A stretch of 42,235 nt of DNA from a virus. The DNA is taken from the UHGV virus genome UHGV-1993760; one strand, 5' to 3'. The position numbers were made by a program, and so were the translations under genes. Below the pieces are notes generated by a model. The model was not told the origin of the DNA and made no database searches. It saw only the letters and a list, made by a program, of their open reading frames with translations. This document shows, in pieces, positions 1 through 42,235 of this stretch. How positions within the stretch are numbered: position 1 is the first letter of the stretch; each line of letters opens with the position of its first letter.

Positions 1-1248
1 GAGCAGTTTGCGGACAAACGCCGCGTTCGCCATCTCCAGCCCGGTCGCATCGTCCGGCGGGGTTGGTGTGGTTGGCGTGCCGGTGAACGCCGGGCTGTCC
101 AGCGGCGCTTTTGTATTCGTCTCGTCCATGACGACTTTGACGGCTTTTGGTGTGGCCGCCAGTTCTTCGCTGTCGTTATCCGTGTCACTACAGAGTTGCA
201 CCAGGCCTTTTTCTGTCGTGGTGGCATTACTTCCCTTCAGGTCATCAACAATCTGCTGCGCCTCGTCCCTGCACCGTTTCGCTTCCTGCGCATTGCCTTC
301 GCTCGCATCCTGACTGGCCTTCGCCTGCCGGGCGTATTCTGCGGTGGCATTTTCATGTCCCTGCGCCTTATTTGCCGCATTTTCTGCACTGGTCGCAGCC
401 GAAGATGCTGCTTCTTTATGCTGGCAGGCACGTTCAGCAGCATCAACCGATTCATCCCGCGCTGCCCCTGATGTCTGTGCACTGTTTTCTGCCTCACCCG
501 CAAAACGTTCCGCATCATCACGGGCTGTTGTGGTGGCTTCTGCGTCCTGTGCGGTTTGCTGTGCGATTTCTGCTGCATTATCCGCGTGTTTTTTTGCATT
601 CTGCTCGCTTTTTGCTGCCACTTCGGCGCTGGCTTTTACCTCGCCGCTCAGCGTTGCGACTTCACCGAGTTTATCAACAGCCTTATCGACGATTTTGTCT
701 GCGTCCTTAACGGCCTGCTCTGCGCGAGCCGCATCCTGTGTGGCAGATGATGCCAGCTGTGCCACCTGCCTTTTATCTTCAGCAACGGCCTCGGCGTTCT
801 GCTGTACGTTATCCGCCAGCGTCTCGCAGTCGCTCTTGATTTGTTGCGCATCAGCGACATGTTGCCCGGCCTGTCGTTCGCTTTCCGCTGCCGCCTCCGC
901 GCTCTGCTGCGCCTGCGCCACCAGTTCTTCGAACCGCTTAACGACATCCGGTTTTAAATCGCCTTCATCGAGGGCGGTCAGAAAGTCGTTCAGTGTACCG
1001 GGCTTTGAATCGTCGTAAACCGAAATATCACCAACACAATATTCTCTTTCAATACATGACCGAAGATAAACGTCATATCTTCCGGTCTGAGCCTCAAATG
1101 CATATTCTCCTGCCGGCCCCGTCAAAACTGTTGCCACCGTTCTCATAACCACTGCGGATGTATTCTGTCGGGCTTTCAGAATAATATGGTATCCGGACAT
1201 GGGGAGTCCCGTGCCATCCGTCAGCACACCCGAAATTAATACAGACAT
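1..1248 (-). CDS. side tail fiber protein, lambda Stf-like N-terminal and shaft region (partial; gene runs off the window start)
   Basis: Not in ORF track because no stop lies in the window. ATG at 1248-1246 preceded by AGGA; frame is open to position 1. Translation MSVLISGVLTDGTGLP...GTLNDFL...long Ala/Gln/Glu-rich coiled shaft...LAATPKAVKVVMDETNTKAPLDSPAFTGTPT matches my recollection of lambda Stf. Confidence 0.6.
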   Translation of the reverse strand, partial: MSVLISGVLTDGTGLPMSGYHIILKARQNTSAVVMRTVATVLTGPAGEYAFEAQTGRYDVYLRSCIEREYCVGDISVYDDSKPGTLNDFLTALDEGDLKPDVVKRFEELVAQAQQSAEAAAESERQAGQHVADAQQIKSDCETLADNVQQNAEAVAEDKRQVAQLASSATQDAARAEQAVKDADKIVDKAVDKLGEVATLSGEVKASAEVAAKSEQNAKKHADNAAEIAQQTAQDAEATTTARDDAERFAGEAENSAQTSGAARDESVDAAERACQHKEAASSAATSAENAANKAQGHENATAEYARQAKASQDASEGNAQEAKRCRDEAQQIVDDLKGSNATTTEKGLVQLCSDTDNDSEELAATPKAVKVVMDETNTKAPLDSPAFTGTPTTPTPPDDATGLEMANAAFVRKLL

Positions 1249-1272
1249 GTTTATTTCCTGATTCAGAAAACA

Positions 1273-2361
1273 TTAACCAAAATAATTGACGCCTTTTTTC
1301 TTGCCACTGGCTTTCCCCTTTGCAGAAATATCCGTGGTCAGTGACAGATTCAGCGTAAATCCCTGTCCCGGTACCAGTGAAAACTCCACAGACTCAGCCT
1401 GCCAGTGATGGTCCTCACGCACACCAAATCCCTGCGTGACAAAACGCATCTCCGCCCCTGCTTTCAGCAGTTCCGGCCTGCAGGGCAACGTTATCGTCAT
1501 CTGGCGTCCGGCTTTCTGCACACGTTTAACCTTCGACTCTGCACAGTGTTTTGCGGTGCCCTGGTCAGGCTGGGTAAACGGATGCCGCTTATCTGTTGAC
1601 TCCACGTCAACTTTAACTTCACGTGTGCGTCCGTCACGAGCATCAAAATACCGGACCCCAACTTTCCCGCTCTTTTTATCCCCCTTCGCACCACCCGCAG
1701 CGCCCTGTCGCTCACCTTCACGATAATCCCAGTCTGATACCATACCCGGCGTAATGGTTATCTCGGGCGCATTTCTGCCCCCCGTACTCTGTGATGCCCC
1801 GTATTCCAGAAATAACCAGTAGCCACTGGTCGGTTTACTGGTGGCGCCGTACATACCTGCAATGCGGGATAAGAGGGCAGCATCAGATTCTGATGACTGC
1901 ATCACCCACGGGATATGAATATCAGCAAGCACCGATGAGACGCGCGCCACCAGATTATTTTCAGTGGCGATGGTTTTCACCAGGTCGCCCAGTGTGATAT
2001 CGCTGAAAGCCCGGGTTTTCAGTGCGGTCACGTCTGCGCCATGTTTTGACGCATTCATGGGGGCTGCGGTGGCATAAATGGTGAGCCGGCGGGGAGGACC
2101 ACCGCTTGCCACCTGACAGACGGTAAAACTGCCTTTATTGACCAGATTTCCGTTGAACCCCAGTCCCAGCGTTAGCACCGCGCCTTTCGGTGGCAACGCC
2201 AGCGTCTCGCTGAACAGCGTTATCATCAGTTCATCGGACCGCTTTGTGCCAGCACCATTATCGGTATATCGCAGCTCAGCCAGCCCACGTTTTATTGCCT
2301 TCGTGATATCCTGGCCTTCCGCTGTCAGACTGAAATCCGGCTGATATTCATTCAGTCCCAT
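1273..2361 (-). CDS. tail protein D (P2 gpD-like late gene D family)
   Basis: 362 aa ORF at the distal end of the tail operon after U and X; residue pattern resembles P2 gpD as recalled. Confidence 0.65.
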   Translation of the reverse strand: MGLNEYQPDFSLTAEGQDITKAIKRGLAELRYTDNGAGTKRSDELMITLFSETLALPPKGAVLTLGLGFNGNLVNKGSFTVCQVASGGPPRRLTIYATAAPMNASKHGADVTALKTRAFSDITLGDLVKTIATENNLVARVSSVLADIHIPWVMQSSESDAALLSRIAGMYGATSKPTSGYWLFLEYGASQSTGGRNAPEITITPGMVSDWDYREGERQGAAGGAKGDKKSGKVGVRYFDARDGRTREVKVDVESTDKRHPFTQPDQGTAKHCAESKVKRVQKAGRQMTITLPCRPELLKAGAEMRFVTQGFGVREDHHWQAESVEFSLVPGQGFTLNLSLTTDISAKGKASGKKKGVNYFG

Positions 2362-2570
2362 AACTGAAACGTCTCCTTCACTTCCGGTTCATATACCCAG
2401 TCCGGCAACACGATTTCCACTCCCGCCGGATAGACCGGACCAAGGTCAGCCAGTCCGGGATTGGCTTCCAGTACCGCCGCCAGTGACTGGTTAAGCCCGG
2501 TACTGCCATAGTGTCTCTGGCAGATGTCATCCAGCATATCGCCGTCAGTAGTCCGCCAGTTTTTCGCCAT
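2352..2570 (-). CDS. tail protein X (P2 gpX-like)
   Basis: 72 aa; ...LAAVLEANPGLADLGPV...LPD... resembles P2 gpX; overlaps neighbours as in compact tail operons. Confidence 0.7.
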   Translation of the reverse strand: MAKNWRTTDGDMLDDICQRHYGSTGLNQSLAAVLEANPGLADLGPVYPAGVEIVLPDWVYEPEVKETFQLWD

Positions 2571-3039
2571 AGTATTTCAGCTCCAGTGTGAACGTTTTGT
2601 TCTTCGGCGCACCGCCGGGAAGAAAGGACGTGGTGTTATCTGAATAGGCGGTTGCCACGAAATACCCCATCACATCACCTGTGCTCGAGACCAGAAGATG
2701 CGGGGCCGGATTGTCATCCACCATCTGAACCAGTGTATCAAGGGCATCCATTCCCACACCGTCACGAAATCCCGCGTGCGCCATACCTTCAAGGGTTATT
2801 GTTCTGGCCCCCTTGCCGGTATACTGCAGCAGATCGTTTTTTCCGATAAGCTGTTGTTCATCCCATCGCCATTCCATCGTGCGCTTCATGGCGTTATAAG
2901 CAGCAGTATCAATACTGAATTCAAACTCACCAAACGACAGCATGACGCGGGAGGCGACATCCGTTAATGAGCCCACCGCGTCCCATGCTTCGCGCTCAAG
3001 CCGGTTTACACCCCAGCCCAGCAAATCCACCATATTCAC
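2545..3039 (-). CDS. tail protein U-like
   Basis: 164 aa ORF directly downstream of the tape measure gene, the position of P2 gpU; weak pattern resemblance only. Confidence 0.5.
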   Translation of the reverse strand: MNMVDLLGWGVNRLEREAWDAVGSLTDVASRVMLSFGEFEFSIDTAAYNAMKRTMEWRWDEQQLIGKNDLLQYTGKGARTITLEGMAHAGFRDGVGMDALDTLVQMVDDNPAPHLLVSSTGDVMGYFVATAYSDNTTSFLPGGAPKNKTFTLELKYYGEKLADY

Positions 3040-4688
3040 CCCCAGAATGCATCACCATCGGTCATGCGGGAACGCTGACCAAAATTAATATCTCCCAGAT
3101 TTTTCGTTACCCTGTCTGCCAGTTGTCCGGCATCCTCGCCGGGCTTCTGAGTGATGTTAAATTCCGCCCGTATCTGATACGTGGGTTTTACTTCCACCTG
3201 GCTGACACTGCCGGGGGTATACTGAAGAGCCGAGAGAGGATCCGAATTACCCTGCCCCTGAACTGCTGCAGGTAGTCCGTCAATATAGGTGCGGGATTTC
3301 TCTTTTATCGCCTTAAAATCAGGTTCTTCTTTCGGCCCCAGCAGAGGGTCGAGAAATGCATCAAACTTTTTATCGTCATGATTCCAGGGGAGATAACCGC
3401 GGGTGTCTTTATAGGCCTGTACAACCTGTTTTGTCAGGTCAGGATTTTGCCTGAGCAGTTCATCAAACCATTCACCCTGACCGTTTTTCTGCGCCACTGC
3501 TCTCGCCAGCTCCGGCGACCCCATTTTTGCCAGATACTCCAGCACTTCCCGTCGGTCCTCTCGCGGATCATCCGCCAGCCCCCACTCAATGGCTTTTTGT
3601 GTAATTCCGGCAAGAACTTTTCCAAATTTCCACATCCAGGCAGCCATGTCGATCAGCGCCGGCAGGGCATCATCACGAATAAATGCCCGGATTTTTTCCA
3701 GCCCACCATTCTTAAACCAGGCCGCAAGGTCATCCGTCACCTGTTGAATATGTGGGGCAAGTTCATTACCCAGCTGTCCGCTGATTTCATCAATGGAAGA
3801 ACTCAGAACATTACGGAGATTTGACAGTGCCACATGTCCCTGAACCGCGCCATCAGCCCCTGCCTTTGTCACCAGGTTATAGCGTTTCTGCTCACTGATA
3901 AGCTCCCGATAAGTTTTCCCTGACAGACGCATCCAGGTCAGAATTTTATTGGCCTCACCACCGAACAACGCATCAGCCATCCCCGCCGCCTGCTGCTCAT
4001 TCTCAACCTGCAGTAAGCGATCAAACAAAAATTCGACCTGCTCCTGGTTGCTTTTTCCGGCCATTACGCCCGCTTTCAGCCCCAGTTTACCGAATACCTC
4101 CTGAATGGCTCCTTTGTCCGTGGCACCATTATCATCGTCAAAAACCTTGTTCCGGTATTCCTCAAACAGATCACCGATGTTTTCACCGTTTAACCCCATC
4201 TGACGGCCCAGTGAATCCCACGCCGCATAGGTTTCATAGTCCACCCCGTAGCTCCGCGCTATCCCTGCACGCTCTGCTGTTTCCGAATTCCGGTTCAGTA
4301 CCGCACTTGCACCTGCTGCCAGCGTAAGCCCGGAACCAACCGAAAGCCCCAGCCCGGTCTTAAGAACGGTCCCGGCCCACCCTTTCCAGCGAGCCAGACG
4401 TTCCGCGCGCGCCAGCTTACGGTTAAATTTGTCCTGCTCTCCGGTGGCATCATGAATTTTTTTACCCAGCTTTTCATACTGCTTTCGCAGATCAGTAATA
4501 TCCTGTCCAGCCAGAACGCCAGCCTGAATTTTTCGTTTCAGTACGTCCTGCTGGCGTGTCAGACGAGCCACTTCCTGTGTTGCCCCTGATAATCCGTGCT
4601 TCAACCCATCAACCGATTTTTTCCACGACGGATCTATCGTGCCTCCGATCCGGATATTCGCTTTAAGGTTATCGCCCACCGTTGCCAT
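3036..4688 (-). CDS. tail tape measure protein
   Basis: 550 aa, helical/Gly-Ala-rich, directly downstream of the E/E' chaperone pair whose frameshifted product overlaps its start. Confidence 0.7.
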   Translation of the reverse strand: MATVGDNLKANIRIGGTIDPSWKKSVDGLKHGLSGATQEVARLTRQQDVLKRKIQAGVLAGQDITDLRKQYEKLGKKIHDATGEQDKFNRKLARAERLARWKGWAGTVLKTGLGLSVGSGLTLAAGASAVLNRNSETAERAGIARSYGVDYETYAAWDSLGRQMGLNGENIGDLFEEYRNKVFDDDNGATDKGAIQEVFGKLGLKAGVMAGKSNQEQVEFLFDRLLQVENEQQAAGMADALFGGEANKILTWMRLSGKTYRELISEQKRYNLVTKAGADGAVQGHVALSNLRNVLSSSIDEISGQLGNELAPHIQQVTDDLAAWFKNGGLEKIRAFIRDDALPALIDMAAWMWKFGKVLAGITQKAIEWGLADDPREDRREVLEYLAKMGSPELARAVAQKNGQGEWFDELLRQNPDLTKQVVQAYKDTRGYLPWNHDDKKFDAFLDPLLGPKEEPDFKAIKEKSRTYIDGLPAAVQGQGNSDPLSALQYTPGSVSQVEVKPTYQIRAEFNITQKPGEDAGQLADRVTKNLGDINFGQRSRMTDGDAFWG

Positions 4689-5114
4689 AACATCGCTTCC
4701 TCTCTTCCGACTCCGCCAGCATCATTGCCACAAAATCCGTATACGGCAGCGCCATCACATCTCCGGGAGACCACCCGAACCAGGCACCGGCACGCCGTAT
4801 CGCTGTCAGGATGCTTTCTTCTTCCGCCGGACCGGCGGCAGCAAAAAAACATTAAACTGACGCTCCAGGGCCAGGTAATCACACGCTTCCATGTTCATCA
4901 TGTCTGCCGCGTCCATCCCACACAGACCGGCAATCATATCCAGATCAGCCTCTGCTTCCGGTTTGTTACTCCGGCGATGCAACAGACGATCGCGGACAGT
5001 GGGCGCACGCATAGTGACGTGCGTGATCGTCTGTCCTGATGCGGTGACATACGGCACGGATAACACAATTTCCACGCTGCTGGCAGGAACACTGTTTTTT
5101 TCCGACATAAGCAT
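4669..5114 (-). CDS. tail assembly chaperone E+E' (predicted programmed -1 frameshift product)
   Basis: Minus-strand T_TTT_TTG heptamer (plus-strand A-run 4843-4849) in the zero frame of E; the -1 frame stays open for about 57 codons and stops at TAA 4671-4669, overlapping the tape-measure start, as in P2 E/E'. Confidence 0.55.
4806..5114 (-). CDS. tail assembly chaperone E (P2 gpE-like)
   Basis: 102 aa ORF between tail tube and tape measure; contains the slippery heptamer near its 3' end. Confidence 0.65.
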   Translation of the reverse strand: MLMSEKNSVPASSVEIVLSVPYVTASGQTITHVTMRAPTVRDRLLHRRSNKPEAEADLDMIAGLCGMDAADMMNMEACDYLALERQFNVFLLPPVRRKKKAS

Positions 5115-5167
5115 CTCCTTTAAAAAGAAAAGGCAGCCTGAGCTGCCTGAATGACAGGATCCCCGGA

Positions 5168-5686
5168 TTAAACCCGGATGATTTTTTTCAGATCCGCCAG
5201 AACATTAACGCCGTTAATACGACGCACAAATTCCTCCGGAATAATGCAGATGGTTTCCACACCGTCAACAGCCTGACGGTAATAACTCAGTGACATTTCC
5301 ACCGTCACCGAAGCCTCTGCCTGTGACGTTGCGGGACGCGCATCCGGCGTGATACTGGTGATCATCCCCTGCAGAGTTTCCACCTGCCCGCTGGTCGCAT
5401 TCCCCACCTGGTAAGCCTGGCGGACAACAATCTCCGGCGAATAAAGCCCGGCCTGTAATCCCAGCAGCGTAAGCATGGCAACATCATAACCATAAATCTT
5501 AAACGAACAGGTCAGCGCTTCCATGCCGTCATCCACTGCCACCGGTGCATCCATTGCGCCAGTTTTGATATCCACTGTCGTGATATTAATGGCAGGTGGC
5601 GTGTATTCATGTGCCCCCTGAAGGCGGATTCCGCCAGGAAGAAATAACGCCCATGCGCGCAACAGTTTTTTTTCACCCGTCATCAT
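5168..5686 (-). CDS. tail tube protein (P2 FII-like)
   Basis: 172 aa ORF immediately downstream of the sheath gene; size and position typical. Confidence 0.65.
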   Translation of the reverse strand: MMTGEKKLLRAWALFLPGGIRLQGAHEYTPPAINITTVDIKTGAMDAPVAVDDGMEALTCSFKIYGYDVAMLTLLGLQAGLYSPEIVVRQAYQVGNATSGQVETLQGMITSITPDARPATSQAEASVTVEMSLSYYRQAVDGVETICIIPEEFVRRINGVNVLADLKKIIRV

Positions 5687-7158
5687 ACCGTCAGTTCCTC
5701 CAGCGCCAGTTTATTGTTAATCATTGCCCGCAGTGTCAGGCGCTCCAGTGGTGACTTCGGCCCAAAGTCATAATCGATATACAACTGCCCTGCCGCCAGG
5801 GTTTCTGCAGTGTTCAGTTCATCGTTCAGCCATGCACTGCCACCGTGGATCGCGCCCAGATTTTTAAGCTGACGCATATAGGCATTAATGCTGCCAAGAA
5901 TGTCGTCTGCCACATCCCGATCAAGCGGGCGATCGACATAAGGCAGCATGGCCTCCTGGATGCTGTCCTCAATCACATCTGCAGTGCGGCGTACCGGCTC
6001 AAAACGCCACTGACTGTGGGATGTGCACAGACGGTTACCCCAGTGTTTAAAACCGTCATGGCGAATAATGGTGGAGATATTTTCCATGTTCAGCAGGTTT
6101 GCCGTGCAGTTCTGCTCCCCGAGAATAAACGTATCCACCTGCTCCAGACCGGTGATATTCATCACGTCCTGGTTTGATTTGGACCACCACCACCCTTTTT
6201 CGTAATCAATACGGGCACGCAGCCCGGCAGCACGAGCCGAATATGGACGAAATATCGTTTGCCCGCTGTCATCCGTCACTGACACGCGCGGACGCAGCAG
6301 CTCCACACGCCCACCAAATGACGCGCGCCGCTGAACCACATCCTGCGGCGTTGCCATTGAAGGCGAGTCAATATAGGCCACAGCCCGCAGCTTCACGGCA
6401 TACGTTTCCAGCGCCTTTGCCACGCCATCATCCTCACTGTACCCCGTGGCAATGAGGACGCGCGGTTGATAGCCTGTCACGCCCTTACTTTCTGTCAGCG
6501 CCTCCATGGCCTGAATCACCGCCGCACGCTGTTCGGCCTCTTTCGTCTTTGTTTTACTTTCTGCGCGCACCACAATCACCAGCGCACCAGTCTGGTCAAA
6601 AATATCTCGCAGGGCCGGGTATAATGTTCCGGCTGTGCCCAGTTTCCCTGCCTGAGTAATGGCCCCTGCCACCACCACTGGTGTATTGACCGGGAACGCC
6701 TCATCTTCTCCGCCGGATAACGTCAGGCTGAACGGCAACACCACTTTATTTTCAGCGTCTCCTGCATTCAAGGTGCTGACAGCCGCCGTCACAGGCGAAT
6801 CCCCCAGCGCATTCACCACTTCAGTCACACGGTCCGCCGTGGCGTTAACCTGGCTGTGTTCGTCCGTCCCCAGTGTTATCGTCAGGGTCGTACCTTTCAG
6901 CGAGGCCACTGTCTGCGCGTTTTGTTCTGTGGCAGCCACAGCAACAACCGAAATCTTATTACCGGCCCGACCTTCCTGTTTCGCCGTGAAATCCAGCGCC
7001 GTTCCCAGCAGCCAGGAGCCGGCTGTGCCGGAAGCGCACACACCACCAGAGGCGTCCGGCGCTGTCCCCACCAGGCCAATCACTGCCGTGGAGATGGTCT
7101 GCACGGCAACCGTGCCTGTCGTCAGTTCAATGGTTTCAACACCATGTAATCCGGGCAT
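5683..7158 (-). CDS. contractile tail sheath protein (P2 FI-like)
   Basis: 491 aa; N-terminus ...TISTAVIGLVGTA... and C-terminus ...AETLAAGQLYIDYDFGP...LERLTLR... resemble P2 FI as recalled. Confidence 0.8.
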   Translation of the reverse strand: MPGLHGVETIELTTGTVAVQTISTAVIGLVGTAPDASGGVCASGTAGSWLLGTALDFTAKQEGRAGNKISVVAVAATEQNAQTVASLKGTTLTITLGTDEHSQVNATADRVTEVVNALGDSPVTAAVSTLNAGDAENKVVLPFSLTLSGGEDEAFPVNTPVVVAGAITQAGKLGTAGTLYPALRDIFDQTGALVIVVRAESKTKTKEAEQRAAVIQAMEALTESKGVTGYQPRVLIATGYSEDDGVAKALETYAVKLRAVAYIDSPSMATPQDVVQRRASFGGRVELLRPRVSVTDDSGQTIFRPYSARAAGLRARIDYEKGWWWSKSNQDVMNITGLEQVDTFILGEQNCTANLLNMENISTIIRHDGFKHWGNRLCTSHSQWRFEPVRRTADVIEDSIQEAMLPYVDRPLDRDVADDILGSINAYMRQLKNLGAIHGGSAWLNDELNTAETLAAGQLYIDYDFGPKSPLERLTLRAMINNKLALEELTV

Positions 7159-7212
7159 ACATTTCTCCCATAAAAAAACCGCCCTCAGGCGGTCAGATGA
7201 TTAACTTCTTTT

Positions 7213-7758
7213 TCAGGTATTTTGTGGCTGCTCAGGCCAGCTAATATTGTTGTAAGTGGTCTTATCCGTAATAGCGCTGAAATCCATCGCCTGCAGCGAT
7301 TTCGCGTAAATGCGGTACGCTTTGAGCTTTTCCCTGTCTTCGTCGCTGATTAAACCCAGCAGCAGGTCTTTTTCCCATTCGCTGGTCATGATACTGACCT
7401 GTTTTAACAGTGCGTCACGCTCATCTTCCGCTTTAAGTTTGTAGTCGAAAACAAATTCATCATTGCGGTAGAACCAGTATCCCGACGCCTCAATGCGACG
7501 ATTAGCGGTAATATCCGGCAACTCAATCACACTTTTATTTTCCGGGCAGATTGAGGTGATGTCTTTTCCAACCCAGACCACTTCGCCAGTTTCAACATAA
7601 ATAACTTTCAGAGTGTCTGGCTGAAATTTTTCCTGGGCTTCGTGCCATTCCTGACCATCATCGGAGAGCAGCCACAATAAAAATTTATGCTGTCGCGCCA
7701 GCTGGTATTGCTCAATTGTTTTAGGGTTTTGTACCGTAAGATTTTTTAAGTGCATCAT
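7213..7758 (-). CDS. tail fiber assembly chaperone (Tfa / P2 gpG-like)
   Basis: 181 aa ORF directly downstream of the tail fiber gene; typical Tfa size and position. Confidence 0.75.
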   Translation of the reverse strand: MMHLKNLTVQNPKTIEQYQLARQHKFLLWLLSDDGQEWHEAQEKFQPDTLKVIYVETGEVVWVGKDITSICPENKSVIELPDITANRRIEASGYWFYRNDEFVFDYKLKAEDERDALLKQVSIMTSEWEKDLLLGLISDEDREKLKAYRIYAKSLQAMDFSAITDKTTYNNISWPEQPQNT

Positions 7759-7760
7759 AA

Positions 7761-9146
7761 TTACAAACTCGCTACATTCCGCCAGACGCCATTAATCAGA
7801 ACCTGCACCGGGCGGGCATTGGCCCAGTCCATACTTTCACCACCATCAAGACCGCTGATAAGGTGACCTGATGGTGCGTTCCCGCCACGCCCAATACCAA
7901 TGGCACTGCCCAGACGCACATCCTGTACACCGCCTGTTTTGGTCTGATAGCGGGCATCAAAGTTTCCGTAGTTTGATGGAACCATCTGCCCGTTTACAGC
8001 GAACGTTATACTGTTATCCGTATTCCTCTGACTGTAAAAATGCCAGCCGGAATCATCACCAAGCTCTGCAACTACAGGTCGGGATGAATTACCCCATAAA
8101 TTAAACGTTGCGTTTTTCGTGGAGTTGTTGGCGCTGGATAACGTGAATTTTTTAGCATTTCCGGCCTGAATATTTTTTAACGCTATCGCCACACCATTCT
8201 GGAAACGAAATACATGCTGTCCATTCGCATAAACATCCAGAATGCCGTCGCCGTTTTGTTTTATACCTGTATCGTTATCCCCGAAAGCAATTGAGTTTCC
8301 GCCCAGCGCGTTCTGAACGCCGATACCCAGCGCACCATTGACCTGAGAACCGCCGCCAACAGACACTTTATGCGACATGGATATTTCACCCGTCCGCAGA
8401 TTAATAGTGAACGGTCGAAGTGGACCAATATCGCCATTCTCGCCCTGACCTTCACTGGTAGGGATAAGGTGCAGGCACTCTTCCGAACGACGAAAAATCA
8501 GACCAAAGGCTTCGTTGAAAATCCTCAGCGCATTAACACCACGGATTTTCAGTTCCCCGGTCATGGTGTCACCATCACGCTGAACGGCATTTTTTGCCTT
8601 GTCCACCGTGGGTTTTAATCCGAGGTTTTCAACAGCCTCATCCTTGTCTTCCACATCCGAAAGATTCTTTTTTCGTTGCAGATAGCGTCTGTCTCCGATT
8701 TCCTGAGTAATAATGGCCCTGTCCGGATCAACTTCCAGCACCACGTTTTGTGCGTGCGTCAGCCCAAGAACCAGCGTCAGAATAACTTCCTTGATAACAG
8801 AGTCCGTCTGGTCTGGTAAAAAGGTGTCGGGATAACGTCCGTACGCGATAAGCGTACCTCTGTCGCTGATCATCCCCAGTTCACGAAGGGTTTTACCGGG
8901 GTATGATTTACAGTCAATCACAATATCCCCGCTGATGAAGCCCTCCTCCACCGCACCGTCGGAAAAGGGTTCCTGCCCGAATTCGCCGTACAACGATGTC
9001 ATTGCTGCCATTTCATCCGGCGTGGATGGCAATGCCCGCCCGCCCCCGTCACCAAGCAGAACATGCCGGACGGTCACGGTTTGCCCGTTCTGATATGCTG
9101 CTTCAATTTCTGCAGCGCCGGACGTTGTCAGAATCAGTCCATTCAT
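7761..9146 (-). CDS. tail fiber protein (P2 gpH-like with Stf-like C-terminal receptor-binding region)
   Basis: 461 aa; C-terminus ...GDNDTGIKQNGDGILDVYANGQHV...NYGNFDARY...VLINGVWRNVASL resembles lambda Stf / P2 H C-termini as recalled. Confidence 0.8.
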   Translation of the reverse strand: MNGLILTTSGAAEIEAAYQNGQTVTVRHVLLGDGGGRALPSTPDEMAAMTSLYGEFGQEPFSDGAVEEGFISGDIVIDCKSYPGKTLRELGMISDRGTLIAYGRYPDTFLPDQTDSVIKEVILTLVLGLTHAQNVVLEVDPDRAIITQEIGDRRYLQRKKNLSDVEDKDEAVENLGLKPTVDKAKNAVQRDGDTMTGELKIRGVNALRIFNEAFGLIFRRSEECLHLIPTSEGQGENGDIGPLRPFTINLRTGEISMSHKVSVGGGSQVNGALGIGVQNALGGNSIAFGDNDTGIKQNGDGILDVYANGQHVFRFQNGVAIALKNIQAGNAKKFTLSSANNSTKNATFNLWGNSSRPVVAELGDDSGWHFYSQRNTDNSITFAVNGQMVPSNYGNFDARYQTKTGGVQDVRLGSAIGIGRGGNAPSGHLISGLDGGESMDWANARPVQVLINGVWRNVASL

Positions 9147-9733
9147 ACACCTGCCTCACTCTGCCCGCCTGTGGGCACTGTCTTTGTTGTCACACCGGTA
9201 CTTCTGATTTTTTCTGTCGCCATCACATAGCCGTAACCAAATCCACGCCCTGTGCTGTTCCCGTAAACGTGAATACTGAACCAGCTGCGCAGATTTTTGG
9301 CACGGAGCACCGCATGCTTCAGATCCTGATGATCATTCATCAGCACCGGTAAATCTTTCTGCTCCACGTTCAGACGGAAGGTATACGGCTCCCCGGGTGG
9401 GGTCTGCTCATACCACTCAACAATCTGCGACCGGAAGGGACTGTCAGCCAGCGATGCCATCAGCGCCGCTTTAGTCCCTCTGTGGCGGTGGATGTATGCA
9501 GCACGTTTTATCGCAGACCTTTTTTCCGCCTCCGTCCAGTGTTCATTCCAGGTGTCCACCGCCATTTCCCAGGCCAGCCATGGCAGCAATTCAGCAGGAC
9601 ATAAATCGGGATTTTTGACATAGCGGATCAGACATACTGCGATTTCCGCCAGCATATCACCGGCGGTACTGTCCACCACCCGCTCTGCCCGGCTGGCGCT
9701 GACAGGAAGTATGCTTCTGATTTTGTCATTCAT
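9143..9733 (-). CDS. baseplate/tail protein I (P2 gpI-like)
   Basis: 196 aa; position between J and the fiber gene; overlapping stop/start. Confidence 0.65.
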   Translation of the reverse strand: MNDKIRSILPVSASRAERVVDSTAGDMLAEIAVCLIRYVKNPDLCPAELLPWLAWEMAVDTWNEHWTEAEKRSAIKRAAYIHRHRGTKAALMASLADSPFRSQIVEWYEQTPPGEPYTFRLNVEQKDLPVLMNDHQDLKHAVLRAKNLRSWFSIHVYGNSTGRGFGYGYVMATEKIRSTGVTTKTVPTGGQSEAGV

Positions 9734-10640
9734 CGGTTGTCTCCACCTTGTTCAGTGTGACTGAGCGACACCACGGTGCCTGCCCCATCGCAGGAACGAT
9801 ATCACTGCCCGGAGAGGTCAGATTCACCGTAATCACCCCGGTCTGGTGAAGGGCACCATCCATACCAGAACGGGATGCCACCGAGCCAATCCGGTGGACG
9901 CTGTCAGTGTATGACTGCAGCGCCTTGCGGGCATTTGCCATAACCAGTTCACCATCCAGTCCGTAGGGAATATGAATATCCGCCACCACATCGTAGGGAA
10001 TAATTTCTGCCGTCCGGACACTGACAAAATCCGTCAGGGGACGGGTTTCATCATCACAAACTGATGCTGCCACCTTATCCAGCAGGGGGTGTGATGCAGT
10101 GCCATTTCCGGACCGGGATAACACATAAAGAAAAACCCGGCCTTCCTGCGAATGTGTTTCCGGCCCGTAAGCCTTCACATCCAGCACATCAGGATCAGCA
10201 CTTTGTGCAAAATAGTGATACGCATTTTTCGCGCCAGCGGTGCTGAGCCGTGCCCATGACAACTGGATACGTTCGCGAAAAGCGTCATCATCTTCATACA
10301 CCGCCGGCGTGGGCGGAATGGTGCTGTCGTCTGCCGGGGTAATAACCAGCCGCTGAACCTGATAATTCGCGCCAACCTGATCCAGATCGTTCCCACCGGC
10401 ACTGGCAAGCAGTACAGCACGGACAGCATCATTTATCTGCTGGCGCATCAGCGCCACCCGATAAGCCAGCGCCTCTGCCCATTTATACGCGGGATCAGAT
10501 TCCACCAGAGCCGAAAACAACGTATCCAGCTCCTGATACTTCGCCACTATCTGAGTGACCAGCACAGCGGTGTCCGGCACCTCCACCGCATCCGGTACTG
10601 GTATCGCGGACAGATCAATAATTGCCTGAGACGTTGCCAA
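9726..10640 (-). CDS. baseplate assembly protein J (P2 gpJ-like)
   Basis: 304 aa; conserved position after W; overlapping operon arrangement. Confidence 0.75.
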   Translation of the reverse strand: MATSQAIIDLSAIPVPDAVEVPDTAVLVTQIVAKYQELDTLFSALVESDPAYKWAEALAYRVALMRQQINDAVRAVLLASAGGNDLDQVGANYQVQRLVITPADDSTIPPTPAVYEDDDAFRERIQLSWARLSTAGAKNAYHYFAQSADPDVLDVKAYGPETHSQEGRVFLYVLSRSGNGTASHPLLDKVAASVCDDETRPLTDFVSVRTAEIIPYDVVADIHIPYGLDGELVMANARKALQSYTDSVHRIGSVASRSGMDGALHQTGVITVNLTSPGSDIVPAMGQAPWCRSVTLNKVETTDE

Positions 10641-10971
10641 TTTTTATCTCCTCGAGTCGAATCGTATCCTGAGTTTCGTTATTCACCCCGACAAGCGTCA
10701 GCCACGCGCTTCCTTCTCCTGTCCACGTCACTTCCACCCGCCGGAGAGTCAGGCGGGGTTCCCAGCGTTCAAGGGCGGTTACCGTTTCACGAACAATTCT
10801 CACCCGCGTGAAATCATCCTGTGGGTTATCAAGCAGACTGAAAAGTCTGCTGCCGTATTCCCTGAGCAGGACCCGGCTGCCGACCGGTGTTGACAAAATA
10901 TCGGTGACGGACTGGCGCAGATGTTCGTTACCGTGCAGATATCTGCCGGTGGCTGAATCAATACCAATCAT
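10615..10971 (-). CDS. baseplate protein W (gp25/GPW family)
   Basis: 118 aa; ...SVTDILSTPVGSRVLLREYGSRL... is a GPW/gp25-like pattern. Confidence 0.8.
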   Translation of the reverse strand: MIGIDSATGRYLHGNEHLRQSVTDILSTPVGSRVLLREYGSRLFSLLDNPQDDFTRVRIVRETVTALERWEPRLTLRRVEVTWTGEGSAWLTLVGVNNETQDTIRLEEIKIGNVSGNY

Positions 10972-11004
10972 GTTGTTTATTCCGGAAAAAGAACTGAAAG
11001 GAGA

Positions 11005-11628
11005 TTACATTTGCTGACCAGGCTGTCCGGTGCTGCCACCACTGTCGCCCCGGTGATTGTGACCGTTATAGACAATTCTGATTTGACTCATCGTTCCGTG
11101 ATAATCAGAAACCTCACCACCGACCATCAGATCCGCCTTAACCACCGCCTCAGCATTCATGGTTGCTTTACCCTGTACGGTCAGGGTATCTGTGATTTCT
11201 ACCGGACCGTCCAGGGTTCCCCTGCCGGTAATTTTATAGCTGCCGCCTTCAGCCAGCGTGATGGACAGGGCATTAGCCTGACGGTCGTAACGGATTTCCG
11301 TTCCGGTATCAAACAAAATAACATGTTCGTATTCACTGCCCTCAGGGACAGGAATGGCGTCAATATTAGCCCCCGGATACACCCGACCGTTACGCAGATC
11401 GCCTGCCTCCGATATCACTGTAACGGCATCTCCGGGAGCCGGGTAATTACTGACTTGCATGTAGCGCCCGGACTGTACCTGAATCCAGGGCAACGGAGGC
11501 GAAAGCACATCCCCGATATCCACCCGAACCATAACCGGGCTACCCGGGATCACCTCGTCCACCACGCCGCGACGGACCATGTCCGCCACCCTGCGGCGTA
11601 ACTCTGCCACTTCATCTGCCAGACTCAT
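11005..11628 (-). CDS. baseplate spike protein V (P2 gpV-like)
   Basis: Internal ATG at 11628-11626 preceded by GGAGG; MSLADEVAELRRRVADMV... The upstream 98 codons of track ORF 11005..11922 overlap the preceding gene and look spurious. Confidence 0.6.
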   Translation of the reverse strand: MSLADEVAELRRRVADMVRRGVVDEVIPGSPVMVRVDIGDVLSPPLPWIQVQSGRYMQVSNYPAPGDAVTVISEAGDLRNGRVYPGANIDAIPVPEGSEYEHVILFDTGTEIRYDRQANALSITLAEGGSYKITGRGTLDGPVEITDTLTVQGKATMNAEAVVKADLMVGGEVSDYHGTMSQIRIVYNGHNHRGDSGGSTGQPGQQM

Positions 11629-12178
11629 CACCGGTGCCCTCCGATTTCCAGATAAGACGATAATCCTGCTCATGTCTCTTGCCGGTTTCCGGTACTTTAC
11701 CCAGCCAGACTTCCTGTAACGGCGCACCTGCCGGAACCGCAAACGGATCTTCGCCGACCGGAATGTCCTGTTCGAAAGAGACACGGAAAACGATGTAGTC
11801 GTCCAGCAGCCGGTCGAAGGTATCCACCTCAGCATCGATAAAAACCGCCGGATCAACGTTATCCAGCCCGAACGTGGCTCCCTCAATCCAGTCAGATAAA
11901 TCCATCGCCAGACAACGGGCAAAAATCTGCGGTTTTGGCACGTTTTCCGTCTTCCCGGCCCGGTCTGTCACCACAAACAGATCACATTTCAGCGTGACCC
12001 GCGTTTGCCCGTCAGCAAAATGAGCCTTGTCCCAGCCCGGTACATCCACAAACACAGCAGGCGTCACCAGTTGCGTCACTTTTTCCGGGTACTCATCGGC
12101 ATCTTCCACCCAGGGAATTTGTTTCAGACTGTCAATCACCGCCTGATGCCAGGCGCCCATCATCAATGGCTCCATCAC
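11612..12178 (-). CDS. putative tail completion protein (P2 R/S position)
   Basis: 188 aa ORF between head completion genes and baseplate V; assignment by position only. Confidence 0.35.
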   Translation of the reverse strand: MMEPLMMGAWHQAVIDSLKQIPWVEDADEYPEKVTQLVTPAVFVDVPGWDKAHFADGQTRVTLKCDLFVVTDRAGKTENVPKPQIFARCLAMDLSDWIEGATFGLDNVDPAVFIDAEVDTFDRLLDDYIVFRVSFEQDIPVGEDPFAVPAGAPLQEVWLGKVPETGKRHEQDYRLIWKSEGTGDESGR

Positions 12179-12897
12179 TCCAGCCCCTTAAATACCCGGA
12201 ATTTCAGTTCATGCTCAAAATTTTTCAGGATCAGTGCTTCCGCATCCGGAAAAACAAAATCCTCTATACGGTTCAGCATGGCTTCATAAATATCAATTTC
12301 CGCTTCACGCACCCTCCGTCGTCCGGATGCCTGTCGGATCAGTATCGTTTTCCTTTTTGATATACGTCCGTTACGATTTTCCGCTTCGAACTGATTGATA
12401 AAGGCATCATCCGTTGACCAAGTGGTGACAGGCAGGGATTCCCCTGCAGGTTTAAAACGGATCTCCCGTGCCTTCCTGCGGCGGGAAGCTGGTGCAAAAC
12501 GCCCCCGCTCATCGCGCAACTGATGGCGTTCGCCGCGTCGCCCCCCACTGATGCGTCCGCGCAGATCGCGTACTTTGATGGCATTCAGACCGAACCATAC
12601 CTTCGCCTCATCAAACTCATCACCGTTACGACGAATGATAAAATTATGCAGAACACGCTTTTTGATCATTTTCTGACTGCGTGGGGCAACCTGTTTTTTA
12701 AACTCTGCCATAGCCTTCATCCGCAGTGCAGACGCGGCTCTTTTCAGCGCCACGCCCCAGGCTTTACGGATCTGACTTTTTGACCCACCCAGTTTAGCGA
12801 TAATTTTCAGCACCTCATCTTCATCAATATCGACGACGAGGTTTCGTGCCAGCCGTCGCTGCCGGGCACTGCTTCGTTCATGCTCTCTGACTGCCAT
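12175..12897 (-). CDS. putative virion morphogenesis / tail completion protein
   Basis: Arg/Lys-rich ORF; likely start at ATG 12897 (MAVREHER...), since the longer track start overlaps FII; function assigned by position. Confidence 0.35.
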   Translation of the reverse strand: MAVREHERSSARQRRLARNLVVDIDEDEVLKIIAKLGGSKSQIRKAWGVALKRAASALRMKAMAEFKKQVAPRSQKMIKKRVLHNFIIRRNGDEFDEAKVWFGLNAIKVRDLRGRISGGRRGERHQLRDERGRFAPASRRRKAREIRFKPAGESLPVTTWSTDDAFINQFEAENRNGRISKRKTILIRQASGRRRVREAEIDIYEAMLNRIEDFVFPDAEALILKNFEHELKFRVFKGLE

Positions 12898-13285
12898 AAC
12901 GTTTACTCGGTCGTTCCGGTGCAGCAGGTGTATTTCTCCCCGGCTCTCCACGCGCAAGGGTGATGGTAATCACCCCCTGACCCACAGTGCCTGACTCACC
13001 CCAGCCGGGATCGACTACCTGATAGGGTTCGCCGTGGATCATGACCCTGTCATATTTTTTCAGACCGGCGGCCCATGCGCTCCGGGTAAATAACACGGGC
13101 GCAGTATCACGAATTTCGCCGCTGCCAGTGTTCATCCCGGTGTTTTCTGCCGGGGCATCAAAAACGGCACGGATTCTTCTTTCCGTGCCGTCCGGATATA
13201 TGCTGATTTCCGTCCCCATCGTATCCAGGATGATGTCATCCGCATCGCTCATGGCCTGATCGAACAGATTATCTAACATCATCAC
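12878..13285 (-). CDS. head completion protein (lambda FII-like)
   Basis: 135 aa; MMMLDNLFDQAMSDADDII... resembles lambda FII as recalled; ATGA overlap with FI stop. Confidence 0.7.
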   Translation of the reverse strand: MMMLDNLFDQAMSDADDIILDTMGTEISIYPDGTERRIRAVFDAPAENTGMNTGSGEIRDTAPVLFTRSAWAAGLKKYDRVMIHGEPYQVVDPGWGESGTVGQGVITITLARGEPGRNTPAAPERPSKRYGSQRA

Positions 13286-13647
13286 TCCCGGATTTTTTCT
13301 GCCAGACCGTCCGCCAGCAACGCTGGAACTGCGGCTTCATTAACCAGCACAACACTGGAGGCCCGGGCAAACATCAACATTTTTCCCGTCACAGCATCAC
13401 AGGCTGGCATATGCGCCGTTTTCAGCATACGCACCCGGGCGAGTCCCCGCTCAGAATGCATTCCGTCGCCGGATGCATCGTTGCCCACCTCTTCCTTCCC
13501 TGTCTCCTCCCCATCGAATCCGGCGGCCTCCTCTTCCCATTCCGCCAGGCGCTGCTCAAGATCGGCTTTTGAACCTGAAATATCTGCTTCACGCCCCAGA
13601 ATCACTGCCAGTTCCTGCAAACGTTCAGTCATCTGCTCTTTTGTCAT
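13282..13647 (-). CDS. DNA packaging protein FI (lambda FI-like)
   Basis: Internal ATG at 13647 with GGGAGA 6 nt upstream; MTKEQMTERLQELAV... resembles lambda FI; C-terminal ...ERGLARV... motif. Confidence 0.65.
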   Translation of the reverse strand: MTKEQMTERLQELAVILGREADISGSKADLEQRLAEWEEEAAGFDGEETGKEEVGNDASGDGMHSERGLARVRMLKTAHMPACDAVTGKMLMFARASSVVLVNEAAVPALLADGLAEKIRE

Positions 13648-13697
13648 CACATCTCTCCCGTGCGCTAAAGAAAAAGGCGGGAATATCCCGCCTGACC

Positions 13698-14726
13698 TTA
13701 TTTCACCTGAACCACCACAAACGCATCCGGATCCGGCAGCACCATCAACGGCGCAGACTGCGTCATGGTATACTCGCACCCCGGGTCCCCCACCTCTAAC
13801 CAGTGTTTCGGATAACGAATCGCAGAGGTGATCCCTTCACTCAGTGCCTGATTATCCTGAATGGCACCATAACAACGGACGCCTTCCGCCTGAGTGTTCC
13901 CCAGAATCAGTGTGCCTTCCGGCAGATAACGCTGTTCATCCCCGTTTTCATCGACGTAAGCGGTTTTCGCCACCACAATAGCCAGATCACCGTAATAACC
14001 CTTAAAAGAGACTACGGAGCCCAGGTCTTTCAGCGCGGTTTCCAGTTCCGATTTTGAACCACGACGGGTATCCAGTTTTTCACGGAAAAGCTTAAAGCCA
14101 TTCAGCATACGCCAGACCGTGCCATCCATAATCGCGATATTGATGGTCCCGGAGGCAAAATCGCAGTACGCATCCAGATCGTGCGTTGGATCAAAGGTGT
14201 CAGCATTCTGCTGTGACCATCTGTTGCCGCCAGCCTGAGTAATGTTATTGGTGGCAGAGCGCCCAAAATCCACTTCCACCGTCTCAAACTGTTCCCCGCT
14301 CATGGTGTACTTACCCTGCAGAACGGCACTGACCGCCTGCATTTCTTCCACCTGCACAATCGCCTGCTCTTCCTGCTTCAGGTTGTCCGTCAGAATACGC
14401 AGGCGGCGGTAGGCCGGGTCATTAAGACGGGCCGGATCTTCCCCCGGAAGACGTTCCACTGCCTGCTGATAATCAAAGCGGTGTTTGGGTTTTACATAAC
14501 CGGGACGTAACACGCGGGTTTCACCACCACGGCTGCGCAGCACTTTGCCTGACACCACCGGAGACACATACGCCGCAACCGGTGTTTTGCCGGTAATTTT
14601 ATCCAGCATGACTTCCTGAGTATGGAAAGTGATCGTGCGACGAAAGAACAGCTCCAGAAACAGCGCACGAAATTTCACTTTCTGCTCGGTGTACCCGAGT
14701 AACTGACGCGTGGTAAATAACCCCAT
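13698..14726 (-). CDS. major capsid protein (lambda gpE-like)
   Basis: 342 aa; ...KFRALFLELFFRR..., ...PGYVKPKH..., ...EEMQAVSAVLQGKYTMSGE..., ...DTRRGSKSELETA... match recalled lambda E. Confidence 0.9.
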   Translation of the reverse strand: MGLFTTRQLLGYTEQKVKFRALFLELFFRRTITFHTQEVMLDKITGKTPVAAYVSPVVSGKVLRSRGGETRVLRPGYVKPKHRFDYQQAVERLPGEDPARLNDPAYRRLRILTDNLKQEEQAIVQVEEMQAVSAVLQGKYTMSGEQFETVEVDFGRSATNNITQAGGNRWSQQNADTFDPTHDLDAYCDFASGTINIAIMDGTVWRMLNGFKLFREKLDTRRGSKSELETALKDLGSVVSFKGYYGDLAIVVAKTAYVDENGDEQRYLPEGTLILGNTQAEGVRCYGAIQDNQALSEGITSAIRYPKHWLEVGDPGCEYTMTQSAPLMVLPDPDAFVVVQVK

Positions 14727-14795
14727 AATTTATTTTCCTTCAGAAACACAAACGGGCCGCATCGCGACCCGTTTTTTCAGTCAATCACTTCACCA

Positions 14796-15131
14796 TCAGG
14801 CGTGGCTGATGGCACTTCCCACAAATGCGTTGGCTTTTTTCACCGCATCCACAGAGTCAGGCCAGACCAGCGACTCAGTGGCAAACGTACCGCTTTTGTA
14901 GTACGTCAGCGTGGGTTCTGTTCCGGTAAGCGCCAGAGCCAGCACCCCCACTGCCGTTCCGGCTTTCTGACCATCCCATGCCACCAGTTTACCGGTGGCG
15001 TCATCCAGCATCAGTGGCGTCAGTGCAGGCGTGGCAGCACTGATACCACTGGTGGCTGTTGCGGTATGCGCCGGATCGCTTCCGGCAAAAATGTGCACAT
15101 CCGCGCGCTTTTCCGTGGTGGTTTTAATCAT
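14796..15131 (-). CDS. head decoration protein (lambda gpD-like)
   Basis: 111 aa; ...SDPAHTATA...[18 protein letters not shown]...YYKSGTF... closely matches recalled lambda D. Confidence 0.9.
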
Positions 15132-15169
15132 TTTTCAGTCTCCTGATTTATCTGAATTCCGGATATCGC

Positions 15170-16786
15170 TTACGGCATACTCATCAGCAGGTCTTCCTCC
15201 CCGCGCCCGGCAGTTCCGCCACCGGAAACCGCACTGGCAACATGCTGTGCCATAAAGCGATCAAAAAGTGTTTCCTGTGACGGTTGCGATGCCGTCGGCG
15301 CGGCTGCCAGCAGCGTTTTCGCCTGCGCCACCGTCATTCCAGGTTGTTCTGTCAGTGCCTGTGCAAGTTGCTCACGCCCTTTCGCCTCCGGCAGCGCCAT
15401 AATCTGATCGCCGACACTTGCAGACCCCGCAACCGGTGCCGCCGCCAGTAACGTTTTGGCCTGGTCAACGGTCATTCCCGGCTGTTCAGCCAGCGCCTGC
15501 GCGAGTTGTTCACGCCCTTTTGCTTCCGGCAGCGCCATAATCTGATCGCCTGTGCCTGCAGCACCGGCAGCAGGGGCTGCCGCCAGAAACGCTTTCGCCT
15601 GCGCCACCGTCATCCCCGGCTGACCTGCCAGCATCTGTGCCAGTTGCTCACGCCCTTTTGCTTCCGGCAGCGCCATAATCTGATCACCCGTGCTGTCAGT
15701 ACCGGCAACCGGCGCAGCAGCCAGCAACGTTTTCGCCTGCTCAACCGTCATTCCAGGCTGACCTGCCAGCATTTGCGCCAGTTGCTCGCGCCCTTTCGCC
15801 TCCTGACAATTCAGGATCCCCATCACGCGCTGATTTTCCTGGGCCACCGCTTCAGCAACGGTGAGATTTTTAACAGTCATTGCATTCTCCTTCGTAACAG
15901 AGTCATTCAGTGCAGAAACCATCACTTCAACGGCATCTGCAGCATTAATCAGTTGATCAGCCAGACCTGCATCAATGCCTGCCTGACCGTCATAAACGGC
16001 AGCCTCGGTATTCATCACCGCCTCTGAACTCAGCCCCGTATAAAGCGCCACCTTGTCGACAAACATCCGGCGGGCCTCATCAATACGGCGCTGAAAATCT
16101 GCACGCACACCTGCCGGCAATGCCTGAATACTGTTGCCGTCAACCTTGTGCTGCCCGGAGTAAATCAGCGTGATGTCCACCCCTTCCTGTGCCAGTTGTT
16201 TCTCGTAACTGGCGTGCGCCATCATCACGCCAATCGAACCAATTTTTGCCGTCTGCGTGACCAGCCGACGGGTACAGGCTGCCGCCAGCAACATGGCGGC
16301 TGAACAGGCCATGTCATTACACAGCGCCCACACGGGCTTCTGTTCCCGCAGACGGTAAATCATGTCAGCACAGTCAAACGCCCCGGCAGCCTGACCGCCC
16401 GGGCTGTCGATATCCAGCAAAATGCCGCGCACATCCGGATCATTCACCGCCATCTGAAGGCGGGCCGTCAGGCCGTCATAGCCAGTCATGCCGGAGTAAG
16501 GCCGCAGGGTACCCAGTTTATGCACCAGCGTGCCGCTCACCGGCAGAATGGCGATGCCATTCTTCACCTGGTAACTCTTTGCCGGACGCTGACCGCCCAC
16601 CATATAGTCAGTCACAGCCAGTTGCATTCCATCAGCATCAAGCTGAACAGCCTGCTGAGGAACGGCAAGGCTGCCGGCCCCTATCTCTTTACCCAGCGCG
16701 CAAAAGAAAACCCGCGCATAGGCGGGTTCCAGTAAAAGCGGTTCATTAAATGCCATGGCGGCAATATGCGATAAATTACGACGCAT
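15170..16786 (-). CDS. prohead protease / scaffold fusion (lambda C-Nu3-like, S49 peptidase family) with C-terminal tandem repeats
   Basis: 538 aa; N-terminal half has an SppA/S49-like pattern; C-terminal third is four tandem copies of a 46-aa unit (ALPEAKGREQLAQ.L..QPGMTV.QAK..LAAAP...). Confidence 0.8.
   Translation of the reverse strand: MRRNLSHIAAMAFNEPLLLEPAYARVFFCALGKEIGAGSLAVPQQAVQLDADGMQLAVTDYMVGGQRPAKSYQVKNGIAILPVSGTLVHKLGTLRPYSGMTGYDGLTARLQMAVNDPDVRGILLDIDSPGGQAAGAFDCADMIYRLREQKPVWALCNDMACSAAMLLAAACTRRLVTQTAKIGSIGVMMAHASYEKQLAQEGVDITLIYSGQHKVDGNSIQALPAGVRADFQRRIDEARRMFVDKVALYTGLSSEAVMNTEAAVYDGQAGIDAGLADQLINAADAVEVMVSALNDSVTKENAMTVKNLTVAEAVAQENQRVMGILNCQEAKGREQLAQMLAGQPGMTVEQAKTLLAAAPVAGTDSTGDQIMALPEAKGREQLAQMLAGQPGMTVAQAKAFLAAAPAAGAAGTGDQIMALPEAKGREQLAQALAEQPGMTVDQAKTLLAAAPVAGSASVGDQIMALPEAKGREQLAQALTEQPGMTVAQAKTLLAAAPTASQPSQETLFDRFMAQHVASAVSGGGTAGRGEEDLLMSMP
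15251..15811. repeat. four tandem copies of a 138-bp in-frame coding repeat inside the protease/scaffold gene
   Basis: ggcagcgccataatctgatc recurs at a 138-bp period (about 15390, 15528, 15666); the encoded 46-aa units are near-identical. Confidence 0.85.
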
Positions 16787-18347
16787 CGCCTTTTTCTCCC
16801 GTTGTCTGTCGGATCTGCTGCTGAAACGTGTCCTTTATCCAGATGGGGCGGGGAAGACCAGCCGCCTGTCGCTCCTGGCTTTCACGCAGTTGCTGGCGGA
16901 AAATCTCCTGATAGTCATCGCCCATCAGGGCCAGCTCTTTCTCGTACGTGCTCAGGCCACCTTCAATACGCATCACCGCTTCCTGCACTTCCTTAAGGCC
17001 ATCAATCGCCATGCGACCGGCACCAATCCACTCGGCACGACACCATCCGGAACGGGCCTCCCAGAATGAAAAACGGGATTTCGGCGGGCGGATCACACCG
17101 CGAATAAGAGCTTCCTCCAGCCAGCAGGCAAACATCTGTGATGCCAGCCGGCTGGCCACAAATTTTCGTTTGCCCATAAAATACCGCCACGACTCATTGG
17201 CGGATGCCCTGGCACTGGAATAACTGACCTGTGAATAATCACGGGAAAGCTGTTCATAGGACACCCCCAGTCCGGCAGCGATGTAACGTAACAGCGCCTT
17301 TTCCAGTTCAGAGAAACCATTATCTGCATTCTGCGCTGTCTGCAGATTCAGTGAATCCCCCGGATAAAGATGCGGAATACGGACCCCGCCCAGCTTTACC
17401 GTATTGGTGGCGTAATAACGCGCGTAGCCTTTCATGATGGTGTTCAGGGGATTTTTACCGCCATCTCCCACCCCGGCGATATATTCAAATGCTTTTTCCG
17501 AATCCAGCGTGGATTCAATCGTCGCGGCATACATCGCCCGCACCACCGCCGACTGCAGTTGCGTGGCCTGCAGTGTGTCGAGCATCTTGAGACGCTCCAT
17601 GACAGAATAAAACTGGTTGGCCCCGCGCGTCTGCCCGTCCTCCTGCGGCTGAAACACATGGATCATTCCCGGTCGCCCGGAGGGCAGCGTCGCCGCAATC
17701 CGCGTCCAGTTGCTGACACCGTAACCGGGCCAGTCATCGTCCTGAACATGGTAGGCCAGTGCTTTTCCGTACCGGTTGATTTCCACCCCGGCACGCATAA
17801 AACGATCGCCGGTACCATAACCGGGTGTACTGACACGTTTCGGGCTGATGGTCTTGAATTTCGTCCGGAATAATGACGTGGATTCCGTATCCCATACGGG
17901 CTGGACAAAAATTTCACCGTTAAATGTATGAACGCCCACCCCTTCACGAATAAATTCGGTAAACGAGCGACGCCCCTCCACATCCATCGAACCAAACACC
18001 GGATCGCAGAATTCCATCCACGCTGCCTCAACATCTTCAATAAAGACATGTGAATCGGCTTCCGACATCCCCAGCCAGCGCCAGTTGGGCCGGTAACTCA
18101 GACGAAACATGTGTCCGACGATATGGTCTTTATGAATTTCAACGGCGTTTGCGGCAATACCGTTATTGCGGACCAGATCATCCGCACGGGCGTTACCCAG
18201 CTGAATGGAAGGTAAGAGCGCCACGTCGGCACTTTCCGGTGCAGGCAGCCATTCCGCAAGCTGCCCGCCAAATCCGGTACCCCCTCCGGAATACCCCATA
18301 CTCTGCCGCAGTGGCTGCCCGTGAAGATCCACCAGTTCCCCGTTCAC
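16776..18347 (-). CDS. portal protein (lambda gpB-like)
   Basis: 523 aa; ...GGGTGFGGQL..., ...GNARADDLVRNNG..., ...DGQTRGANQFYSVMERLKMLDTLQ..., ...MAIDGLKEVQEAVM... match recalled lambda B. Confidence 0.9.
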   Translation of the reverse strand: MNGELVDLHGQPLRQSMGYSGGGTGFGGQLAEWLPAPESADVALLPSIQLGNARADDLVRNNGIAANAVEIHKDHIVGHMFRLSYRPNWRWLGMSEADSHVFIEDVEAAWMEFCDPVFGSMDVEGRRSFTEFIREGVGVHTFNGEIFVQPVWDTESTSLFRTKFKTISPKRVSTPGYGTGDRFMRAGVEINRYGKALAYHVQDDDWPGYGVSNWTRIAATLPSGRPGMIHVFQPQEDGQTRGANQFYSVMERLKMLDTLQATQLQSAVVRAMYAATIESTLDSEKAFEYIAGVGDGGKNPLNTIMKGYARYYATNTVKLGGVRIPHLYPGDSLNLQTAQNADNGFSELEKALLRYIAAGLGVSYEQLSRDYSQVSYSSARASANESWRYFMGKRKFVASRLASQMFACWLEEALIRGVIRPPKSRFSFWEARSGWCRAEWIGAGRMAIDGLKEVQEAVMRIEGGLSTYEKELALMGDDYQEIFRQQLRESQERQAAGLPRPIWIKDTFQQQIRQTTGEKGDAS

Positions 18348-18553
18348 AGCCCCACTCCTGCCGGGCCGCGACGCCGTCCGGATACACCCAGCGCACTTTC
18401 CAGCTCTTCAATATACTGACGCAGTTCACCAATCGTCGCCCGCGAATACTGAACCTGACGCCCGTCCTTGCTGACGGAAACCACAGCACGTCCGATCATC
18501 AGTTCATGTAATGCCCGGCGGGCATCACAAAGCATTTCATGCGTATAAACCAT
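18344..18553 (-). CDS. head-tail joining protein (lambda gpW-like)
   Basis: 69 aa; ...ARRALHELM...SKDGRQV...YIEELE...RRRGPAG... matches recalled lambda W. Confidence 0.85.
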   Translation of the reverse strand: MVYTHEMLCDARRALHELMIGRAVVSVSKDGRQVQYSRATIGELRQYIEELESALGVSGRRRGPAGVGL

Positions 18554-18556
18554 TCT

Positions 18557-26994: not shown

Positions 26995-27178
26995 GTCTGT
27001 AACAACCGAACTGATAATCTGCCAGACCCGCCATAACAAGCTGAGTCAGTATTAACTGGCAGCGTTCGCGTGAAAGGTAGGTATTCTGCGCAATTTCCCC
27101 GACGGTCGCCGGTTCGGTGACGCTTAATTCATTAAATACCACTCTGGCGGTTTCGGTCATATCCTGCTGTTTTAGCAT
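26981..27178 (-). CDS. small hypothetical protein
   Basis: About 65 aa from ATG 27178 (MLKQQDMTETARVVFNEL...); own terminator; divergent from the DUF262 operon. Track ORF extends further upstream into likely non-coding sequence. Confidence 0.4.
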   Translation of the reverse strand: MLKQQDMTETARVVFNELSVTEPATVGEIAQNTYLSRERCQLILTQLVMAGLADYQFGCYRRLPQ

Positions 27179-27431
27179 GTCTTTTTCCCTTTTCTGGTTA
27201 ACGTGACACACCAATAACTCTTGTCTGAAAAGCCAGCAAGCTGAAAGACCGGTATTCGCAACCACCAGCACGTTTAACGTACTGCGCCGTTTTTCGGACA
27301 CAAAAAACCGCCTGGCGGCGGGTTTAAGCTGTGTGGCGTAGTAACCACTCTTAACACGATATAATATTTTTTGCGTACGCGTTATAGTTTTCTTACAATC
27401 TATTTCCAACTCCAATTAAAGGAACAGTGAT

Positions 27432-28589
27432 ATGACCACACTCAAAGAACTCAAAGAAGAGCTTGCTCAGATTCAAGATGAAAACGCGAAAAATAGAAAA
27501 AAAGCTGAAATTGCAGCCTTGGTCACTTCTGCCGACAACGAGATTAGGCTTGCTCAGAGAAATATTGGATACAACGTACGTGAATGGACCGTTGAATTAA
27601 TTGTACAAAAGTATGGCAATAATCTTGAAACTGACAAAAACGAACTTTTTATTCCTGATTATCAACGCGATTACAAATGGGATATCAAAACAGCCTCTCG
27701 ATTCATCGAAAGTATATTATTAGATTTTCCAATCCCGTACCTCTACATCTCCGACGTATTTAATGAAGATCCTGAGTTGGATGGTCGTGTAGAAATTATT
27801 GACGGTTCACAAAGGATTCGCTCAATTTACTACTTTTGGAACAATCAGTTTGAATTGAAAGACTTAAAAGAACTCAAAAGTTTAGAGGGCTTCAAATTTT
27901 CAGATCTTTTGGCTAGCCGCCAGAGGCGATTTTTAAGGGCATCACTAAGATTTATTGAATTGAAAGGTGATGTTGAGGAGCAACATAGAAGAGATTTATT
28001 CGAAAGAATAAATTCAGGTGTTAAGAGACTGGAAGCGATGGAGGTTAGACATGGTTCAGATGCGGCCACTTCAATTTTCTATAGGGATGTTGTGACTCCT
28101 TGCTCAATAAATCCACTTTTCGCTAGTCTAGCTCCATTATCAGACCGGAAGCGTTCGAATGGCGATCATCGTGAGTTAGTTTTGAGATTTTTTGCATACT
28201 TAAATGATTTAGAAAATTATAAGGGTTATGTCGCTCCTTTTATTGACAATTATCTTAATGTTCAGGCCGAAAGGGTCACACAACAAGATGTTGACAAATT
28301 TAAACATGATTTTGAAAGCATGCTTGCTTTTGTAGATGCTCATTTCCCTATGGGGTTTAAAAAGACACCAACAAGCAAAACCACCCCCCGTGCTAGATAC
28401 GAAGCCATAGCAGTGGGAACTGCTCTTGCCTTAAAAGCCAATCCACATCTACAGGCTCCGGTTATTCCTGTAGGAGACTGGCTGTTTGGGGAGGAATTTG
28501 AAACCATAGTTACTGCTGATAGTGCCAACAACACCAGCCAACTCAAAAACAGAATATTTTATGTCAAAGATAAATTATTAGGAATGTAA
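27432..28589 (+). CDS. DUF262 (ParB/Srx-fold, GmrSD N-terminal-like) domain protein
   Basis: 385 aa; ...FIPDYQRDYKW... (aa 73-83) and ...EIIDGSQRIRS... (aa 121-131) match the DUF262 signatures as I recall them (QR.Y.W and DGQQR-like); no recognisable C-terminal HNH/DUF1524 motif; AAAGGAA RBS; AT-rich gene. Confidence 0.65.
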   Translation: MTTLKELKEELAQIQDENAKNRKKAEIAALVTSADNEIRLAQRNIGYNVREWTVELIVQKYGNNLETDKNELFIPDYQRDYKWDIKTASRFIESILLDFPIPYLYISDVFNEDPELDGRVEIIDGSQRIRSIYYFWNNQFELKDLKELKSLEGFKFSDLLASRQRRFLRASLRFIELKGDVEEQHRRDLFERINSGVKRLEAMEVRHGSDAATSIFYRDVVTPCSINPLFASLAPLSDRKRSNGDHRELVLRFFAYLNDLENYKGYVAPFIDNYLNVQAERVTQQDVDKFKHDFESMLAFVDAHFPMGFKKTPTSKTTPRARYEAIAVGTALALKANPHLQAPVIPVGDWLFGEEFETIVTADSANNTSQLKNRIFYVKDKLLGM

Positions 28590-28591
28590 CT

Positions 28592-29281
28592 ATGAGTTTG
28601 ATTGATTTAAGAGATGAATACGAAGAAAGAGCAAGAGATATTATGGAATTGCTTTCTCTTGCGTCATCTTTAGAGGCTCAGACTCAGCAGTTAGATCAGC
28701 AAACGCATAAAGATGAAATAGAATCAAATACCCTTAGGGTTAACATTTTAAAATCATCCGTGCACATGATGCTGTACAATCAGGTTGAAAACACTGCCAG
28801 AGGATGCATTGAGTCAATTTATGACCATTTGCAAGATAATGAAGTAAATTACGCATCACTCAGGGAGAAATTCCAAGTAAATATCTTGCACCGTATCATT
28901 TCAGATAATGAATCGGGAAAATCTCTTTATCAAAAAATTGGTTCCGATATATCTAAAAGGATCATTTCAGCCTCATTAAACATACGTAAAGAATTCAATG
29001 GTAATGTTTGCAAGTCTGTATTGCACAAAATAACACAAGCTTACGGAATAACTGTTGCAAACTCACCAGAGTGTAGAAATGGTGTTGACTTAGATTTACT
29101 TAAAGATATCAGAAATGAGCTGGCACATGGAAGTACCAGCTTTTCTAAAAAAGGTCAAATAGACCCTTTAGAAGAAGTCAAATCGAGGTCAGAAAGAATT
29201 GATCTATATTTGCGTTTATTAATCAACTCAACAGAAAATTATATTACCTCTAACGGGTATTTATCCCCTCAACATGTCTGA
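28592..29281 (+). CDS. HEPN-motif protein (predicted RNase-like effector), translationally coupled to the DUF262 gene
   Basis: 229 aa; ATG 2 nt after the DUF262 stop; mostly helical; C-proximal ...DIRNELAHGS... (nt 29111-29128) fits the HEPN Rx4-6H motif. Confidence 0.45.
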   Translation: MSLIDLRDEYEERARDIMELLSLASSLEAQTQQLDQQTHKDEIESNTLRVNILKSSVHMMLYNQVENTARGCIESIYDHLQDNEVNYASLREKFQVNILHRIISDNESGKSLYQKIGSDISKRIISASLNIRKEFNGNVCKSVLHKITQAYGITVANSPECRNGVDLDLLKDIRNELAHGSTSFSKKGQIDPLEEVKSRSERIDLYLRLLINSTENYITSNGYLSPQHV

Positions 29282-30290
29282 TAAATGTTTCCCCTATTAT
29301 CTGACCAATTATAGGGGGAACAGCATTTCCAATCATTGTCCCCAATTTTTGGAATGAAAAAGGCGTCTCCTTGTCAAGGAATTTATAATCCATTGGAAAG
29401 GATTGCAAAATCGCAGCTTCACGCAAAGTTATGGCGCGATTTTGCTCAGGATGGCCAAATCGTCCATTTCCATATCCATAACACTGGGTAGTTATCGTAG
29501 GGCTAGTATCGTCCCAAACCATCCGTCCATAAACGCTTTTATAGGTAGCACCTGAATTCTTTTTATGACAGTCTGCTCTAATTTCTTCAGGCCAGTCATC
29601 CCACGTACCACCAGGTAAAGAATGCATGATTCGTTTAAGATTGATATCCATCAATTTAGGCGAACGATGCAAGGGATCGCTTTCCAGCTTCTCACCTGCC
29701 CCTACTTTTGGCAACCTACCAATAGCATCCTTAACAGTAACTTTACGGCTAACTTTTTTTTGATCAAGGCTGATCGGCCCCAATTGGGAACCAATTAGAA
29801 TTAATCTACGTCTATTTTGAGGTAAGCCATACTCAGAACATCTTACAACGTCGTACCACAAATGATATCCAAGAGTCTTTAATGCACTAACAAACCCTTC
29901 AAAAACCTTATGGTTTCTAAGTTGAGGAACATTCTCCATCGTCACAAGCTCTGGCATGACATCACTTACAAGCCTTTGAAACTCATATAACAAACGCCAC
30001 TTTGTATCGTCTTTACGGCTATTTGGATTACGATACTTGGAAAACGGTTGGCAAGGAGCACATCCAGCAAGCAATCTAATATTTCCTTCCTTGAACATAG
30101 CAGACACATCGCAGGATTGCAGTTCTGTAACTGACTGATTAATGAACTGCGTTAAAGGATTATTGCTCTCAATAGCAAAACGGCAGGATTCATCAATATC
30201 AATACCATGAGAAACCTCAATCCCGGCTTTTTTTAGCCCAAAAGTTAAGCCCCCCGCACCACAAAAAATGTCTACTGCCTGAATGTTCAC
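29250..30290 (-). CDS. DNA (cytosine-5)-methyltransferase
   Basis: 346 aa; motif I DIFCGAGG, motif IV GCAPCQPFS, ENV, QNRRR, C-terminal GNAVPP; GTG start with GGAG 6 nt upstream; 3' end overlaps the convergent HEPN gene by about 32 bp. Confidence 0.9.
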   Translation of the reverse strand: MNIQAVDIFCGAGGLTFGLKKAGIEVSHGIDIDESCRFAIESNNPLTQFINQSVTELQSCDVSAMFKEGNIRLLAGCAPCQPFSKYRNPNSRKDDTKWRLLYEFQRLVSDVMPELVTMENVPQLRNHKVFEGFVSALKTLGYHLWYDVVRCSEYGLPQNRRRLILIGSQLGPISLDQKKVSRKVTVKDAIGRLPKVGAGEKLESDPLHRSPKLMDINLKRIMHSLPGGTWDDWPEEIRADCHKKNSGATYKSVYGRMVWDDTSPTITTQCYGYGNGRFGHPEQNRAITLREAAILQSFPMDYKFLDKETPFSFQKLGTMIGNAVPPIIGQIIGETFIRHVEGINTR

Positions 30291-30353
30291 AAGATTCTCC
30301 GTTACTTTATCCTGGTATTATATACACATAAAAGTTGGGAAAGTAGAACGATT

Positions 30354-30722
30354 TTACATAGAACTTAAGTCATTGTAGTAAATGAAAAATGACAAGCAGC
30401 CATCAATAAACCCCATTGCTGTTTGCATCTCTTTCCGTATTGTTCCATCTGAACATTTCCGTTTTTTAGCAATAGCGCGTAATGAGATACCAATAACAAA
30501 GTGAGCAATGATCAACTCATACTCTTCGGGTTTATACTTTCGCAACCGAGCCACACAACCGTCTATCATGATACCTTCGTCATCATCACACTGGAGACGT
30601 GACTTTTTACCGTGTGGTAAAAGCCCCTTGAAGCCTGCTGCTATCGGCTGCCAGTCCACACCACTGTTATCTGCTGCAGCCCAGGCCCCCCAACGATCTA
30701 AAACTTCGTACATATCACGCAT
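30354..30722 (-). CDS. late antiterminator Q-like protein
   Basis: Internal ATG at 30722 with GGAGG upstream; MRDMYEVLDRWGAWAA...AAGFKGL...CDDDEG...CSDG... resembles lambdoid Q (phage 82 / QuuD type) as recalled. Confidence 0.7.
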   Translation of the reverse strand: MRDMYEVLDRWGAWAAADNSGVDWQPIAAGFKGLLPHGKKSRLQCDDDEGIMIDGCVARLRKYKPEEYELIIAHFVIGISLRAIAKKRKCSDGTIRKEMQTAMGFIDGCLSFFIYYNDLSSM

Positions 30723-30979
30723 CAGCGCAGTACCTCCTGCACCAGTTTTTCGAACTTTCCAACTTTGGTTTCCAGCTCTGCCACACAATCCACCAGCTCA
30801 TCCACTGCTTTTTGTGCGCGGTGTTTCGCCTGCATCAGTTCCCTGAGCGCTGGCACCATATCCTTACGAATGGCATCTTTTGTTACGCCTGTCTTTTCCA
30901 GTTGTTCCGCCTGTCGTAACATTTCCTGTGCCTGTTTACGTAATTGTTCAGGCGTAAAAGTCATGGTCTGGTTGTTCAA
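30722..30979 (-). CDS. small hypothetical coiled-coil protein
   Basis: 85 aa ORF between helicase and Q; stop overlaps the Q start (TGATG). Confidence 0.4.
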   Translation of the reverse strand: MNNQTMTFTPEQLRKQAQEMLRQAEQLEKTGVTKDAIRKDMVPALRELMQAKHRAQKAVDELVDCVAELETKVGKFEKLVQEVLR

Positions 30980-32367
30980 AAGAAACGCTCCATCTTACTG
31001 CTGTCGGTTCGCTTATTGCTGTATCTGCGCGGCTGGGGCTGCTGCATTGGGGTGGAAAGAATCTGTGCGCTTTCCTGGTCTACGGGCAGAAAATGTCCGT
31101 TATAAAAACGCCGGTAAATCGTCCCCAGAGAACCGTTACGTTGTTTCGTGATATTGATTTCTGCAATGCCTCTGGCCTGCGTATCCGGGTTGTACACTTC
31201 ATCCCTGTAAAGCATCAGAATGATGTCTGCATCCGCCTCTATTTCTCCGGAATTTTTCAGGTCTGAGTTCATAGGGCGTTTATTGGGCCTGGACTCCACA
31301 CCACGGGAAAGCTGGCTCAGCGCAATCAACGGAAAACCACCGGATTTTGCCAGGCCTTTAAGCCCCTTTGAGATTTCACCCACGGCAAGGTCATGACGCC
31401 CCGTGGTTCGGGTTTTTATCAGCCCGAGATAATCAACCACCACCAGCGCCGTTTCCGGATGTTTAATCAGGTGATGTTTCGTTGTTGCGCATATCTCATC
31501 AATGGTCAGGTTCGCCTGGTCCACCATCCAGATATTGCGCCCGGTCATCCGCCCCACTCCTTGTGAGAAACGTGCCCAGTCTTCGTCTTCAAAGTGAGTG
31601 ACAGATTTCAGGCGTGATACCGGCATTCCTCCAGCCGCAGATACCATGCGTTCACCAATCTGGATGTTCGCCATTTCCATTGTGAACAGAAGAACACCAT
31701 GCCCCTGCTCAGTCACCTTGTCGATGATATCCAGCGCCAGTTCGGTTTTGCCCATCGAAGGACGTGCAGCAATAAATACCAGGTCGCCAGGCTCCATGCC
31801 GCCCGTTTTTGCGTCCAGTTCATCAATACCGGTCATCAACGTCCTGGATTTCTCCAGCCCCTGATTCCGGCATTCAACACGCTCAACCACTTCCGGAAGC
31901 ACATCATCAATATGTACCGGCTGAATAACGCCCTTTTCCGTCGACAATGAGGCCATCATGTTCTGCGCATCCTTCAGAGCATCTTCAGCTGCTTCACAGG
32001 TATGCGCATCACGTAATTTCTGCAGCGCCTCATTCAGTGTTTTTTCTGCATCACGCAATGCGGCATTACGCCGCAACGCCGTAACATAGTGCTCCAGTGA
32101 CGACTTCACCCAGGTTTTGCGCCCGGTATCAGTAATCACCGGGGCAAGTTCCGGCATCTCATTACACAACAGCACAGGGTCAATCACGCCTGAAACACGG
32201 GCCTGTCGGCAGATGCCTGTGTAGATATCCCGATACGCTCGTACAGAAAAAACGTCTGCCGGCAATGTGGCCAGAATATCCATCACTTCATGATCTGCCC
32301 CTCGCAGAAAAAACGCGCCAATGACAGCGCCTTCCAGGTCATCGTTACGCCAGACAGGAGAAGTCAT
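30976..32367 (-). CDS. replicative DNA helicase (DnaB family)
   Basis: ATG at 32367 (ATGA overlap with the loader gene); Walker A ...ARPSMGKTELALD...; DnaB-like C-terminal RecA fold pattern. Confidence 0.85.
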   Translation of the reverse strand: MTSPVWRNDDLEGAVIGAFFLRGADHEVMDILATLPADVFSVRAYRDIYTGICRQARVSGVIDPVLLCNEMPELAPVITDTGRKTWVKSSLEHYVTALRRNAALRDAEKTLNEALQKLRDAHTCEAAEDALKDAQNMMASLSTEKGVIQPVHIDDVLPEVVERVECRNQGLEKSRTLMTGIDELDAKTGGMEPGDLVFIAARPSMGKTELALDIIDKVTEQGHGVLLFTMEMANIQIGERMVSAAGGMPVSRLKSVTHFEDEDWARFSQGVGRMTGRNIWMVDQANLTIDEICATTKHHLIKHPETALVVVDYLGLIKTRTTGRHDLAVGEISKGLKGLAKSGGFPLIALSQLSRGVESRPNKRPMNSDLKNSGEIEADADIILMLYRDEVYNPDTQARGIAEINITKQRNGSLGTIYRRFYNGHFLPVDQESAQILSTPMQQPQPRRYSNKRTDSSKMERFF

Positions 32368-33254
32368 GCTGCCACACCTCCGATATGTGCACGGTAACTT
32401 TCCCAACCAAACACCAGGCAGTTACGCCCACCATCAGTAACGCGATCCACAATCCGTTCACCAATGGACTCCTTAAGTTGGTCAAATGTCAGATTACTAA
32501 TCAAAATTGTCGGTAAAACGCTTTCGTAACGTGCATTGATGATTTCCTGCAGGATGGTTATCTCTGTTGGCGTACCGAACTGCACACCAACCTCATCGAT
32601 GATGAGCAGGTCCAGCGATACAAAATGGTCAATAACTTCATCTTCAGTGCGTTCAGAATTGTGACGCCAGGTATTTTTCACAGCGCGGGTCAGTCGCATG
32701 ACATCCGTAATTTCGACAGTCGCCAGGTGGTGGCGAATAATATTTTTTGCCATTGATACAGCCAGGTGATTTTTCCCGGTACCGCAATTGCCAATCATGA
32801 TCATGCTGGTACCCGCAGCAAGACACTTCTCCCATGAACTGGCATAGCGCCGACAAGCCTCAAGATTTCTCTGTGCGTCAGCATTCACAGCCTGGTAGTT
32901 CTCAAACTCGCAGTCCTGGAAGCGGCGGGCAATACCAGCTCTGTCAAGTAATTCATGAACTTTCAGGATGCGTAACGCCTCCTGTACCTGATCCAGTTCA
33001 TTCGCAATGCAGGTCGGGCAACCAGACACCCGTTTGATGGTTTCCCCACGAACATCTGGCCCTTTCAACACCAGACGTGTGTATTTCCCGTGTTTCTCAC
33101 ACTCAGCAGTTTCCTCGCTTGTCAGCCAGTGTTCACAGCGCCACGGACGCTTCCCGGCACGGGCAAACTGCATCTCCTCCTCCAGTTCCGCCCTGCGGTT
33201 GAGCAATTGCGCTTTATCGTGTTGTGCGTAGTGTTTTTTTAACTGTTCAAACAT
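32364..33254 (-). CDS. helicase loader / AAA+ ATPase (DnaC-IstB-like; lambda P functional analogue)
   Basis: 296 aa; Walker A-like GNCGTGKNHLA, Walker B LLIIDEVG; N-terminal Cys cluster. Confidence 0.65.
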   Translation of the reverse strand: MFEQLKKHYAQHDKAQLLNRRAELEEEMQFARAGKRPWRCEHWLTSEETAECEKHGKYTRLVLKGPDVRGETIKRVSGCPTCIANELDQVQEALRILKVHELLDRAGIARRFQDCEFENYQAVNADAQRNLEACRRYASSWEKCLAAGTSMIMIGNCGTGKNHLAVSMAKNIIRHHLATVEITDVMRLTRAVKNTWRHNSERTEDEVIDHFVSLDLLIIDEVGVQFGTPTEITILQEIINARYESVLPTILISNLTFDQLKESIGERIVDRVTDGGRNCLVFGWESYRAHIGGVAA

Positions 33255-33273
33255 TGTTCATCATCTCGAAAAA

Positions 33274-34251
33274 TCACCAGTTGAAGTTCGTTGAACCGTA
33301 GTCCTGCTCACTGAATCCCGAGATCGGGAGGCCGGTAGTTCGCCCACCTCCGGGAGCGGCTGGCTGTTGCCAGGATTCCTCAAAATGACGATCGGGTCCA
33401 AAGAACGTCGCAGCCTGCTTCACGAACTGTGTGCCGGTATTTCCTGTTGCACGTACCCAGGCGGCATACCGCTTCACGCCATCAAGCATGACTTCAGGTT
33501 TTATTCCCTCCCTGAGACGGGCTTTCCAGGCTTTGAAGGCTGCTGACTTGGAATTACCACCAGCACGTTTGGGATATTCCTGCCAGGCCTGTTCAAATTC
33601 CGGTGAATATTCCTGTCGGGCAGAACGCGCTGGTGCAGACGCGTCAGCGGATGCGCCAATAGTGTTTTTAGTCTCCGTTGTAATCTCTGTAGTAATCTCT
33701 GTATTTGTATCAACATTCGGCGTATCCCCTGTTCCGTTATGACGTTGGGGGGTGTTCCGTTTTAACGTAATAGCTGTATCGCTGATTGCGTTATTGCTGT
33801 TACTTTCTGGCGAAACAGAAGAAGGAGTAGTAATGGCAGCAATTGCCTGTGGGTTGATCCCGACAAACAAAATATTGCTGCATTTCACACCATCGAGCAT
33901 TTCCACCGTGCGTAAATCCAGGGAAATAAACCCGGCATCACGAAGGCGCTTCAACGCATCCGCGGTTTCCCTTTTCCCGAAACCAAACTGCTCAGCAAAC
34001 GCCTGATAACTTCTTTGCAGCTTGTCCCCCTGAAAACGCTTGCGATATCCCAGCAAAGCCCCGGTATGTTCATCCCTGACTTCTGTCGGGCGGTACCAGT
34101 AAACGATCTCTGAGAGCAGAGCGATAGCGGTCGCATCCGGACGACCACTGGGTAGCCGAATATGTTTCCACCAGTTCGCTGGTGTGACATTGCCGGAAAT
34201 ATTAATTTGACCAATAGCCATAACTTCCGGTGTTGGAGCGTAACGACTCAC
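33274..34251 (-). CDS. putative replication initiator (lambda O position)
   Basis: 325 aa ORF upstream of loader and helicase; contains internal iteron-like DNA repeats and a TEITTEITTE low-complexity linker; family not confidently recognised. Confidence 0.45.
   Translation of the reverse strand: MSRYAPTPEVMAIGQINISGNVTPANWWKHIRLPSGRPDATAIALLSEIVYWYRPTEVRDEHTGALLGYRKRFQGDKLQRSYQAFAEQFGFGKRETADALKRLRDAGFISLDLRTVEMLDGVKCSNILFVGINPQAIAAITTPSSVSPESNSNNAISDTAITLKRNTPQRHNGTGDTPNVDTNTEITTEITTETKNTIGASADASAPARSARQEYSPEFEQAWQEYPKRAGGNSKSAAFKAWKARLREGIKPEVMLDGVKRYAAWVRATGNTGTQFVKQAATFFGPDRHFEESWQQPAAPGGGRTTGLPISGFSEQDYGSTNFNW
33680..33760. repeat. candidate replication origin iterons inside the initiator gene
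   Basis: Tandem GTAATCTCTGTA x2 (33680-33703) followed by two copies of TGTTCCGTT (about 33730 and 33752) and an AT-rich stretch to about 33810. Confidence 0.35.
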
Positions 34252-34472
34252 ACGGCACCTCCCAGGCGTTTAAACATTTTTCCGGACTGAAACGCCACCA
34301 GTGGGTAACTGATGGTGTAGTTACGCCCCAGTAATTCACACACGACTTTCTGGCTTTCGGTACTGACCAGGCAAACCCGCAGAACATGGCCGTTGCTGGT
34401 GGCAAACCACTGCCCCACACGGGGGCAACGGTTGTATCGGTGATACAGGGAATTAACGACGCGGCGAATCAT
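34248..34472 (-). CDS. small hypothetical protein
   Basis: 74 aa from ATG 34472 (ATGA overlap with the upstream stop). Confidence 0.3.
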   Translation of the reverse strand: MIRRVVNSLYHRYNRCPRVGQWFATSNGHVLRVCLVSTESQKVVCELLGRNYTISYPLVAFQSGKMFKRLGGAV

Positions 34473-35131
34473 GGGCGCACCTCCCATTGATTACGGCTGA
34501 AAGCGGTGTGACTGGGGCTGTTTTCTGCCTCATGGAATGCTTCAATACAGCTCTCGTAGTACCGCATTGTGCGCAGACTTAACCCAAGCTGAAGCATCAT
34601 CAGCCCATCAAGGGTAATGTAATAACCACGCAGGGAATCGCCATACACGTGGTAAGTACCCGGTATGAAATTACGGGAGAAGAATTCACGCGAGCAGTTC
34701 AGATACTCGATTTTGTCGACGATGTTCTGGTGCATGCGCTTAAAGTGGCAGGCAACATGCAGGGAGAAAATAACAGCTTTGCCGTTGACGACTTCGATTT
34801 TCAGGTATGGGGAAGTTGGGACTGTAGCCATGATGGCAGCCTCCGATAACAGTGAATTACCTTCACCACCGGAAACGCCAATTTCGCTGGTGGTGAACTG
34901 AACGGGGTTGGCGTAACCGGCGTTATCGGAAACCGGCGCACCTTTCGGTGCCCCCGCCCAGCCCACCATAATTTGGGTGTGCGCAGACGCAGACGATAAA
35001 AAAGACGCTGGTGCGTCATATATCGCCGATAACATTTCCAGGACGCCAATCCCGGCACCCGCTTTATAAGGTGCCAGAACAGTGTAACGTCCCGAAATTG
35101 CAGAATCAATATTTAGGCTTGAAACATTCAT
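34469..35131 (-). CDS. hypothetical protein
   Basis: 220 aa from ATG 35131; the N-terminal 78 codons of track ORF 34469..35365 overlap the Rha-like gene and look non-coding. Confidence 0.35.
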   Translation of the reverse strand: MNVSSLNIDSAISGRYTVLAPYKAGAGIGVLEMLSAIYDAPASFLSSASAHTQIMVGWAGAPKGAPVSDNAGYANPVQFTTSEIGVSGGEGNSLLSEAAIMATVPTSPYLKIEVVNGKAVIFSLHVACHFKRMHQNIVDKIEYLNCSREFFSRNFIPGTYHVYGDSLRGYYITLDGLMMLQLGLSLRTMRYYESCIEAFHEAENSPSHTAFSRNQWEVRP

Positions 35132-35155
35132 ATGATTACTGGTATTTTTACTAAC

Positions 35156-35245
35156 GCAAATGTTCTTGGATGTTACTGGCTTACTTCTCTGTGAAGTTGC
35201 CTTTACCAACGTTGAGCGAGCCGGGTCACTACCCGGCTTTTTTTC
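35156..35245 (+). ncRNA. candidate OOP-like antisense small RNA (promoter plus terminator on the strand opposite to the early-right operon)
   Basis: Plus-strand -35 TTGAAA (35119-35124), 18-bp spacer, -10 TATTTT (35143-35148); plus-strand hairpin ccgggt-cact-acccgg (35221-35236) followed by T7 (35238-35244) overlapping the stop of the Rha-like gene. Confidence 0.3.
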
Positions 35246-35951
35246 ACCGCTGCCAACCAATAACCTGAAATAACCCCATTTTCGGGTGATACCAGCGAGT
35301 CCCTCGCGGTTCTGCTTCCTCCATAACCCGATAAAAAGCAGCCATAAACGGTTCCACAGCAACAATTGCGCGACGTGACAACAATCCGTCCGGCGTCATG
35401 AACTCATGGGTGTCTGTAGGAATTTGATAGGCGTTCACCAGATTGCGGCATTTATCATCTGACAAACCGGTTTTCGCTTTCAGTTGGCGATATCCGGCAT
35501 AGCCCTCACGAATGGTGCCCTTTTTGATTTGCTCAACTGTTTCGGCAACGTGGCTGACTTTTTCTTCCACCTGAGTGATCCGTTTCTGCTGGCGAACGGC
35601 TTCAAGAGCCATCGCAGCAACCATTTCGATTTCGCTCATTGGCTTACGGATCTGCTCTTCCAGTTCGCGCCAGCGATCTACCAGGCGGGCTGTGAATTCG
35701 GGACAAAGCTGTGCGACGACAATGATGCTGTCGCGTTTGCCTCGTTCACCTTCGAAAAGATAATGCTTACTTTTTTGAGTTAAACCTAACCCATTGATAT
35801 TTTCAGAAATCCCCATTGGGGGAAGCTGAATAATCCTTCGTTCAGCAAGGCGCTCAATGGATTGTTTCACTTTGTCATGGCGGCTGCCCACCAGCTCTGC
35901 GATTTCAACGCTGGTCATGGATGCTTTGCCGTTAAAAATTGTTGTATTCAC
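35244..35951 (-). CDS. Rha-family phage regulatory protein (possible antirepressor), in the cII position
   Basis: GTG start with GGAGA 6 nt upstream; N-terminus ...MTSVEIAELVGSRHDKVKQSIERL... resembles the Rha N-terminal domain as recalled. Confidence 0.5.
   Translation of the reverse strand: MNTTIFNGKASMTSVEIAELVGSRHDKVKQSIERLAERRIIQLPPMGISENINGLGLTQKSKHYLFEGERGKRDSIIVVAQLCPEFTARLVDRWRELEEQIRKPMSEIEMVAAMALEAVRQQKRITQVEEKVSHVAETVEQIKKGTIREGYAGYRQLKAKTGLSDDKCRNLVNAYQIPTDTHEFMTPDGLLSRRAIVAVEPFMAAFYRVMEEAEPRGTRWYHPKMGLFQVIGWQR

Positions 35952-42235: not shown

Follow-up and report, generated by a model that had tools for sequence, protein, structure and literature searches.

Head and tail genes of the window

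This locus raises the question of where a phage with a lambda-like head and a contractile tail would attach a second tail fibre. The window, the whole stretch of 42,235 nucleotides analysed here (virus genome UHGV-1993760), carries every one of its late (virion) genes on the minus strand. A preliminary description had proposed a mosaic virion in which a lambda-type head is combined with a contractile tail, and each element that it listed was recovered on that strand, at or near the position proposed. The genes Nu1, A, W, B, C, D, E, FI and FII matched lambda-family Pfam models and followed the lambda order from 20954 down to 12878, as had been claimed. Two neck genes, X1 and X2, lie between them and the tail genes:

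20445..20954, minus: Nu1 terminase small subunit (PF07471, E 8e-20)
18557..20473, minus: gpA terminase large subunit (PF05876 and PF20454)
18344..18553, minus: gpW head-tail joining protein (PF02831)
16776..18299, minus: gpB lambda-family portal (PF05136, E 5e-95)
15170..16786, minus: gpC S49 protease/scaffold (PF01343)
14796..15131, minus: gpD head decoration protein (PF02924, E 1e-23)
13698..14726, minus: gpE major capsid protein (PF03864, E 1e-65)
13282..13647, minus: FI packaging protein (PF14000)
12878..13282, minus: FII-like head-closure / head-tail attachment protein (PF05354, E 4e-12; phrog_82)
12175..12897, minus: X1, Neck1 / tail-completion protein (phrog_27, E 2e-28)
11612..12163, minus: X2, putative tail terminator with a gpU / Mu-terminator / pyocin-collar fold (AF2 model, pLDDT 74, and Foldseek)

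The major capsid protein is 82-84% identical to its counterparts in phage 21 and Gifsy-1, and the gpC gene contains an internal tandem repeat (138 bp x 3.7, Tandem Repeats Finder). Foldseek matched the X2 model to the Mu terminator (9khy, E 3e-7), the pyocin R2 collar (6u5j, E 5e-7), and lambda gpU (3fz2, E 7e-5); judged by the fold of this predicted model, X2 is probably the tail terminator. FII, X1, and X2 are also conserved in two phages with P2-type tails, yong2 of Hafnia and Chris1 of Citrobacter (X1 by tblastn).

The tail genes, from 11628 down to 1273, are P2/R2-pyocin-like in content and order. The tail had been called "P2/Mu-like"; its contractile, P2-type character was borne out, but the Mu-like part of the label was not, since the gene order agrees with P2 and the content is P2/R2-pyocin-like:

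11005..11628, minus: gpV spike / baseplate assembly protein (phrog_9992, E 1e-23; weak Apex motif; RefSeq start)
10615..10971, minus: gpW baseplate / gp25-like sheath initiator (PF04965)
9726..10640, minus: gpJ baseplate protein (PF04865, E 2e-21)
9143..9733, minus: gpI baseplate protein (PF09684, E 9e-36)
7177..7194, minus: terminator-like hairpin in the Tfa/sheath gap (consensus scan, pattern match only)
5683..7158, minus: tail sheath (PF04984 and PF17482)
5168..5686, minus: tail tube (PF04985, E 4e-24)
5131..5148, minus: terminator-like hairpin in the tube/E gap (consensus scan, pattern match only)
4669..5114, minus: tail chaperones E (4806-5114; PF10109) and E' (open -1 frame)
3036..4688, minus: tape measure protein (phrog_3654, E 5e-215, and several tape-measure PHROGs)
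2545..3039, minus: gpU-like tail protein (PF06995, E 3e-27)
2352..2570, minus: tail protein X (PF05489, E 1e-19)
1273..2361, minus: gpD-like baseplate hub / "late control" protein (phrog_52, E 2e-95)

The sheath matched the pyocin R2 sheath PA0622 (E 9e-53) and is 64% identical to that of yong2. Baseplate gpD is approximately 50% identical to the D proteins of yong2 and Chris1 and scored below threshold against PF05954 (23 bits vs. 30.1); the tape measure protein had no match in Pfam. A -1 frameshift at the slippery TTTTTTG (4842-4848) leads into E', whose translated frame stays open down to 4669, and P2 has the same E/E' arrangement. The hairpin at 7177..7194 lies where P2 has its V-operon/F-operon boundary. 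The tail of phiP27, in contrast, is of the Mu/SfV type, and by tblastn it shares with the window tail the fibre genes, a 31-residue match at the gpV tip at the E 0.001 cutoff, and otherwise nothing.

The phage-21/Gifsy-type lambda head (Nu1 to FII) and the P2/R2-pyocin-type contractile tail would be linked by a conserved neck set consisting of the head-tail joining gpW, FII, the Neck1-type protein, and the gpU-fold tail terminator. The virion module was present at three or more integration sites in E. coli: of 5,426 complete genomes, 73 carried no less than 80% of bases 1-9146. The late block is intact and belongs to a common E. coli prophage family, and its combination of lambda head and contractile tail is neither rare nor new. 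On balance, we favour as the best overall explanation that the region is the full set of late genes of a temperate, lambdoid family of E. coli myophages.

Two fibre genes with separate chaperones

Two fibre loci had been described, and both are present:

7761..9146, minus: gpH-like primary baseplate fibre (PF12571 N-terminus)
7213..7758, minus: Tfa-type assembly chaperone of the primary fibre (PF02413, E 5e-23)
1..1248, minus: Stf-like second fibre, 5' part (416 codons), running off the window (PF08400, PF03406, 9e7m_Ta, AF2 and Foldseek)

The gpH-like fibre and Tfa occupy 7213-9146, as first described. The fibre has a P2-type N-terminal adaptor (aa 1-158) followed by an exchangeable distal part, which is 76% identical to phiP27 L54; Tfa is 92% identical to phiP27 L55. 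An example of distal exchange is STEC316 gpH, residues 159-405 of which are 99.6% identical to residues 86-332 of L54. Primary-fibre N-termini are lineage-specific and mutually unrelated, and the adaptor switches with the baseplate lineage. Because this adaptor is specific to the P2-type baseplate, the gpH-like fibre would mount on the gpJ/gpI wedges as in P2.

Beyond baseplate gpD, the Stf-like open reading frame starts at an ATG (1248-1246) preceded by a Shine-Dalgarno AGGAAA, 24 nt past the gpD stop, and stays open for 416 codons to base 1, running past the window edge as had been noted. In its product, an N-terminal collar domain (aa 1-93) is accompanied by a helical shaft rich in Ala, Glu, and Gln and by a Phage_fiber_2 repeat. 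The Stf assignment held in homology searches (PF08400; PDB 9e7m_Ta, E 1e-17), and identity to lambda Stf is 44% over residues 1-123.

The preliminary description had allowed that leftward sequence might expose a truncated remnant. E. coli CEA224S, the closest genome at 99.7% identity, has instead a complete and intact gene. The full-length 757-aa product is known from that genome, from which the window differs by 1.8% over this stretch; the early regions of the two are different. The CEA224S copy has a phage_tail_N N-terminus (PF08400, E 1e-54) and the Phage_fiber_2 repeat (PF03406); after it come a gene for a DUF4376 protein of 194 aa and tRNA-Ser, in that order. In Alteromonas phages V22 and A5, proteins with DUF4376 act as chaperones of tail fibres (PMC7289586, PMC10579305). 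The layout of gpD followed by an Stf-like gene was found again at ssrA and ompW, with fibres of 672, 608, and 490 aa and a DUF4376 gene annotated after the fibre at the ssrA locus and at one of the two ompW loci. The Stf-like fibre and its DUF4376 chaperone would form a second fibre system, with its own chaperone class, separate from the gpH-like fibre and Tfa.

Is the Stf-like gene part of the virion?

The Stf-like gene and its chaperone might be passenger DNA, brought from lambdoid siphophage relatives by prophage-end recombination and, whether expressed or silent, absent from the contractile-tail virion. Lambdoid prophages recombine freely, and in the window an early region approximately 94% identical to phiP27 is combined with a late region 99.4% identical to a prophage whose early region is Rac-like. 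The locus sits at the extreme prophage end, adjoining att, and lambda Stf is non-essential (PMC12617516). Four observations nevertheless make this reading improbable. In each of the four relatives examined, which represent three integration sites, the open reading frames were intact. The N-terminal domain is under purifying selection as judged by codon substitution (dN/dS 0.06-0.14). It also falls in a myophage-associated clade: the four phage records at 80-90% identity are all myophages, and 313 other records are below 60%. Finally, the gene is tightly spaced behind gpD with its own Shine-Dalgarno sequence; the consensus scan found no terminator-like hairpin between the two, although such sites do follow Tfa and the tube gene, and the Stf-like gene is therefore probably co-transcribed with the sheath-to-gpD genes. 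We infer that the second fibre is assembled into the virion.

Variation of the distal fibre parts

All four fibre genes are also found in the myophages phiP27, Rac-SA53, and vB_Apl-pPE4. The last two represent a third myophage type, and beyond these genes tblastn found nothing common, bar the marginal phiP27 gpV-tip match. Across lineages the identity of the Stf-like N-terminal domain is 74-78%, rising to 96-99% between Mu-type and Rac-SA53-type phages, while that of the C-terminal 250 aa falls to 17-31% in most pairs.

This high distal variability would suit a switchable host-range cassette, invertible or phase-variable like Mu G, P1 C, or the fibre/invertase unit of Chris1, a related phage whose primary fibre locus contains an invertase together with fibre and chaperone genes in opposite orientations. 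The preliminary description had likewise suggested invertible segments. No serine-invertase motif was detected in the window or at the loci of four relatives, however, although the positive control in Chris1 was found, and no invertase is annotated at the CEA224S, ssrA, and ompW loci. Neither fibre is flanked by inverted repeats, the best pairs being short and at chance level, and no alternative C-terminal fibre segments in opposite orientation were found. A cassette of this kind at the second fibre locus is thus highly improbable and close to refuted. Host range would vary through recombination that replaces the distal fibre part, and not through inversion of DNA.

Where the second fibre would attach

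Foldseek matched a model of the Stf-like N-terminal domain (AF2, pLDDT 81) to only two structures with E of 1e-3 or below: the collar of Ur-lambda StfN (9e7m, E 8e-9) and the collar spike on the neck of XM1 (7kjk, E 1e-6); the neck fibre of cyanophage A-1(L) came next (E 5e-3). The Ur-lambda collar is a dodecamer of StfN 1-91, located where gpV meets gpM (PMC12617516). In the Vibrio myophage XM1, six gp40 trimers sit on the neck proteins gp4 and gp5 via a 100-residue N-terminal domain that is followed by a coiled coil (PMC10457771). The phrase "two tail-fibre loci" may mislead: the structural relatives are tail-tip or neck collars, and the anchor does not track the baseplate type.

Both fibres could still sit on the baseplate or tail tip, a dual-fibre arrangement like lambda J and Stf or the long and short fibres of T4. 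The N-terminal domain is 44-47% identical to lambda StfN, a distal-tail protein (PMC12617516), the gene lies in the tail operon immediately after the hub gene gpD, and in phiP27 and Rac-SA53 both fibre pairs are adjacent, directly behind the baseplate genes. We regard this arrangement as a serious but less probable alternative. In lambda the domain attaches to gpV, the tail tube protein, and to gpM, the distal tail protein, but a contractile tail has its tube hidden under the sheath and its initiator ring within the baseplate. Further, the 96-99% identity of the domain is between phages with baseplates of different lineages, whereas the primary-fibre adaptor changes with each lineage, and the sole solved myophage relative bears the domain at the neck. 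The P2-tail family has a distinct subtype of the domain, at 74-78% identity to the other two, and may thereby have adapted to a partner peculiar to its lineage.

Because the collar domain does not change in step with the baseplate lineage, anchoring of the second fibre probably does not depend on the baseplate. Its beta-sandwich domains of approximately 93 residues, each leading into a helical shaft, would self-assemble into a ring, placed not on the baseplate wedges but round a part of the tail that is cylindrical and exposed. The shaft is predicted to be helical and, by analogy with lambda Stf and XM1 gp40, may be a trimeric coiled coil. On a sheathed tail the likeliest site for such a ring would be the neck (FII / terminator region), as solved for XM1 gp40, and the second fibre is possibly located there. 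The neck proteins of the window prophage, phiP27, and Rac-SA53 belong to different PHROG families, and no shared docking partner was identified among the three. The second fibre would be an exchangeable accessory adhesin, making adsorption faster or broader.

Comparison with lambda and XM1

Counting against a neck site, the identity of the Stf-like N-terminal domain to lambda Stf, of the distal tail tip, is the 44-47% given above, far more than its 23% to XM1 gp40. XM1 gp40 itself scored under threshold against PF08400 (18.3 bits vs. 26.6), and phmmer with residues 1-110 of the Stf-like protein did not retrieve it, whereas residues 1-190 aligned with gp40 1-181 (E 1e-8). vB_VpaM_XM1 has the same gene layout, and its counterpart of X1 also falls in phrog_27.

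A lambda-type head joined to a P2-type contractile tail

Every gene of the region lies on the minus strand, and the virion genes are arranged as follows.

Virion genes of the window, with the databases in which they were matched.
20954 to 12878, minus strand: Nu1, gpA (two terminase domains), gpW, portal, S49 gpC, gpD, gpE, FI and FII (Pfam)
12897 to 12175, minus strand: X1, a Neck1-type protein (PHROGs)
11628 to 1273, minus strand: gpV, gpW, gpJ, gpI, fibre (P2-type "tail-collar" N-terminus), Tfa, sheath, tube, gpE, tape measure, gpU, gpX and gpD (Pfam and PHROGs)

All nine proteins of the lambda-type head module scored above the Pfam threshold and are co-linear with lambda, and in its major capsid protein the module shares 82-84% identity with phage 21 and Gifsy-1. 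The tail genes, namely sheath, tube, E/E', tape measure, U, X, D, V, W, J, I, fibre and Tfa, stand in P2 operon order; the tail gpD was sub-threshold in Pfam but strong in PHROGs. The mosaic virion proposed in the preliminary description, a lambda-type head on a contractile tail, was thus borne out by Pfam or PHROG matches at each listed gene, and its account of the gene content was correct in every particular. Within gpC (15170-16786) we observed a 138-bp tandem repeat at 15296-15803 (3.7 copies, 81% matches), which translates into four 46-residue repeats (…ALPEAKGREQLAQ…GMTV.QAK…LAAAP…) in the C-terminal, Nu3-like scaffold part of the S49 protease gene.

The same description had called the tail "P2/Mu-like". 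The P2/R2-pyocin-like half of that label held, on gene order and on the sheath, whose closest solved structure is pyocin R2 PA0622 (E 9e-53). In addition, a TTTTTTG slippery site (4842-4848) lies near the end of gpE, and the -1 frame is open to 4669 and overlaps the start of the tape measure, the same E/E' frameshift arrangement as in P2. The Mu-like half was not upheld. When the virion proteins were searched by tblastn against the late region of phiP27, a myophage with a Mu/SfV-type tail, they matched only the four fibre genes and, marginally, the gpV tip (31 residues, at the E 0.001 cutoff), and a tail of this type was rejected. Membership in the Peduoviridae was also rejected, given the lambda-type head, a lambdoid phiP27-like early region and an Stf-like gene at the position of ogr. 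Late control is presumably exerted by a lambdoid Q-type antiterminator and not by Ogr.

The joint between head and tail contains X1, which belongs to phrog_27 ("tail completion or Neck1"), and X2 (11612-12163), a candidate tail terminator. Neither had a Pfam match or a significant match in the PDB by sequence or small profiles, and hhalign of both against P2 R and S gave probabilities below 1%, so that no counterparts of P2 gpR and gpS were found. For X2 a fold search was informative where sequence searches were not: its AlphaFold model (pLDDT 74) best matched tail terminators, namely those of Mu, cyanophage A-1(L) and lambda (gpU), together with the collar of the R2 pyocin. Because the model matches tail terminators, a lambda-type head-closure protein, FII, would here meet a gpU-fold terminator of the contractile-tail kind.

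Spread and lineage of the module

At least 80% of bases 1-9146 were present in 73 of 5,426 complete E. coli genomes, and RefSeq already gives these genes a generic annotation. The closest relative, the CEA224S prophage of E. coli, matches bases 1-9146 at 99.7% identity and bases 1-24756 at 99.4%. No isolated phage with the exact module was found: searched by megablast, bases 1-9146 matched only fibre segments in 50,697 phage records, and the best sheath matches among phage records were 64% and 61% identical. Nearest to the module are two isolated lambdoid phages, Hafnia phage yong2 (MZ516527) and Citrobacter phage Chris1 (ON041214), which have in common with the window, at 40-64% identity, the lambda-type terminase and portal, FII, the neck proteins X1 and X2, and the P2-type tail. 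Vibrio phage vB_VpaM_XM1 shows the same overall plan at low identity. Because these phages share it, the combination of a lambda head with a P2 tail is an old, established lineage. It can be annotated as a widespread lambdoid myophage lineage with relatives among Hafnia, Citrobacter and Vibrio phages, and not as an assembly artefact or two adjacent prophages. Literature searches on the combination, and on phage yong2 and the comparison myophage Rac-SA53, found no papers on them; publications on Wolbachia phage WO and on urinary coliphages said nothing usable about the combination, and one on "P27" proved to deal with podoviruses.

The record vB_VpaM_XM1 (PP580404) was considered as the XM1 of the cryo-EM structure and rejected; it combines a lambda-type head with a P2-type tail, its two fibres have collar N-termini, and an Stf-type N-terminal domain is absent. 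The two consecutive fibre genes (19825-24324) each start with PF12571, the P2-type tail-collar N-terminus, and flank a chaperone gene; a tail of this type here bears its two fibre sets in another arrangement than in the window.

In relatives the second fibre gene is intact and, in most, followed by a chaperone-type gene

The Stf-like gene begins at an ATG at 1248, 24 nt past the gpD stop and with AGGAAA upstream, and is open for 416 codons to the window edge. Its leftward part was read in relatives, the window's own genome not being among the 5,426 complete E. coli genomes. In CEA224S the gene is complete (757 aa), with PF08400 phage_tail_N (E 1e-54) and a Phage_fiber_2 repeat; 14 nt after its stop follows a 194-aa DUF4376 gene (PF14301, E 4e-17) and then tRNA-Ser adjoining hyaA, the prophage end. 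Three more relatives, inserted at ssrA or ompW, show the same layout from gpD to the Stf-like gene, with fibres of 672, 608 and 490 aa, and two of the three have an annotated DUF4376 gene downstream of the fibre. The assignment to Stf was further confirmed by matches to the Ur-lambda chain 9e7m_Ta (E 1e-17 to 2e-19), and the truncated remnant that an extension to the left might have revealed was not seen, the frame being intact in all four relatives.

A role as tail-fibre chaperone has been established by experiment for the DUF4376 proteins of two phages only, Alteromonas phages V22 and A5 (PMC7289586, PMC10579305). Since such a gene follows the fibre in CEA224S, outside the stretch covered by the window, the second locus appears to be a full fibre-plus-chaperone unit whose chaperone differs in class from the Tfa at the first locus. 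For the DUF4376 protein, a search for relatives of known structure found none. In one family member, E. coli Z1324SEC0014, an IS903B element stands just past the Stf-like gene, at the expected DUF4376 position (2930-4497), and an internal stop interrupts the major capsid gene (18773-19801); some copies of the family are therefore decaying.

The preliminary description had called a second fibre locus at the prophage end a typical site for host-range switching or invertible segments. The serine-invertase motif was not found in the window or in four relatives, with Chris1 as a positive control; CEA224S and the three other relatives carry no invertase annotation, and a search for inverted repeats flanking the fibres gave only short pairs at chance level. 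An invertible fibre segment of the Mu G, P1 C or Chris1 type was accordingly rejected. In the sequences compared, variation at the locus consists in replacement of the distal fibre and the chaperone. A scan placed terminator-like hairpins downstream of Tfa (7177-7194) and of the tube gene (5131-5148), close to or at P2 operon boundaries, and gave none between gpD and the Stf-like gene, which fits co-transcription of the latter with the tail genes.

Early region, cargo and a recombination joint

With the Stx2e phage phiP27 the window shares its early region and integrase at about 94% identity. This level applies to about 48% of bases 17300-42235, all within approximately 22470-42235, the integrase (40922-42235) among them; no stx genes were noted in the window ORFs. 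In the CEA224S prophage, which matches the late region and lies at serT, the early region is Rac-like. Because a phiP27-like early part meets a CEA224S-like late region, a recombination joint can be placed near 24.8 kb, and the prophage reads as a lambdoid mosaic that probably uses the phiP27 integration site and not serT.

Several genes of the window resemble cargo. An orphan K88/F4-type fimbrial subunit gene with a signal peptide (21298-22122, minus strand; PF02432, E 3e-58) sits alone between the lysis genes and Nu1/cos, with no usher or chaperone gene nearby; CEA224S has a "hypothetical protein" gene at this position. It resembles a prophage moron, one that might feed an F4-type fimbrial system of the host. 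Within the phiP27-like region, in DNA of low GC content (38-40%), a GmrSD_N/DUF262 gene (27432-28589, plus strand) and a HEPN gene (28592-29281, plus strand) adjoin a C5 cytosine methylase (29250-30290, minus strand), and 27432-30290 is a probable anti-phage defence or modification island. Further cargo-like genes encode a TerB-like protein (24902-25327, minus strand), an AraC-family regulator (26131-26844, minus strand) and a secreted or lipoprotein-like SPFH/Band-7 protein (38958-39785, plus strand).

One fibre cassette in three contractile-tail lineages

The same four genes, encoding primary fibre, Tfa, a fibre with a PF08400 N-terminus and DUF4376, were found in phiP27, Rac-SA53 and vB_Apl-pPE4, which represent two other tail lineages, and are contiguous in each. 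By tblastn, and apart from the marginal gpV-tip match to phiP27, they are the only virion genes common to the lineages. The two fibres of the cassette are anchored in different ways. The N-terminal adaptors of the primary fibre are mutually unrelated (residues 1-158 in the window, 1-85 in phiP27 and 1-229 in Rac-SA53), and the distal parts are exchanged freely, at up to 99.6% identity across lineages. The N-terminal domain of the Stf-like fibre is 95-100% identical within the prophage family, 74-78% identical to the other two lineages and 96-99% identical between phages of the Mu type and the Rac-SA53 type, and the C-terminal 250 residues are 17-31% identical between most pairs. Four of 317 phage records with the domain carry a copy 80-90% identical to that of the window, and all four are myophages; the remaining 313 are below 60% identical and, among the matches listed, are mostly lambda-like, Stx-converting or other siphophages.

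Because the domain is conserved across lineages with a dN/dS of 0.06-0.14, and the primary adaptors are lineage-specific, the second-fibre anchor is functional and, unlike that of the primary fibre, does not follow the baseplate family. A second fibre that is left out of the virion would be at odds with a functional anchor, and we consider such a fibre quite improbable. The Stf-like and DUF4376 genes form a cassette that moves among at least three unrelated contractile-tail lineages and retains one N-terminal anchor throughout; the primary fibre, by contrast, needs a new anchor in each lineage. If the anchor is a collar independent of the baseplate, it would explain the spread of host-range modules among E. 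coli prophages, including Stx2e phages.

Fold and possible location of the anchor domain

The model of the domain (pLDDT 81) consists of a beta-sandwich (residues 2-77) and a helix (102-134). Foldseek returned two strong PDB neighbours only: the Ur-lambda StfN collar 9e7m (E 8e-9, 47% identity, TM 0.88) and the N-terminal domain of the XM1 collar spike gp40, 7kjk_A3 (E 1e-6, 25% identity). The next match was the neck fibre of cyanophage A-1(L) (E 5e-3). By phmmer, residues 1-190 matched XM1 gp40 1-181 (E 1e-8); residues 1-110 alone did not retrieve gp40, which is itself below the PF08400 threshold. The fibre has both the N-terminal PF08400 collar and, by prediction, the shaft helix of lambda Stf, and its model also has an XM1-type N-terminal fold followed by the predicted helix, by analogy a trimeric coiled coil.

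The two structures place this fold at different sites. In Ur-lambda, twelve StfN domains ring the tail at the junction of tube and distal tail protein and carry four trimeric fibres (PMC12617516). In XM1, six gp40 trimers contribute eighteen such domains, which attach at the neck to the head-completion and tail-terminator rings and lead into a coiled coil (PMC10457771). A sheath covers the tube, which leaves the neck as the obvious exposed cylinder for a collar. Because of this cover, and because the anchor appears independent of the baseplate lineage, we favour a collar at the neck, by analogy with XM1 and tentatively, its chance being somewhat short of even; the candidate partners would be FII (12878-13282) and the terminator X2. 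Several results weaken the case for the neck: the domain is closer in sequence to lambda's than to XM1's, residues 1-110 alone miss gp40, gp40 scores below the PF08400 threshold, and no neck protein family is common to the three E. coli myophage lineages. A fibre attached at the distal tail or baseplate would agree with the closeness to lambda; set against the covered tube and the baseplate independence of the anchor, we regard this location as rather unlikely. Tblastn and PHROG assignments gave no neck or baseplate family common to the three lineages as a docking partner, and co-occurrence could therefore not place the fibre. The "second tail fibre" of the preliminary description stands as to its two loci and its Stf homology (PF08400); "tail fibre" may have to become "collar fibre".

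More generally, the PF08400 domain may be a portable, self-assembling collar, by which the cassette plugs into unrelated tails without adaptation to the baseplate, and which rings the tail tip on siphophages and the neck on temperate enterobacterial myophages (the window family and the phiP27 and Rac-SA53 types). We hold this as a possibility, with a little less than an even chance of being right. If it is, common prophages carry an unrecognised set of neck fibres, a second and freely exchangeable host-range determinant, and a collar independent of the baseplate would offer a general handle for engineering the host range of myophages and tailocins.

Comparison with known systems

The head module has the same co-linear order, Nu1 to FII, as in phage 21 and Gifsy-1, where the head genes are followed by the lambda-type non-contractile tail genes Z, U, V, G, T, H, M, L, K, I and J. 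P2 and the R2 pyocin have in common with the window tail its families and the order V-W-J-I-H-chaperone, then sheath-tube-E-E' (TTTTTTG frameshift)-T-U-D. The sheath is only about 35% identical to that of P2, however, and the window is without the P2 head and without ogr, whose position is occupied in this family by the Stf-like gene and the chaperone gene; unlike P2, it has gpX between U and D. In yong2 and Chris1 a protease-capsid fusion replaces C-D-E, the tail order is V-sheath...D-W-J-I-H, and each has one fibre locus, with an invertase at that of Chris1, and is without the Stf-like gene.

In lambda, a siphophage, the collar holds on to gpV and gpM, and the window prophage has homologues of neither. 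The N-terminal collar of the second fibre is 44-47% identical to Ur-lambda Stf (PDB 9e7m) and is followed by a linker, a helical shaft and the Phage_fiber_2 repeat; past residue 123 the similarity to lambda ends, so that the distal part has no relation to the gp37-like tip, and the chaperone is DUF4376 and not Tfa (PF02413/Caudo_TAP) as in lambda. XM1 (PDB 7KJK) has a contractile tail with a simple P2-like baseplate, baseplate spikes and a second trimeric adhesin, gp40, in which an N-terminal domain of about 100 residues and the same fold (23-25% identical) precedes a coiled coil; the distal part of gp40 is a tailspike and not a fibre, and the XM1 head is not lambda-type.

PhiP27 (NC_003356), which carries stx2e, has an HK97-type head and, by tblastn, nothing significant in common with the module apart from the fibre genes. 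Its L54-L57 correspond to the four-gene set, with 92% identity for Tfa, 77-78% for DUF4376, 72-74% for the Stf-like N-terminus and 76% for the distal part of the primary fibre. Both fibre pairs are contiguous at its prophage end, whereas in this family they are split by the block from sheath to gpD, as the P2 order dictates. The module thus joins the known lambdoid myophages with lambda-type heads and P2-type tails, and the dual-fibre cassette that it carries was first sequenced in phiP27.

What the first reader, a model, noticed from the sequence alone, without database searches (positions are those of the whole stretch)
4669..5114. Conserved programmed -1 frameshift site (T_TTT_TTG) in the tail chaperone gene
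The zero frame of the E-like ORF contains the heptamer T TTT TTG. The -1 frame downstream stays open for about 57 codons and terminates inside the start of the tape measure gene, as for P2 E/E' and lambda G/GT. This is expected biology, but it supports the gene calls and shows the track ORF 4634..4882 is the wrong frame.
Basis: seen in the sequence. Interest (0 to 1): 0.3.

Follow-up and report, generated by a model that had tools for sequence, protein, structure and literature searches.

The report
Tail chaperone -1 frameshift site, confirmed
This E. coli prophage has the slip site T_TTT_TTG near the end of its tail assembly chaperone gene, where some ribosomes most likely step back one base to make a longer second protein, as in phage P2; this is ordinary, expected phage biology that automatic annotation misses here.

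Summary
On the minus strand, the chaperone ORF (ATG 5108, stop 4808..4806) contains T_TTT_TTG in phase at 4848..4842. The -1 frame then runs 57 sense codons to TAA 4671..4669, which is 20 nt inside the tape measure gene (ATG 4688).

The string alone is not significant (18 copies in the window, 14.7 expected). The comparative evidence is what supports it:
- In 11 family members (51-100% aa identity), T_TTT_TTR is kept at the nucleotide level. Codon -1 always ends in T although its amino acid varies; TTT is never TTC; Leu is always TTG or TTA.
- The -1 frame is open for 54-64 codons in all 11.
- pN/pS is 0.47 in the -1 frame, 1.11 in the zero frame and 1.41 in the +1 frame.

The zero-frame part is Pfam PF10109, as is P2 gpE. 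A profile of the fused proteins aligns colinearly across the junction with P2-type E+E' proteins (HHalign 95.6%).

The "track ORF" 4634..4882 is the +1 frame and is spurious. No conserved downstream hairpin was found. A CTGGAG 14 nt upstream is invariant and may act as an SD-like stimulator; this is unproven.

RefSeq annotates no frameshift product in any of the five E. coli records inspected. Verdict: a new, unannotated member of a well-known kind. Interest is low.

The parts
5168..5686 (-). Tail tube gene (P2 FII-like), immediately upstream of the chaperone gene.
   Evidence: PF04985 Phage_tube, E 4.4e-24. RefSeq names it 'phage major tail tube protein'.
4806..5108 (-). Tail assembly chaperone, zero-frame product (E-like): 100 aa plus TGA at 4808..4806. 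The mechanical ORF starts at 5114, but ATG 5108 is the likely start; the SD AAGGAG lies at 5120..5115.
   Evidence: PF10109 Phage_TAC_7, 2.1e-12, residues 14-89 against profile positions 2-78 of 79. phrog_166 'tail protein', 7e-24. RefSeq CDS of 100 aa. The 5114 ATG is not conserved.
4863..4868 (-). CTGGAG (Leu-Glu codons). The GGAG is 14 nt upstream of the heptamer and is a possible internal Shine-Dalgarno-like stimulator. This is inferred and unproven.
   Evidence: CTG and GAG are each invariant in 11 of 11 family members. In the 40-codon stretch printed, no other degenerate codon conserved in all 11 members is invariant, apart from the heptamer codons. The spacer is 14 nt, inside the 6-17 nt range used for stimulatory SD-like sequences in PMC4066793. 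Against: Citrobacter phage Chris1 has CTGGAT there.
4842..4848 (-). Slippery heptamer T_TTT_TTG, in phase with the chaperone frame (GTT TTT TTG). It is part of a run of seven T (4849..4843).
   Evidence: Conserved as T_TTT_TTG (8) or T_TTT_TTA (3) in 11 family members. Codon -1 is GTT, GAT, AAT or GCT (always a 3' T), TTT is never TTC, and Leu is never CTN. All E. coli and IMG/VR copies examined carry it.
4809..4841 (-). Zero-frame tail after the heptamer (LPPVRRKKKAS). This stretch is read in both frames and is poorly constrained in the zero frame.
   Evidence: The zero-frame stop lies 9-13 codons after the heptamer codon in different relatives. UTAK-3 has an earlier TAA while its -1 frame is intact.
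4669..4842 (-). E'-like extension in the -1 frame: 57 codons (AAAGPAEEESILTAIRRAGAWFGWSPGDVMALPYTDFVAMMLAESEERKRCYGNGGR) plus TAA 4671..4669. Joined to residues 1-89 of the chaperone, it gives a 146-aa, ~16.0-kDa fusion.
   Evidence: Open for 54-64 codons in all 11 relatives. pN/pS is 0.47 with no stops, against 1.11 and 1.41 in the other two frames. Third-position excess of substitutions in the -1 frame, chi-square p 0.005. The first possible start codon in this frame is codon 29.
3036..4688 (-). Tape-measure-like gene (550 aa). Its first 20 nt overlap the end of the -1 frame.
   Evidence: Weak hits to several tape measure PHROGs (5.6e-10 and weaker), and phrog_3654 (function unknown), 4.9e-215. 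Annotated 'phage tail tape measure protein' in some E. coli genomes and 'hypothetical protein' in most. It is followed by gpU-, gpX- and gpD-like genes.
4821..4841 (-). Local GC-rich hairpin (CCGCCG-GUC-CGGCGG), 3 nt after the heptamer. Present in this sequence but not supported as a conserved stimulator.
   Evidence: -11.4 kcal/mol; z-score -1.3 on 30 nt and -0.12 on 42 nt. Reduced to 3 bp in Salmonella and other relatives. The consensus fold of 11 sequences is only -4.2 kcal/mol.
4634..4882 (-).
   Evidence: Listed. No Pfam or PHROG hit. Its frame carries stops in 9 of 11 relatives and has pN/pS 1.41.

Best explanation

Most ribosomes read the zero frame to TGA 4808..4806 and make a 100-aa chaperone. 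A minority do something else. With tRNA-Phe on UUU in the P site and tRNA-Leu on UUG in the A site, they slip back one base on U_UUU_UUG. They then continue in the -1 frame for 57 codons and make a 146-aa fusion, E+E'-like, with the junction ...QFNVFL|AAAGPAEEE....

By analogy with lambda and P2, the shared N-terminal part binds the tape measure protein, and the extension recruits the tube subunit. The slip frequency fixes the ratio of the two proteins.

Shown here: the site, its phase, the open frame, nucleotide-level conservation of the site, purifying selection on the -1 frame, and homology to P2 E/E+E'.

Inferred: that the fusion is made, by ribosomal slippage, at a low fixed level, and what each part binds.
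For: Anatomy:
- Heptamer in phase, followed by a 57-codon -1 frame ending 20 nt inside the tape measure gene.
- Gene context sheath-tube-E-T-U-X-D.

Family:
- PF10109 at 47.3 bits (cut-off 25), with the domain ending exactly at the slip site, as in P2 gpE.

Conservation in 11 members at 51-100% aa identity:
- T_TTT_TTR sits at the same codon. The third base of codon -1 is always T although the amino acid is V, D, N or A. TTT 11/11. TTG or TTA 11/11.
- The -1 frame is open for 54-64 codons in all, and the zero-frame stop moves.
- pN/pS is 0.47 in the -1 frame, against 1.11 (zero frame) and 1.41 (+1 frame), and 0.34 for the upstream E part.
- The E' part is about as conserved as the E part.

Link to P2:
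- P2 is annotated with a -1 frameshift at the same heptamer, 8 codons before the E stop, with E+E' ending 8 nt inside gene T.
- HHalign of our fusion profile against a P2-type fusion profile gives 95.6%, E 1.2e-8, colinear through the junction.

Literature:
- P2 shifts at TTTTTTG to give a 91-aa E and a 142-aa E+E' (PMC3091744).
- The lambda G/GT ratio is crucial for tail assembly, and P2-type efficiency is 2-3-fold higher (PMC5009743).
Against: - There is no direct evidence that the fusion protein exists.
- The E' part does not reach the Pfam PF06528 (P2 GpE) threshold: no hit for the window, 13.5 bits against 23 for a relative. The profile-profile match of E' alone is only 78% over 29 columns.
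- No conserved downstream stimulatory structure was found.
- The U_UUG tetramer was only 1.8- to 3.6-fold above background, and U_UU.U_UU.G is not listed among the most efficient motifs in E. coli in the reporter study PMC4066793.
- Two isolated phages of a sister clade (yong2, Chris1) keep the -1 E' frame but have GTT TTT ATG instead of a full heptamer. The canonical heptamer is therefore not indispensable for this gene arrangement.
Confidence: 0.9

Rival explanations
1. The fusion is made by transcriptional slippage. RNA polymerase adds one extra U in the run of seven T (4849..4843), and ordinary translation of that mRNA subpopulation gives the same E+E'-like protein.
For: The window has a T7 run. 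One inserted U puts the ribosome in the same frame as a -1 slip. Transcriptional slippage on homopolymer runs is a known route to such products (reviewed in PMC5009743).
Against: - What is conserved across the family is T6 followed by a purine, in a fixed codon phase, not run length. 6 of 11 members have only six T, and the sister-clade phages only five.
- The base after the run is always G or A, giving a Leu UUR codon. This fits A-site re-pairing but is irrelevant to polymerase slippage.
- P2, with T6, is described as a translational frameshift (PMC3091744).
Confidence: 0.05
2. The -1 frame is a separate small gene translated from its own start codon, as RefSeq and Prodigal call it in some genomes (45-51 aa 'hypothetical protein'). 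No frameshift is involved.
For: RefSeq annotates a 45-aa ORF in this frame in strains RM9088 and UMNF18. Gene callers predict 50-51-aa ORFs in two metagenome contigs. Short fragments of 41-87 aa are the only form in which this peptide appears in the 1.84-billion-protein library.
Against: - Those starts come from a non-conserved substitution (ACA to ATG, T to M). The window has ACA there.
- The window's first ATG or GTG in this frame is codon 29-30, downstream of the most conserved motif RRAGAWFGWSP.
- Peptide conservation and purifying selection begin directly after the heptamer.
- No SD-like sequence was seen upstream of codons 29-30 when reading the sequence; this was not scanned.
- The homologous P2 reading frame is annotated as part of gpE+E', made by a -1 frameshift from the E start (PMC3091744).
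Confidence: 0.03
3. It is a chance heptamer next to a chance open frame, with no function.
For: TTTTTTG is no more frequent than expected in the window. In-phase heptamers are common: 52 in about 12,300 codons. One of them (A_AAA_AAC, 5100..5094) lies in this same gene and is clearly not conserved.
Against: The site is conserved at the nucleotide level, the open frame is conserved, the -1 frame is under purifying selection in lineages down to 51% identity, and the arrangement is homologous to P2 E+E' across the junction.
Confidence: 0.02

Closest known systems
Phage P2 gpE / gpE+E' (FETUD tail operon; Christie et al. 2002, cited in PMC3091744 and PMC5009743)
   Same: - Same heptamer T_TTT_TTG in the same phase, close to the end of the E gene (13 codons before the stop here, 8 in P2).
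- A 57-codon -1 extension in both.
- The extension ends just inside the tape measure gene (20 nt here, 8 nt in P2).
- Same gene order: tube-E-T-U-(X)-D.
- Same Pfam family for the E part (PF10109), ending at the slip site.
- The fusion profiles align colinearly (95.6%).

   Different: - Only about 22-25% amino acid identity to P2.
- The E' part falls below the PF06528 threshold.
- The tape measure is 550 aa rather than about 815 aa (P2 T, 19850..22297).
- The prophage couples this P2-like tail to lambda-like head genes.
- No phage record in the 50,697-record collection is closer than 44%.
Phage lambda gpG / gpGT
   Same: Same logic: a chaperone gene between the major tail and tape measure genes, and a low-level -1 shift near its 3' end giving a fixed ratio of short and extended products. 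Neither product is in the virion (PMC5009743).
   Different: Lambda uses a different heptamer (G_GGA_AAG, from my own knowledge). I saw no sequence similarity. Lambda has a non-contractile tail.
Phage Mu tail chaperone, -2 frameshift (Xu et al. 2004, cited in PMC5009743)
   Same: The Pfam description of PF10109 names 'E, or 41 or 14'; 41 presumably refers to phage Mu gene 41 (my reading, Mu itself was not examined here). More distant PF10109 relatives examined here (Bcepmuvirus-like phage PhiKM, Pseudomonas prophages) carry an E'-like domain in the +1 (= -2) frame.
   Different: In the window the extension is in the -1 frame behind a canonical -1 heptamer, so it is the P2 arrangement, not the Mu one.
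E. coli dnaX -1 frameshift signal (heptamer plus upstream SD-like element plus downstream hairpin)
   Same: A heptamer with a possible SD-like GGAG upstream (14 nt here). SD-like stimulators are described for prokaryotic -1 signals and are searched 6-17 nt upstream (PMC4066793).
   Different: There is no conserved downstream hairpin. The SD-like role is untested and is absent in phage Chris1. The shifted product here is longer than the zero-frame product, not shorter.

Membership tests
Frameshifted tail assembly chaperone pair of tailed phages (lambda G/GT, P2 E/E+E' class) | Gene lies between the major tail (tube) gene and the tape measure gene. | tested here: met
   Tube gene 5168..5686 (PF04985), chaperone 4806..5108, tape-measure-like gene 3036..4688, then gpU-, X- and D-like genes.
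Frameshifted tail assembly chaperone pair of tailed phages (lambda G/GT, P2 E/E+E' class) | A second reading frame overlaps the 3' end of the chaperone gene, has no start of its own, and is reachable by a -1 shift at an in-phase slippery heptamer. | tested here: met
   T_TTT_TTG at 4848..4842 in phase. 57 open codons in the -1 frame. A -1-frame stop lies two codons upstream of the site. The first ATG or GTG in the -1 frame is codon 29.
Frameshifted tail assembly chaperone pair of tailed phages (lambda G/GT, P2 E/E+E' class) | The site and the shifted frame are conserved among relatives, with coding constraint in the shifted frame. | tested here: met
   11 of 11 members keep T_TTT_TTR and a 54-64-codon -1 frame. 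pN/pS is 0.47 in that frame, against 1.11 and 1.41 in the other two.
Frameshifted tail assembly chaperone pair of tailed phages (lambda G/GT, P2 E/E+E' class) | Both products are made at a fixed ratio, and both are needed for tail assembly. | not testable with these tools
   This needs protein detection and genetics. It is known for lambda and P2 only from the literature (PMC5009743, PMC3091744).
Pfam PF10109 Phage_TAC_7 (tail assembly chaperones E, 41, 14) | Score above the curated gathering threshold (25 bits). | tested here: met
   47.3 bits, E 2.1e-12, residues 14-89 against profile positions 2-78 of 79. P2 gpE+E' scores 47.8 bits over the equivalent positions.
Pfam PF06528 Phage_P2_GpE (the E' extension of P2-type phages) | Score above the curated gathering threshold (23 bits). 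| tested here: not met
   No hit for the window's extension even at E up to 10. The Trabulsiella relative scores 13.5 bits, E 0.052. P2 E' itself scores 78.6 bits.
Pfam PF06528 Phage_P2_GpE (the E' extension of P2-type phages) | Remote homology of the extension to P2-type E' by profile-profile comparison. | tested here: inconclusive
   E' profile against P2-type E' profile: 78%, E 1.8e-5, 29 columns around F-(G/H)-W-x-P. Full fusion profiles: 95.6%, E 1.2e-8, colinear across the junction. The alignments are small (11 and 8 sequences).
dnaX-type stimulated -1 signal | A conserved downstream stem-loop or pseudoknot. | tested here: not met
   The local hairpin is not exceptional (z -1.3 and -0.12) and is not conserved. 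The alignment fold is -4.2 kcal/mol. This agrees with the reported absence of hairpins in P2-like E+E' genes (PMC3091744).
dnaX-type stimulated -1 signal | An upstream SD-like element at a stimulatory distance. | tested here: inconclusive
   GGAG lies 14 nt upstream and is invariant in 11 of 11. It is GAGGAGG in phage yong2 but CTGGAT in phage Chris1. CTG and GAG are also common codons.
Mu-type -2 frameshifted chaperone | The extension is encoded in the +1 (= -2) frame. | tested here: not met
   The window's +1 frame is not conserved (stops in 9 of 11 relatives, pN/pS 1.41). The E'-like peptide is in the -1 frame.

The most novel reading that the evidence does not exclude
Two modestly novel readings survive.

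(a) In this lineage the slip is boosted by an internal Shine-Dalgarno-like GGAG 14 nt upstream, as in dnaX. It is invariant in all 11 members and is strengthened to GAGGAGG in phage yong2, where the heptamer has decayed to a T_TTT tetramer. This would be unusual for tail chaperone frameshifts, which are generally described as lacking stimulators.

(b) Within one homologous chaperone family (PF10109), a homologous E'-like domain is reached by a -1 shift in the enterobacterial P2-like lineages, and from the +1/-2 frame in Bcepmuvirus-like and Pseudomonas lineages. The direction of recoding would then have switched while the encoded domain was kept.
Probability: 0.25. Interest if true: 0.35.

Novelty: new member of a known kind. 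Interest (0 to 1): 0.15.

Why it matters
The main value is for annotation.

- In the five E. coli RefSeq records inspected, out of 74 genomes carrying this module, the extension is either left as an unannotated 117-nt gap or called as a truncated 45-aa 'hypothetical protein'.
- No protein covering both halves turned up in a 5.8-billion-cluster protein collection.
- The extension is below the threshold of the Pfam model built for P2 E'.
- Recognising the site fixes three gene calls: the start at 5108, a joined E+E' CDS, and removal of the +1-frame ORF. It also adds a divergent branch to the P2 E/E+E' family.

It does not change what is understood about tail assembly or frameshifting.

Tried and rejected
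- **Downstream stimulatory RNA.** Single-sequence folds of the window and eight relatives, and a consensus fold of 11 sequences, gave no conserved or exceptional structure. I dropped the hairpin at 4841..4821 as a functional element.
- **Close relatives among sequenced phages.** Megablast of 3000..7200 found nothing. tblastn found only distant relatives, at most 44%.
- **NCBIfam.** No model matched the fusion or either E'.
- **Solved structures by sequence.** Only a chance match, E 0.5.
- **AlphaFold2 on the single fusion sequence.** Mean pLDDT was 51.6, too poor to use, so no fold search was run.
- **Exhaustive HMMER search with the E' peptide.** It gave only 12 hits: short fragments and repetitive long proteins.
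- **Christie et al. 2002 (PMC135442).** The paper is not held. Statements about P2 rest on the GenBank record and on PMC3091744 and PMC5009743.
- **The second in-phase heptamer, A_AAA_AAC at 5100..5094.** Rejected as a programmed site because it is not conserved in close relatives.
- **Mapping the whole window onto strain CEA224S.** This failed. Only window 1..21392 matches, at 99.8%, so that annotation was used only for the structural half.
Full report
**What is at the coordinates**

The genes of this region are on the minus strand. The mechanical ORF 5114..4806 reads ...CAG TTT AAT GTT TTT TTG CTG CCG CCG.... T_TTT_TTG therefore sits at 4848..4842 in the X_XXY_YYZ phase, 13 codons before the TGA at 4808..4806.

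A ribosome that slips back one base resumes at G4842. It reads GCT GCC GCC GGT... for exactly 57 sense codons, to TAA 4671..4669. The next large ORF, 3036..4688, begins at ATG 4688, so the shifted frame ends 20 nt inside it.

In the -1 frame a TAA lies two codons upstream of the slip point. The stretch in which the two frames can be joined is therefore only about 14 codons long, and the heptamer is the only slippery motif in it.

Two corrections:
- The real start is most likely ATG 5108. AAGGAG 5120..5115 abuts the 5114 ATG. That ATG is missing in close relatives. RefSeq calls a 100-aa protein.
- ORF 4634..4882 is the +1 frame, a third frame, not the -1 frame.

**Is it more than chance?**

Not on the string alone. 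TTTTTTG occurs 18 times in the window against 14.7 +/- 4.2 expected. In-phase heptamers of the general form occur about once per 240 codons of long ORFs. One of them, A_AAA_AAC at 5100..5094, lies in this very gene and is not conserved.

A -1 frame open for at least 57 codons is found at 5.9% of codon positions. A heptamer in the last ~15 codons followed by such a frame is expected at roughly 0.004 for one gene; this is my rough product of those two numbers. The weight of the case is comparative.

**Identity and context**

- The zero-frame protein is Pfam PF10109 (Phage_TAC_7, 'tail assembly chaperone proteins E, or 41 or 14'): 47.3 bits against a cut-off of 25. The match runs from residue 14 to residue 89, which is the Leu of the heptamer.
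- Upstream lie a sheath gene (PF04984/PF17482) and a tube gene (PF04985).
- Downstream lie a 550-aa protein with weak tape measure PHROG hits, then gpU-, gpX- and gpD-like genes. This is the P2 order FI-FII-E-T-U-X-D.
- The window is an E. coli prophage. The 600-nt region occurs in 74 of 5,426 complete genomes.
- Its structural half is 99.8% identical to a prophage of strain CEA224S, which combines lambda-like head genes with this P2-like tail module.

**Comparative evidence**

I collected the locus from these sources:
- E. coli variants.
- 33 IMG/VR contigs; 31 of them, at 92-100% protein identity, went into the close-copy set.
- Trabulsiella, Cedecea and Dryocola genomes.
- Salmonella, Citrobacter and three metagenome contigs.

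In all 11 distinct lineages (51-100% amino acid identity), the heptamer is at the same codon, as T_TTT_TTG (8) or T_TTT_TTA (3). The -1 frame is open for 54-64 codons.

The site is conserved at the nucleotide level, not the protein level:
- The codon before it encodes V, D, N or A but always ends in T.
- Phe is TTT 11/11, never TTC.
- Leu is TTG or TTA 11/11, never CTN.
- In the 40-codon stretch printed, the other degenerate codons conserved in all 11 members vary synonymously, with CTG GAG as the one exception.

The shifted frame behaves as coding sequence:
- The zero-frame stop wanders (9-13 codons after the heptamer codon), and one E. coli variant has an earlier TAA that leaves the -1 frame intact.
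- Over the 48 codons after the site, pN/pS is 0.47 in the -1 frame with no stop in any sequence. It is 1.11 in the zero frame (1-3 stops each) and 1.41 in the +1 frame (stops in 9 of 11).
- The upstream E part has pN/pS 0.34.
- Identity to the window is similar in the extension (44-90%) and the E part (56-97%).
- Among 23 unique close copies, substitutions downstream of the zero-frame stop are enriched at the third position of the -1 frame (17/12/32, p 0.005).
- The conserved peptide begins immediately after the heptamer: AAAG-x-AE..SI...RR.G.WFGW.P..[VI].A.P..F.....E..ER.

**Relationship to P2**

- The P2 GenBank record annotates E (91 aa), E+E' (a joined CDS, -1 frameshift) and the shift site at the same heptamer. 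E+E' ends 8 nt inside gene T.
- Rebuilding P2 E+E' the same way gives the published 142 aa (PMC3091744).
- P2 gpE+E' also hits PF10109, positions 7-85 against profile positions 2-78, again ending at the slip site.
- The pairwise match to our fusion is weak (25% identity, E 0.13) but colinear through the junction.
- A profile of our 11 fusions, compared with a profile of 8 P2-type fusions, gives 95.6% probability, E 1.2e-8, over 114 columns, with the two FL junction residues aligned. The P2-type phages used were P2, PSP3, phiE12-2, a Klebsiella phage, phiCTX, Fels-2, a Mannheimia phage and an Aeromonas phage; six of them use T_TTT_TTG.
- The extension alone gives 78%, E 1.8e-5, over 29 columns around F-(G/H)-W-x-P.
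- The extension does not reach the Pfam PF06528 threshold.

I therefore file the E part as a member of the P2 E family. The extension I treat as a probable but unproven remote homologue of P2 E'.

**Stimulators**

A GC-rich hairpin (CCGCCG-GUC-CGGCGG) starts 3 nt after the heptamer in the window, but:
- It is not exceptional against shuffles.
- It shrinks to 3 bp in relatives.
- The consensus fold of the family is negligible.

This agrees with the reported absence of hairpins in P2 and P2-like E+E' genes (PMC3091744).

Upstream, CTGGAG (4868..4863) is invariant in all 11 members and places GGAG 14 nt before the heptamer. That is inside the 6-17 nt range in which SD-like stimulators were searched in E. 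coli (PMC4066793). Phage yong2 has GAGGAGG there, but phage Chris1 has CTGGAT, and CTG and GAG are common codons. I regard it as a possibility only.

The U_UUG tetramer was only 1.8- to 3.6-fold above background, and U_UU.U_UU.G is not among the most efficient motifs in E. coli, in the reporter study PMC4066793. That fits a low-level shift.

**Rival explanations**

- *Transcriptional slippage on the T7 run* would give the same protein. But the family conserves T6 plus a purine in a fixed phase, not run length.
- *Independent initiation of the -1 ORF* is what gene callers assume in some genomes. Those starts arise from a non-conserved ACA to ATG change. The window's first ATG or GTG in this frame is at codon 29, past the most conserved motif.
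- *A chance, non-functional arrangement* is contradicted by the selection data.

**Mechanism**

Shown:
- The site and its phase.
- The open frame.
- Nucleotide-level conservation of the site.
- Coding constraint in the -1 frame.
- Homology to P2 E/E+E'.

Inferred from lambda and P2 (PMC5009743, PMC3091744):
- Most ribosomes terminate at 4806 and give the 100-aa chaperone.
- A minority slip on U_UUU_UUG and give a 146-aa, ~16-kDa fusion.
- The shared part binds the tape measure protein, and the extension recruits the tube protein.
- Neither protein ends up in the virion.
- The slip frequency sets their ratio.

**Annotation status and novelty**

- RefSeq leaves the 117 nt between the chaperone and tape measure genes empty in the identical strain.
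- No protein covering both halves was found in the 5.8-billion-cluster collection.
- The extension appears only as 41-87-aa fragments in the 1.84-billion-protein library.
- No sequenced phage is closer than 44%.

The case is thus an unannotated, divergent member of a thoroughly known class. Missing TAC frameshift joins are a recognised annotation problem (PMC10274946).

**Led nowhere**

NCBIfam, PDB by sequence, a single-sequence AlphaFold model (pLDDT 51.6) and megablast against phages all gave nothing useful.

Noticed in passing
window 5094..5100 (-): A second in-phase heptamer, A_AAA_AAC, at codons 3-5 of the same chaperone gene (GAA AAA AAC), with a 42-codon open -1 frame. It is not conserved: close E. 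coli relatives read GAG/GAA ATA AAC. It therefore looks like a chance site. A_AA.A_AA.C is listed in PMC4066793 as above 0.1% shifty without stimulators.
   Followed up: partly
window 5131..5148 (-), T-tract 5121..5130: A terminator-like hairpin (AGGCAGC-TCAG-GCTGCCT followed by TTTCTTTTT) in the 59-nt gap between the tube gene and the chaperone gene. A rho-independent terminator is annotated at the same place in Mannheimia phage 587AP1. It may be an attenuator lowering expression of the chaperone and tape measure genes relative to sheath and tube.
   Followed up: partly
L055 2745..2765 (Hafnia phage yong2); L071 640..660 (Citrobacter phage Chris1): Two isolated phages of a sister clade (42-44% identity) read GTT TTT ATG where the family has GTT TTT TTG. 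There is no canonical heptamer, only a T_TTT tetramer. Yet the -1 frame is open and encodes a recognisable E'-like peptide (HMM E 1.8e-8 for yong2). In Chris1 a -1-frame TAA directly upstream confines the shift to this spot. How the -1 frame is reached there is open.
   Followed up: partly
L054 2780..2890 (phage PhiKM, Bcepmuvirus); L009, L010, L013, L017 about 1780..1890 (Pseudomonas prophages): In more distant PF10109 chaperone genes, the E'-like peptide (G-F/W-x-x-x-E-I/V...) is encoded in the +1 (= -2) frame, not the -1 frame. There is no X_XXY_YYZ heptamer in the last 50 codons of the Pseudomonas genes. This fits the -2 frameshift described for phage Mu (PMC5009743) and suggests the recoding direction changed within one protein family.
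   Followed up: partly
window 3036..4688 (-): The tape-measure-position gene is only 550 aa (P2 gpT is about 815 aa). It has no Pfam hit, matches a PHROG of unknown function (phrog_3654, 4.9e-215), and is called 'hypothetical protein' in most RefSeq genomes.
   Followed up: partly
window 1..42235: The prophage is mosaic. Window 1..21392 (the lambda-like head genes and the P2-like contractile tail module) is 99.8% identical to a prophage of E. coli CEA224S. The early and regulatory half of the window does not match that strain.
   Followed up: partly
window 25795..26104 (-): A cluster of four tRNA genes (Gly-TCC, Thr-TGT, Lys-TTT, Met-CAT) inside the prophage.
   Followed up: no
window 34886..35074 (-): Rfam hits to C4 antisense RNA (82 bits) and, adjacent to it, isrK Hfq-binding RNA (62.7 bits). 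This pair is typical of P1/P7-type immunity or anti-repressor control regions.
   Followed up: no
window 1321 (-) and 13785 (-): Two other in-phase heptamers near gene ends whose -1 frames run past the stop: A_AAG_GGG, 15 codons before the end of the gpD-like gene, with 73 open codons; and C_CCG_GGG, with 165 open codons. They probably just run into other open frames by chance. Not examined.
   Followed up: no

What the first reader, a model, noticed from the sequence alone, without database searches (positions are those of the whole stretch)
15251..15811. Four tandem 138-bp in-frame repeats expand the scaffold-like C-terminus of the protease
The C-terminal third of the C-like protease consists of four near-identical 46-aa units. 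That length-variable, recombination-prone array makes the protein about 100 aa longer than lambda C and may tune scaffold length or capsid assembly. It can also cause assembly collapse in short-read data.
Basis: seen in the sequence. Interest (0 to 1): 0.4.

Follow-up and report, generated by a model that had tools for sequence, protein, structure and literature searches.

The report
Four-copy scaffold module in prophage protease
The four 138-bp repeats are real and encode four copies of a small helical module that lambda's head protease/scaffold carries once and phage 21 three times, so this is an ordinary copy-number variant of a known phage head-assembly gene.

Summary
A 138-bp, in-frame, four-unit tandem array lies at window 15269-15820 on the minus strand. 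It sits in a 538-aa lambda C-like S49 head protease gene (15170-16786), between the portal gene and the D/E-like capsid genes.

The units are not near-identical. They are 64-80% identical in DNA, with dS 0.6-1.3 between copies and dN/dS 0.02-0.30. They are therefore old, selected protein modules, not fresh slippage products or an assembly artefact. The same 731-bp C-terminal span occurs in 105 complete E. coli genomes.

Each unit is a roughly 37-aa predicted three-helix module plus a roughly 9-aa Ala/Gly/Ser/Thr linker. Lambda C/Nu3 has one copy. Phage 21 gp5/gp6 has three, annotated in GenBank M81255 as 'Tri boxes, function unknown'. Of the 150 best matching protein clusters in public databases, 138 have one copy.

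A conserved internal ATG with an AAGGAG Shine-Dalgarno site (15880) predicts a nested 236-aa Nu3-like scaffold that contains all four units.

Alleles with 3, 4 and 5 units sit beside 342-aa capsid proteins that are 96-98% identical. This gives no support for capsid-size tuning.

Most likely function (inferred): redundant, multivalent interaction modules of the scaffold. Low interest; a new member of a known kind.

The parts
15170..16786 (-). Lambda C-like head maturation protease / scaffold gene, 538 aa. Annotated as 'S49 family peptidase' WP_112026723.1 in E. coli CEA224S.
   Evidence: ORF list. Pfam Peptidase_S49 2.8e-33 and PHROG 53 'head maturation protease' 2.6e-215. 100% identical copy in NZ_CP166080.1.
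15917..16351 (-). S49 (SppA-like) protease domain, aa 146-290.
   Evidence: Pfam PF01343, 115.5 bits against a cutoff of 24.9. phmmer match to B. subtilis SppA 3rst/4kwb, 1.5e-16, with the 'CSAA' serine (S162) aligned to the serine of SppA 'AASGG'.
15170..15880 (-). Nested in-frame Nu3-like scaffolding ORF, 236 aa. Start ATG at 15880..15878 (Met303 of the long protein).
   Evidence: The Met lies at the position homologous to the phage 21 gene 6 start (annotated with an RBS in M81255 and OL657228) and to lambda Met309. 115 of 116 homologues keep a Met there. Expression was not tested.
15887..15892 (-). Shine-Dalgarno AAGGAG, 6 nt upstream of the internal ATG.
   Evidence: Sequence read directly. 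Lambda has AGGAGG-n4-ATG and phage 21 has GAGGAGG-n4-ATG at the same place.
15683..15820 (-). Unit 1 (aa 323-368): GILNCQEAKGREQLAQMLAGQPGMTVEQAKTLLAAAP plus linker VAGTDSTGD. It is preceded by the leader helix aa 303-322.
   Evidence: AlphaFold2 model of aa 303-368 has mean pLDDT 88 and three helices.
15545..15682 (-). Unit 2 (aa 369-414).
   Evidence: pLDDT about 80 in the full-length model. Orthologous dN/dS 0.22.
15407..15544 (-). Unit 3 (aa 415-460).
   Evidence: Orthologous dN/dS 0.10.
15269..15406 (-). Unit 4 (aa 461-506). The core is conserved; its linker (TASQPSQET) is unlike the other three.
   Evidence: Orthologous dN/dS 0.07.
15173..15268 (-). Non-repeated C-terminal tail (aa 507-538, LFDRFMAQH...EEDLLMSMP). 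It is shared with phage 21 (MFEHFMANH...VKMLMAMP) and, more loosely, with lambda (LDRLMQG...NDLLNTPV).
   Evidence: Two predicted helices, at low confidence.
16776..18347 (-). Context: lambda-family portal gene, overlapping the start of the protease gene.
   Evidence: Pfam Phage_portal_2 5.3e-95.
14796..15131 (-). Context: lambda D-like head decoration gene.
   Evidence: Pfam HDPD 1e-23.
13698..14726 (-). Context: lambda E-like major capsid protein gene, 342 aa.
   Evidence: Pfam Phage_cap_E 1.4e-65. 83% identical to phage 21 gp7 and 59% to lambda E.

Best explanation
The 138-bp array is coding sequence for four tandem copies of a small protein module. Each copy has a roughly 37-aa predicted three-helix core, [QG]I[LM]xxxEAKGREQLAQxLxxQPGMTVxQAKxxLAAAP, and a roughly 9-aa flexible Ala/Gly/Ser/Thr linker.

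The array lies in the C-terminal region shared by two nested products of one gene. One is a 538-aa lambda C-like S49 prohead protease. The other is a 236-aa Nu3-like scaffolding protein, started at an internal SD-ATG at 15880.

The module is the best-conserved element of this scaffold family. It is normally present once. It was triplicated in the phage 21/Gifsy lineage (the 'Tri boxes') and is present four times here.

Shown here:
- homology, copy numbers and the nested start signal;
- purifying selection on every copy;
- stability of the four-copy state;
- independence of unit number from the capsid protein sequence.

Inferred from lambda C/Nu3 biology:
- The modules act as protein-protein interaction beads on a flexible string.
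- They give the scaffold, and the protease that shares them, several equivalent contacts with the capsid protein shell, with other scaffold molecules or with the portal initiator during prohead assembly.
- They are then degraded by the protease before DNA packaging.
- Extra copies add valency or redundancy rather than changing capsid geometry.
For: Array and frame.

Gene identity and head-module context.

One copy in lambda C (aa 363-399) and three in phage 21 gp5, annotated in M81255 as Tri1/Tri/Tri3 box.

A profile of the unit finds 384 protein clusters among 1.84 billion representatives. Of the best 150, 138 have one copy. The copy lies near the C-terminus of 400-550-aa S49 fusions or of 100-250-aa stand-alone proteins.

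The three best BFVD structural matches are S49 prohead proteases (TM 0.78-0.81).

The internal Met and SD are conserved in lambda, phage 21 and 115 of 116 homologues.

Models: three helices, pLDDT 88 for unit 1 and about 80 for units 2-4, with pLDDT falling below 50 in two of the three linkers (361-364, 406-410) and less in the third.

Selection: paralogous dS 0.62-1.26 with dN/dS 0.02-0.30; orthologous dN/dS 0.07-0.22 for each unit.

Four-unit span unchanged in 105 complete E. coli genomes.

3-, 4- and 5-unit alleles sit with 95.6-97.7% identical 342-aa capsid proteins.

The lambda literature records Nu3-Nu3, Nu3-C, Nu3-B and Nu3-E interactions: PMC3224144.
Against: No experiment or structure assigns a function to this module in any phage. 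GenBank M81255 labels the phage 21 boxes 'function unknown'.

Expression of the 236-aa product is inferred from signals and homology only.

The 3- and 5-unit alleles of the close lineage come from draft or short-read assemblies and could be artefacts. That weakens the 'unit number is free to vary with the same capsid protein' argument within this lineage. The comparison of lambda, phage 21 and this prophage stands on finished sequences.
Confidence: 0.75

Rival explanations
1. Length ruler or size tuner: the units and linkers mainly set the physical length of the scaffold, and unit number adjusts capsid size or shape.
For: Scaffold length differs greatly among relatives: Nu3 131 aa in lambda, 200 aa in phage 21, 236 aa here. 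The linkers are flexible.
Against: Capsid proteins are collinear (341-342 aa) across the 1-, 3- and 4-unit phages. They are 96-98% identical across 3-, 4- and 5-unit alleles. The cores, not the linkers, carry the conservation, with dN/dS 0.07-0.22 per unit. From my own knowledge, lambda and phage 21 both make T=7 heads that package lambda-sized DNA.
Confidence: 0.1
2. Assembly artefact: the copy number in this window is wrong because of repeat collapse or expansion.
For: Tandem repeats can be mis-assembled. Units 2 and 3 share a 35-nt exact run.
Against: The units differ at 20-36% of positions, so ordinary reads place them unambiguously. The same 1617-bp gene and 731-bp C-terminal span are found in 105 independently finished E. 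coli genomes, one of them 100% identical. The reading frame is intact and every unit is under purifying selection.
Confidence: 0.01
3. Recent, hypervariable slippage or contingency repeat that switches protein length at high frequency.
For: Other alleles show very recent events. Two 129-nt units are identical in the 5-unit allele. A 114-nt exact run links two units in the Cronobacter-type allele. Lineage-specific substitutions are shared by units of one protein.
Against: In this allele dS between units is 0.62-1.26. The copy number is fixed at four across alleles that differ by up to 14% in DNA. A period of 138 bp with diverged copies is not a slippage substrate.
Confidence: 0.03
4. The repeat matters as DNA or RNA (protein-binding sites, a structured RNA, or an antisense gene) rather than as protein.
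For: One phage 21 record marks CII-site pattern matches inside the homologous gene. Plus-strand ORFs of 55 and 173 aa overlap the array.
Against: Differences between units are concentrated at synonymous sites of the minus-strand frame. No TTGYN6TTGY match falls in the array, and the window holds fewer matches than shuffles do. There is no Rfam hit and no promoter- or terminator-like site in the array. The antisense ORFs are Arg/Cys-rich mirror images of a GC-rich gene.
Confidence: 0.02

Closest known systems
Phage 21 genes 5/6 (head protease and scaffold) with 'Tri1/Tri/Tri3 boxes' (GenBank M81255; OL657228)
   Same: Same gene position and the same nested SD-ATG start. The long protein is about 68% identical over the aligned 83% of the query. 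The same module is repeated in tandem in the shared C-terminal region, followed by a homologous tail. The neighbouring capsid protein is 83% identical.
   Different: Three units instead of four. The phage 21 units are much more diverged from one another and have position-specific orthologues in Salmonella prophages. The units here are homogenised, 82-91% identical in the core.
Bacteriophage lambda C protease / Nu3 scaffold (overlapping genes; Shaw & Murialdo 1980; Medina et al. 2010, cited via PMC8508860 and PMC3224144)
   Same: S49 protease domain. Position between portal B and D/E. Internal in-frame start with an SD at the homologous Met. One copy of the same module (aa 363-399, GILNCEEAHGREEQARVLAETPGMTVKTARRILAAAP) and a related C-terminal tail.
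   Different: One unit. A longer Ser/Thr/Ala-rich segment separates the Nu3 start from the unit (54 aa vs 20 aa). Total length is 439 aa vs 538 aa. The lambda head is joined to a siphovirus tail, whereas here it is joined to a P2-like contractile tail.
Gifsy-1 and other Salmonella prophage gpC homologues
   Same: Same family; 58-66% identical (Gifsy-1 itself 66%). Three tandem units among the Salmonella prophage proteins counted.
   Different: Three units with position-specific sequences.
Single-copy S49 prohead protease-scaffold fusions and stand-alone small scaffolds of diverse phages (PHROGs 53, 8399, 8940, 1999; examples are Salmonella phage 37 and Synechococcus virus S-ESS1)
   Same: Same module, consensus ERxRIxxIL.L.EAKGRE.LA..LA..PGMTV..AK.LLAAAP, near the C-terminus.
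   Different: One copy in 138 of the 150 best clusters.
P22 gp8 scaffolding protein (C-terminal helix-turn-helix coat-binding domain) and herpesvirus UL26/UL26.5 nested protease/scaffold. These are functional analogues, cited from my own knowledge.
   Same: A small helical element at the scaffold C-terminus mediates incorporation into the procapsid. In herpesviruses a protease shares its C-terminus with an independently translated scaffold.
   Different: No sequence or significant structural similarity was found. Neither has a tandemly repeated module.
Bacterial signal peptide peptidase SppA (MEROPS S49)
   Same: The protease domain is homologous: 3rst/4kwb at 1.5e-16, with the catalytic serine aligned.
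   Different: SppA has no scaffold region or repeats. NCBIfam SppA models score far below their cutoffs.

Membership tests
Peptidase family S49 (SppA / lambda gpC type) | Significant match to the S49 domain profile | tested here: met
   PF01343, 115.5 bits against a gathering score of 24.9, aa 146-290. PDB SppA 1.5e-16.
Peptidase family S49 (SppA / lambda gpC type) | Catalytic serine nucleophile conserved | tested here: met
   S162 in 'MACSAAM' aligns with the serine of SppA 'MAASGGY'. It is invariant in 32 homologues.
Peptidase family S49 (SppA / lambda gpC type) | General-base lysine of the Ser/Lys dyad | tested here: inconclusive
   In the pairwise alignment the SppA 'IKSG' lysine faces Y209. 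H213 and K214 are invariant nearby. The catalytic partner cannot be assigned without a reliable model; the protease-domain pLDDT is low.
Lambda C/Nu3-type nested protease-scaffold gene | Located between a lambda-family portal gene and D-like and E-like capsid genes | tested here: met
   Order is Phage_portal_2, S49, HDPD, Phage_cap_E on the minus strand.
Lambda C/Nu3-type nested protease-scaffold gene | In-frame internal start with a ribosome-binding site at the homologous position | tested here: met
   AAGGAG-n6-ATG at 15892-15878. Lambda and phage 21 have SD-ATG at the aligned Met. 115 of 116 homologues keep the Met.
Lambda C/Nu3-type nested protease-scaffold gene | The short product is actually made, acts as a scaffold and is degraded by the long product | not testable with these tools
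   Needs proteomics and genetics.
Phage 21 'Tri box' repeat-bearing scaffolds | Tandem copies of the EAKGRE...PGMTV...LAAAP module in the region shared by protease and scaffold | tested here: met
   An HMM of the unit finds 4 copies here (spacing 46 aa), 3 in phage 21 and 1 in lambda. The Tri boxes are annotated in M81255.
Phage 21 'Tri box' repeat-bearing scaffolds | Exactly three units with position-specific sequences | tested here: not met
   There are four units, and they are homogenised relative to one another. This is therefore a copy-number variant, not the phage 21 arrangement.
P22-type scaffolding protein (coat-binding helix-turn-helix) | Sequence or structural similarity to the gp8 C-terminal domain | tested here: not met

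The most novel reading that the evidence does not exclude
The number of three-helix modules may be an evolvable valency dial for lambda-type scaffolds. Unequal crossing-over and gene conversion between units (seen as 1, 3, 4 and 5 copies and as homogenised units) would change how many capsid, portal or scaffold contacts each Nu3 and each protease molecule makes. Different copy numbers would be selected for assembly rate or fidelity, for protease loading, or for coping with mosaic head-tail combinations or satellite interference. If so, these natural alleles are a ready-made series for dissecting how a lambda-type scaffold engages its shell, which is still structurally unresolved.
Probability: 0.15. 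Interest if true: 0.45.

Novelty: new member of a known kind. Interest (0 to 1): 0.15.

Why it matters
It matters little as a discovery. The gene family, the nested protease/scaffold arrangement and the repeated box (three copies in phage 21) were already described. This allele is already in RefSeq and in about 2% of complete E. coli genomes.

Its modest value is practical:
- It defines the unit precisely as a roughly 37-aa three-helix module that Pfam-A does not cover, present once in most of the 384 matching protein clusters.
- It shows that every copy is under purifying selection.
- It points to natural 1-, 3-, 4- and 5-copy alleles, the 3- to 5-copy ones paired with nearly identical capsid proteins. 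These could be used to test what this unexplained part of lambda-type scaffolds binds.
- It shows annotators that the 236-aa nested scaffold gene is missing from the RefSeq annotation of this prophage (checked in E. coli CEA224S and BCE049).

Tried and rejected
- Full-length AlphaFold2 model with 32 homologues. The protease domain was poor (mean pLDDT 54), so I did not use it for fold search or catalytic-site assignment.
- Pfam and NCBIfam on the scaffold part. Only sub-threshold noise appeared (T2SSK, DUF732, HU, YmfL), so I rejected these hits.
- DNA- or RNA-level function. The CII-site pattern, Rfam and promoter/terminator scans found nothing in the array.
- Literature. No open-access paper discussing the Tri boxes or repeats in Nu3-type scaffolds was found. 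Medina et al. 2010 could not be retrieved, and a PMC id I guessed for it returned an unrelated paper.
- Isolated phages. No record in the phage collection carries this four-unit gene. The nearest are three-unit genes at 68% protein identity or less.
- The 3-unit allele P0028 as proof of recent unit loss. I downgraded it. It is listed only from the Logan source, which I take to be k=31 short-read assemblies (my knowledge), and its breakpoint lies in a 31-nt exact run.

Full report
OBSERVATION

Tandem Repeats Finder reports a single array at 15296-15803: period 138 bp, 3.7 copies, 81% matches, no indels, score 601. Identity at lag 138 across 15269-15820 is 0.75, against 0.27 +/- 0.04 at all other lags (z = 12).

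The array lies inside the minus-strand ORF 15170-16786 (538 aa). In protein register there are four 46-aa units:
- unit 1: aa 323-368 (window 15683-15820)
- unit 2: aa 369-414 (15545-15682)
- unit 3: aa 415-460 (15407-15544)
- unit 4: aa 461-506 (15269-15406)

A 32-aa unique tail follows the array.

The phrase 'near-identical' is an overstatement. Over the full 46 aa, units are 64-80% identical in DNA and 65-80% in protein. Over the 33-aa core they are 76-84% in DNA and 82-91% in protein.

WHAT THE GENE IS

The protein has a Peptidase_S49 domain at aa 146-290 (2.8e-33). It matches PHROG 53 'head maturation protease' (2.6e-215) and B. subtilis SppA structures (1.5e-16), with the catalytic serine aligned.

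It sits between a lambda-family portal gene (16776-18347) and D-like decoration (14796-15131) and E-like major capsid (13698-14726) genes. It is therefore the counterpart of lambda gene C.

Window positions 1-21392 are 99.8% identical to a prophage in the E. coli CEA224S chromosome, where the gene is annotated 'S49 family peptidase'. That prophage combines a lambda-type head module with a P2-type contractile tail.

THE NESTED SCAFFOLD

It does. AAGGAG (15892-15887) lies 6 nt upstream of an ATG at 15880-15878 (Met303). This predicts a 236-aa product that contains all four units.

Lambda has AGGAGG-n4-ATG at the aligned Met309. Phage 21 has GAGGAGG-n4-ATG at Met302, which is the annotated start of its scaffold gene 6, with an annotated RBS. 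A Met is kept at this position in 115 of 116 homologues, although the neighbouring residues vary. Expression itself was not tested.

THE UNIT IS A KNOWN, WIDESPREAD MODULE

Lambda C carries one copy (aa 363-399). Phage 21 gp5/gp6 carries three.

Among the 120 closest database proteins, the unit count is:
- 3 in the phage 21/Salmonella type (about 500 aa);
- 4 in the 538-aa lineage, which includes E. coli, E. marmotae, E. albertii, Citrobacter and Salmonella;
- 5 in two proteins;
- 3 in two 492-aa proteins of the same lineage.

A profile of the four window units, searched against 1.84 billion representative proteins, found 384 clusters at E <= 1e-3. Of the best 150, 138 have a single copy. The copy lies a median of 49 aa from the C-terminus in the 400-550-aa S49 fusions, and also in 100-250-aa stand-alone proteins. 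The consensus is ERxRIxxIL.L.EAKGRE.LA..LA..PGMTV..AK.LLAAAP.

One copy is therefore the rule. Three to five copies is a lineage-specific expansion in enterobacterial lambda-type head modules.

Pfam-A has no model for the module. Several PHROGs annotated as scaffold or capsid-assembly proteins cover it.

STRUCTURE

With a 64-sequence alignment, AlphaFold2 models aa 303-368 (leader helix plus unit 1) at mean pLDDT 88. It predicts a long helix, a turn at EAKG, and two short helices.

In the full-length model, units 2-4 reach pLDDT of about 80. Confidence drops at the linkers: below 50 at 361-364 and 406-410, and less sharply at the third linker. This fits folded beads on a flexible string.

AGE, SELECTION AND STABILITY

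Between units of this gene, dS is 0.62-1.26 and dN/dS is 0.02-0.30. Between this gene and an allele 9% different in protein (E. coli BCE049), each unit has dN/dS of 0.07-0.22, similar to the protease domain at 0.10. Every copy is therefore maintained as protein.

The longest exact run shared by two units here is 8-35 nt.

The 731-bp C-terminal region keeps the same span in nearly all of the 105 complete E. coli genomes that carry it, at 86-100% identity. The exceptions among the rows listed are alleles 5 or 9 bp shorter and a few that align only partly. The full 1617-bp gene is found in 105 genomes, one of them identical.

At a wider scale the array does evolve in concert:
- Units within one protein share lineage-specific substitutions.
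- The Cronobacter-type allele has a 114-nt exact run between units 1 and 2.
- The five-unit allele has two units identical over 129 nt.

The 3-unit allele P0028 is listed only from the Logan source, which I take to be k=31 short-read assemblies (my knowledge). Its junction falls in a 31-nt exact run of the BCE049-type allele. It may therefore be a collapse.

DOES UNIT NUMBER TRACK THE CAPSID?

The neighbouring major capsid protein is 342 aa. It is 83% identical, without gaps, to phage 21 gp7 (3 units) and 59% identical to lambda E (341 aa, 1 unit).

Alleles with 3, 4 and 5 units sit beside 342-aa capsid proteins 95.6-97.7% identical to this one. Their portals are 94-97% identical and their decoration proteins 86-96%.

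Unit number therefore varies without matching change in the shell protein. This argues against a size-determining role and for tolerance or redundancy. The caveat is that the 3- and 5-unit alleles come from draft assemblies.

MECHANISM (INFERRED)

In lambda, Nu3 and C share their C-terminal part. Nu3 interacts with itself, with C, with portal B and with capsid protein E, and is removed before packaging (PMC3224144; Shaw & Murialdo 1980 and Medina et al. 2010, as cited in PMC8508860).

The module is the most conserved element of that shared part. The most likely role of the four copies is as repeated interaction modules. They would tether the scaffold, and the protease that shares them, into the assembling prohead with higher valency.

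Which partner they bind is not known. The conserved, non-repeated tail may be the shell-binding element instead.

ALTERNATIVES

- A ruler or size-tuning role is disfavoured by the capsid comparisons.
- An assembly artefact and a contingency repeat are excluded for this allele.
- A DNA- or RNA-level role is unsupported. Differences between units are concentrated at synonymous sites of the minus frame. There are no CII-pattern, Rfam, promoter or terminator signals in the array.

VERDICT

It is a four-copy version of a module described as triplicated in phage 21 and single in lambda. It counts as a new member of a known kind and is of low interest. Its use is as a natural copy-number series for studying lambda-type scaffolds.

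Noticed in passing
window 1-21392, compared with L004 (E. coli CEA224S NZ_CP166080.1): The prophage is a mosaic. It has a lambda-type head module (terminase, gpW, portal, C, D, E, FI) joined to a P2-type contractile tail (sheath, tube, baseplate V/W/J/I, gpD, gpX). In CEA224S it lies next to a tRNA-Ser gene and hyaA. A Cronobacter-type relative (L010) has nearly the same head module joined to lambda-type siphovirus tail genes (Z, U, tail tube).
   Followed up: partly
window 27432-29281 (+) and 29250-30290 (-): A GmrSD_N (DUF262)-domain protein (385 aa) is followed directly by a HEPN (MAE_28990-like) protein (229 aa). They converge on a C-5 cytosine DNA methylase gene (346 aa). This looks like a prophage-borne defence or modification island. 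This part of the window differs from the CEA224S prophage.
   Followed up: no
window 14750-14774 (-): A strong hairpin (11 pairs, 7 G-C) lies in the 69-nt gap between the D-like decoration gene and the E-like capsid gene. The tail after the stem has five T in eight bases but no uninterrupted T run. It could modulate the D:E expression ratio or transcript stability.
   Followed up: no
L001 / J02459.1 (lambda) 5132-5737: The classic lambda GenBank record annotates nu3 as 201 aa, starting at Met239 of C. The SD-preceded Met that aligns with the phage 21 gene 6 start and with the start proposed here is Met309 (131 aa). Lambda Met239 corresponds to an Ile in this prophage's protein, by eye against its sequence, so a 201-aa-type start is not available here.
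   Followed up: partly
proteins P0118/P0120 (551 aa), P0044 (657 aa), P0041 (610 aa): Some phage 21-type alleles carry a recent in-frame partial duplication that creates a fourth unit. One E. coli protein repeats about 150 aa, including the Nu3 start. One is fused to baseplate protein V. These are likely recombination or assembly/annotation oddities.
   Followed up: no
L004 20001-21617 and L005 1201-2817 (RefSeq annotation): In the two E. coli genomes checked, RefSeq annotates only the 538-aa 'S49 family peptidase'. The nested 236-aa scaffold ORF is not annotated, unlike in the lambda and phage 21 records.
   Followed up: yes
window 40922-42235 (+), 38958-39785 (+), 30976-33254 (-): The far end of the window carries a tyrosine integrase (Arm-DNA-bind_2 plus Phage_integrase), an SPFH/Band 7 protein, and a DnaB-type helicase with an IstB/DnaC-like loader. 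The window therefore spans most of the prophage, from the tail genes to int.
   Followed up: no

Follow-up and report, generated by a model that had tools for sequence, protein, structure and literature searches.

A candidate restriction-modification-like cassette of DUF262, HEPN and C5-cytosine methyltransferase genes in an Escherichia coli lambdoid prophage

Genes of the Q-to-lysis island

The window (the whole stretch of DNA analysed, 42,235 nucleotides of UHGV virus genome UHGV-1993760) contains a three-gene cassette hosted by an E. coli lambdoid prophage, where it occupies an AT-rich island in the interval from Q to the lysis genes. The GC content is 34-41% across 27.5-30.5 kb versus 50-58% in the structural genes. 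The Q antiterminator gene (30354-30788, minus strand, PF06530) lies on one side and the holin (24271-24729) and endolysin (23626-24009) genes lie to the left, which places the DUF262-HEPN pair within the Q-to-lysis interval. The DUF262 gene (27432-28589, plus strand) ends in a TAA stop codon that is followed by CT and then by the ATG of the HEPN gene (28592-29281, plus strand), a gap of 2 nt. The preliminary description of this DNA had already given this gap, the AT-richness of the pair relative to the phage core and its location between Q and the lysis genes, and all three points are borne out. It presented the locus as a two-gene module, however, and overlooked the co-inherited C5-cytosine methyltransferase gene (29250-30290, minus strand) that converges on the pair and is the third component of the cassette. 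From the coordinates the HEPN gene and the methylase gene overlap at their 3' ends by 32 nt (29250-29281); in enterobacterial relatives the overlap is -32 or -35 nt and in other clades the spacing runs from -65 to +36 nt. The methylase gene has the same direction as Q and the late genes, whereas the DUF262-HEPN pair is opposite to Q and late transcription and hence antisense to those genes, a second point that the preliminary description overlooked.

The region upstream of the DUF262 gene (27360-27431, plus strand) may hold a promoter and ribosome binding site of its own. By reading of the sequence there is a TATAAT hexamer at 27360-27365 and a Shine-Dalgarno AGGAA at 27420-27424, 7 nt ahead of the DUF262 ATG. 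A consensus promoter scan did not flag the hexamer at 27360-27365, which is without a good -35 element, and a separate DUF262 promoter is put forward as putative, on weak evidence.

The product of the first gene is a 385-residue DUF262/ParB-like NTPase protein, assigned by use of Pfam, PADLOC, AF2 modeling and Foldseek. Both ELFIPDYQRDYKW and VEIIDGSQRIRS are present in this product, and the DUF262 signatures noted earlier were upheld by the Pfam check, which gave a match to PF03235 GmrSD_N (DUF262) with an E value of 1.1e-25 over residues 69-206. This was the sole Pfam match, DUF1524/HNH (PF07510-type) being absent from the protein, as had also been claimed. In its stead the C-terminal half is an NsnA-type all-helical 'ParBDB' domain by PADLOC and is helical in the AF2 model (pLDDT 82.7). 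The PADLOC matches were to NsnA (1.7e-45, 153.9 bits, residues 16-313) and to PD-T4-2_A (1.3e-26, 91.6 bits), together with SspE, Orf5 and HEC-05/06 matches that span just ~25-90 residues of the N-terminal domain. The PADLOC REase_II model PDLC03418 was weakly matched by the DUF262 domain of relatives, but not by the window protein. The best Foldseek matches were BrxU (7p9k, prob 0.96), CTP-bound ParB/Noc and SspE.

In GmrSD, BrxU and SspE the DUF262 domain is an NTPase sensor, and we used the motif definition of PMC12065111. In an alignment of 13 homologues having identities down to 53% the invariant residues were Q78, R79 and W83 of motif I (QRxxxW; QRDYKW, Q78-W83, 27663-27680, plus strand), all of motif II (DGxQR; DGSQR, D124-R128, 27801-27815, plus strand), the predicted NTP-binding center, and F190 and N194 of motif III (FxxxN; FERIN, F190-N194, 27999-28013, plus strand). 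Motifs I and II were found in all 68 of the pairs examined. The protein is predicted to be a DNA sensor and NTP switch.

The second gene encodes an all-helical HEPN_MAE_28990-family protein of 229 residues, as judged by Pfam and the AF2 model (pLDDT 86.2, pTM 0.83). It matched PF18737 HEPN_MAE_28990 over residues 6-221 (E value 3.8e-16; 60.4 bits versus a cut-off of 26.8) and PF18735 HEPN_RiboL-PSP (6.7e-8; 33.1 bits versus a cut-off of 28.4), in agreement with the helical HEPN protein described previously. The Rx4H motif read in that description, RNELAH at R174-H179 (29111-29128, plus strand), lies inside an RNxLAHG sequence of which R174, N175, L177, A178, H179 and G180 were invariant in 30 HEPN sequences having identities down to 19%, and the motif was found in 68 of 68 pairs. 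Structure searches with the HEPN model gave no match among solved structures, the sole significant match being to a phage 'MAE-28990/MAE-18760-like HEPN' protein (E value 4e-9, TM 0.75-0.82). The family is large (~2,000 clusters at 50% identity); NCBIfam had no model for either the DUF262 or the HEPN protein. By Pfam neither protein has a PD-(D/E)xK, HNH, GIY-YIG or PLD domain. The HEPN protein is the single candidate nuclease of the pair and is predicted to be an RNase effector, RNA being the most likely substrate given the HEPN family.

The third gene encodes a C5-cytosine DNA methyltransferase of 346 residues that matches PF00145 over its full length (9.5e-54) and also TIGR00675 dcm and the PADLOC MTase_II model (1.6e-87). 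Its translation contains motifs I (FCGAGG), IV (PCQ; P79-C80-Q81, nucleotides 30048-30056), VI (ENV), VIII (QNRRR) and X (GNAVPP). As the catalytic motifs are intact the protein should be an active methylase, and we predict that it is the self-marking enzyme of the cassette. The closest solved structures were Dnmt1, HaeIII and the CP-933R methylase, each matching over the catalytic core only.

Conservation of the pair and of its methylase

The survey of E. coli covered 5,426 complete genomes; the methylase gene and the pair were found in an identical set of 107, at the same 108 places. Hence, the cassette is carried by 2% of the complete E. coli genomes, ST131 and O111:H8 included. Searches of phage records gave no match by megablast and distant relatives alone by tblastn. 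The scan of the genome collection used narrow peptide patterns and returned 9 loci, for which a metagenome scan compensated. The latter gave a set of 80 HEPN-seeded loci, 66 having upstream sequence and 65 having enough flank to judge the methylase. A DUF262 gene lay directly upstream on the same strand in all 66, about -4 to +10 nt separating the two genes, and in the genome collection a HEPN gene adjoined DUF262 in seven of the seven DUF262-seeded loci. The two genes are therefore conserved neighbors elsewhere, as the preliminary description had proposed; they form an obligate operon pair, and the pairing is far beyond chance. Chance open reading frames were ruled out by the overwhelming conservation.

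An adjacent C5-methylase gene was present in 55 of the 65 metagenome loci having enough flank (85%) and in six of the seven DUF262-seeded genome loci. The ten other metagenome pairs (~15%) were flanked by housekeeping genes and had kept all of the catalytic motifs, which argues that a linked methylase is not strictly needed. The trio was also found in Acinetobacter, Yersinia, Vibrio, Pasteurellaceae and Chloroflexi, and the gene order follows the DUF262-HEPN tree. Identity of the methylase to the window copy stayed at 48-57% even in loci in which that of the DUF262 protein dropped to 39% and that of the HEPN protein to 27%, and the target-recognition region of the methylase was conserved and free of gaps across relatives. 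Taken together these data indicate one methylase lineage, and the cassette methylases probably share one specificity. In two trios (L005 and L027) a different C5-methylase, just 31-32% identical, stood beside a typical DUF262-HEPN pair. The co-inheritance of the methylase with the pair is strong, although not universal, and involves one methylase lineage. That the methylase gene is an unrelated neighbor was ruled out by the perfect coupling of presence and absence in E. coli.

The settings of relatives are mobile or defense-related and include the Q-lysis cargo region, a P2-like phage hotspot and plasmids. The Yersinia cassette is an integrase-flanked islet and the Acinetobacter cassette adjoins a gene encoding an AAA_15 ATPase.

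How the cassette might work

We propose that the locus is a three-gene restriction-modification-like defense cassette, probably also an addiction cassette, carried as lambdoid prophage cargo, and think this proposal about equally likely to be right or wrong. In this scheme the methylase, the activity of which is deduced from its motifs, would mark the DNA of host and prophage at a single conserved target sequence. The DUF262 protein would be a ParB/GmrS-like NTP-binding switch that surveys DNA through a helical DNA-binding domain, would respond to DNA lacking the methylase mark and would control its translationally coupled HEPN partner, which carries the invariant RNxLAHG site. The HEPN protein would then most likely cut RNA, as expected from its family, with arrest of the infected cell or of the phage. 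The co-inheritance of the methylase favors this restriction-modification-like reading over a GmrSD-like modification-dependent one.

A more specific version is that the cassette is a restriction-modification system in which the 'restriction' arm is not a DNase: absence of 5-methylcytosine would be read by the ParB-like NTP switch, which would turn on the HEPN RNase, such that epigenetic self-marking gates abortive infection. Late transcription driven by Q could raise methylation and keep the effector silent while the phage itself grows lytically. We offer this version tentatively and consider it somewhat more apt to be wrong than right. The methylase swap in L005 and L027 is an awkward observation if the DUF262 protein reads one specific methylated sequence.

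The same swap would be readily accommodated if the pair were a methylation-independent, PD-T4-2-like two-gene defense. The DUF262 protein would then sense a cue from the phage, be it DNA ends, replication intermediates or one of its proteins, and free the HEPN RNase, and the methylase would either protect the DNA of the mobile element from host restriction or be separate epigenetic cargo. Orphan methylases are common phage cargo, genuine methylase-less versions of the pair have intact motifs and PD-T4-2 works with two genes. This alternative must contend, however, with a presence and absence of pair and methylase that are perfectly coupled in E. coli, with an adjacency of 85% that extends across phyla and to non-phage chromosomal contexts, and with a single conserved methylase lineage that has diverged together with the pair. 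So close a linkage is difficult to account for if the genes have no functional connection, and we regard the two-gene alternative as unlikely, though worth keeping in mind.

It is quite improbable that the DUF262 protein is a type IV-like sensor that recognizes hmC or glc-hmC as GmrSD does, with HEPN replacing the DUF1524 nuclease, a reading implied by the preliminary description. In its favor, DUF262 senses modified DNA and acts as an NTPase in both GmrSD and BrxU, BrxU is the best structural match, and PD-T4-2, which was selected on T4, gives protection from T-even phages. Against it, the profile that fits best is NsnA, and the GmrSD/SspE matches span just ~30-90 residues. Moreover, such a sensor would risk self-attack from an adjoining methylase that writes 5mC, yet the two are tightly co-inherited. 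We likewise give little credence to a mainly selfish role, in which loss of the cassette from a prophage or island dilutes methylation and a longer-lived DUF262-HEPN pair kills the cell, defense being a by-product: the way in which the methylase and effector genes converge and overlap does recall type II restriction-modification addiction modules, the cassette is carried by prophages, plasmids, integrase islets and a P2-like phage, and several toxin-antitoxin systems have a HEPN protein as their toxin (PMC3710099), but methylase-less pairs are stable among housekeeping genes, and post-segregational killing is compatible with defense rather than exclusive of it.

If the methylase does gate the DUF262-HEPN pair, the logic of restriction-modification would, in this widespread cassette, be coupled to a response of abortive type that targets RNA. 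A tractable handle would also be gained on what DUF262 senses when it is without the DUF1524 nuclease, as in PD-T4-2, Menshen and Dazbog. A copy borne by a prophage may influence the host range of therapeutic phages among clinical E. coli.

Comparison with known systems

The likeness to type II restriction-modification systems is that a methyltransferase having complete catalytic motifs adjoins putative restriction genes; the difference is that by Pfam neither the DUF262 nor the HEPN protein has a known DNase-fold endonuclease domain. GmrSD, BrxU and SspE have the N-terminal DUF262 fold and the three motifs in common with the window protein, but they stand alone whereas a cytosine methylase accompanies the window cassette. 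A GmrSD-type enzyme was ruled out, as the fused DUF1524 His-Me nuclease is absent and a separate HEPN partner is found in its place. The best likeness of the window DUF262 protein is NsnA (ParB-DUF262 plus ParBDB) of the Menshen system (NsnABC), for which relatives had PADLOC scores of 1e-55 to 1e-62 along almost the whole protein. Menshen itself was ruled out; no NsnB ABC-ATPase, NsnC inPIN effector or AAA_15/DUF3696 gene lies downstream, where HEPN is found instead. The PADLOC check that had been suggested gave a divided answer: the NsnA and PD-T4-2_A profiles match the DUF262 protein, but the PADLOC v2 models would not call the cassette as a system, and censuses based on those models would miss it.

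Two experimentally validated systems come close. PD-T4-2 (DUF262 plus HEPN, from E. coli ECOR65) and PD-λ-5 were both validated by Vassallo et al. 2022 (PMC9519451). PD-λ-5, from an ECOR7 prophage, is likewise prophage-borne; it has a ParB-like domain and a HEPN-like region together with a DNA methyltransferase and was taken to be a compact RM+Abi system (Vassallo et al. 2022, PMC9519451). Its ParB (of ParBc type) and HEPN parts are fused in a protein of ~500 residues, whereas in the window DUF262 and HEPN are two proteins. The PD-λ-5 methylase is of the Dam-like kind (MethyltransfD12), as opposed to the C5 enzyme of the window. No PD-Lambda-5 model was among the PADLOC matches of the DUF262 or HEPN protein. 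By these sequence comparisons PD-λ-5 is an analogue of the window cassette and not an orthologue.

PD-T4-2 is the closest validated analogue and makes the defense role proposed in the preliminary description plausible (PMC9519451). It also consists of adjacent genes encoding DUF262 (PF03235) and HEPN (RiboL-PSP/MAE_28990 clan) proteins, protects against T4 in its native setting as well as in K-12 and has two genes with no methylase that are active in K-12, toxicity not being reported (PMC9519451). The PD-T4-2_A model covers both domains of the window DUF262 protein but is outscored by NsnA, and the ranking is the same in relatives. The cloned PD-T4-2 segment is 1,540 bp, lacks a methylase and encodes a HEPN protein of ~165 residues, versus 229 residues in the window. 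The PD-T4-2_B profile of PADLOC gave no match to the window HEPN protein at E<=1 or to those of seven relatives at E<=0.01 or 0.001. Two candidate PD-T4-2 orthologues, a pair on an IncF plasmid of E. coli (L100) and a trio in a P2-like phage (L099), were rejected, having scored only ~1e-35 on PD-T4-2_A. Judged by PADLOC profiles and published domain content rather than by direct alignment, the window pair is related to PD-T4-2 but belongs to a distinct clade, and on these sequence criteria the cassette clade is orthologous to neither PD-T4-2 nor PD-λ-5.

The earlier statement that the pairing is unrecognized does not hold, given PD-T4-2, PD-λ-5, the RefSeq annotation ('DUF262 domain-containing protein', 'MAE_28990/MAE_18760 family HEPN-like nuclease' and 'DNA cytosine methyltransferase') and two reports from 2013. 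Makarova et al. 2013 tied COG1479/DUF262-HEPN fusions to modification systems, and Anantharaman et al. 2013 (Biol Direct 8:15, PMC3710099) tabulated an operon of MAE_28990 HEPN, ParB and a methylase. The make-up of that operon is found here: the window HEPN protein, which has the conserved Rx4H motif, exceeds the PF18737 gathering threshold, a DUF262 gene lies directly upstream and a C5-methylase gene converges from downstream. The 2013 entry is a single line in a comparative-genomics table, given without experiment, system name or mechanism, and labels the ParB-like partner a nuclease, whereas current DUF262 data point to an NTPase sensor. Hence, this is not an undescribed system: its gene arrangement has been known since 2013 and systems related to it were validated in 2022.

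The DUF262 and HEPN proteins

The two plus-strand reading frames are exactly as the preliminary description gave them, with FIPDYQRDYKW and IIDGSQRIRS in the 385-residue product of the first (27432-28589) and RNELAH at R174-H179 of the 229-residue product of the second (28592-29281). The junction between them reads TAA-CT-ATG, a Shine-Dalgarno sequence (AGGAA) lies 7 nt ahead of the first ATG and a TATAAT hexamer is found at 27360-27365. Profile searches upheld both family assignments: the first protein matched PF03235 (GmrSD_N/DUF262, E 1.1e-25) and the second matched PF18737 (HEPN_MAE_28990, 60.4 bits, cut-off 26.8) and PF18735 (HEPN_RiboL-PSP, 33.1 bits, cut-off 28.4). The DUF262 protein had been said to lack a fused nuclease, and the domain profile search indeed matched no nuclease domain in it. 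PHROGs labels both proteins 'unknown function' (phrog_2598, phrog_3846).

The three DUF262 motifs as defined in PMC12065111, QRxxxW (Q78-W83), DGxQR (D124-R128) and FxxxN (F190-N194), are invariant in homologues of the DUF262 protein down to 53% identity. In its AlphaFold2 model (pLDDT 82.7) a ParB-like α/β domain forms the N-terminal part and the C-terminal half is entirely helical, and the top solved-structure matches were BrxU, CTP-bound ParB/Noc and SspE, with weak E-values and probabilities of 0.95-0.96. The DUF262 domains of seven relatives (loci L013, L017, L033, L039, L081, L099 and L100) gave weak matches (E 1e-6 to 6e-12) to the PADLOC 'REase_II' model PDLC03418 (372 positions), and the window protein gave none at E<=1; some DUF262 protein may already stand in the source database as a putative type II enzyme of restriction.

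In the HEPN protein R13, Y62, N63, E66, G137, K171 and the block R174-N175-x-L177-A178-H179-G180 are invariant among 30 homologues down to 19% identity. The predicted model is all-helical and confident (pLDDT 86.2, pTM 0.83) and has no significant match among solved structures, so the HEPN assignment is based on profile hits and the motif rather than on an independent comparison of folds. Clustered at 50% identity, the family forms about 2,000 groups, of which 721 score E<=1e-30, and members of the best 150 clusters are all stand-alone proteins of 209-268 residues.

The linked C5-cytosine methyltransferase

The pair had been taken for a two-gene module. By several independent tests the unit is three genes, the third encoding a 346-residue C5-cytosine methyltransferase (29250-30290, minus strand) directly downstream of the HEPN gene; the 3' ends of the two genes overlap by 32 nt and the methylase start is 63 nt beyond the stop codon of Q. 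The protein matched PF00145 (9.5e-54), TIGR00675 and PADLOC MTase_II (1.6e-87), and has all the catalytic motifs, including PCQ at P79-C80-Q81. The 1,850-bp pair is found at 99.8% identity in 73 complete E. coli genomes, ST131 and O111:H8 among them, and as a variant (~85% identity) in 34 more; the copies are chromosomal in every case, and all three E. coli loci examined lie downstream of Q in a lambdoid prophage. Megablast with only the methylase gene as query returned the same 107 of 5,426 E. coli genomes as the pair did, at the same 108 sites.

Beyond E. coli, a genome scan seeded with the DUF262 protein recovered seven relatives of full length, from Pseudomonas, Psychromonas, Vibrio, Haemophilus, Actinobacillus, Idiomarina and a Bacteroidia MAG. 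The HEPN gene is next in all seven and a convergent C5-methylase is present in six; in the seventh alanine racemase lies downstream, and 58 nt of contig precede the DUF262 gene. Trios of GmrSD_N, HEPN_MAE_28990 and DNA_methylase proteins with distant HEPN homologues also occur in Acinetobacter baumannii, Yersinia enterocolitica and a Chloroflexi MAG, the last being co-directional. A HEPN-seeded metagenome scan gave 80 loci, and the DUF262 gene is directly upstream on the same strand in all 66 having at least 300 nt of upstream sequence; the two genes of the pair are obligate neighbours. An adjacent C5-methylase is present in 55 of the 80 (42 convergent downstream, 3 co-directional downstream, 9 co-directional upstream and 1 at 821 nt), ten with full flanks have none and 15 have flanks that are too short. 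Across 48 complete trios the methylases are 48-57% identical to that of the window, whereas the DUF262 proteins fall to 39% and the HEPN proteins, the fastest-evolving partners, to 27%. This identity, together with a well-conserved target-recognition region that aligns gap-free, argues for one co-inherited methylase lineage, which judged from the alignments probably has one specificity. Gene order tracks the DUF262-HEPN phylogeny.

Several loci depart from the common layout. The P2-like phage Peduovirus P2_4B2 (NC_049387; locus L099, 140-3041) carries the same trio beside replication gene A; its C5-methylase is annotated as only 234 residues, the N-terminal two-thirds of the family profile, and may be truncated or frameshifted. 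The Idiomarina locus (L010, 5171-7681) has two tandem C5-methylases after the pair, and a metagenome locus (L087, 6063-7436) has a second DUF262 protein (458 residues) downstream.

The prophage cargo region

The window represents a lambdoid E. coli prophage that reads mainly from the minus strand; from right to left it has a DnaB-type helicase (30976-32406), antiterminator Q (30354-30788, PF06530), holin (24271-24729), M15 endolysin (23626-24009) and Nu1 plus the large terminase subunit (18557-20954). The AT-rich island between Q and lysis genes was confirmed, GC content being 34-41% over ~27.5-30.5 kb of the Q-holin interval versus 50-58% in the structural genes.

Other cargo, all on the minus strand, includes four tandem tRNA genes (Gly-TCC, Thr-TGT, Lys-TTT and Met-CAT; 25795-26104) within the Q-to-lysis interval, at the place that tRNAs occupy, ahead of stx, in Stx phages, and immediately upstream of these an AT-rich AraC-family regulator gene (HTH_AraC/HTH_18, phrog_1450; 26131-26844). 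A small frame beside the holin gene (24902-25327) partially matches a TerB (tellurite-resistance) domain (E 1.2e-7) and, unusually for prophage cargo, a full-length K88-type fimbrial subunit homologue (21298-22122; PF02432, E 2.7e-58) separates the lysis cassette from the Nu1/terminase genes. Where the window has the regulator and tRNAs, other E. coli prophages with the cassette (L001, 6517-8399; L002, 6356-7408) have leftward a second gene for a DNA methyltransferase and a DUF6645 gene that is either intact or a pseudogene. The cargo region is mosaic and the trio constant. The interval 27308-27431 has a minus-strand GC-rich hairpin followed by a T-run (27321-27308) and, over the ~110 nt ahead of the DUF262 start, TATAAT-like hexamers on both strands; this may be the tR'/late-promoter region of the phage, in which case the cassette would lie between Q and the late terminator.

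Possible mode of action and relation to known systems

The reading we favour, held with about as much doubt as belief, is a restriction-modification-like cassette. The methylase would mark self DNA, the DUF262/ParB-like protein would be an NTP-dependent DNA sensor and the translationally coupled HEPN protein would be the effector, most likely an RNase; the cue sensed, the substrate and the choice between abortive infection and direct immunity we infer. The methylase gene runs in the same direction as Q and the late genes in all E. coli prophages examined, with the pair antisense to them, so late transcription could, we speculate, favour methylation over the effector during induction.

The methylase is not universal. 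The ten methylase-less metagenome loci have housekeeping flanks (e.g., aconitase B, carbamoyl-phosphate synthase, tRNA synthetases) and all keep the catalytic-type QRxxxW, DGxQR and Rx4H motifs; such pairs fall mostly in one clade, with sporadic losses elsewhere, and a two-gene version is also found on an E. coli IncF plasmid. In two trios (L005, L027) the C5-methylase is a different one, of only 31-32% identity. Hence the linked methylase of this lineage is the rule rather than an absolute requirement. A methylation-independent pair resembling PD-T4-2, with the methylase merely travelling along, seems to us rather unlikely given its co-inheritance in the trios. A primarily selfish addiction module is quite improbable, and such a role is compatible with defence rather than exclusive of it. 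The GmrSD-like modified-cytosine sensor implied by the preliminary description is equally doubtful, fitting poorly with a tightly linked enzyme that writes 5mC. The restriction-modification-like cassette merits a bench test, as the methylase linkage gives a clear, falsifiable prediction.

Among defence-system profiles the DUF262 protein best matched NsnA of Menshen (1.7e-45) and next PD-T4-2_A (1.3e-26), and the GmrSD-like, SspE and HEC-05/06 models matched only a short N-terminal stretch. Menshen was rejected because NsnB and NsnC are absent, and GmrSD-like identity because DUF1524 is absent. The PD-T4-2_B model matched neither the window HEPN protein nor those of seven relatives, no PD-Lambda-5 model matched either protein of the pair and NsnA outscored PD-T4-2_A in every case; by these profiles the cassette is orthologous to neither PD-T4-2 nor PD-λ-5. 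Given no fit to these systems, PADLOC v2 would call none here.

Of the preliminary interpretation the domain assignments, the operon and the likelihood of a role in defence stand; the gene count does not, nor does the view that the pairing was unrecognised. The association of MAE_28990 HEPN, ParB and methylase is listed in Table 1 of Anantharaman et al. (PMC3710099), and Makarova et al. (2013) described fusions of COG1479/DUF262 to HNH, PD-(D/E)xK or HEPN domains and its linkage to DNA modification systems. The Menshen analysis raised the possibility that ParB-DUF262 domains beside solitary methylases 'may target non-modified genomes'. Our literature search gave no paper on how PD-T4-2 or the window clade works. 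Vassallo et al. (2022; PMC9519451) validated two related systems. PD-T4-2, annotated 'DUF262, HEPN' (two coding sequences over 1,540 bp), has a B protein that HHpred assigns to HEPN_RiboL-PSP (97.8%) and HEPN_MAE_28990 (96.9%), and protects against T4 natively and in K-12; PD-λ-5, annotated 'ParB/HEPN, methyltransferase', has a Dam-like methylase and needs an mrr-deleted host. The cassette is not a categorically new system; it is an uncharacterised newcomer to a kind catalogued in 2013, whose relatives PD-T4-2 and PD-λ-5 were shown experimentally to be anti-phage in 2022.

Follow-up and report, generated by a model that had tools for sequence, protein, structure and literature searches.

The window analyzed here is a 42,235-nucleotide stretch of viral DNA (UHGV virus genome UHGV-1993760), and the gene under study encodes a C5 cytosine DNA methyltransferase of 346 aa with a GTG start (29250-30290, minus strand), the proposed modification subunit of a three-gene module. 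Its upstream neighbor, which lies outside the module, is the gene for antiterminator Q (30354-30722, minus strand; 122 aa; PF06530, E 5.8e-47), whose start was placed at the ATG at residue 23 of a longer TTG-initiated ORF according to the RefSeq start and homolog alignments. The other two genes of the module are located on the plus strand and point towards the methylase. They encode a DUF262/ParB-like NTPase protein of 385 aa (27432-28589) and an MAE_28990-family HEPN protein of 229 aa (28592-29281). In E. coli chromosomes that are 99.9% identical, RefSeq gives the same ends for all three cassette genes.

The methylase gene is intact. The protein matched Pfam PF00145 (DNA_methylase) with an E-value of 9.5e-54 over profile positions 2-322 of 324 and TIGR00675 (dcm) with 121 bits, and every motif was found: FCGAGG (aa 9-14, motif I), PCQ (aa 79-81, motif IV, with the catalytic Cys), ENV (aa 119-121, motif VI), QNRRR (aa 158-162, motif VIII), REAAILQSFP (aa 290-299, motif IX) and GNAVPP (aa 321-326, motif X). 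It is thus a full-length C5 methyltransferase, as an earlier note made from the DNA letters had recognized from FCGAGG, PCQ, ENV and QNRRR; the GTG start with a strong Shine-Dalgarno sequence described there was also confirmed, with GGAG 6 nt 5' of the GTG. The closest solved structures were DNMT1, 3g7u and M.HaeIII, which matched mainly in the catalytic (N- or C-terminal) parts. The PDB sequence matches had no coverage of the target-recognition region to speak of and hence gave no specificity. This region is conserved in the module methylases of Bradyrhizobium, Vibrio and Pseudoalteromonas, which share an overall identity of at least 50% with the methylase studied here. No methylome data giving its motif were found in the literature searched; the strain in the ST131 methylome paper does not have this methylase, and 5-methylcytosine was outside the assay used there. 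Essential methylases in a Pectobacteriaceae Tn-seq paper were rejected as a relevant parallel because they belong to ordinary MvaI and SmaI systems.

The HEPN protein, which is the proposed effector nuclease, matched PF18737 (E 3.8e-16) and PF18735 (E 6.7e-8). It contains an R-N-x3-H motif (RNELAH, aa 174-179, 29111-29128) in which R174, N175 and H179 are invariant, and has both the MAE_28990 family assignment and the conserved Rx4-6H of HEPN proteins of the type described by Anantharaman et al. The sole PADLOC match was marginal and partial (RTasHEPN, E 0.0078, 14.4 bits), and among the PADLOC models PD-T4-2_B did not match even at E-values up to 10. Its structure model was poor (pLDDT 62). 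The DUF262 protein, the proposed DNA sensor, matched Pfam GmrSD_N (E 1.1e-25), and in PADLOC its best match was NsnA (E 1.7e-45), with PD-T4-2_A at E 1.3e-26. Its NTPase motifs QR (Q78-R79), DGSQR (D124-G-S-Q-R128) and FERIN (F190-x3-N194) are invariant and correspond to the QR, DGxQR and FxxxN that mark the NTPase domain of GmrSD, BrxU and SspE. An AlphaFold model (pLDDT 84) consists of a ParB-like core and an all-helical C-terminal domain, and neither the Pfam scan nor this helical C-terminal part revealed a DUF1524 His-Me nuclease domain. A fold search with the model gave weak matches only, to ParB, BrxU and SspE (E about 1e-2), which we use for consistency only. We found no solved structures with a significant sequence relationship to the HEPN or the DUF262 protein.

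The HEPN and methylase genes overlap at their convergent 3' ends by exactly 32 bp (29250-29281), in agreement with the approximate figure of the earlier note. The module has kept this convergent, overlapping arrangement: in its family the two genes typically overlap or have a gap close to zero, and overlapping stop regions of 4-68 bp were present in 18 of 26 non-redundant modules. On its other side, the methylase gene is separated from the Q stop codon (30354-30356) by a 63-bp gap (30291-30353, minus strand). This gap does contain the -10-like TATAAT reported earlier (30322-30317), which is followed by a further -10-like hexamer, TAAAGT, and by the GGAG (30300-30297); no good -35 element was seen in the gap sequence, and no terminator-like site was found within the 63 bp. 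The TGTATATAATAnCAGG element is kept 5' of the methylase in cassettes of E. coli, Enterobacter, Klebsiella, S. bongori and Yersinia, and the TATAAT and GGAG probably serve the methylase gene itself as promoter and ribosome-binding site, with a transcription start predicted near 30310. A candidate promoter of the DUF262-HEPN operon (27371-27399, plus strand) consists of TTGCGT, a 17 bp spacer and TACAAT, from which a transcription start near 27406 is predicted, and both hexamers are kept 5' of DUF262 in enterobacterial cassettes. A consensus promoter scan gave no excess over shuffled expectation, and the promoter assignments are based on conservation and homology, not on that scan. The search of Rfam near the cassette detected nothing but tRNAs.

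To analyze the linkage of the three genes, we examined their distribution. A first scan of species-representative genomes yielded one locus only, as its patterns were too Enterobacterales-specific, and it was replaced by scans of metagenome and viral sequences with a broader alignment. In both Gamma- and Alphaproteobacteria, DUF262 and HEPN genes were repeatedly found in this order and followed by a convergent C5 methylase. The arrangement was detected in a Pseudoalteromonas Tn7-like element, a Vibrio P2-like prophage, Yersinia and S. bongori prophages, a Bradyrhizobium MAG, integrase and IS islands, and plasmids of Klebsiella and Roseomonas. Identity between the window and relatives ranged from 69 to 23% for HEPN, from 82 to 42% for DUF262 and from 80 to 50% for the methylase, and the module methylases form a single clade with a conserved target-recognition region. 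When HEPN proteins were grouped at 80% identity, 28 of the 47 assessable clusters had a methylase of this clade, which was convergent in 26 and located upstream in the same direction in 2. From the methylase side, about 60 of the best 80 viral contigs with a clade methylase (at least 52% identity) carry adjoining HEPN and DUF262 genes. Each of the 107 E. coli genomes in which some part of the cassette was present had it in its entirety, and one E. coli cassette allele is intact inside a decayed prophage. These counts, and joint inheritance with the pair in different phyla and kinds of mobile element, do not support the description of the methylase as an orphan. They favor a functional link to the DUF262-HEPN pair, which was one of three options offered in the earlier note.

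In the remaining 19 of the 47 clusters no clade methylase was found near the DUF262-HEPN pair. These pairs have intact catalytic motifs and are flanked mostly by housekeeping genes; DUF262-HEPN is therefore not obligatorily lethal without an adjacent methylase, a point against a restriction-modification-like function. Conversely, clade methylases that lack the pair adjoined an ORF of about 650 aa in most of 12 loci inspected, and of eight such ORFs scanned, six were GHKL (HATPase_c_3) ATPases and one was a NERD-helicase. Such exchangeable partners are the behavior expected of a modification subunit with swappable effectors.

The combination of these families is not new. Anantharaman et al. (2013; Biol Direct 8:15, Table 1; PMC3710099) listed an operon type composed of MAE_28990 HEPN, ParB(DUF262) and a DNA methylase, and HEPN proteins linked to restriction-modification genes were predicted to be a second, RNA-directed line of defense (PMC3710099). 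With this entry, and with SspABCD-SspE as a precedent for DUF262 coupled to DNA modification, the juxtaposition can no longer be called unusual, as it had been. The same three families share one neighborhood in the window, with DUF262 and methylase genes together as in that type, whereas the published type is one table row without gene order, experiments or an E. coli prophage example. Our analysis adds that the layout is fixed, convergent and overlapping, that the methylases belong to one clade and that there is a subclade without a methylase. In the literature searched, we found no experimental study of the three-gene operon.

Several characterized systems share parts of this architecture. 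PD-T4-2 (Vassallo et al. 2022; E. coli ECOR65, anti-T4) is a validated defense system in which DUF262 is likewise followed by a HEPN protein (PF18735), but PADLOC models it as a pair, A and B, and a methylase has not been described for it. The module does not belong to PD-T4-2, as the A model matched the DUF262 protein less well than NsnA did and the B model had no match. This related two-gene system defends E. coli without a methylase, an observation that speaks against a restriction-modification-like function. SspABCD-SspE, GmrSD and BrxU have the same DUF262 NTPase motifs and a helical downstream domain, and in Ssp the DUF262 sensor is also tied to a system that modifies self DNA. However, the modification there is phosphorothioation and here, by prediction, C5 methylation, and the window has no DUF1524 domain, the effector being a separate HEPN protein. 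The characterized proteins of this group (GmrSD, BrxU and SspE) respond to modified and not to unmodified DNA, which also speaks against such a function. Menshen (NsnABC) is similar in that the DUF262 protein is NsnA-like, with a ParB-DUF262 core and then a helical domain, and in that Menshen loci sometimes adjoin solitary methylases; yet PADLOC and Pfam detected no NsnB-like ABC ATPase and no NsnC-like effector in the adjacent ORFs, where HEPN directly follows DUF262.

Convergent gene layouts are known among Type II restriction-modification systems. Like these, the module has a methylase that is tightly linked and convergent to a putatively toxic partner on mobile elements. As had been stated earlier, no restriction endonuclease is recognizable nearby: Pfam and PADLOC scans of the adjacent ORFs detected DUF262 and HEPN and no PD-(D/E)xK, HNH, GIY-YIG or PLD endonuclease, so the locus is not a classical Type II system. 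In PrrC-EcoprrI, PrrC is a HEPN RNase restrained by a restriction-modification system, whereas the HEPN protein here is small, stand-alone and without an ABC ATPase. Finally, paraMORC / GHKL ATPase pairs with C5 methylases involve the same methylase clade (52-58% identical), with the ATPase in the position of DUF262-HEPN, but that effector module is a different one and is absent from the window.

We favor, with a probability of about 60%, the interpretation that the methylase is the modification part of a conserved mobile three-gene module that resembles restriction-modification, in which the methylase marks self, DNA is read by the DUF262 NTPase and HEPN serves as the effector. The presence of intact catalytic motifs in all three proteins is in line with it. 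Judged from sequence and comparative data, the trio is probably a methylation-gated anti-phage module. In a lysogen, the methylase would be expressed from its own conserved promoter, and after induction it would probably also be transcribed by read-through from Q. In the DNA of host and prophage alike, it would place 5-methylcytosine on a motif. The DUF262 protein would read DNA and would be switched on by unmarked DNA; in the Menshen analysis, the NsnA domain that corresponds to its helical domain was predicted to bind DNA (PMC12065111). The HEPN protein, the only predicted nuclease of the trio, would then act, and its likeliest target would be RNA, resulting in translation arrest or abortive infection. 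The lack of a recognizable DNA endonuclease domain counts against this interpretation as far as classical restriction is concerned. A more specific and more tentative proposal is restriction-modification without DNA cutting: a ParB-type NTPase might read C5 methylation, an unmethylated invader might trigger cleavage of tRNA, rRNA or mRNA by HEPN and abortive infection, and the methylase clade might be an exchangeable self-marker for DUF262-HEPN, GHKL ATPases and the NERD-helicase.

A different view of regulation is that the TATAAT in the gap is the Q-dependent late promoter, so that the methylase would be the first late gene and its transcription would silence HEPN and DUF262 by antisense interference upon induction. 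This hexamer is indeed perfect and conserved, TAAAGT comes after it, no terminator intervenes in the gap, and the annotated pR' of phage 933W is located at the 3' end of Q. However, it has no usable -35 element, and it stays with the methylase in S. bongori despite a decayed Q. Moreover, a late regulatory block that aligns colinearly with the pR', qut and terminator annotated in 933W occurs on the far side of the cassette (about 27300-27410, minus strand). It includes a candidate pR'/qut, a leader hairpin seen in the predicted fold and an intrinsic terminator (stem-loop 27321-27308), which appeared as a terminator-like site in a sequence scan. The pR' hexamers have two candidate assignments, TTGGAA-17 bp-TATAAC or the equivalent of the 933W annotation, which ends in TATCGT. 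The segment 5' of the invariant TGTTAAGAGTGG varies with the Q allele, and the candidate DUF262-HEPN promoter overlaps this late promoter region on the opposite strand. In Stx2_EH2201, a phage without the cassette, the block directly follows Q, and where cargo adjoins Q, as in phiP27, strains 3-72 and 52F4 and phage 569R4, it comes behind this cargo. There is no room for a promoter after Q in strain 3-72, where the convergent cargo and the stop codon of Q overlap. Thus, Q-dependent late transcription, with its start predicted at 27350-27375 beyond the cassette and read-through of the terminator, runs away from the cassette and does not pass through it; transcripts could enter the methylase gene only by read-through from the early operon through Q. 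We regard a late promoter in the gap as very unlikely, and the data do not support antisense interference by late transcription.

In the window, the module is cargo of low GC content that occupies, in a lambdoid prophage, the slot separating Q from the late promoter. Elsewhere this slot holds GIY-YIG, DUF4236 or two-gene cassettes, and it appears to gather defense cargo in lambdoid and Stx phages. A search of E. coli genomes with the joined cassette flanks detected no genome with this Q allele that lacks the cassette, and the insertion borders were therefore taken from more distant relatives. The varied cargo raises the question whether a solitary phage methylase directed against host restriction and a self-contained PD-T4-2-like pair were merely brought together in this slot. 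The 40% of DUF262-HEPN pairs and the roughly 20% of clade methylases (best 80 viral contigs) that occur without each other, and the activity of PD-T4-2 without a methylase, would agree with such independence. We consider it quite unlikely, however, as the trio occurs beyond lambdoid phages, on the Tn7-like element, the P2-like prophage, plasmids and integrase islands, with a fixed orientation, overlapping gene ends, one methylase clade and all-or-none presence in E. coli. Another explanation, unlikely in our judgment, is an SspE-like licensed defense, in which 5-methylcytosine on self DNA serves to activate or position the DUF262 NTPase, which is primed on binding methylated host DNA, HEPN then attacks the invader, and loss of the methylase means loss of defense instead of self-toxicity. 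It shares all linkage evidence with the restriction-modification-like interpretation and is compatible with the viable pairs without a methylase. The DUF262 sensors known so far recognize DNA that carries a modification; in SspABCD-SspE, sensing of host phosphorothioate by the DUF262 domain stimulates NTPase activity and nicking (PMC10952713, PMC12065111). On the other hand, the occurrence of the methylase clade beside unrelated GHKL ATPases looks more like generic self-marking, and the intact cassette in a decayed prophage suits addiction slightly better.

The three-gene module is common and was already present in the 2013 comparative survey. It is found in E. coli prophages, including those of ST131, while Klebsiella, Enterobacter, Serratia, Yersinia and Vibrio have related cassettes. 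Its occurrence in E. coli prophages makes it directly testable in this organism. The questions raised are whether plain 5-methylcytosine can be recognized as a self mark by a DUF262 sensor, and whether an RNase can be gated by DNA methylation; the latter would represent a new way of discriminating self from non-self. Many "orphan" C5 methylases of prophages may be mislabeled partners of non-canonical effectors.

The window is from an E. coli lambdoid prophage. Its 27000-31000 region matches ST131-type and other E. coli chromosomes at 99.4% identity; in these strains the prophage lies beside a DUF72 gene, next to yecN-cmoA. In this region, genes for a DUF262/GmrSD_N protein (27432-28589, plus strand) and a HEPN protein of the MAE_28990 family (28592-29281, plus) converge on a C5 methyltransferase (methylase) gene (29250-30290, minus), which follows the gene for the Q antiterminator (PF06530, minus). 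The G+C content of this three-gene cassette is 38.5% versus 49.9% for the whole window, which identifies it as foreign cargo. An earlier note had described the methylase motifs, GTG start, GGAG, a 63-bp gap after Q containing TATAAT (30322-30317) and a 32-bp overlap with the HEPN gene, and re-reading of the sequence confirmed all these details. The Q ORF, when called mechanically, spans 30354-30788 (TTG start, 144 aa); RefSeq and all homologs use instead an ATG located 22 codons further in, for a product of 122 aa (30354-30722). The last ~12 residues and 3' end of this Q allele were seen only in cassette-bearing prophages, and no E. coli genome searched had the allele without the cassette.

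The same note regarded the methylase as an orphan. To examine its context, we collected relatives of the HEPN protein along with flanking DNA. The layout of DUF262, HEPN and convergent C5 methylase recurred in many genetic settings, including cargo of a Pseudoalteromonas Tn7-like transposon (HEPN 41% identical), a Yersinia mollaretii lambdoid prophage (between Q and holin, as in the window), a decayed S. bongori prophage, a Bradyrhizobium MAG (HEPN 25% identical), a Vibrio fluvialis P2-like prophage, integrase and IS islands, and plasmids of K. pneumoniae and Roseomonas mucosa (one each). We then extended the sample to 123 loci drawn from metagenomes, viral contigs and genomes, which formed 61 clusters at 80% HEPN identity. 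In 56 of these, DUF262 was immediately upstream of HEPN; of the other five, some were truncated near HEPN or had a wider gap, and one had no DUF262 match. Among the 47 clusters with sufficient flanking sequence, a methylase was convergent in 26, upstream in the same direction in two and absent nearby in 19. Stop-codon regions overlapped by 4-68 bp in 18 of 26 non-redundant modules and were separated by less than 25 bp in six more. The module methylases formed one clade with a conserved target-recognition region, and their identity to the window's enzyme stayed at 50-80% even at HEPN identities as low as 23%. In the reverse search, ~60 of the best 80 viral contigs by methylase (at least 52% identity) had adjoining HEPN and DUF262 genes. 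Finally, the cassette was all-or-none in 5,426 complete E. coli genomes, being complete in 107 of 107 carriers as one of two alleles (99.9% and ~87% identity), the second intact within an otherwise decaying prophage. Judged by this linkage, the methylase is not an orphan.

Loci missing one partner were also found. The 19 methylase-less clusters mostly formed one nested group in a crude neighbor-joining tree and were flanked mostly by housekeeping genes; metagenome loci L026, L030, L034, L049, L052 and others belong to this group. These pairs retain the HEPN RNxxxH and the DUF262 QR, DGxQR and FxxxN motifs, so DUF262-HEPN can exist without an adjacent methylase, as does PD-T4-2, a validated two-gene system. 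The group might represent a domesticated form of the system, or one with a different trigger. Conversely, the methylase clade occurred without the pair in 12 viral loci, most of which had a ~650-aa ORF adjoining the methylase; in many cases the two converged and their ends overlapped. Eight such ORFs were scanned: six encoded a GHKL (HATPase_c_3, paraMORC-like) ATPase (locus handles and positions: L163 4538-6496, L165 4739-7030, L180 3041-5032, L202 4529-6535, L206 4983-7109, L208 2008-3969), one a NERD-UvrD helicase (L183) and one a ribonucleotide reductase. The methylases in the GHKL-paired loci were 52-58% identical to the window's. Such apparent partner swapping is the behavior expected of a modification subunit serving exchangeable effector modules.

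The three genes probably form a restriction-modification-like module, a reading to which we give a probability of about 0.6. Methylation would mark self DNA, the DUF262 protein would read DNA and the HEPN protein would be the executor. The methylase has a full set of catalytic motifs; neither PDB sequence matches nor the methylome literature revealed its specificity. In the DUF262 protein, whose top PADLOC matches were NsnA (Menshen) and PD-T4-2_A, the NTPase motifs are invariant. In its AlphaFold model (pLDDT 84), an N-terminal helix precedes a ParB-like core and the C-terminal domain consists solely of helices; a DUF1524 nuclease domain is absent, and fold matches to ParB, BrxU and SspE were weak. 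The corresponding helical domain of NsnA was predicted to bind DNA (PMC12065111). HEPN is the only predicted nuclease of the module and had no PADLOC match except a marginal partial one to RTasHEPN (E 0.0078). The main weakness of the restriction-modification-like reading is that some viable pairs lack the methylase and that known DUF262 sensors read modified DNA. The latter would fit an SspE-like arrangement, in which the methyl mark licenses defense rather than protecting against it; we consider this unlikely. That the methylase and DUF262-HEPN are independent neighbors agrees with the loci missing one partner and is quite improbable given the recurrent linkage and the complete cassettes of all E. 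coli carriers.

The earlier note also expected antisense interference once Q-dependent late transcription begins; that this transcription starts from the TATAAT after Q appears highly improbable. Positions 27300-27410 (minus), beyond the cassette, are colinear with the annotated pR', qut and terminator of phage 933W (AF125520), with a common invariant TGTTAAGAGTGGTTAC...GCCAC hairpin and terminator (window 27321-27308). This block begins a few bases past the Q stop codon in the cassette-free phage Stx2_EH2201. In other relatives, cargo intervenes between Q and the block: a GIY-YIG gene in phiP27, a DUF4236 gene in strain 52F4 and, in both strain 3-72 and phage 569R4, a cassette of two genes convergent to Q. 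In 3-72, whose Q is 89% identical in DNA to the window's over the alignable part, the Q stop codon overlaps that cassette, leaving no room for a promoter directly after Q. The stretch immediately upstream of the invariant core varies with Q allele, as expected of a Q-binding site and promoter. Colinearity and placement in relatives thus put the late promoter beyond the cassette, firing away from it. The TATAAT has been retained along with the methylase, including in S. bongori, whose Q is decayed, and its most plausible role is as the promoter of the methylase itself. A conserved candidate DUF262 promoter (27371-27399, plus; TTGCGT, 17 bp, TACAAT) overlaps the late promoter region on the opposite strand. 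We infer that, after induction, early-operon transcripts reading through Q would increase expression of the methylase and extend antisense into the HEPN and DUF262 genes, and that heavy pR' use could also occlude the candidate DUF262 promoter. A perfect palindrome, GCGTACGC (27373-27380), where the late promoter region meets the cassette, falls within both candidate promoters, is conserved in nearly all aligned cassette-bearing loci and in 3-72, and could be a Q-binding element or operator. A terminator-like hairpin (29118-29141, minus) with a 9-bp stem and a weak T run is located inside the HEPN gene, ~110 nt past the methylase stop codon. The plus strand here codes for the catalytic RNELAHG motif; the hairpin may be coincidental or may terminate methylase transcripts.

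As judged from gene content, lambdoid and Stx phages accumulate cargo between Q and the late promoter/terminator block (window ~27385-30353), making this slot a hot spot. We compared the window with loci L008, L009, L010, L132 and L213; the slot is empty in Stx2_EH2201 and holds the three-gene module in the window. Next to the slot lies the block 25700-~27372, of which at least 80% was present in 682 E. coli genomes, following differing Q alleles and cargo. The block includes an AraC-family HTH regulator gene (26131-26844, minus), located between the late promoter block and a four-tRNA array (25795-26104, minus) with a CAT anticodon (Met; tRNA-Ile by RefSeq annotation of relatives), Lys-TTT, Thr-TGT and Gly-TCC. 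Some HEPN defense nucleases cleave tRNA-Lys, and phages carry tRNAs that replace cleaved ones, so the prophage tRNA-Lys beside a HEPN module is suggestive. Related prophages have at this position of the late operon a second DNA methyltransferase gene (L001 19373-19831, L129 4402-5454), after a small TrmB-like ORF as in Stx phages; in the window this place is taken by the AraC-like gene and tRNAs. Strain AR437 has an intact copy of this second gene; in Ecol_AZ146 the gene is truncated and a DUF6645 pseudogene follows it.

In the literature searched, the MAE_28990 HEPN family was named only by Anantharaman et al. (PMC3710099), and no experimental study of the trio was found. Their 2013 survey tabulates an operon type that combines this HEPN family with ParB(DUF262) and DNA methylase genes. 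The window is a further example of this predicted operon type, which has relatives in PD-T4-2, Menshen NsnA and the GmrSD/SspE sensors; when membership of PD-T4-2, Menshen and GmrSD/SspE was tested, the module fell outside each. Rather than the oddity supposed in the earlier note, it is a widespread and testable module in clinically important lineages.

What the first reader, a model, noticed from the sequence alone, without database searches (positions are those of the whole stretch)
33670..33810. Iteron-like direct repeats and AT-rich tract inside the putative initiator gene: candidate origin
GTAATCTCTGTA occurs twice in tandem, followed by two copies of TGTTCCGTT and an AT-rich stretch, all within the O-position gene. 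The layout parallels lambda ori inside O. The repeats also encode a TEITTEITTE linker, so they may be dual-purpose.
Basis: partly seen in the sequence, partly recalled or inferred. Interest (0 to 1): 0.35.

Follow-up and report, generated by a model that had tools for sequence, protein, structure and literature searches.

The report
Phage replication origin inside initiator gene
The repeats sit in the linker-coding middle of a prophage replication-initiator gene and look like a lambda-style replication origin; one part, a 12-base tandem repeat, is conserved at the DNA level in phage initiator genes across many bacterial phyla.

Summary
GTAATCTCTGTA x2 lies at 33680-33703 and TGTTCCGTT x2 at 33730 and 33753. 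Both are inside a 325-aa initiator gene (33274-34251, minus strand) upstream of DnaC-like and DnaB-like genes.

The origin reading is supported by comparison, not by experiment, and the parts need re-labelling.

- The TGTTCCGTT copies belong to 22-23-nt phased, type-specific iterons. Two are good and two are weak, spanning 33706-33796.
- The GTAATCTCTGTA tandem (coding strand ACAGAGATTACT, 33667-33703) is not a type-specific iteron. It is a 12-mer array kept at nucleotide level across phyla and across at least four initiator N-domain classes.
- Synonymous codons in that array are almost fixed, the non-synonymous middle base is free, and a few genes read the motif in another frame.
- The array sits where lambda and P22 have their AT-rich unwinding region. 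It is the least stable DNA in the gene.

Among 51 close E. coli relatives, third-codon-position diversity is zero across 33682-33771.

The kind is known from lambda O, P22 gene 18, SPP1 gene 38, TP901-1 rep and pSK41 Rep. The conserved 12-mer array appears not to have been described. No replication experiment exists for this element.

The parts
33274..34251 (-). Replication initiator gene, 325 aa, GTG start. It contains the candidate origin.
   Evidence: ORF. phrog_270 'replication initiation protein', E 4.5e-75. No Pfam or NCBIfam family reaches threshold. The same CDS is annotated in E. coli UMNF18.
33820..34251 (-). Codes for the N-terminal winged-helix domain (aa 1-144), the presumed iteron-binding domain.
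33616..33819 (-). Codes for the disordered interdomain linker (aa 145-212). The origin elements lie within it.
   Evidence: pLDDT below 50 for residues 145-212. This is the variable part of alignment A1, apart from the T[YN]TEITTEITTE block.
33774..33796 (.). Phased unit 0, a weak iteron-like repeat. Coding strand: CAATAACGCAATCAGCGATACAG.
   Evidence: Its ACG core is 23 nt from that of unit 1 (sequence). Weak match only, and polymorphic among close relatives.
33751..33773 (.). Iteron 1. Coding strand: CTATTACGTTAAAACGGAACACC, with dyad CGTT-AA-AACG.
   Evidence: (D4). Aligns with the iterons cctccTACGTTgaAACGTAac of the Serratia, Yersinia and Acinetobacter-phage relatives. Invariant among 51 close relatives.
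33728..33750 (.). Iteron 2. Coding strand: CCCCAACGTCATAACGGAACAGG.
   Evidence: It is read in a different codon phase from iteron 1 (TLKRN versus RHNGT), so it is a DNA repeat and not a peptide repeat.
33706..33727 (.). Phased unit 3, a degenerate iteron abutting the 12-mers. Coding strand: GGATACGCCGAATGTTGATACA.
   Evidence: Its ACG core is 22 nt from that of iteron 2. It resembles the last unit of Rosenbergiella L007, GATACGCCGAAAAGTGAGACGTAT.
33667..33703 (.). Conserved 12-mer array, proposed as the unwinding element. Coding strand: T ACAGAGATTACT ACAGAGATTACA ACGGAGACTAAA.
   Evidence: Tandem repeat. Least stable DNA of the gene. Unpaired in predicted single-strand folds. Nucleotide-level conservation across phyla and across initiator classes. 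Positionally equivalent to the AT-rich regions of lambda and P22. Zero diversity among close relatives, but copy number ranges from 1 to 4.
33274..33615 (-). Codes for the helical C-terminal domain, presumed to recruit the loader or helicase.
   Evidence: phrog_26426, phrog_1701 (DnaD-like) and phrog_9327 hits on aa 180-301. 90-94% DNA identity to the 'O' genes of Stx phages and phiP27, which have other N-domains.
32364..33254 (-). DnaC-like helicase loader gene.
   Evidence: IstB_IS21 at 1.8e-15. phrog_50 at 2.9e-83.
30976..32406 (-). DnaB-type replicative helicase gene.
   Evidence: DnaB_C at 8.9e-73. phrog_19 at 3.9e-118.

Best explanation
Window 33667-33796 is the replication origin of this lambdoid prophage. 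It is embedded in the linker-coding middle of its own initiator gene.

**Proposed mechanism**
1. *(inferred)* Dimers of the initiator's N-terminal winged-helix domain bind the 22-23-nt phased iterons. There are two good copies at 33728-33773, each with a CGT(T)..AACG dyad, flanked by two weaker in-phase units. Binding forms an O-some-like complex.
2. *(inferred from position, low stability and homology of layout)* That complex destabilises the adjacent array of 12-mers, ACAGAGATTACT x2 plus one degenerate copy (33667-33703). The array plays the role of lambda's AT-rich unwinding region.
3. *(inferred)* The C-terminal domain then brings in the phage DnaC-like loader and DnaB-like helicase, which are encoded immediately downstream.

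**What is shown and what is speculation**
- *(shown)* The same DNA also encodes a disordered linker (...TLKRNTPQRHNGTGDTPNVDTNTEITTEITTE...). This is a place where protein constraint is lax enough to host cis-acting sites.
- *(speculation)* The 12-mer is conserved base by base, so it is probably recognised sequence-specifically. It could be read as duplex or as a single strand, by the initiator or by a conserved replisome protein, rather than merely being easy to melt.
For: **1. Gene identity and neighbourhood.** The gene matches phrog_270, and DnaC-like and DnaB-like genes lie downstream.

**2. Domain layout.** wHTH N-domain, disordered linker at residues 145-212, helical C-domain. The best structural match is the RepA_N plasmid initiator 4pta.

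**3. Family-wide phasing.** In 57 loci from many phyla, the 120 nt upstream of the 12-mers show an autocorrelation peak at lag 22-23 (0.45 and 0.34) and at 44-45 (about 0.39), against a baseline near 0.25.
- 52 of 57 loci have their best lag at 22 or 23.
- There is no such peak in the N- or C-domain coding controls.
- 22-23 is not a multiple of 3. In Acinetobacter phage YMC-13-01-C62 one repeat is read in three frames: YHPPTLE, TTLLRS and VPPHTLKR.

**4. Nucleotide-level constraint on the 12-mer.** The test used a protein-level anchor only, on 30 genes.

| Codon | Observed | Background share | P |
|---|---|---|---|
| ACA (two positions) | 30/30 each | 35% | 2e-14 |
| GAG | 24/24 | 37% | 6e-11 |
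| ACT | 26/30 | 18% | 5e-16 |
| ATT | 12/12 | 42% | 3e-5 |
| AAT | 12/12 | 64% | 5e-3 |

- The non-synonymous middle base of the I/N/T codon varies freely.
- Six genes keep the DNA motif in another reading frame, giving YKDY or YRDY peptides.
- The motif never occurs in 31.6 kb of N-domain coding DNA.

**5. Independent scan.** The pattern ACAGAGANTACNACAGAGANTAC hits at least 119 viral contigs, giving 106 unique contexts.
- 99 of these 106 contexts were assigned to initiator-like ORFs of four N-domain classes; the 23-nt phasing and class-specific repeats were checked in those with a full 120-nt upstream segment.
- Their C-domains also differ.

**6. Positional homology with proven origins.**
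- Lambda has iterons spaced 20, 24 and 23 nt, followed by an AT-rich region.
- The annotated P22 ori has iterons followed by tandem ACAAAAGACAATAT.
- Proteins with a lambda-O-like C-domain carry the 12-mers exactly where lambda has DTKDTITKEKRKDY.

**7. Physical properties.** The array is the least stable 40-mer in the gene and sits at the 99.2nd percentile of the window. It is unpaired in single-strand folds.

**8. Close relatives.** Across 51 unique E. coli sequences, third-position diversity is 0.0 over 33682-33771, against 0.05-0.23 in the N-domain coding part.

**9. Literature.**
- Lambdoid ori lies in the middle of O. Two iterons plus the AT-rich region suffice for unwinding and for in vitro replication, and O binds the AT-rich single strand (PMC7466680).
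- The ori of pSK41 Rep lies in its linker-coding centre (PMC5703833).
Against: - No experimental evidence exists for this element or, as far as I could find, for any member carrying the strict 12-mer.
- In this window the iterons are degenerate. Only two copies are convincing, and the 23-nt periodicity is not significant without the prior from relatives.
- The 12-mer copy number varies from 1 to 4 among close relatives. This shows slippage and tolerance of dosage.
- 22 of 81 family genes lack the strict motif.
- Base-by-base conservation is more than a simple unwinding element needs, so the assigned role may be incomplete or wrong.
- The protein shows no sequence membership in the lambda O or RepA_N families.
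Confidence: 0.75

Rival explanations
1. The features descend from an origin but no longer work here. The prophage may be defective or may use another origin, and the degenerate iterons are a relic.
For: Only two well-matched iterons are present, whereas relatives such as Serratia L004 have four clean copies. Nothing tested here shows that the prophage is inducible.
Against: - The gene is full length and intact, and the loader and helicase genes are intact too.
- The iteron and 12-mer stretch is the diversity minimum among 51 close relatives. That points to ongoing purifying selection on the DNA.
- Two iterons plus the AT-rich region suffice in lambda (PMC7466680).
Confidence: 0.1
2. The phased repeats are binding sites for the winged-helix protein, but they serve another cis function and the origin lies elsewhere. 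That function could be autoregulation or a transcriptional roadblock within the early right operon.
For: Family members are often annotated as GntR, ArsR or 'transcriptional regulator'. Intragenic operators would also be conserved at the DNA level.
Against: - The layout matches experimentally mapped origins: lambda, P22, and by annotation TP901-1.
- The sites are always followed by the least stable tract.
- No promoter-like site was found in the region.
- The gene always sits with helicase or loader genes.
Confidence: 0.07
3. The repeats are only coding low-complexity sequence. Replication slippage produced a Thr/Glu-rich flexible linker with no cis-acting role.
For: The region encodes a disordered linker. 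The 12-mer copy number is polymorphic, from 1 to 4.
Against: - Synonymous positions are nearly fixed across phyla while a non-synonymous position is free.
- The motif is kept even when read in another frame.
- The 22-23-nt repeats are read in different frames.
- Third-position diversity is zero among close relatives.
Confidence: 0.03
4. The 12-mer is constrained at the mRNA or translation level, or it persists as a shared recombination joint for swapping N- and C-domain modules. Candidate RNA-level roles are a pause that lets the nascent N-domain act in cis, or an RNA-binding site. On this view it is not an origin element.
For: Codon-level conservation is equally compatible with an RNA signal. 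The mosaic junction between this gene and the Stx-phage 'O' genes falls exactly in the 12-mers.
Against: - No Rfam match.
- No significant RNA structure (z = -1.45), and the 12-mers are unpaired.
- The motif survives frame changes, which would alter any codon-based pause.
- A recombination joint alone would not impose purifying selection across phyla.
- Its position equals the unwinding region of lambda and P22.
Confidence: 0.05

Closest known systems
ori-lambda inside gene O of phage lambda and the lambdoid Stx phages (933W, P27)
   Same: - The origin lies in the middle of the initiator gene, in the part encoding the link between the N-terminal DNA-binding domain and the C-terminal recruiting domain.
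- The iterons are phased about two helical turns apart: 20, 24 and 23 nt in lambda, 23, 23 and 22 nt here.
- Each iteron has a dyad.
- An AT-rich, easily melted tract follows immediately downstream in the coding direction.
- The gene lies in the early right operon after the cro and cII-like genes.
   Different: - The initiator has no detectable sequence match to Phage_rep_O.
- The iteron sequence is unrelated, and only two copies are well kept.
- The AT-rich tract is a base-by-base conserved 12-mer array rather than a loose A-rich run.
- The partners are a DnaC-like loader plus a phage DnaB-type helicase, not lambda P.
P22 ori inside gene 18, followed by gene 12 (DnaB-type helicase)
   Same: - The origin is annotated inside the initiator gene.
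- The iterons (TTTACCGnATCGGTAAAAC) are followed by a short tandem, ACAAAAGACAATAT x2. This resembles the ACAAAGAnTACT variants of the 12-mer seen in Firmicutes and Rickettsiales.
- The phage encodes its own DnaB-type helicase.
   Different: - P22 gp18 has a lambda-O-type N-domain.
- The tandem has a 14-nt period and is not the strict ACAGAGAnTAC motif.
- There is no DnaC-like loader gene.
SPP1 oriL inside gene 38 and the TP901-1 ori inside rep (orf13)
   Same: - The initiator has a DNA-binding N-domain, a linker and a C-domain.
- Short direct repeats are followed by an AT-rich N/T/K-coding tandem inside the linker-coding DNA.
- TP901-1 rep is annotated 'replication protein, experimental'.
- That both origins were mapped inside these genes is my recollection of Pedre 1994, Missich 1997 and Ostergaard 2001. 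I did not read these papers here.
   Different: The N-domains differ, and only degenerate versions of the 12-mer are present.
RepA_N plasmid initiators (pSK41 Rep and relatives)
   Same: - In pSK41 the NTD binds four Rep boxes located centrally within rep.
- The central domain encoded by the ori acts as a dispensable linker (PMC5703833).
   Different: - There is no RepA_N Pfam match.
- These are plasmids of Gram-positive bacteria.
- No 12-mer array is known there.
- The C-domain binds primase.

Membership tests
Lambda-type origin embedded in the initiator gene (functional kind) | The cis elements lie inside the initiator ORF, in the DNA coding for the link between the DNA-binding N-domain and the C-domain. 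| tested here: met
   The repeats at 33667-33796 fall within the coding region for residues 145-212, which are predicted disordered between two folded domains.
Lambda-type origin embedded in the initiator gene (functional kind) | An array of three or more iterons with roughly two-turn phasing and internal dyad symmetry. | tested here: inconclusive
   Four in-phase units are spaced 23, 23 and 22 nt, but only two are well matched. Periodicity in the window alone gives P about 0.01 with the lag fixed in advance and 0.14 at any lag. Across relatives the signal is clear: 52 of 57 loci have their best lag at 22-23.
Lambda-type origin embedded in the initiator gene (functional kind) | An AT-rich, easily unwound tract directly adjoining the iterons on the downstream side. 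| tested here: met
   33667-33711 is 33% GC. It holds the least stable 40-mer of the gene, at the 99.2nd percentile of the window. Its position matches lambda and P22.
Lambda-type origin embedded in the initiator gene (functional kind) | The initiator binds the iterons and the fragment supports initiator-dependent replication. | not testable with these tools
   This needs EMSA or footprinting and a replication assay.
Lambda O protein family (Pfam Phage_rep_O) | Sequence match of the N-domain to the family profile. | tested here: not met
   No Pfam hit at E <= 0.01. At E <= 10 the only hits are weak HTH_36 and NirdL-like_HTH matches, both far below their cut-offs. The gene is therefore not filed as a lambda O homologue by sequence.
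RepA_N plasmid initiators | RepA_N domain profile match, with the origin inside rep. | tested here: not met
   [not shown]
PHROG 270 'replication initiation protein' | Full-length profile match. | tested here: met
   E 4.5e-75 over residues 2-317.
Origin cassette defined here: phased type-specific repeats followed by an ACAGAGAnTACn tandem in the linker of a 'YW-helix' winged-helix initiator | Two or more tandem ACAGAGAnTAC units in the Thr-Glu frame, directly downstream of 22-23-nt phased repeats, inside an initiator ORF. | tested here: met
   Window 33680-33702 holds two exact units, preceded by the phased units. The same arrangement is seen in 59 of 81 family genes, and it was seen in the viral contexts inspected among 106 unique ones.

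The most novel reading that the evidence does not exclude
The tandem 12-mer ACAGAGAnTACn may be a previously undescribed, sequence-specific core element of a very large class of phage, prophage and some plasmid origins embedded in winged-helix initiator genes.

- It is conserved base by base from Enterobacterales and Acinetobacter to Bacillota, Chloroflexota, cyanobacteria and Rickettsiales.
- It is shared by initiators with different N-domains, different iterons and different C-domains.
- That independence from the type-specific parts suggests recognition by something common. Candidates are the invariant core of the winged-helix domain acting on single-stranded DNA, or a universal replisome component such as helicase, primase or SSB.
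- On this view it is a portable 'open and load here' signal, and it would also serve as the joint at which origin-plus-N-domain modules are swapped.
Probability: 0.35. Interest if true: 0.7.

Novelty: new variant of a known kind. Interest (0 to 1): 0.5.

Why it matters
**For this prophage.** The result pinpoints the likely origin to about 130 bp. It also tells which bases to mutate, by synonymous recoding, to separate the protein's function from the function of the DNA site.

**More generally.**
- Origins of most temperate phages are unmapped.
- A short DNA signature, 22-23-nt phased repeats followed by ACAGAGAnTAC tandems in the linker of an initiator gene, would let origins be predicted directly from sequence in thousands of phage and prophage genomes from many phyla.
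- It makes a specific question testable: what reads the 12-mer?
- It gives a clean example of overlapping protein and DNA codes. The same DNA repeat is translated in three frames, and synonymous sites are frozen.
- It gives a mechanistic reason why N-domain-plus-iteron modules and C-domain modules recombine exactly at this point.

Tried and rejected
- **Literature string searches.** Searches for the 12-mer and its peptides (ACAGAGATTACT, ACAGAGAATACT, TEITTEITTE, TNTENTTENT and others) found only unrelated primer or sequence coincidences. A keyword search found no paper describing this family or motif.
- **Rfam.** No match in 33000-34600 at E <= 1.
- **Single-strand folding.** RNA and single-stranded DNA folds of 33655-33800 are not significantly structured, z about -1.4. 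An RNA element or a hairpin origin is therefore unsupported.
- **DnaA boxes.** None within the gene, and the count across the window is at chance level.
- **Promoter and terminator scan.** Nothing in 33200-34500.
- **GC skew.** It simply follows gene orientation, switching at the divergent cI/cro-like region near 36-37 kb, and says nothing about the origin.
- **PDB sequence search.** A profile of the family gave only spurious weak hits.
- **NCBIfam.** No family.
- **Small plasmid as an independent replicon test.** The 16-kb Vagococcus plasmid carrying the N-domain family also has a second rep gene, so it is uninformative.
- **Treating the TGTTCCGTT pair as significant on its own.** Rejected: comparable chance pairs abound in the same 1.1 kb.
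- **Reading the 12-mers as the type-specific iterons.** Rejected: the same 12-mer accompanies initiators with different N-domains and different phased repeats.
Full report
**1. What is there**

The finding lies inside ORF 33274-34251 on the minus strand (325 aa, GTG start).
- The ORF matches PHROG 270 'replication initiation protein' over its whole length, E 4.5e-75.
- No Pfam or NCBIfam family reaches threshold.
- Directly downstream on the same strand are a DnaC-like loader (32364-33254) and a DnaB-type helicase (30976-32406).
- Upstream are small ORFs, an Ash/Rha-like gene, and a divergent cro/cI-like pair near 36 kb.

This is the O position of a lambdoid early right operon. About 220 complete E. 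coli genomes carry most of the gene at 90-99% identity, always on chromosomes. The window is therefore an E. coli-type prophage.

**2. The observation**

- GTAATCTCTGTA is present twice in tandem at 33680-33703.
- TGTTCCGTT is present at 33730 and 33753, as the core of a 16-nt pair spaced 23 nt.
- On the coding strand the 12-mers read ACA GAG ATT ACT ACA GAG ATT ACA ACG GAG, which translates as TEITTEITTE.
- The 12-mer tandem exceeds chance: 0 of 100 shuffles reach the observed count.
- The TGTTCCGTT pair alone does not exceed chance.
The really AT-rich and least stable tract is the 12-mer array itself: 33% GC, at the 99.2nd percentile of instability in the 42-kb window.

**3. The protein**

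An AlphaFold model built from 37 homologues gives three parts:
- a confident N-domain, residues 1-144, pLDDT about 85-95, with winged-helix topology;
- a disordered stretch, residues 145-212, pLDDT below 50;
- a helical C-domain.

**4. Relatives**

A distant blastn of the N-terminal half found Acinetobacter phages. They matched only across 33663-33769, which is the repeat region.

In Acinetobacter phage YMC-13-01-C62 the homologous initiator carries three copies of GTACCACCCTCCTACGTT at 23/22-nt spacing, followed by ACAGAGACTACTACAGAGAATACTACAGAT. Because 23 is not a multiple of 3, the same DNA repeat is translated as YHPPTLE, TTLLRS and VPPHTLKR. The repeat is therefore a DNA feature.

In the window, likewise, iteron 1 is read as TLKRN and iteron 2 as RHNGT.

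The N-domain family (motifs LSEIVYWYR, DKLQRSYQ) is very large. It occurs in Enterobacterales, Acinetobacter, Marinomonas, Bacillota, Chloroflexota, cyanobacteria, Rickettsiales and others. In alignment A1:
- the N-domain is conserved;
- the following linker is variable;
- a block T[YN]TE[INT]TTE[INT]TT is nearly invariant;
- the C-domains differ in kind.

**5. Phased repeats are a family trait**

I anchored 57 non-identical loci on the 12-mers and examined the 120 nt upstream.
- Mean autocorrelation is 0.45 at lag 22, 0.34 at lag 23 and about 0.39 at lags 44-45, against a baseline near 0.25.
- 52 of 57 loci have their best lag at 22 or 23.
- Equal-sized pieces of N-domain and C-domain coding DNA from the same genes show no peak.

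The repeat sequences differ between lineages. Many contain a dyad, for example TACGTTnnAACGTA in Serratia, Yersinia and Acinetobacter, and CCGAAAATTCGG in Marinomonas. This is what one expects of type-specific binding sites for a dimeric winged-helix protein.

The window has four in-phase units with ACG cores at 33791, 33768, 33745 and 33723. The two central units are well matched (TTACGTTAAAACGGAACA and CAACGTCATAACGGAACA). The outer two are weak.

**6. The 12-mer is constrained as DNA**

I found the peptide T[EK][INT]TT[EK][INT]T with a protein-level anchor only, in 30 non-identical genes from many phyla. The codons are almost fixed.

| Position | Observed | Background share in the same genes | P |
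|---|---|---|---|
| Thr, positions 0 and 4 | ACA 30/30 each | 35% | 2e-14 |
| Glu | GAG 23/24 and 24/24 | 37% | 2e-9, 6e-11 |
| Lys | AAG 6/6 twice | 33% | 1e-3 each |
| Thr, position 3 | ACT 26/30 | 18% | 5e-16 |
| Ile | ATT 12/12 twice | 42% | 3e-5 each |
| Asn | AAT 13/13 and 12/12 | 64% | 3e-3, 5e-3 |

- The non-synonymous middle base of the I/N/T codon varies freely.
- A DNA-anchored count on 58 loci gives the same picture.
- Six genes keep the DNA 11-mer in a different reading frame, producing YKDY, YRDY or YREY peptides.
- The 11-mer never occurs in 31.6 kb of N-domain coding DNA.

The selected object is therefore the nucleotide sequence ACAGAGAnTACn repeated in tandem.

**7. The 12-mer is independent of initiator type**

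- Of 106 unique contexts, 99 were assigned to initiator-like ORFs, and the 12-mer sits in the part that follows the N-terminal domain.
- At least four N-domain classes are involved: the window type (11 contexts), GLNEAIVLQQxxYW (49), RPIAYYPxL...YW (25), and others with a YW helix (14).
- The C-domains also differ: lambda-O-C-like, Phg_2220_C and DnaD/DnaB_2-like.
- In the examples printed for each class the upstream repeats differ between classes, and the best lag is 22-24 in all but a few of the contexts that could be scored.

The Stx-phage PPyecE 'O' protein is a case in point. It has a different N-domain and different repeats (TTTCCCGAAA and GGGAAAC types) but the same 12-mers.

**8. Comparison with proven origins**

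| System | Layout | Source |
|---|---|---|
| Lambda | Four iterons spaced 20, 24 and 23 nt inside O, then GACACAAAAGACACTATTACAAAAGAAAAAAGAAAAGATTAT | |
| P22 | Annotated ori in gene 18: iterons, then ACAAAAGACAATAT in tandem | |
| SPP1 gene 38 | Repeats, then an AT-rich tandem in the linker, with only degenerate 12-mers | |
| TP901-1 rep | Same layout as SPP1 gene 38 | |

- Proteins with a lambda-O-like C-domain carry the 12-mers exactly where lambda O reads DTKDTITKEKRKDY.
- Lambdoid origins lie in the middle of O. Two iterons plus the AT-rich region suffice for unwinding and for in vitro replication, and O binds the AT-rich single strand (PMC7466680).
- In pSK41 the Rep N-domain binds four Rep boxes in the centre of rep, and that central part encodes a dispensable linker (PMC5703833).

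The window's arrangement is iterons 33796 to 33706, then the 12-mers 33703 to 33667, read in the coding direction. That is the lambda order, with the 12-mer array in the place of the unwinding region.

**9. Close relatives**

Among 51 unique E. coli sequences:
- The stretch from iteron 1 through the 12-mers is the diversity minimum of the gene. Third-position diversity is 0.0 over 33682-33771, against 0.05-0.23 in the N-domain coding part.
- The linker just upstream (33790-33850) is polymorphic.
- The number of exact TACAGAGATTAC units ranges from 1 to 4.

**10. Mechanism proposed**

Steps marked *shown* rest on the results above. Steps marked *inferred* rest on analogy.
- *Shown:* a winged-helix initiator gene whose disordered-linker DNA holds phased, type-specific repeats. 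These are followed by the least stable tract of the gene, and that tract is a nucleotide-conserved tandem.
- *Inferred:* N-domain dimers bind the iterons and form an O-some-like complex.
- *Inferred:* this complex opens the 12-mer array.
- *Inferred:* the C-domain recruits the DnaC-like loader and the phage DnaB helicase.
- *Speculative:* the 12-mer is read sequence-specifically, as duplex or as a single strand, by a factor common to all these systems.

**11. Rivals and caveats**

- Coding-only slippage is contradicted.
- An RNA element lacks support and is hard to reconcile with the frame shifts.
- A regulatory, non-origin role for the sites cannot be excluded without experiments.
- A decayed origin cannot be excluded either, but it fits poorly with the diversity minimum.
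- In this window the iterons are few and imperfect.
- 22 of 81 family genes lack the strict 12-mer.
- Nothing here has been tested at the bench.

**12. Verdict**

The origin interpretation is supported by comparative evidence, with the parts re-labelled as described above.

The kind is known: an origin embedded in the linker-coding part of a winged-helix initiator gene, as in lambda, P22, SPP1, TP901-1 and pSK41. This version differs in its initiator family and in having a conserved, sequence-specific 12-mer array where the model systems have a loosely AT-rich tract. I found no description of that array in the searchable literature.

Noticed in passing
window 33274-33702, compared with L164 (LC567835) and L165 (phiP27): There is a mosaic joint here. 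The C-domain half of the gene is 90-94% identical to the 'O' genes of Stx phages that have a different N-domain and different iterons. Identity begins exactly in the 12-mer array, so the array looks like the recombination joint between N-domain-plus-iteron modules and C-domain modules.
   Followed up: partly
window 33680-33703; loci L084-L163: The copy number of the exact TACAGAGATTAC unit varies from 1 to 4 among 51 close E. coli relatives: L134 has 1, most have 2, L127 and L143 have 3, and L138 has 4. The flanking iterons are invariant.
   Followed up: yes
The 99 contexts that could be classified lie in initiator-like ORFs of at least four N-domain classes; in the examples inspected, each class has its own repeats at about 23-nt phasing upstream.
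   Followed up: partly
loci L018, L023, L025, L030, L031, L072: In these relatives the DNA 12-mer is kept but read in another frame, giving YKDY, YRDY or YREY peptides. Lambda O has KDY at the equivalent place. The 'KDY' and 'TEITTE' peptides seen across such initiators may therefore be two readings of one DNA signal.
   Followed up: partly
plasmid hits H182-H203; L287: The N-domain family also occurs on plasmids.
- Rickettsiales (Megaera) plasmid proteins annotated 'DnaA-like'.
- A Protochlamydia plasmid where the gene sits at the record start.
- Nostoc megaplasmids.
- 40-45 kb Bacillus cereus-group plasmids, probably phage-plasmids.

The one small plasmid I examined (Vagococcus, 16 kb) has a second rep gene, so it is uninformative.
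   Followed up: partly
window 34248-34487 (minus strand): A small ORF of 79 aa (phrog_1153, unknown function, E 2.8e-43) overlaps the initiator's start codon by 4 nt, which suggests translational coupling. E. coli relatives have one to three small genes here.
   Followed up: no
window 34469-35365 (minus strand): The mechanical ORF of 298 aa combines an Ash-family match (aa 94-186) and a Rha-like match (aa 201-281). The true start is uncertain. It also overlaps ORF 35244-35951.
   Followed up: no
window 29250-30290 (minus strand), within 26000-30000: This ORF has motifs typical of a C5 DNA cytosine methyltransferase (DIFCGAGG, ENV, QxRxR in the translation). It sits in a low-GC block, 0.39-0.42 against 0.50 for the window. 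It may be a moron or part of a restriction-modification-like cargo. It was judged from the translation only, with no profile search run.
   Followed up: no
L165 (phiP27 gene L17), locus positions about 2800-3050: The phiP27 initiator has the same C-domain but an HTH N-domain. It carries a different set of intragenic repeats (TCAGAATCTGA-type dyads, encoding PSDSEPSKSEPSESE) and no 12-mer array. The cassette is therefore not universal among initiators that share this C-domain.
   Followed up: no

Follow-up and report, generated by a model that had tools for sequence, protein, structure and literature searches.

In phage P22, the small RNA sar, whose role is summarised in PMC12197685, is annotated as a 70-nt RNA whose terminator (15021-15058) overlaps the stop codon of arc (the arc CDS ends at 15022) and whose promoter (15097-15125) lies within the first codons of ant. 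The mode of action of the lambda RNA oop is antisense-directed RNase III decay (PMC12197685). Small RNAs also govern the antirepressor modules that carry the C4 RNA of P1 and P7 and the IsrK RNA of Gifsy-1, and the module PisrK-isrK-orf45(C4)-anrP has been characterised in Gifsy-1, where PisrK is active (PMC4825925). We analysed a 42,235-nt stretch of viral DNA (UHGV virus genome UHGV-1993760, referred to below as the window), in which a promoter-terminator unit on the plus strand lies antisense to the rightward early operon, in the gap between a Rha-like gene and an isrK module. Its sequence elements suggest that an antisense RNA of ~90 nt is probably made from this unit, and we regard this predicted RNA as a credible, unannotated cis-antisense RNA of the temperate-phage regulatory region.

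The genes around the unit follow one another on the minus strand in the order cro, Rha-like gene, gap, isrK module and replication genes. The first gene of the rightward early operon, cro (36205..35948), is followed by a Rha/Roi-like regulatory gene (35244..35951), which matches Pfam Phage_pRha and PHROG anti-repressor/regulator families and bears the name Roi or Rha in the annotation of relatives. Beyond the gap, we read from the sequence a homologue of PisrK (35081..35109), with TTGATT at 35109-35104, a 17-bp spacer, TACACT at 35086-35081 and a start near 35074. It is followed by the isrK small RNA gene (34998..35074; Rfam RF01394, 62.7 bits for a gathering score of 50), by a C4-type antisense RNA gene corresponding to the orf45/STnc1160 region of Gifsy-1 (34886..34973; Rfam RF01695, 82 bits for a gathering score of 45; PMC4825925) and by an anrP-like antirepressor/Rha-domain gene (34469..34834; Pfam Phage_pRha, C-terminal part, and PHROG regulator families). 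Judging by sequence, the combination of isrK, C4 and a Rha-domain gene is a module of the P1-immI/Gifsy-1 type. The segment that holds PisrK (35077-35112) is kept in many phages. On the plus strand, the repressor-side region (36223-37271) carries in tandem a gene for a cI-like HTH_3 protein of 162 aa (36283-36771), in which no peptidase domain was detected, and a gene for a CII-like regulator (36840-37271). In another part of the window, two consecutive plus-strand ORFs of 385 and 229 aa (27432-29281) lie amid minus-strand genes and are possibly a moron or accessory cassette.

The first-pass annotation of this region had proposed a sigma70-like promoter on the plus strand, with TTGAAA and TATTTT separated by 18 bp, and this promoter is present. 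The -35 hexamer TTGAAA (35119..35124) matches the consensus at five of six positions, and the 18-bp spacer leads to an extended -10 element, TGgTATTTT (35140..35148), in which TGg directly precedes a hexamer (35143-35148) that matches at four of six positions, A2 and T6 included. We scored 84,400 positions with a weighted matrix that combines textbook hexamer frequencies with a bonus for the TG. The candidate reached 13.5 bits, which ranks it second of 84,400 with the TG bonus and thirteenth without it, and it exceeds the PisrK homologue (12.1 bits with the same matrix). A simple count of consensus matches was unremarkable (eight sites of at least 9/12 in 4.5 kb versus 5.2 expected); no other plus-strand site in the 2 kb that precede the terminator matches at 9/12 or better. 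The promoter alone proves nothing, because sites that score as high under the weighted matrix arise ~4.5 times per 84 kb in random sequence. The candidate (35119-35148) is separated by 70 nt from a hairpin on the same strand, and the post-hoc probability of finding such a promoter 60-150 nt upstream of a same-strand terminator in this non-coding gap is ~0.005. Its -35 hexamer lies 9 bp from that of PisrK, and the two promoters stand back-to-back and diverge.

Two further plus-strand sites resembling promoters lie within the Rha gene, antisense to it. One of them, TTGAGT-17-TATTTT with a TG (35775-35803; 13.5 bits), has the highest score in the window, and the other reads TTGCCT-16-GATAAT (35737-35764). 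Both point through cro, in antisense, toward cI, as does PRE of lambda, and the gene for the CII-like regulator lies at 36840-37271.

The plus-strand hairpin, AGCCGGGT-cact-ACCCGGCT (35219-35238), has a perfect 8-bp stem with six GC pairs and a 4-nt loop and leads into a run of seven T residues (35238-35244). These are the hallmarks of an intrinsic terminator (35219..35244), namely a GC-rich stem, a short loop and at least six T, and the hairpin contributes about -15 kcal/mol. The Rha-like ORF (35951..35244) ends in a TGA at 35246-35244, and the overlap of the T-run with this stop codon, which the first-pass annotation had also reported, amounts to one base (35244). We scanned both strands of the 42-kb window for strict terminators (perfect stem of at least 7 bp, at least five GC pairs, loop of 3-8 nt, at least six T). 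Two were found, versus none in 100 Markov simulations. The other one, at 25528..25509 on the minus strand, lies ~270 nt downstream of three tRNA genes on the same strand (25798-26104). Read on the minus strand, the hairpin at the Rha stop is followed by CGCUCAACG and not by a T-tract, and no terminator was called there. Because the T-tract is directional, it is the real argument for transcription of the plus strand; an assignment of the strand from RNA structure is weak.

Among 5,426 complete E. coli genomes, 237 (~4%) contain the promoter-terminator unit, which also occurs in about 93 IMG/VR contigs and in gut metagenomes. Its carriers include Stx2a/Stx2d phages, ASU11, PhiR49_2 and Stx2_EH2201 and the strains E. 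coli CE10 (NC_017646, at about 2510100-2510200), ST131 strain 4993 and O145 FWSEC0002. The unit exists in three haplotypes: haplotype A is that of the window, haplotype B is 82% identical to A across the gap and haplotype C 76%, compared with ~86% identity between C and A over the surrounding ~1.6 kb. The promoter spacer and the RNA body diverge among the three, yet TTGAAA, TGnTAT(T/C)TT, a GTTCTTGGAT core, CGTTGAG(C/T)G and the terminator with its T6-T8 tract are kept in all of them. The -10 element of haplotype C reads TGaTATCTT and scores 13.35 bits. Conservation of the -35 region could partly reflect shared ancestry. The core belongs to a conserved block close to the predicted 5' end, TGTTCTTGGATGTT (35161..35174), whose flanks diverge; the core itself shows rare single-base variants only (loci L014, L114 and L165). 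Three more scans of IMG/VR and a scan of metagenomes yielded no further haplotype of this type, returning the four known forms (the fourth is described below) and chance matches.

In every occurrence of these three haplotypes, the unit is flanked by this Rha/Roi allele on one side and by the isrK module on the other. Phages that carry isrK behind other genes share only the segment 35077-35112 and lack the unit, which argues against the unit being part of the isrK module. Likewise, it is not a general feature of Rha genes: 13 distant homologues (from Yersinia, Providencia, Proteus, Atlantibacter, Budvicia and others) present no intergenic hairpin, and their next gene begins at the Rha stop or a few bases from it, without any intergenic gap. 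The unit thus belongs to the Rha-isrK junction.

Transcription from the candidate promoter is inferred to start at 35153-35156 and to end in the T-run, which would give a non-coding antisense RNA of ~89-92 nt (35154..35244). In haplotype A, this RNA is predicted to fold into a long imperfect stem-loop followed by the terminator hairpin (MFE of -31.4 kcal/mol, z = -3.9), and haplotypes B and C yield the same architecture (z = -3.3 and -3.8, respectively). The apical hairpin of haplotype A, GGC-uu-ACTTC-tctgt-GAAGT-t-GCC (35178..35201), is replaced at the same position in the two others, such that the apical helix is ACUUC/GAAGU in A, CUGC/GCAG in B and GGAGC.GUUUU/GAAAC.GCUCC in C. The structural alignment was made with a covariance model; a plain MAFFT alignment, analysed with RNAalifold, misaligned the helices through indels. 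The covariance model of haplotype A recovered B with 60-68 bits and C with 29-32 bits, in both cases on the plus strand. In this alignment, which is fitted to the model and covers three lineages, 97.1% of the pair cells contained standard pairs versus 31-57% in slid controls, and four pairs were changed on both sides. There are three to four haplotypes in all and therefore few independent comparisons. The RNA body is ~4 kcal/mol more stable as a plus-strand RNA in A and B and equally stable on both strands in C. Among the substitutions that are compatible with pairing through a G.U wobble, about four favour the plus strand and two, both in haplotype C, favour the minus strand.

It had also been claimed that nothing on the plus strand is coding here, and our analysis agrees. 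The only ORFs beginning with ATG (32 and 37 aa) extend 24-29 nt beyond the T-run, their start and frame differ between haplotypes, and no plus-strand ORF ends inside the predicted RNA; a small plus-strand protein was rejected as an explanation. The search for targets in trans gave no candidate within the phage. Complementary 9-mers (29 versus 28.3 expected) and 10-mers (8 versus 7.3) occur at chance level, no site complementary to the conserved 5' block was found elsewhere in the window, and the duplex energies of the RNA with IsrK, C4 and the start region of anrP equal those of shuffled sequences. The predicted RNA (35154-35244) also spans no Shine-Dalgarno (SD) sequence or start codon in the window, the start of anrP lying at ~34834. 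Since the RNA overlaps Rha by the last base of its stop codon alone and reaches no ribosome-binding site, the intercistronic RNA is the only obvious regulatory target.

A different version of the unit occupies the same junction in phiP27-type phages, where a gap of 52 nt separates the same Rha allele from a downstream ant gene (in phiP27, locus L005, GTG at 2073-2071 and SD sequence GGAG at 2083-2080). The antisense strand of this gap presents the promoter TTGATT-18-TGaTATTGT (12.4 bits) and a different terminator hairpin, GGCCGG...CCGGCC, whose T-rich tail runs across the Rha stop codon. The RNA predicted from it (~60 nt) would start at the start codon of ant, cross its SD sequence and display the anti-SD sequence CUCC in a hairpin loop. 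The unit was located at 2037-2131 of L005, at 17 further loci and in L164 and L177. It is not alignable with the unit of the window. The same predicted architecture is therefore found to recur in unrelated sequence, with even the TGn and the spacer length of 18 bp in common. This sar-like RNA appears to be unannotated in the records of phiP27.

Judged by the layout of its sequence elements, the closest architectural match of the unit is P22 sar rather than oop. Both loci present, in order, the stop codon of the upstream gene, a terminator, the RNA body and a promoter where the antirepressor unit downstream begins; in the window, the T-run (35238-35244) meets the stop codon (35244-35246) and the promoter lies at the edge of the isrK-anrP unit. 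The phiP27-type unit reproduces the layout of sar exactly, including antisense coverage of the SD sequence and start codon of ant. The window differs from P22 in that an isrK-C4-anrP module with its own promoter takes the place of the ant ORF downstream, and in that its predicted RNA reaches no ribosome-binding site, whereas that of its phiP27-type relative covers the one of the antirepressor gene; a translational block of the sar type is therefore not applicable in the window. The upstream gene differs as well: it is Rha, in an early operon controlled by CI and Cro, whereas in P22 it is arc, in the separate immI operon. The alignment with P22 Psar-sar was not above that of shuffled sequences, and no match to the Rfam sar model was obtained in the window or in phiP27 (E-value mode).

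The first-pass annotation had likened the unit to lambda oop, and this comparison holds for part of its features. As with oop, a short RNA is predicted to lie against the rightward early operon, directly after its second gene, with a promoter that overlaps the start of the next unit and an end at an intrinsic terminator. Polarity, position and the promoter-terminator arrangement thus support the comparison. In contrast, oop covers tens of nucleotides of the 3' coding part of cII whereas the candidate reaches base 35244 only, and the neighbour of oop is the replication gene O whereas that of the candidate is an antirepressor RNA module, whose isrK, C4 and anrP genes had been overlooked. Sequence similarity was not found either: the local alignment with lambda pO-oop scored 17 versus 15.4 +/- 2.3 for shuffles, 254 of 1000 shuffles scoring as high. 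Homology with oop was assessed by alignment only, as Rfam holds no oop model. The unit would work like sar and oop while belonging to neither family by sequence.

The C4 and IsrK genes are the immediate neighbours of the candidate, 80-270 nt away, and the promoter of their module stands back-to-back with that of the candidate. The candidate, which is proposed to act on the antirepressor module as C4 and IsrK do, differs from them by its opposite strand, its unrelated sequence and the lack of meaningful complementarity. On the plus strand, no family of Rfam 15 reached its gathering threshold; the best were AS-pc01 (18.4 bits for a threshold of 79) and SorY (15 bits for a threshold of 111). The RNA is unreported in the literature that we consulted (Tree 2014 with its supplements, the IsrK paper PMC4825925 and the review PMC12197685) and in sequence-string searches, and no TSS or RNA-seq data for carrier strains were found in the literature.

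Several readings of these elements were weighed against that of an antisense RNA acting on the early operon. It is possible that the plus-strand terminator itself is what selection maintains: it would insulate Rha, cro and cI by blocking antisense transcription that leaves the antirepressor module, including incidental divergent firing beside PisrK, and the short RNA would be a non-regulatory by-product. Such a role is consistent with three observations. A plus-strand terminator adjoins the stop of this Rha allele in two forms of unrelated sequence and in two downstream settings; cI lies downstream on the plus strand, so that transcripts reading in would be sense to cI and antisense to cro; and no trans target was found in the phage. 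Left unexplained, however, are the conservation of the 5' block, the compensatory changes of the apical hairpin and a top-ranked promoter whose unusual 18-bp spacer and TGn geometry recur in both types of junction, and we consider it somewhat unlikely that insulation accounts for the unit. That the arrangement is a coincidence, or the decaying remnant of an older ant-sar-like junction, appears very improbable to us. Promoter-like sites of such a score do arise by chance, the unit is limited to one lineage of E. coli prophages and distant Rha homologues do without a gap. Nevertheless, the terminator is far beyond what the simulations produced by chance, and the elements are intact across haplotypes that are only 76% identical, in hundreds of genomes and metagenomes.

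Alternatively, the hairpins may act in the early-right mRNA, for instance by stabilising the cro-Rha segment at its 3' end, by marking a processing site before isrK or by serving as a nut-like site, the plus-strand RNA being absent. The helices are symmetric, so that their conservation alone cannot assign the strand, and two substitutions of haplotype C keep the pairing on the minus strand only. Furthermore, the gap is the first intergenic one downstream of the rightward promoter, and a boxA-like CGCTCAAC lies 3' of the hairpin on the minus strand. Yet this motif matches boxA at five of eight positions and becomes CACTCAAC in haplotype C, and no N-like antiterminator was found among six left-operon proteins scanned; the nutR-like form of this reading was rejected on these two grounds. 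The conserved T6-T8 tract has meaning on the plus strand only, and the minus strand offers the RNA body no better fold; we hold an element of the minus strand to be quite improbable.

The conservation and recurrence of the unit make a real transcript likely. From the sequence elements and by analogy with sar and oop, we lean towards a compact antisense transcription unit whose transcript is really made and has an effect on the early operon. In this model, a plus-strand sigma-70 promoter, constitutive or moderately strong, would fire back-to-back with the isrK promoter, and the resulting RNA, structured, non-coding and ~90 nt long, would end at the strong terminator that overlaps the Rha stop. 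This RNA would be complementary over its whole length to the stretch between Rha and isrK on the long early transcript (cro-Rha-isrK-C4-anrP-replication genes) and not to the transcripts of PisrK, which start at 35074. Pairing would mark the early transcript for double-strand-specific cleavage or decay, a mode of action that we borrow from oop and sar (PMC12197685), and interference by convergent transcription would be added to pairing. The output of Rha, and of Cro, would thereby be lowered and the antirepressor module uncoupled from the promoter controlled by CI and Cro, while the terminator would also bar antisense transcription from Rha, cro and cI.

A more far-reaching proposal is that the candidate is a third RNA of the IsrK/C4 node, placed where a lambda-type CI/Cro switch adjoins a P1-type antirepressor module under RNA control, and that it would there gate the delivery of IsrK, C4 and AnrP from the early promoter. 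We consider this unlikely; if true, a node of three RNAs would couple two otherwise separate immunity systems. The conserved 5' block GUUCUUGGAU might also act on host mRNA in lysogens.

The current genome annotation of this region is misleading, since an ORF named "ash family protein" or "putative antirepressor" (35131..34469, minus strand) is called on top of PisrK, isrK and the C4 gene. Its Pfam Phage_ASH match (aa 16-108) corresponds exactly to the DNA of PisrK, isrK and C4 (34807-35131). The numbers of variable sites at the three codon positions are flat in isrK (14/11/12) and C4 (14/14/18) as compared with the anrP part (27/24/67), which indicates that the "Ash" half is not evolving as a protein. 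Within this ORF, only the anrP part (34469..34834) evolves as a coding sequence, and Phage_ASH may largely represent translated RNA genes.

Carriers of these units include Shiga-toxin converting phages (Stx2a/Stx2d phages and phiP27) and prophages of pathogens, among them ST131, K1 and APEC strains. In such phages, the expression of the antirepressor decides prophage induction and, hence, the release of toxin. An antisense RNA at the entry of the antirepressor module would, if real, constitute an extra control on this decision. It would also extend the principle of sar and oop to the widespread Rha-isrK junction.
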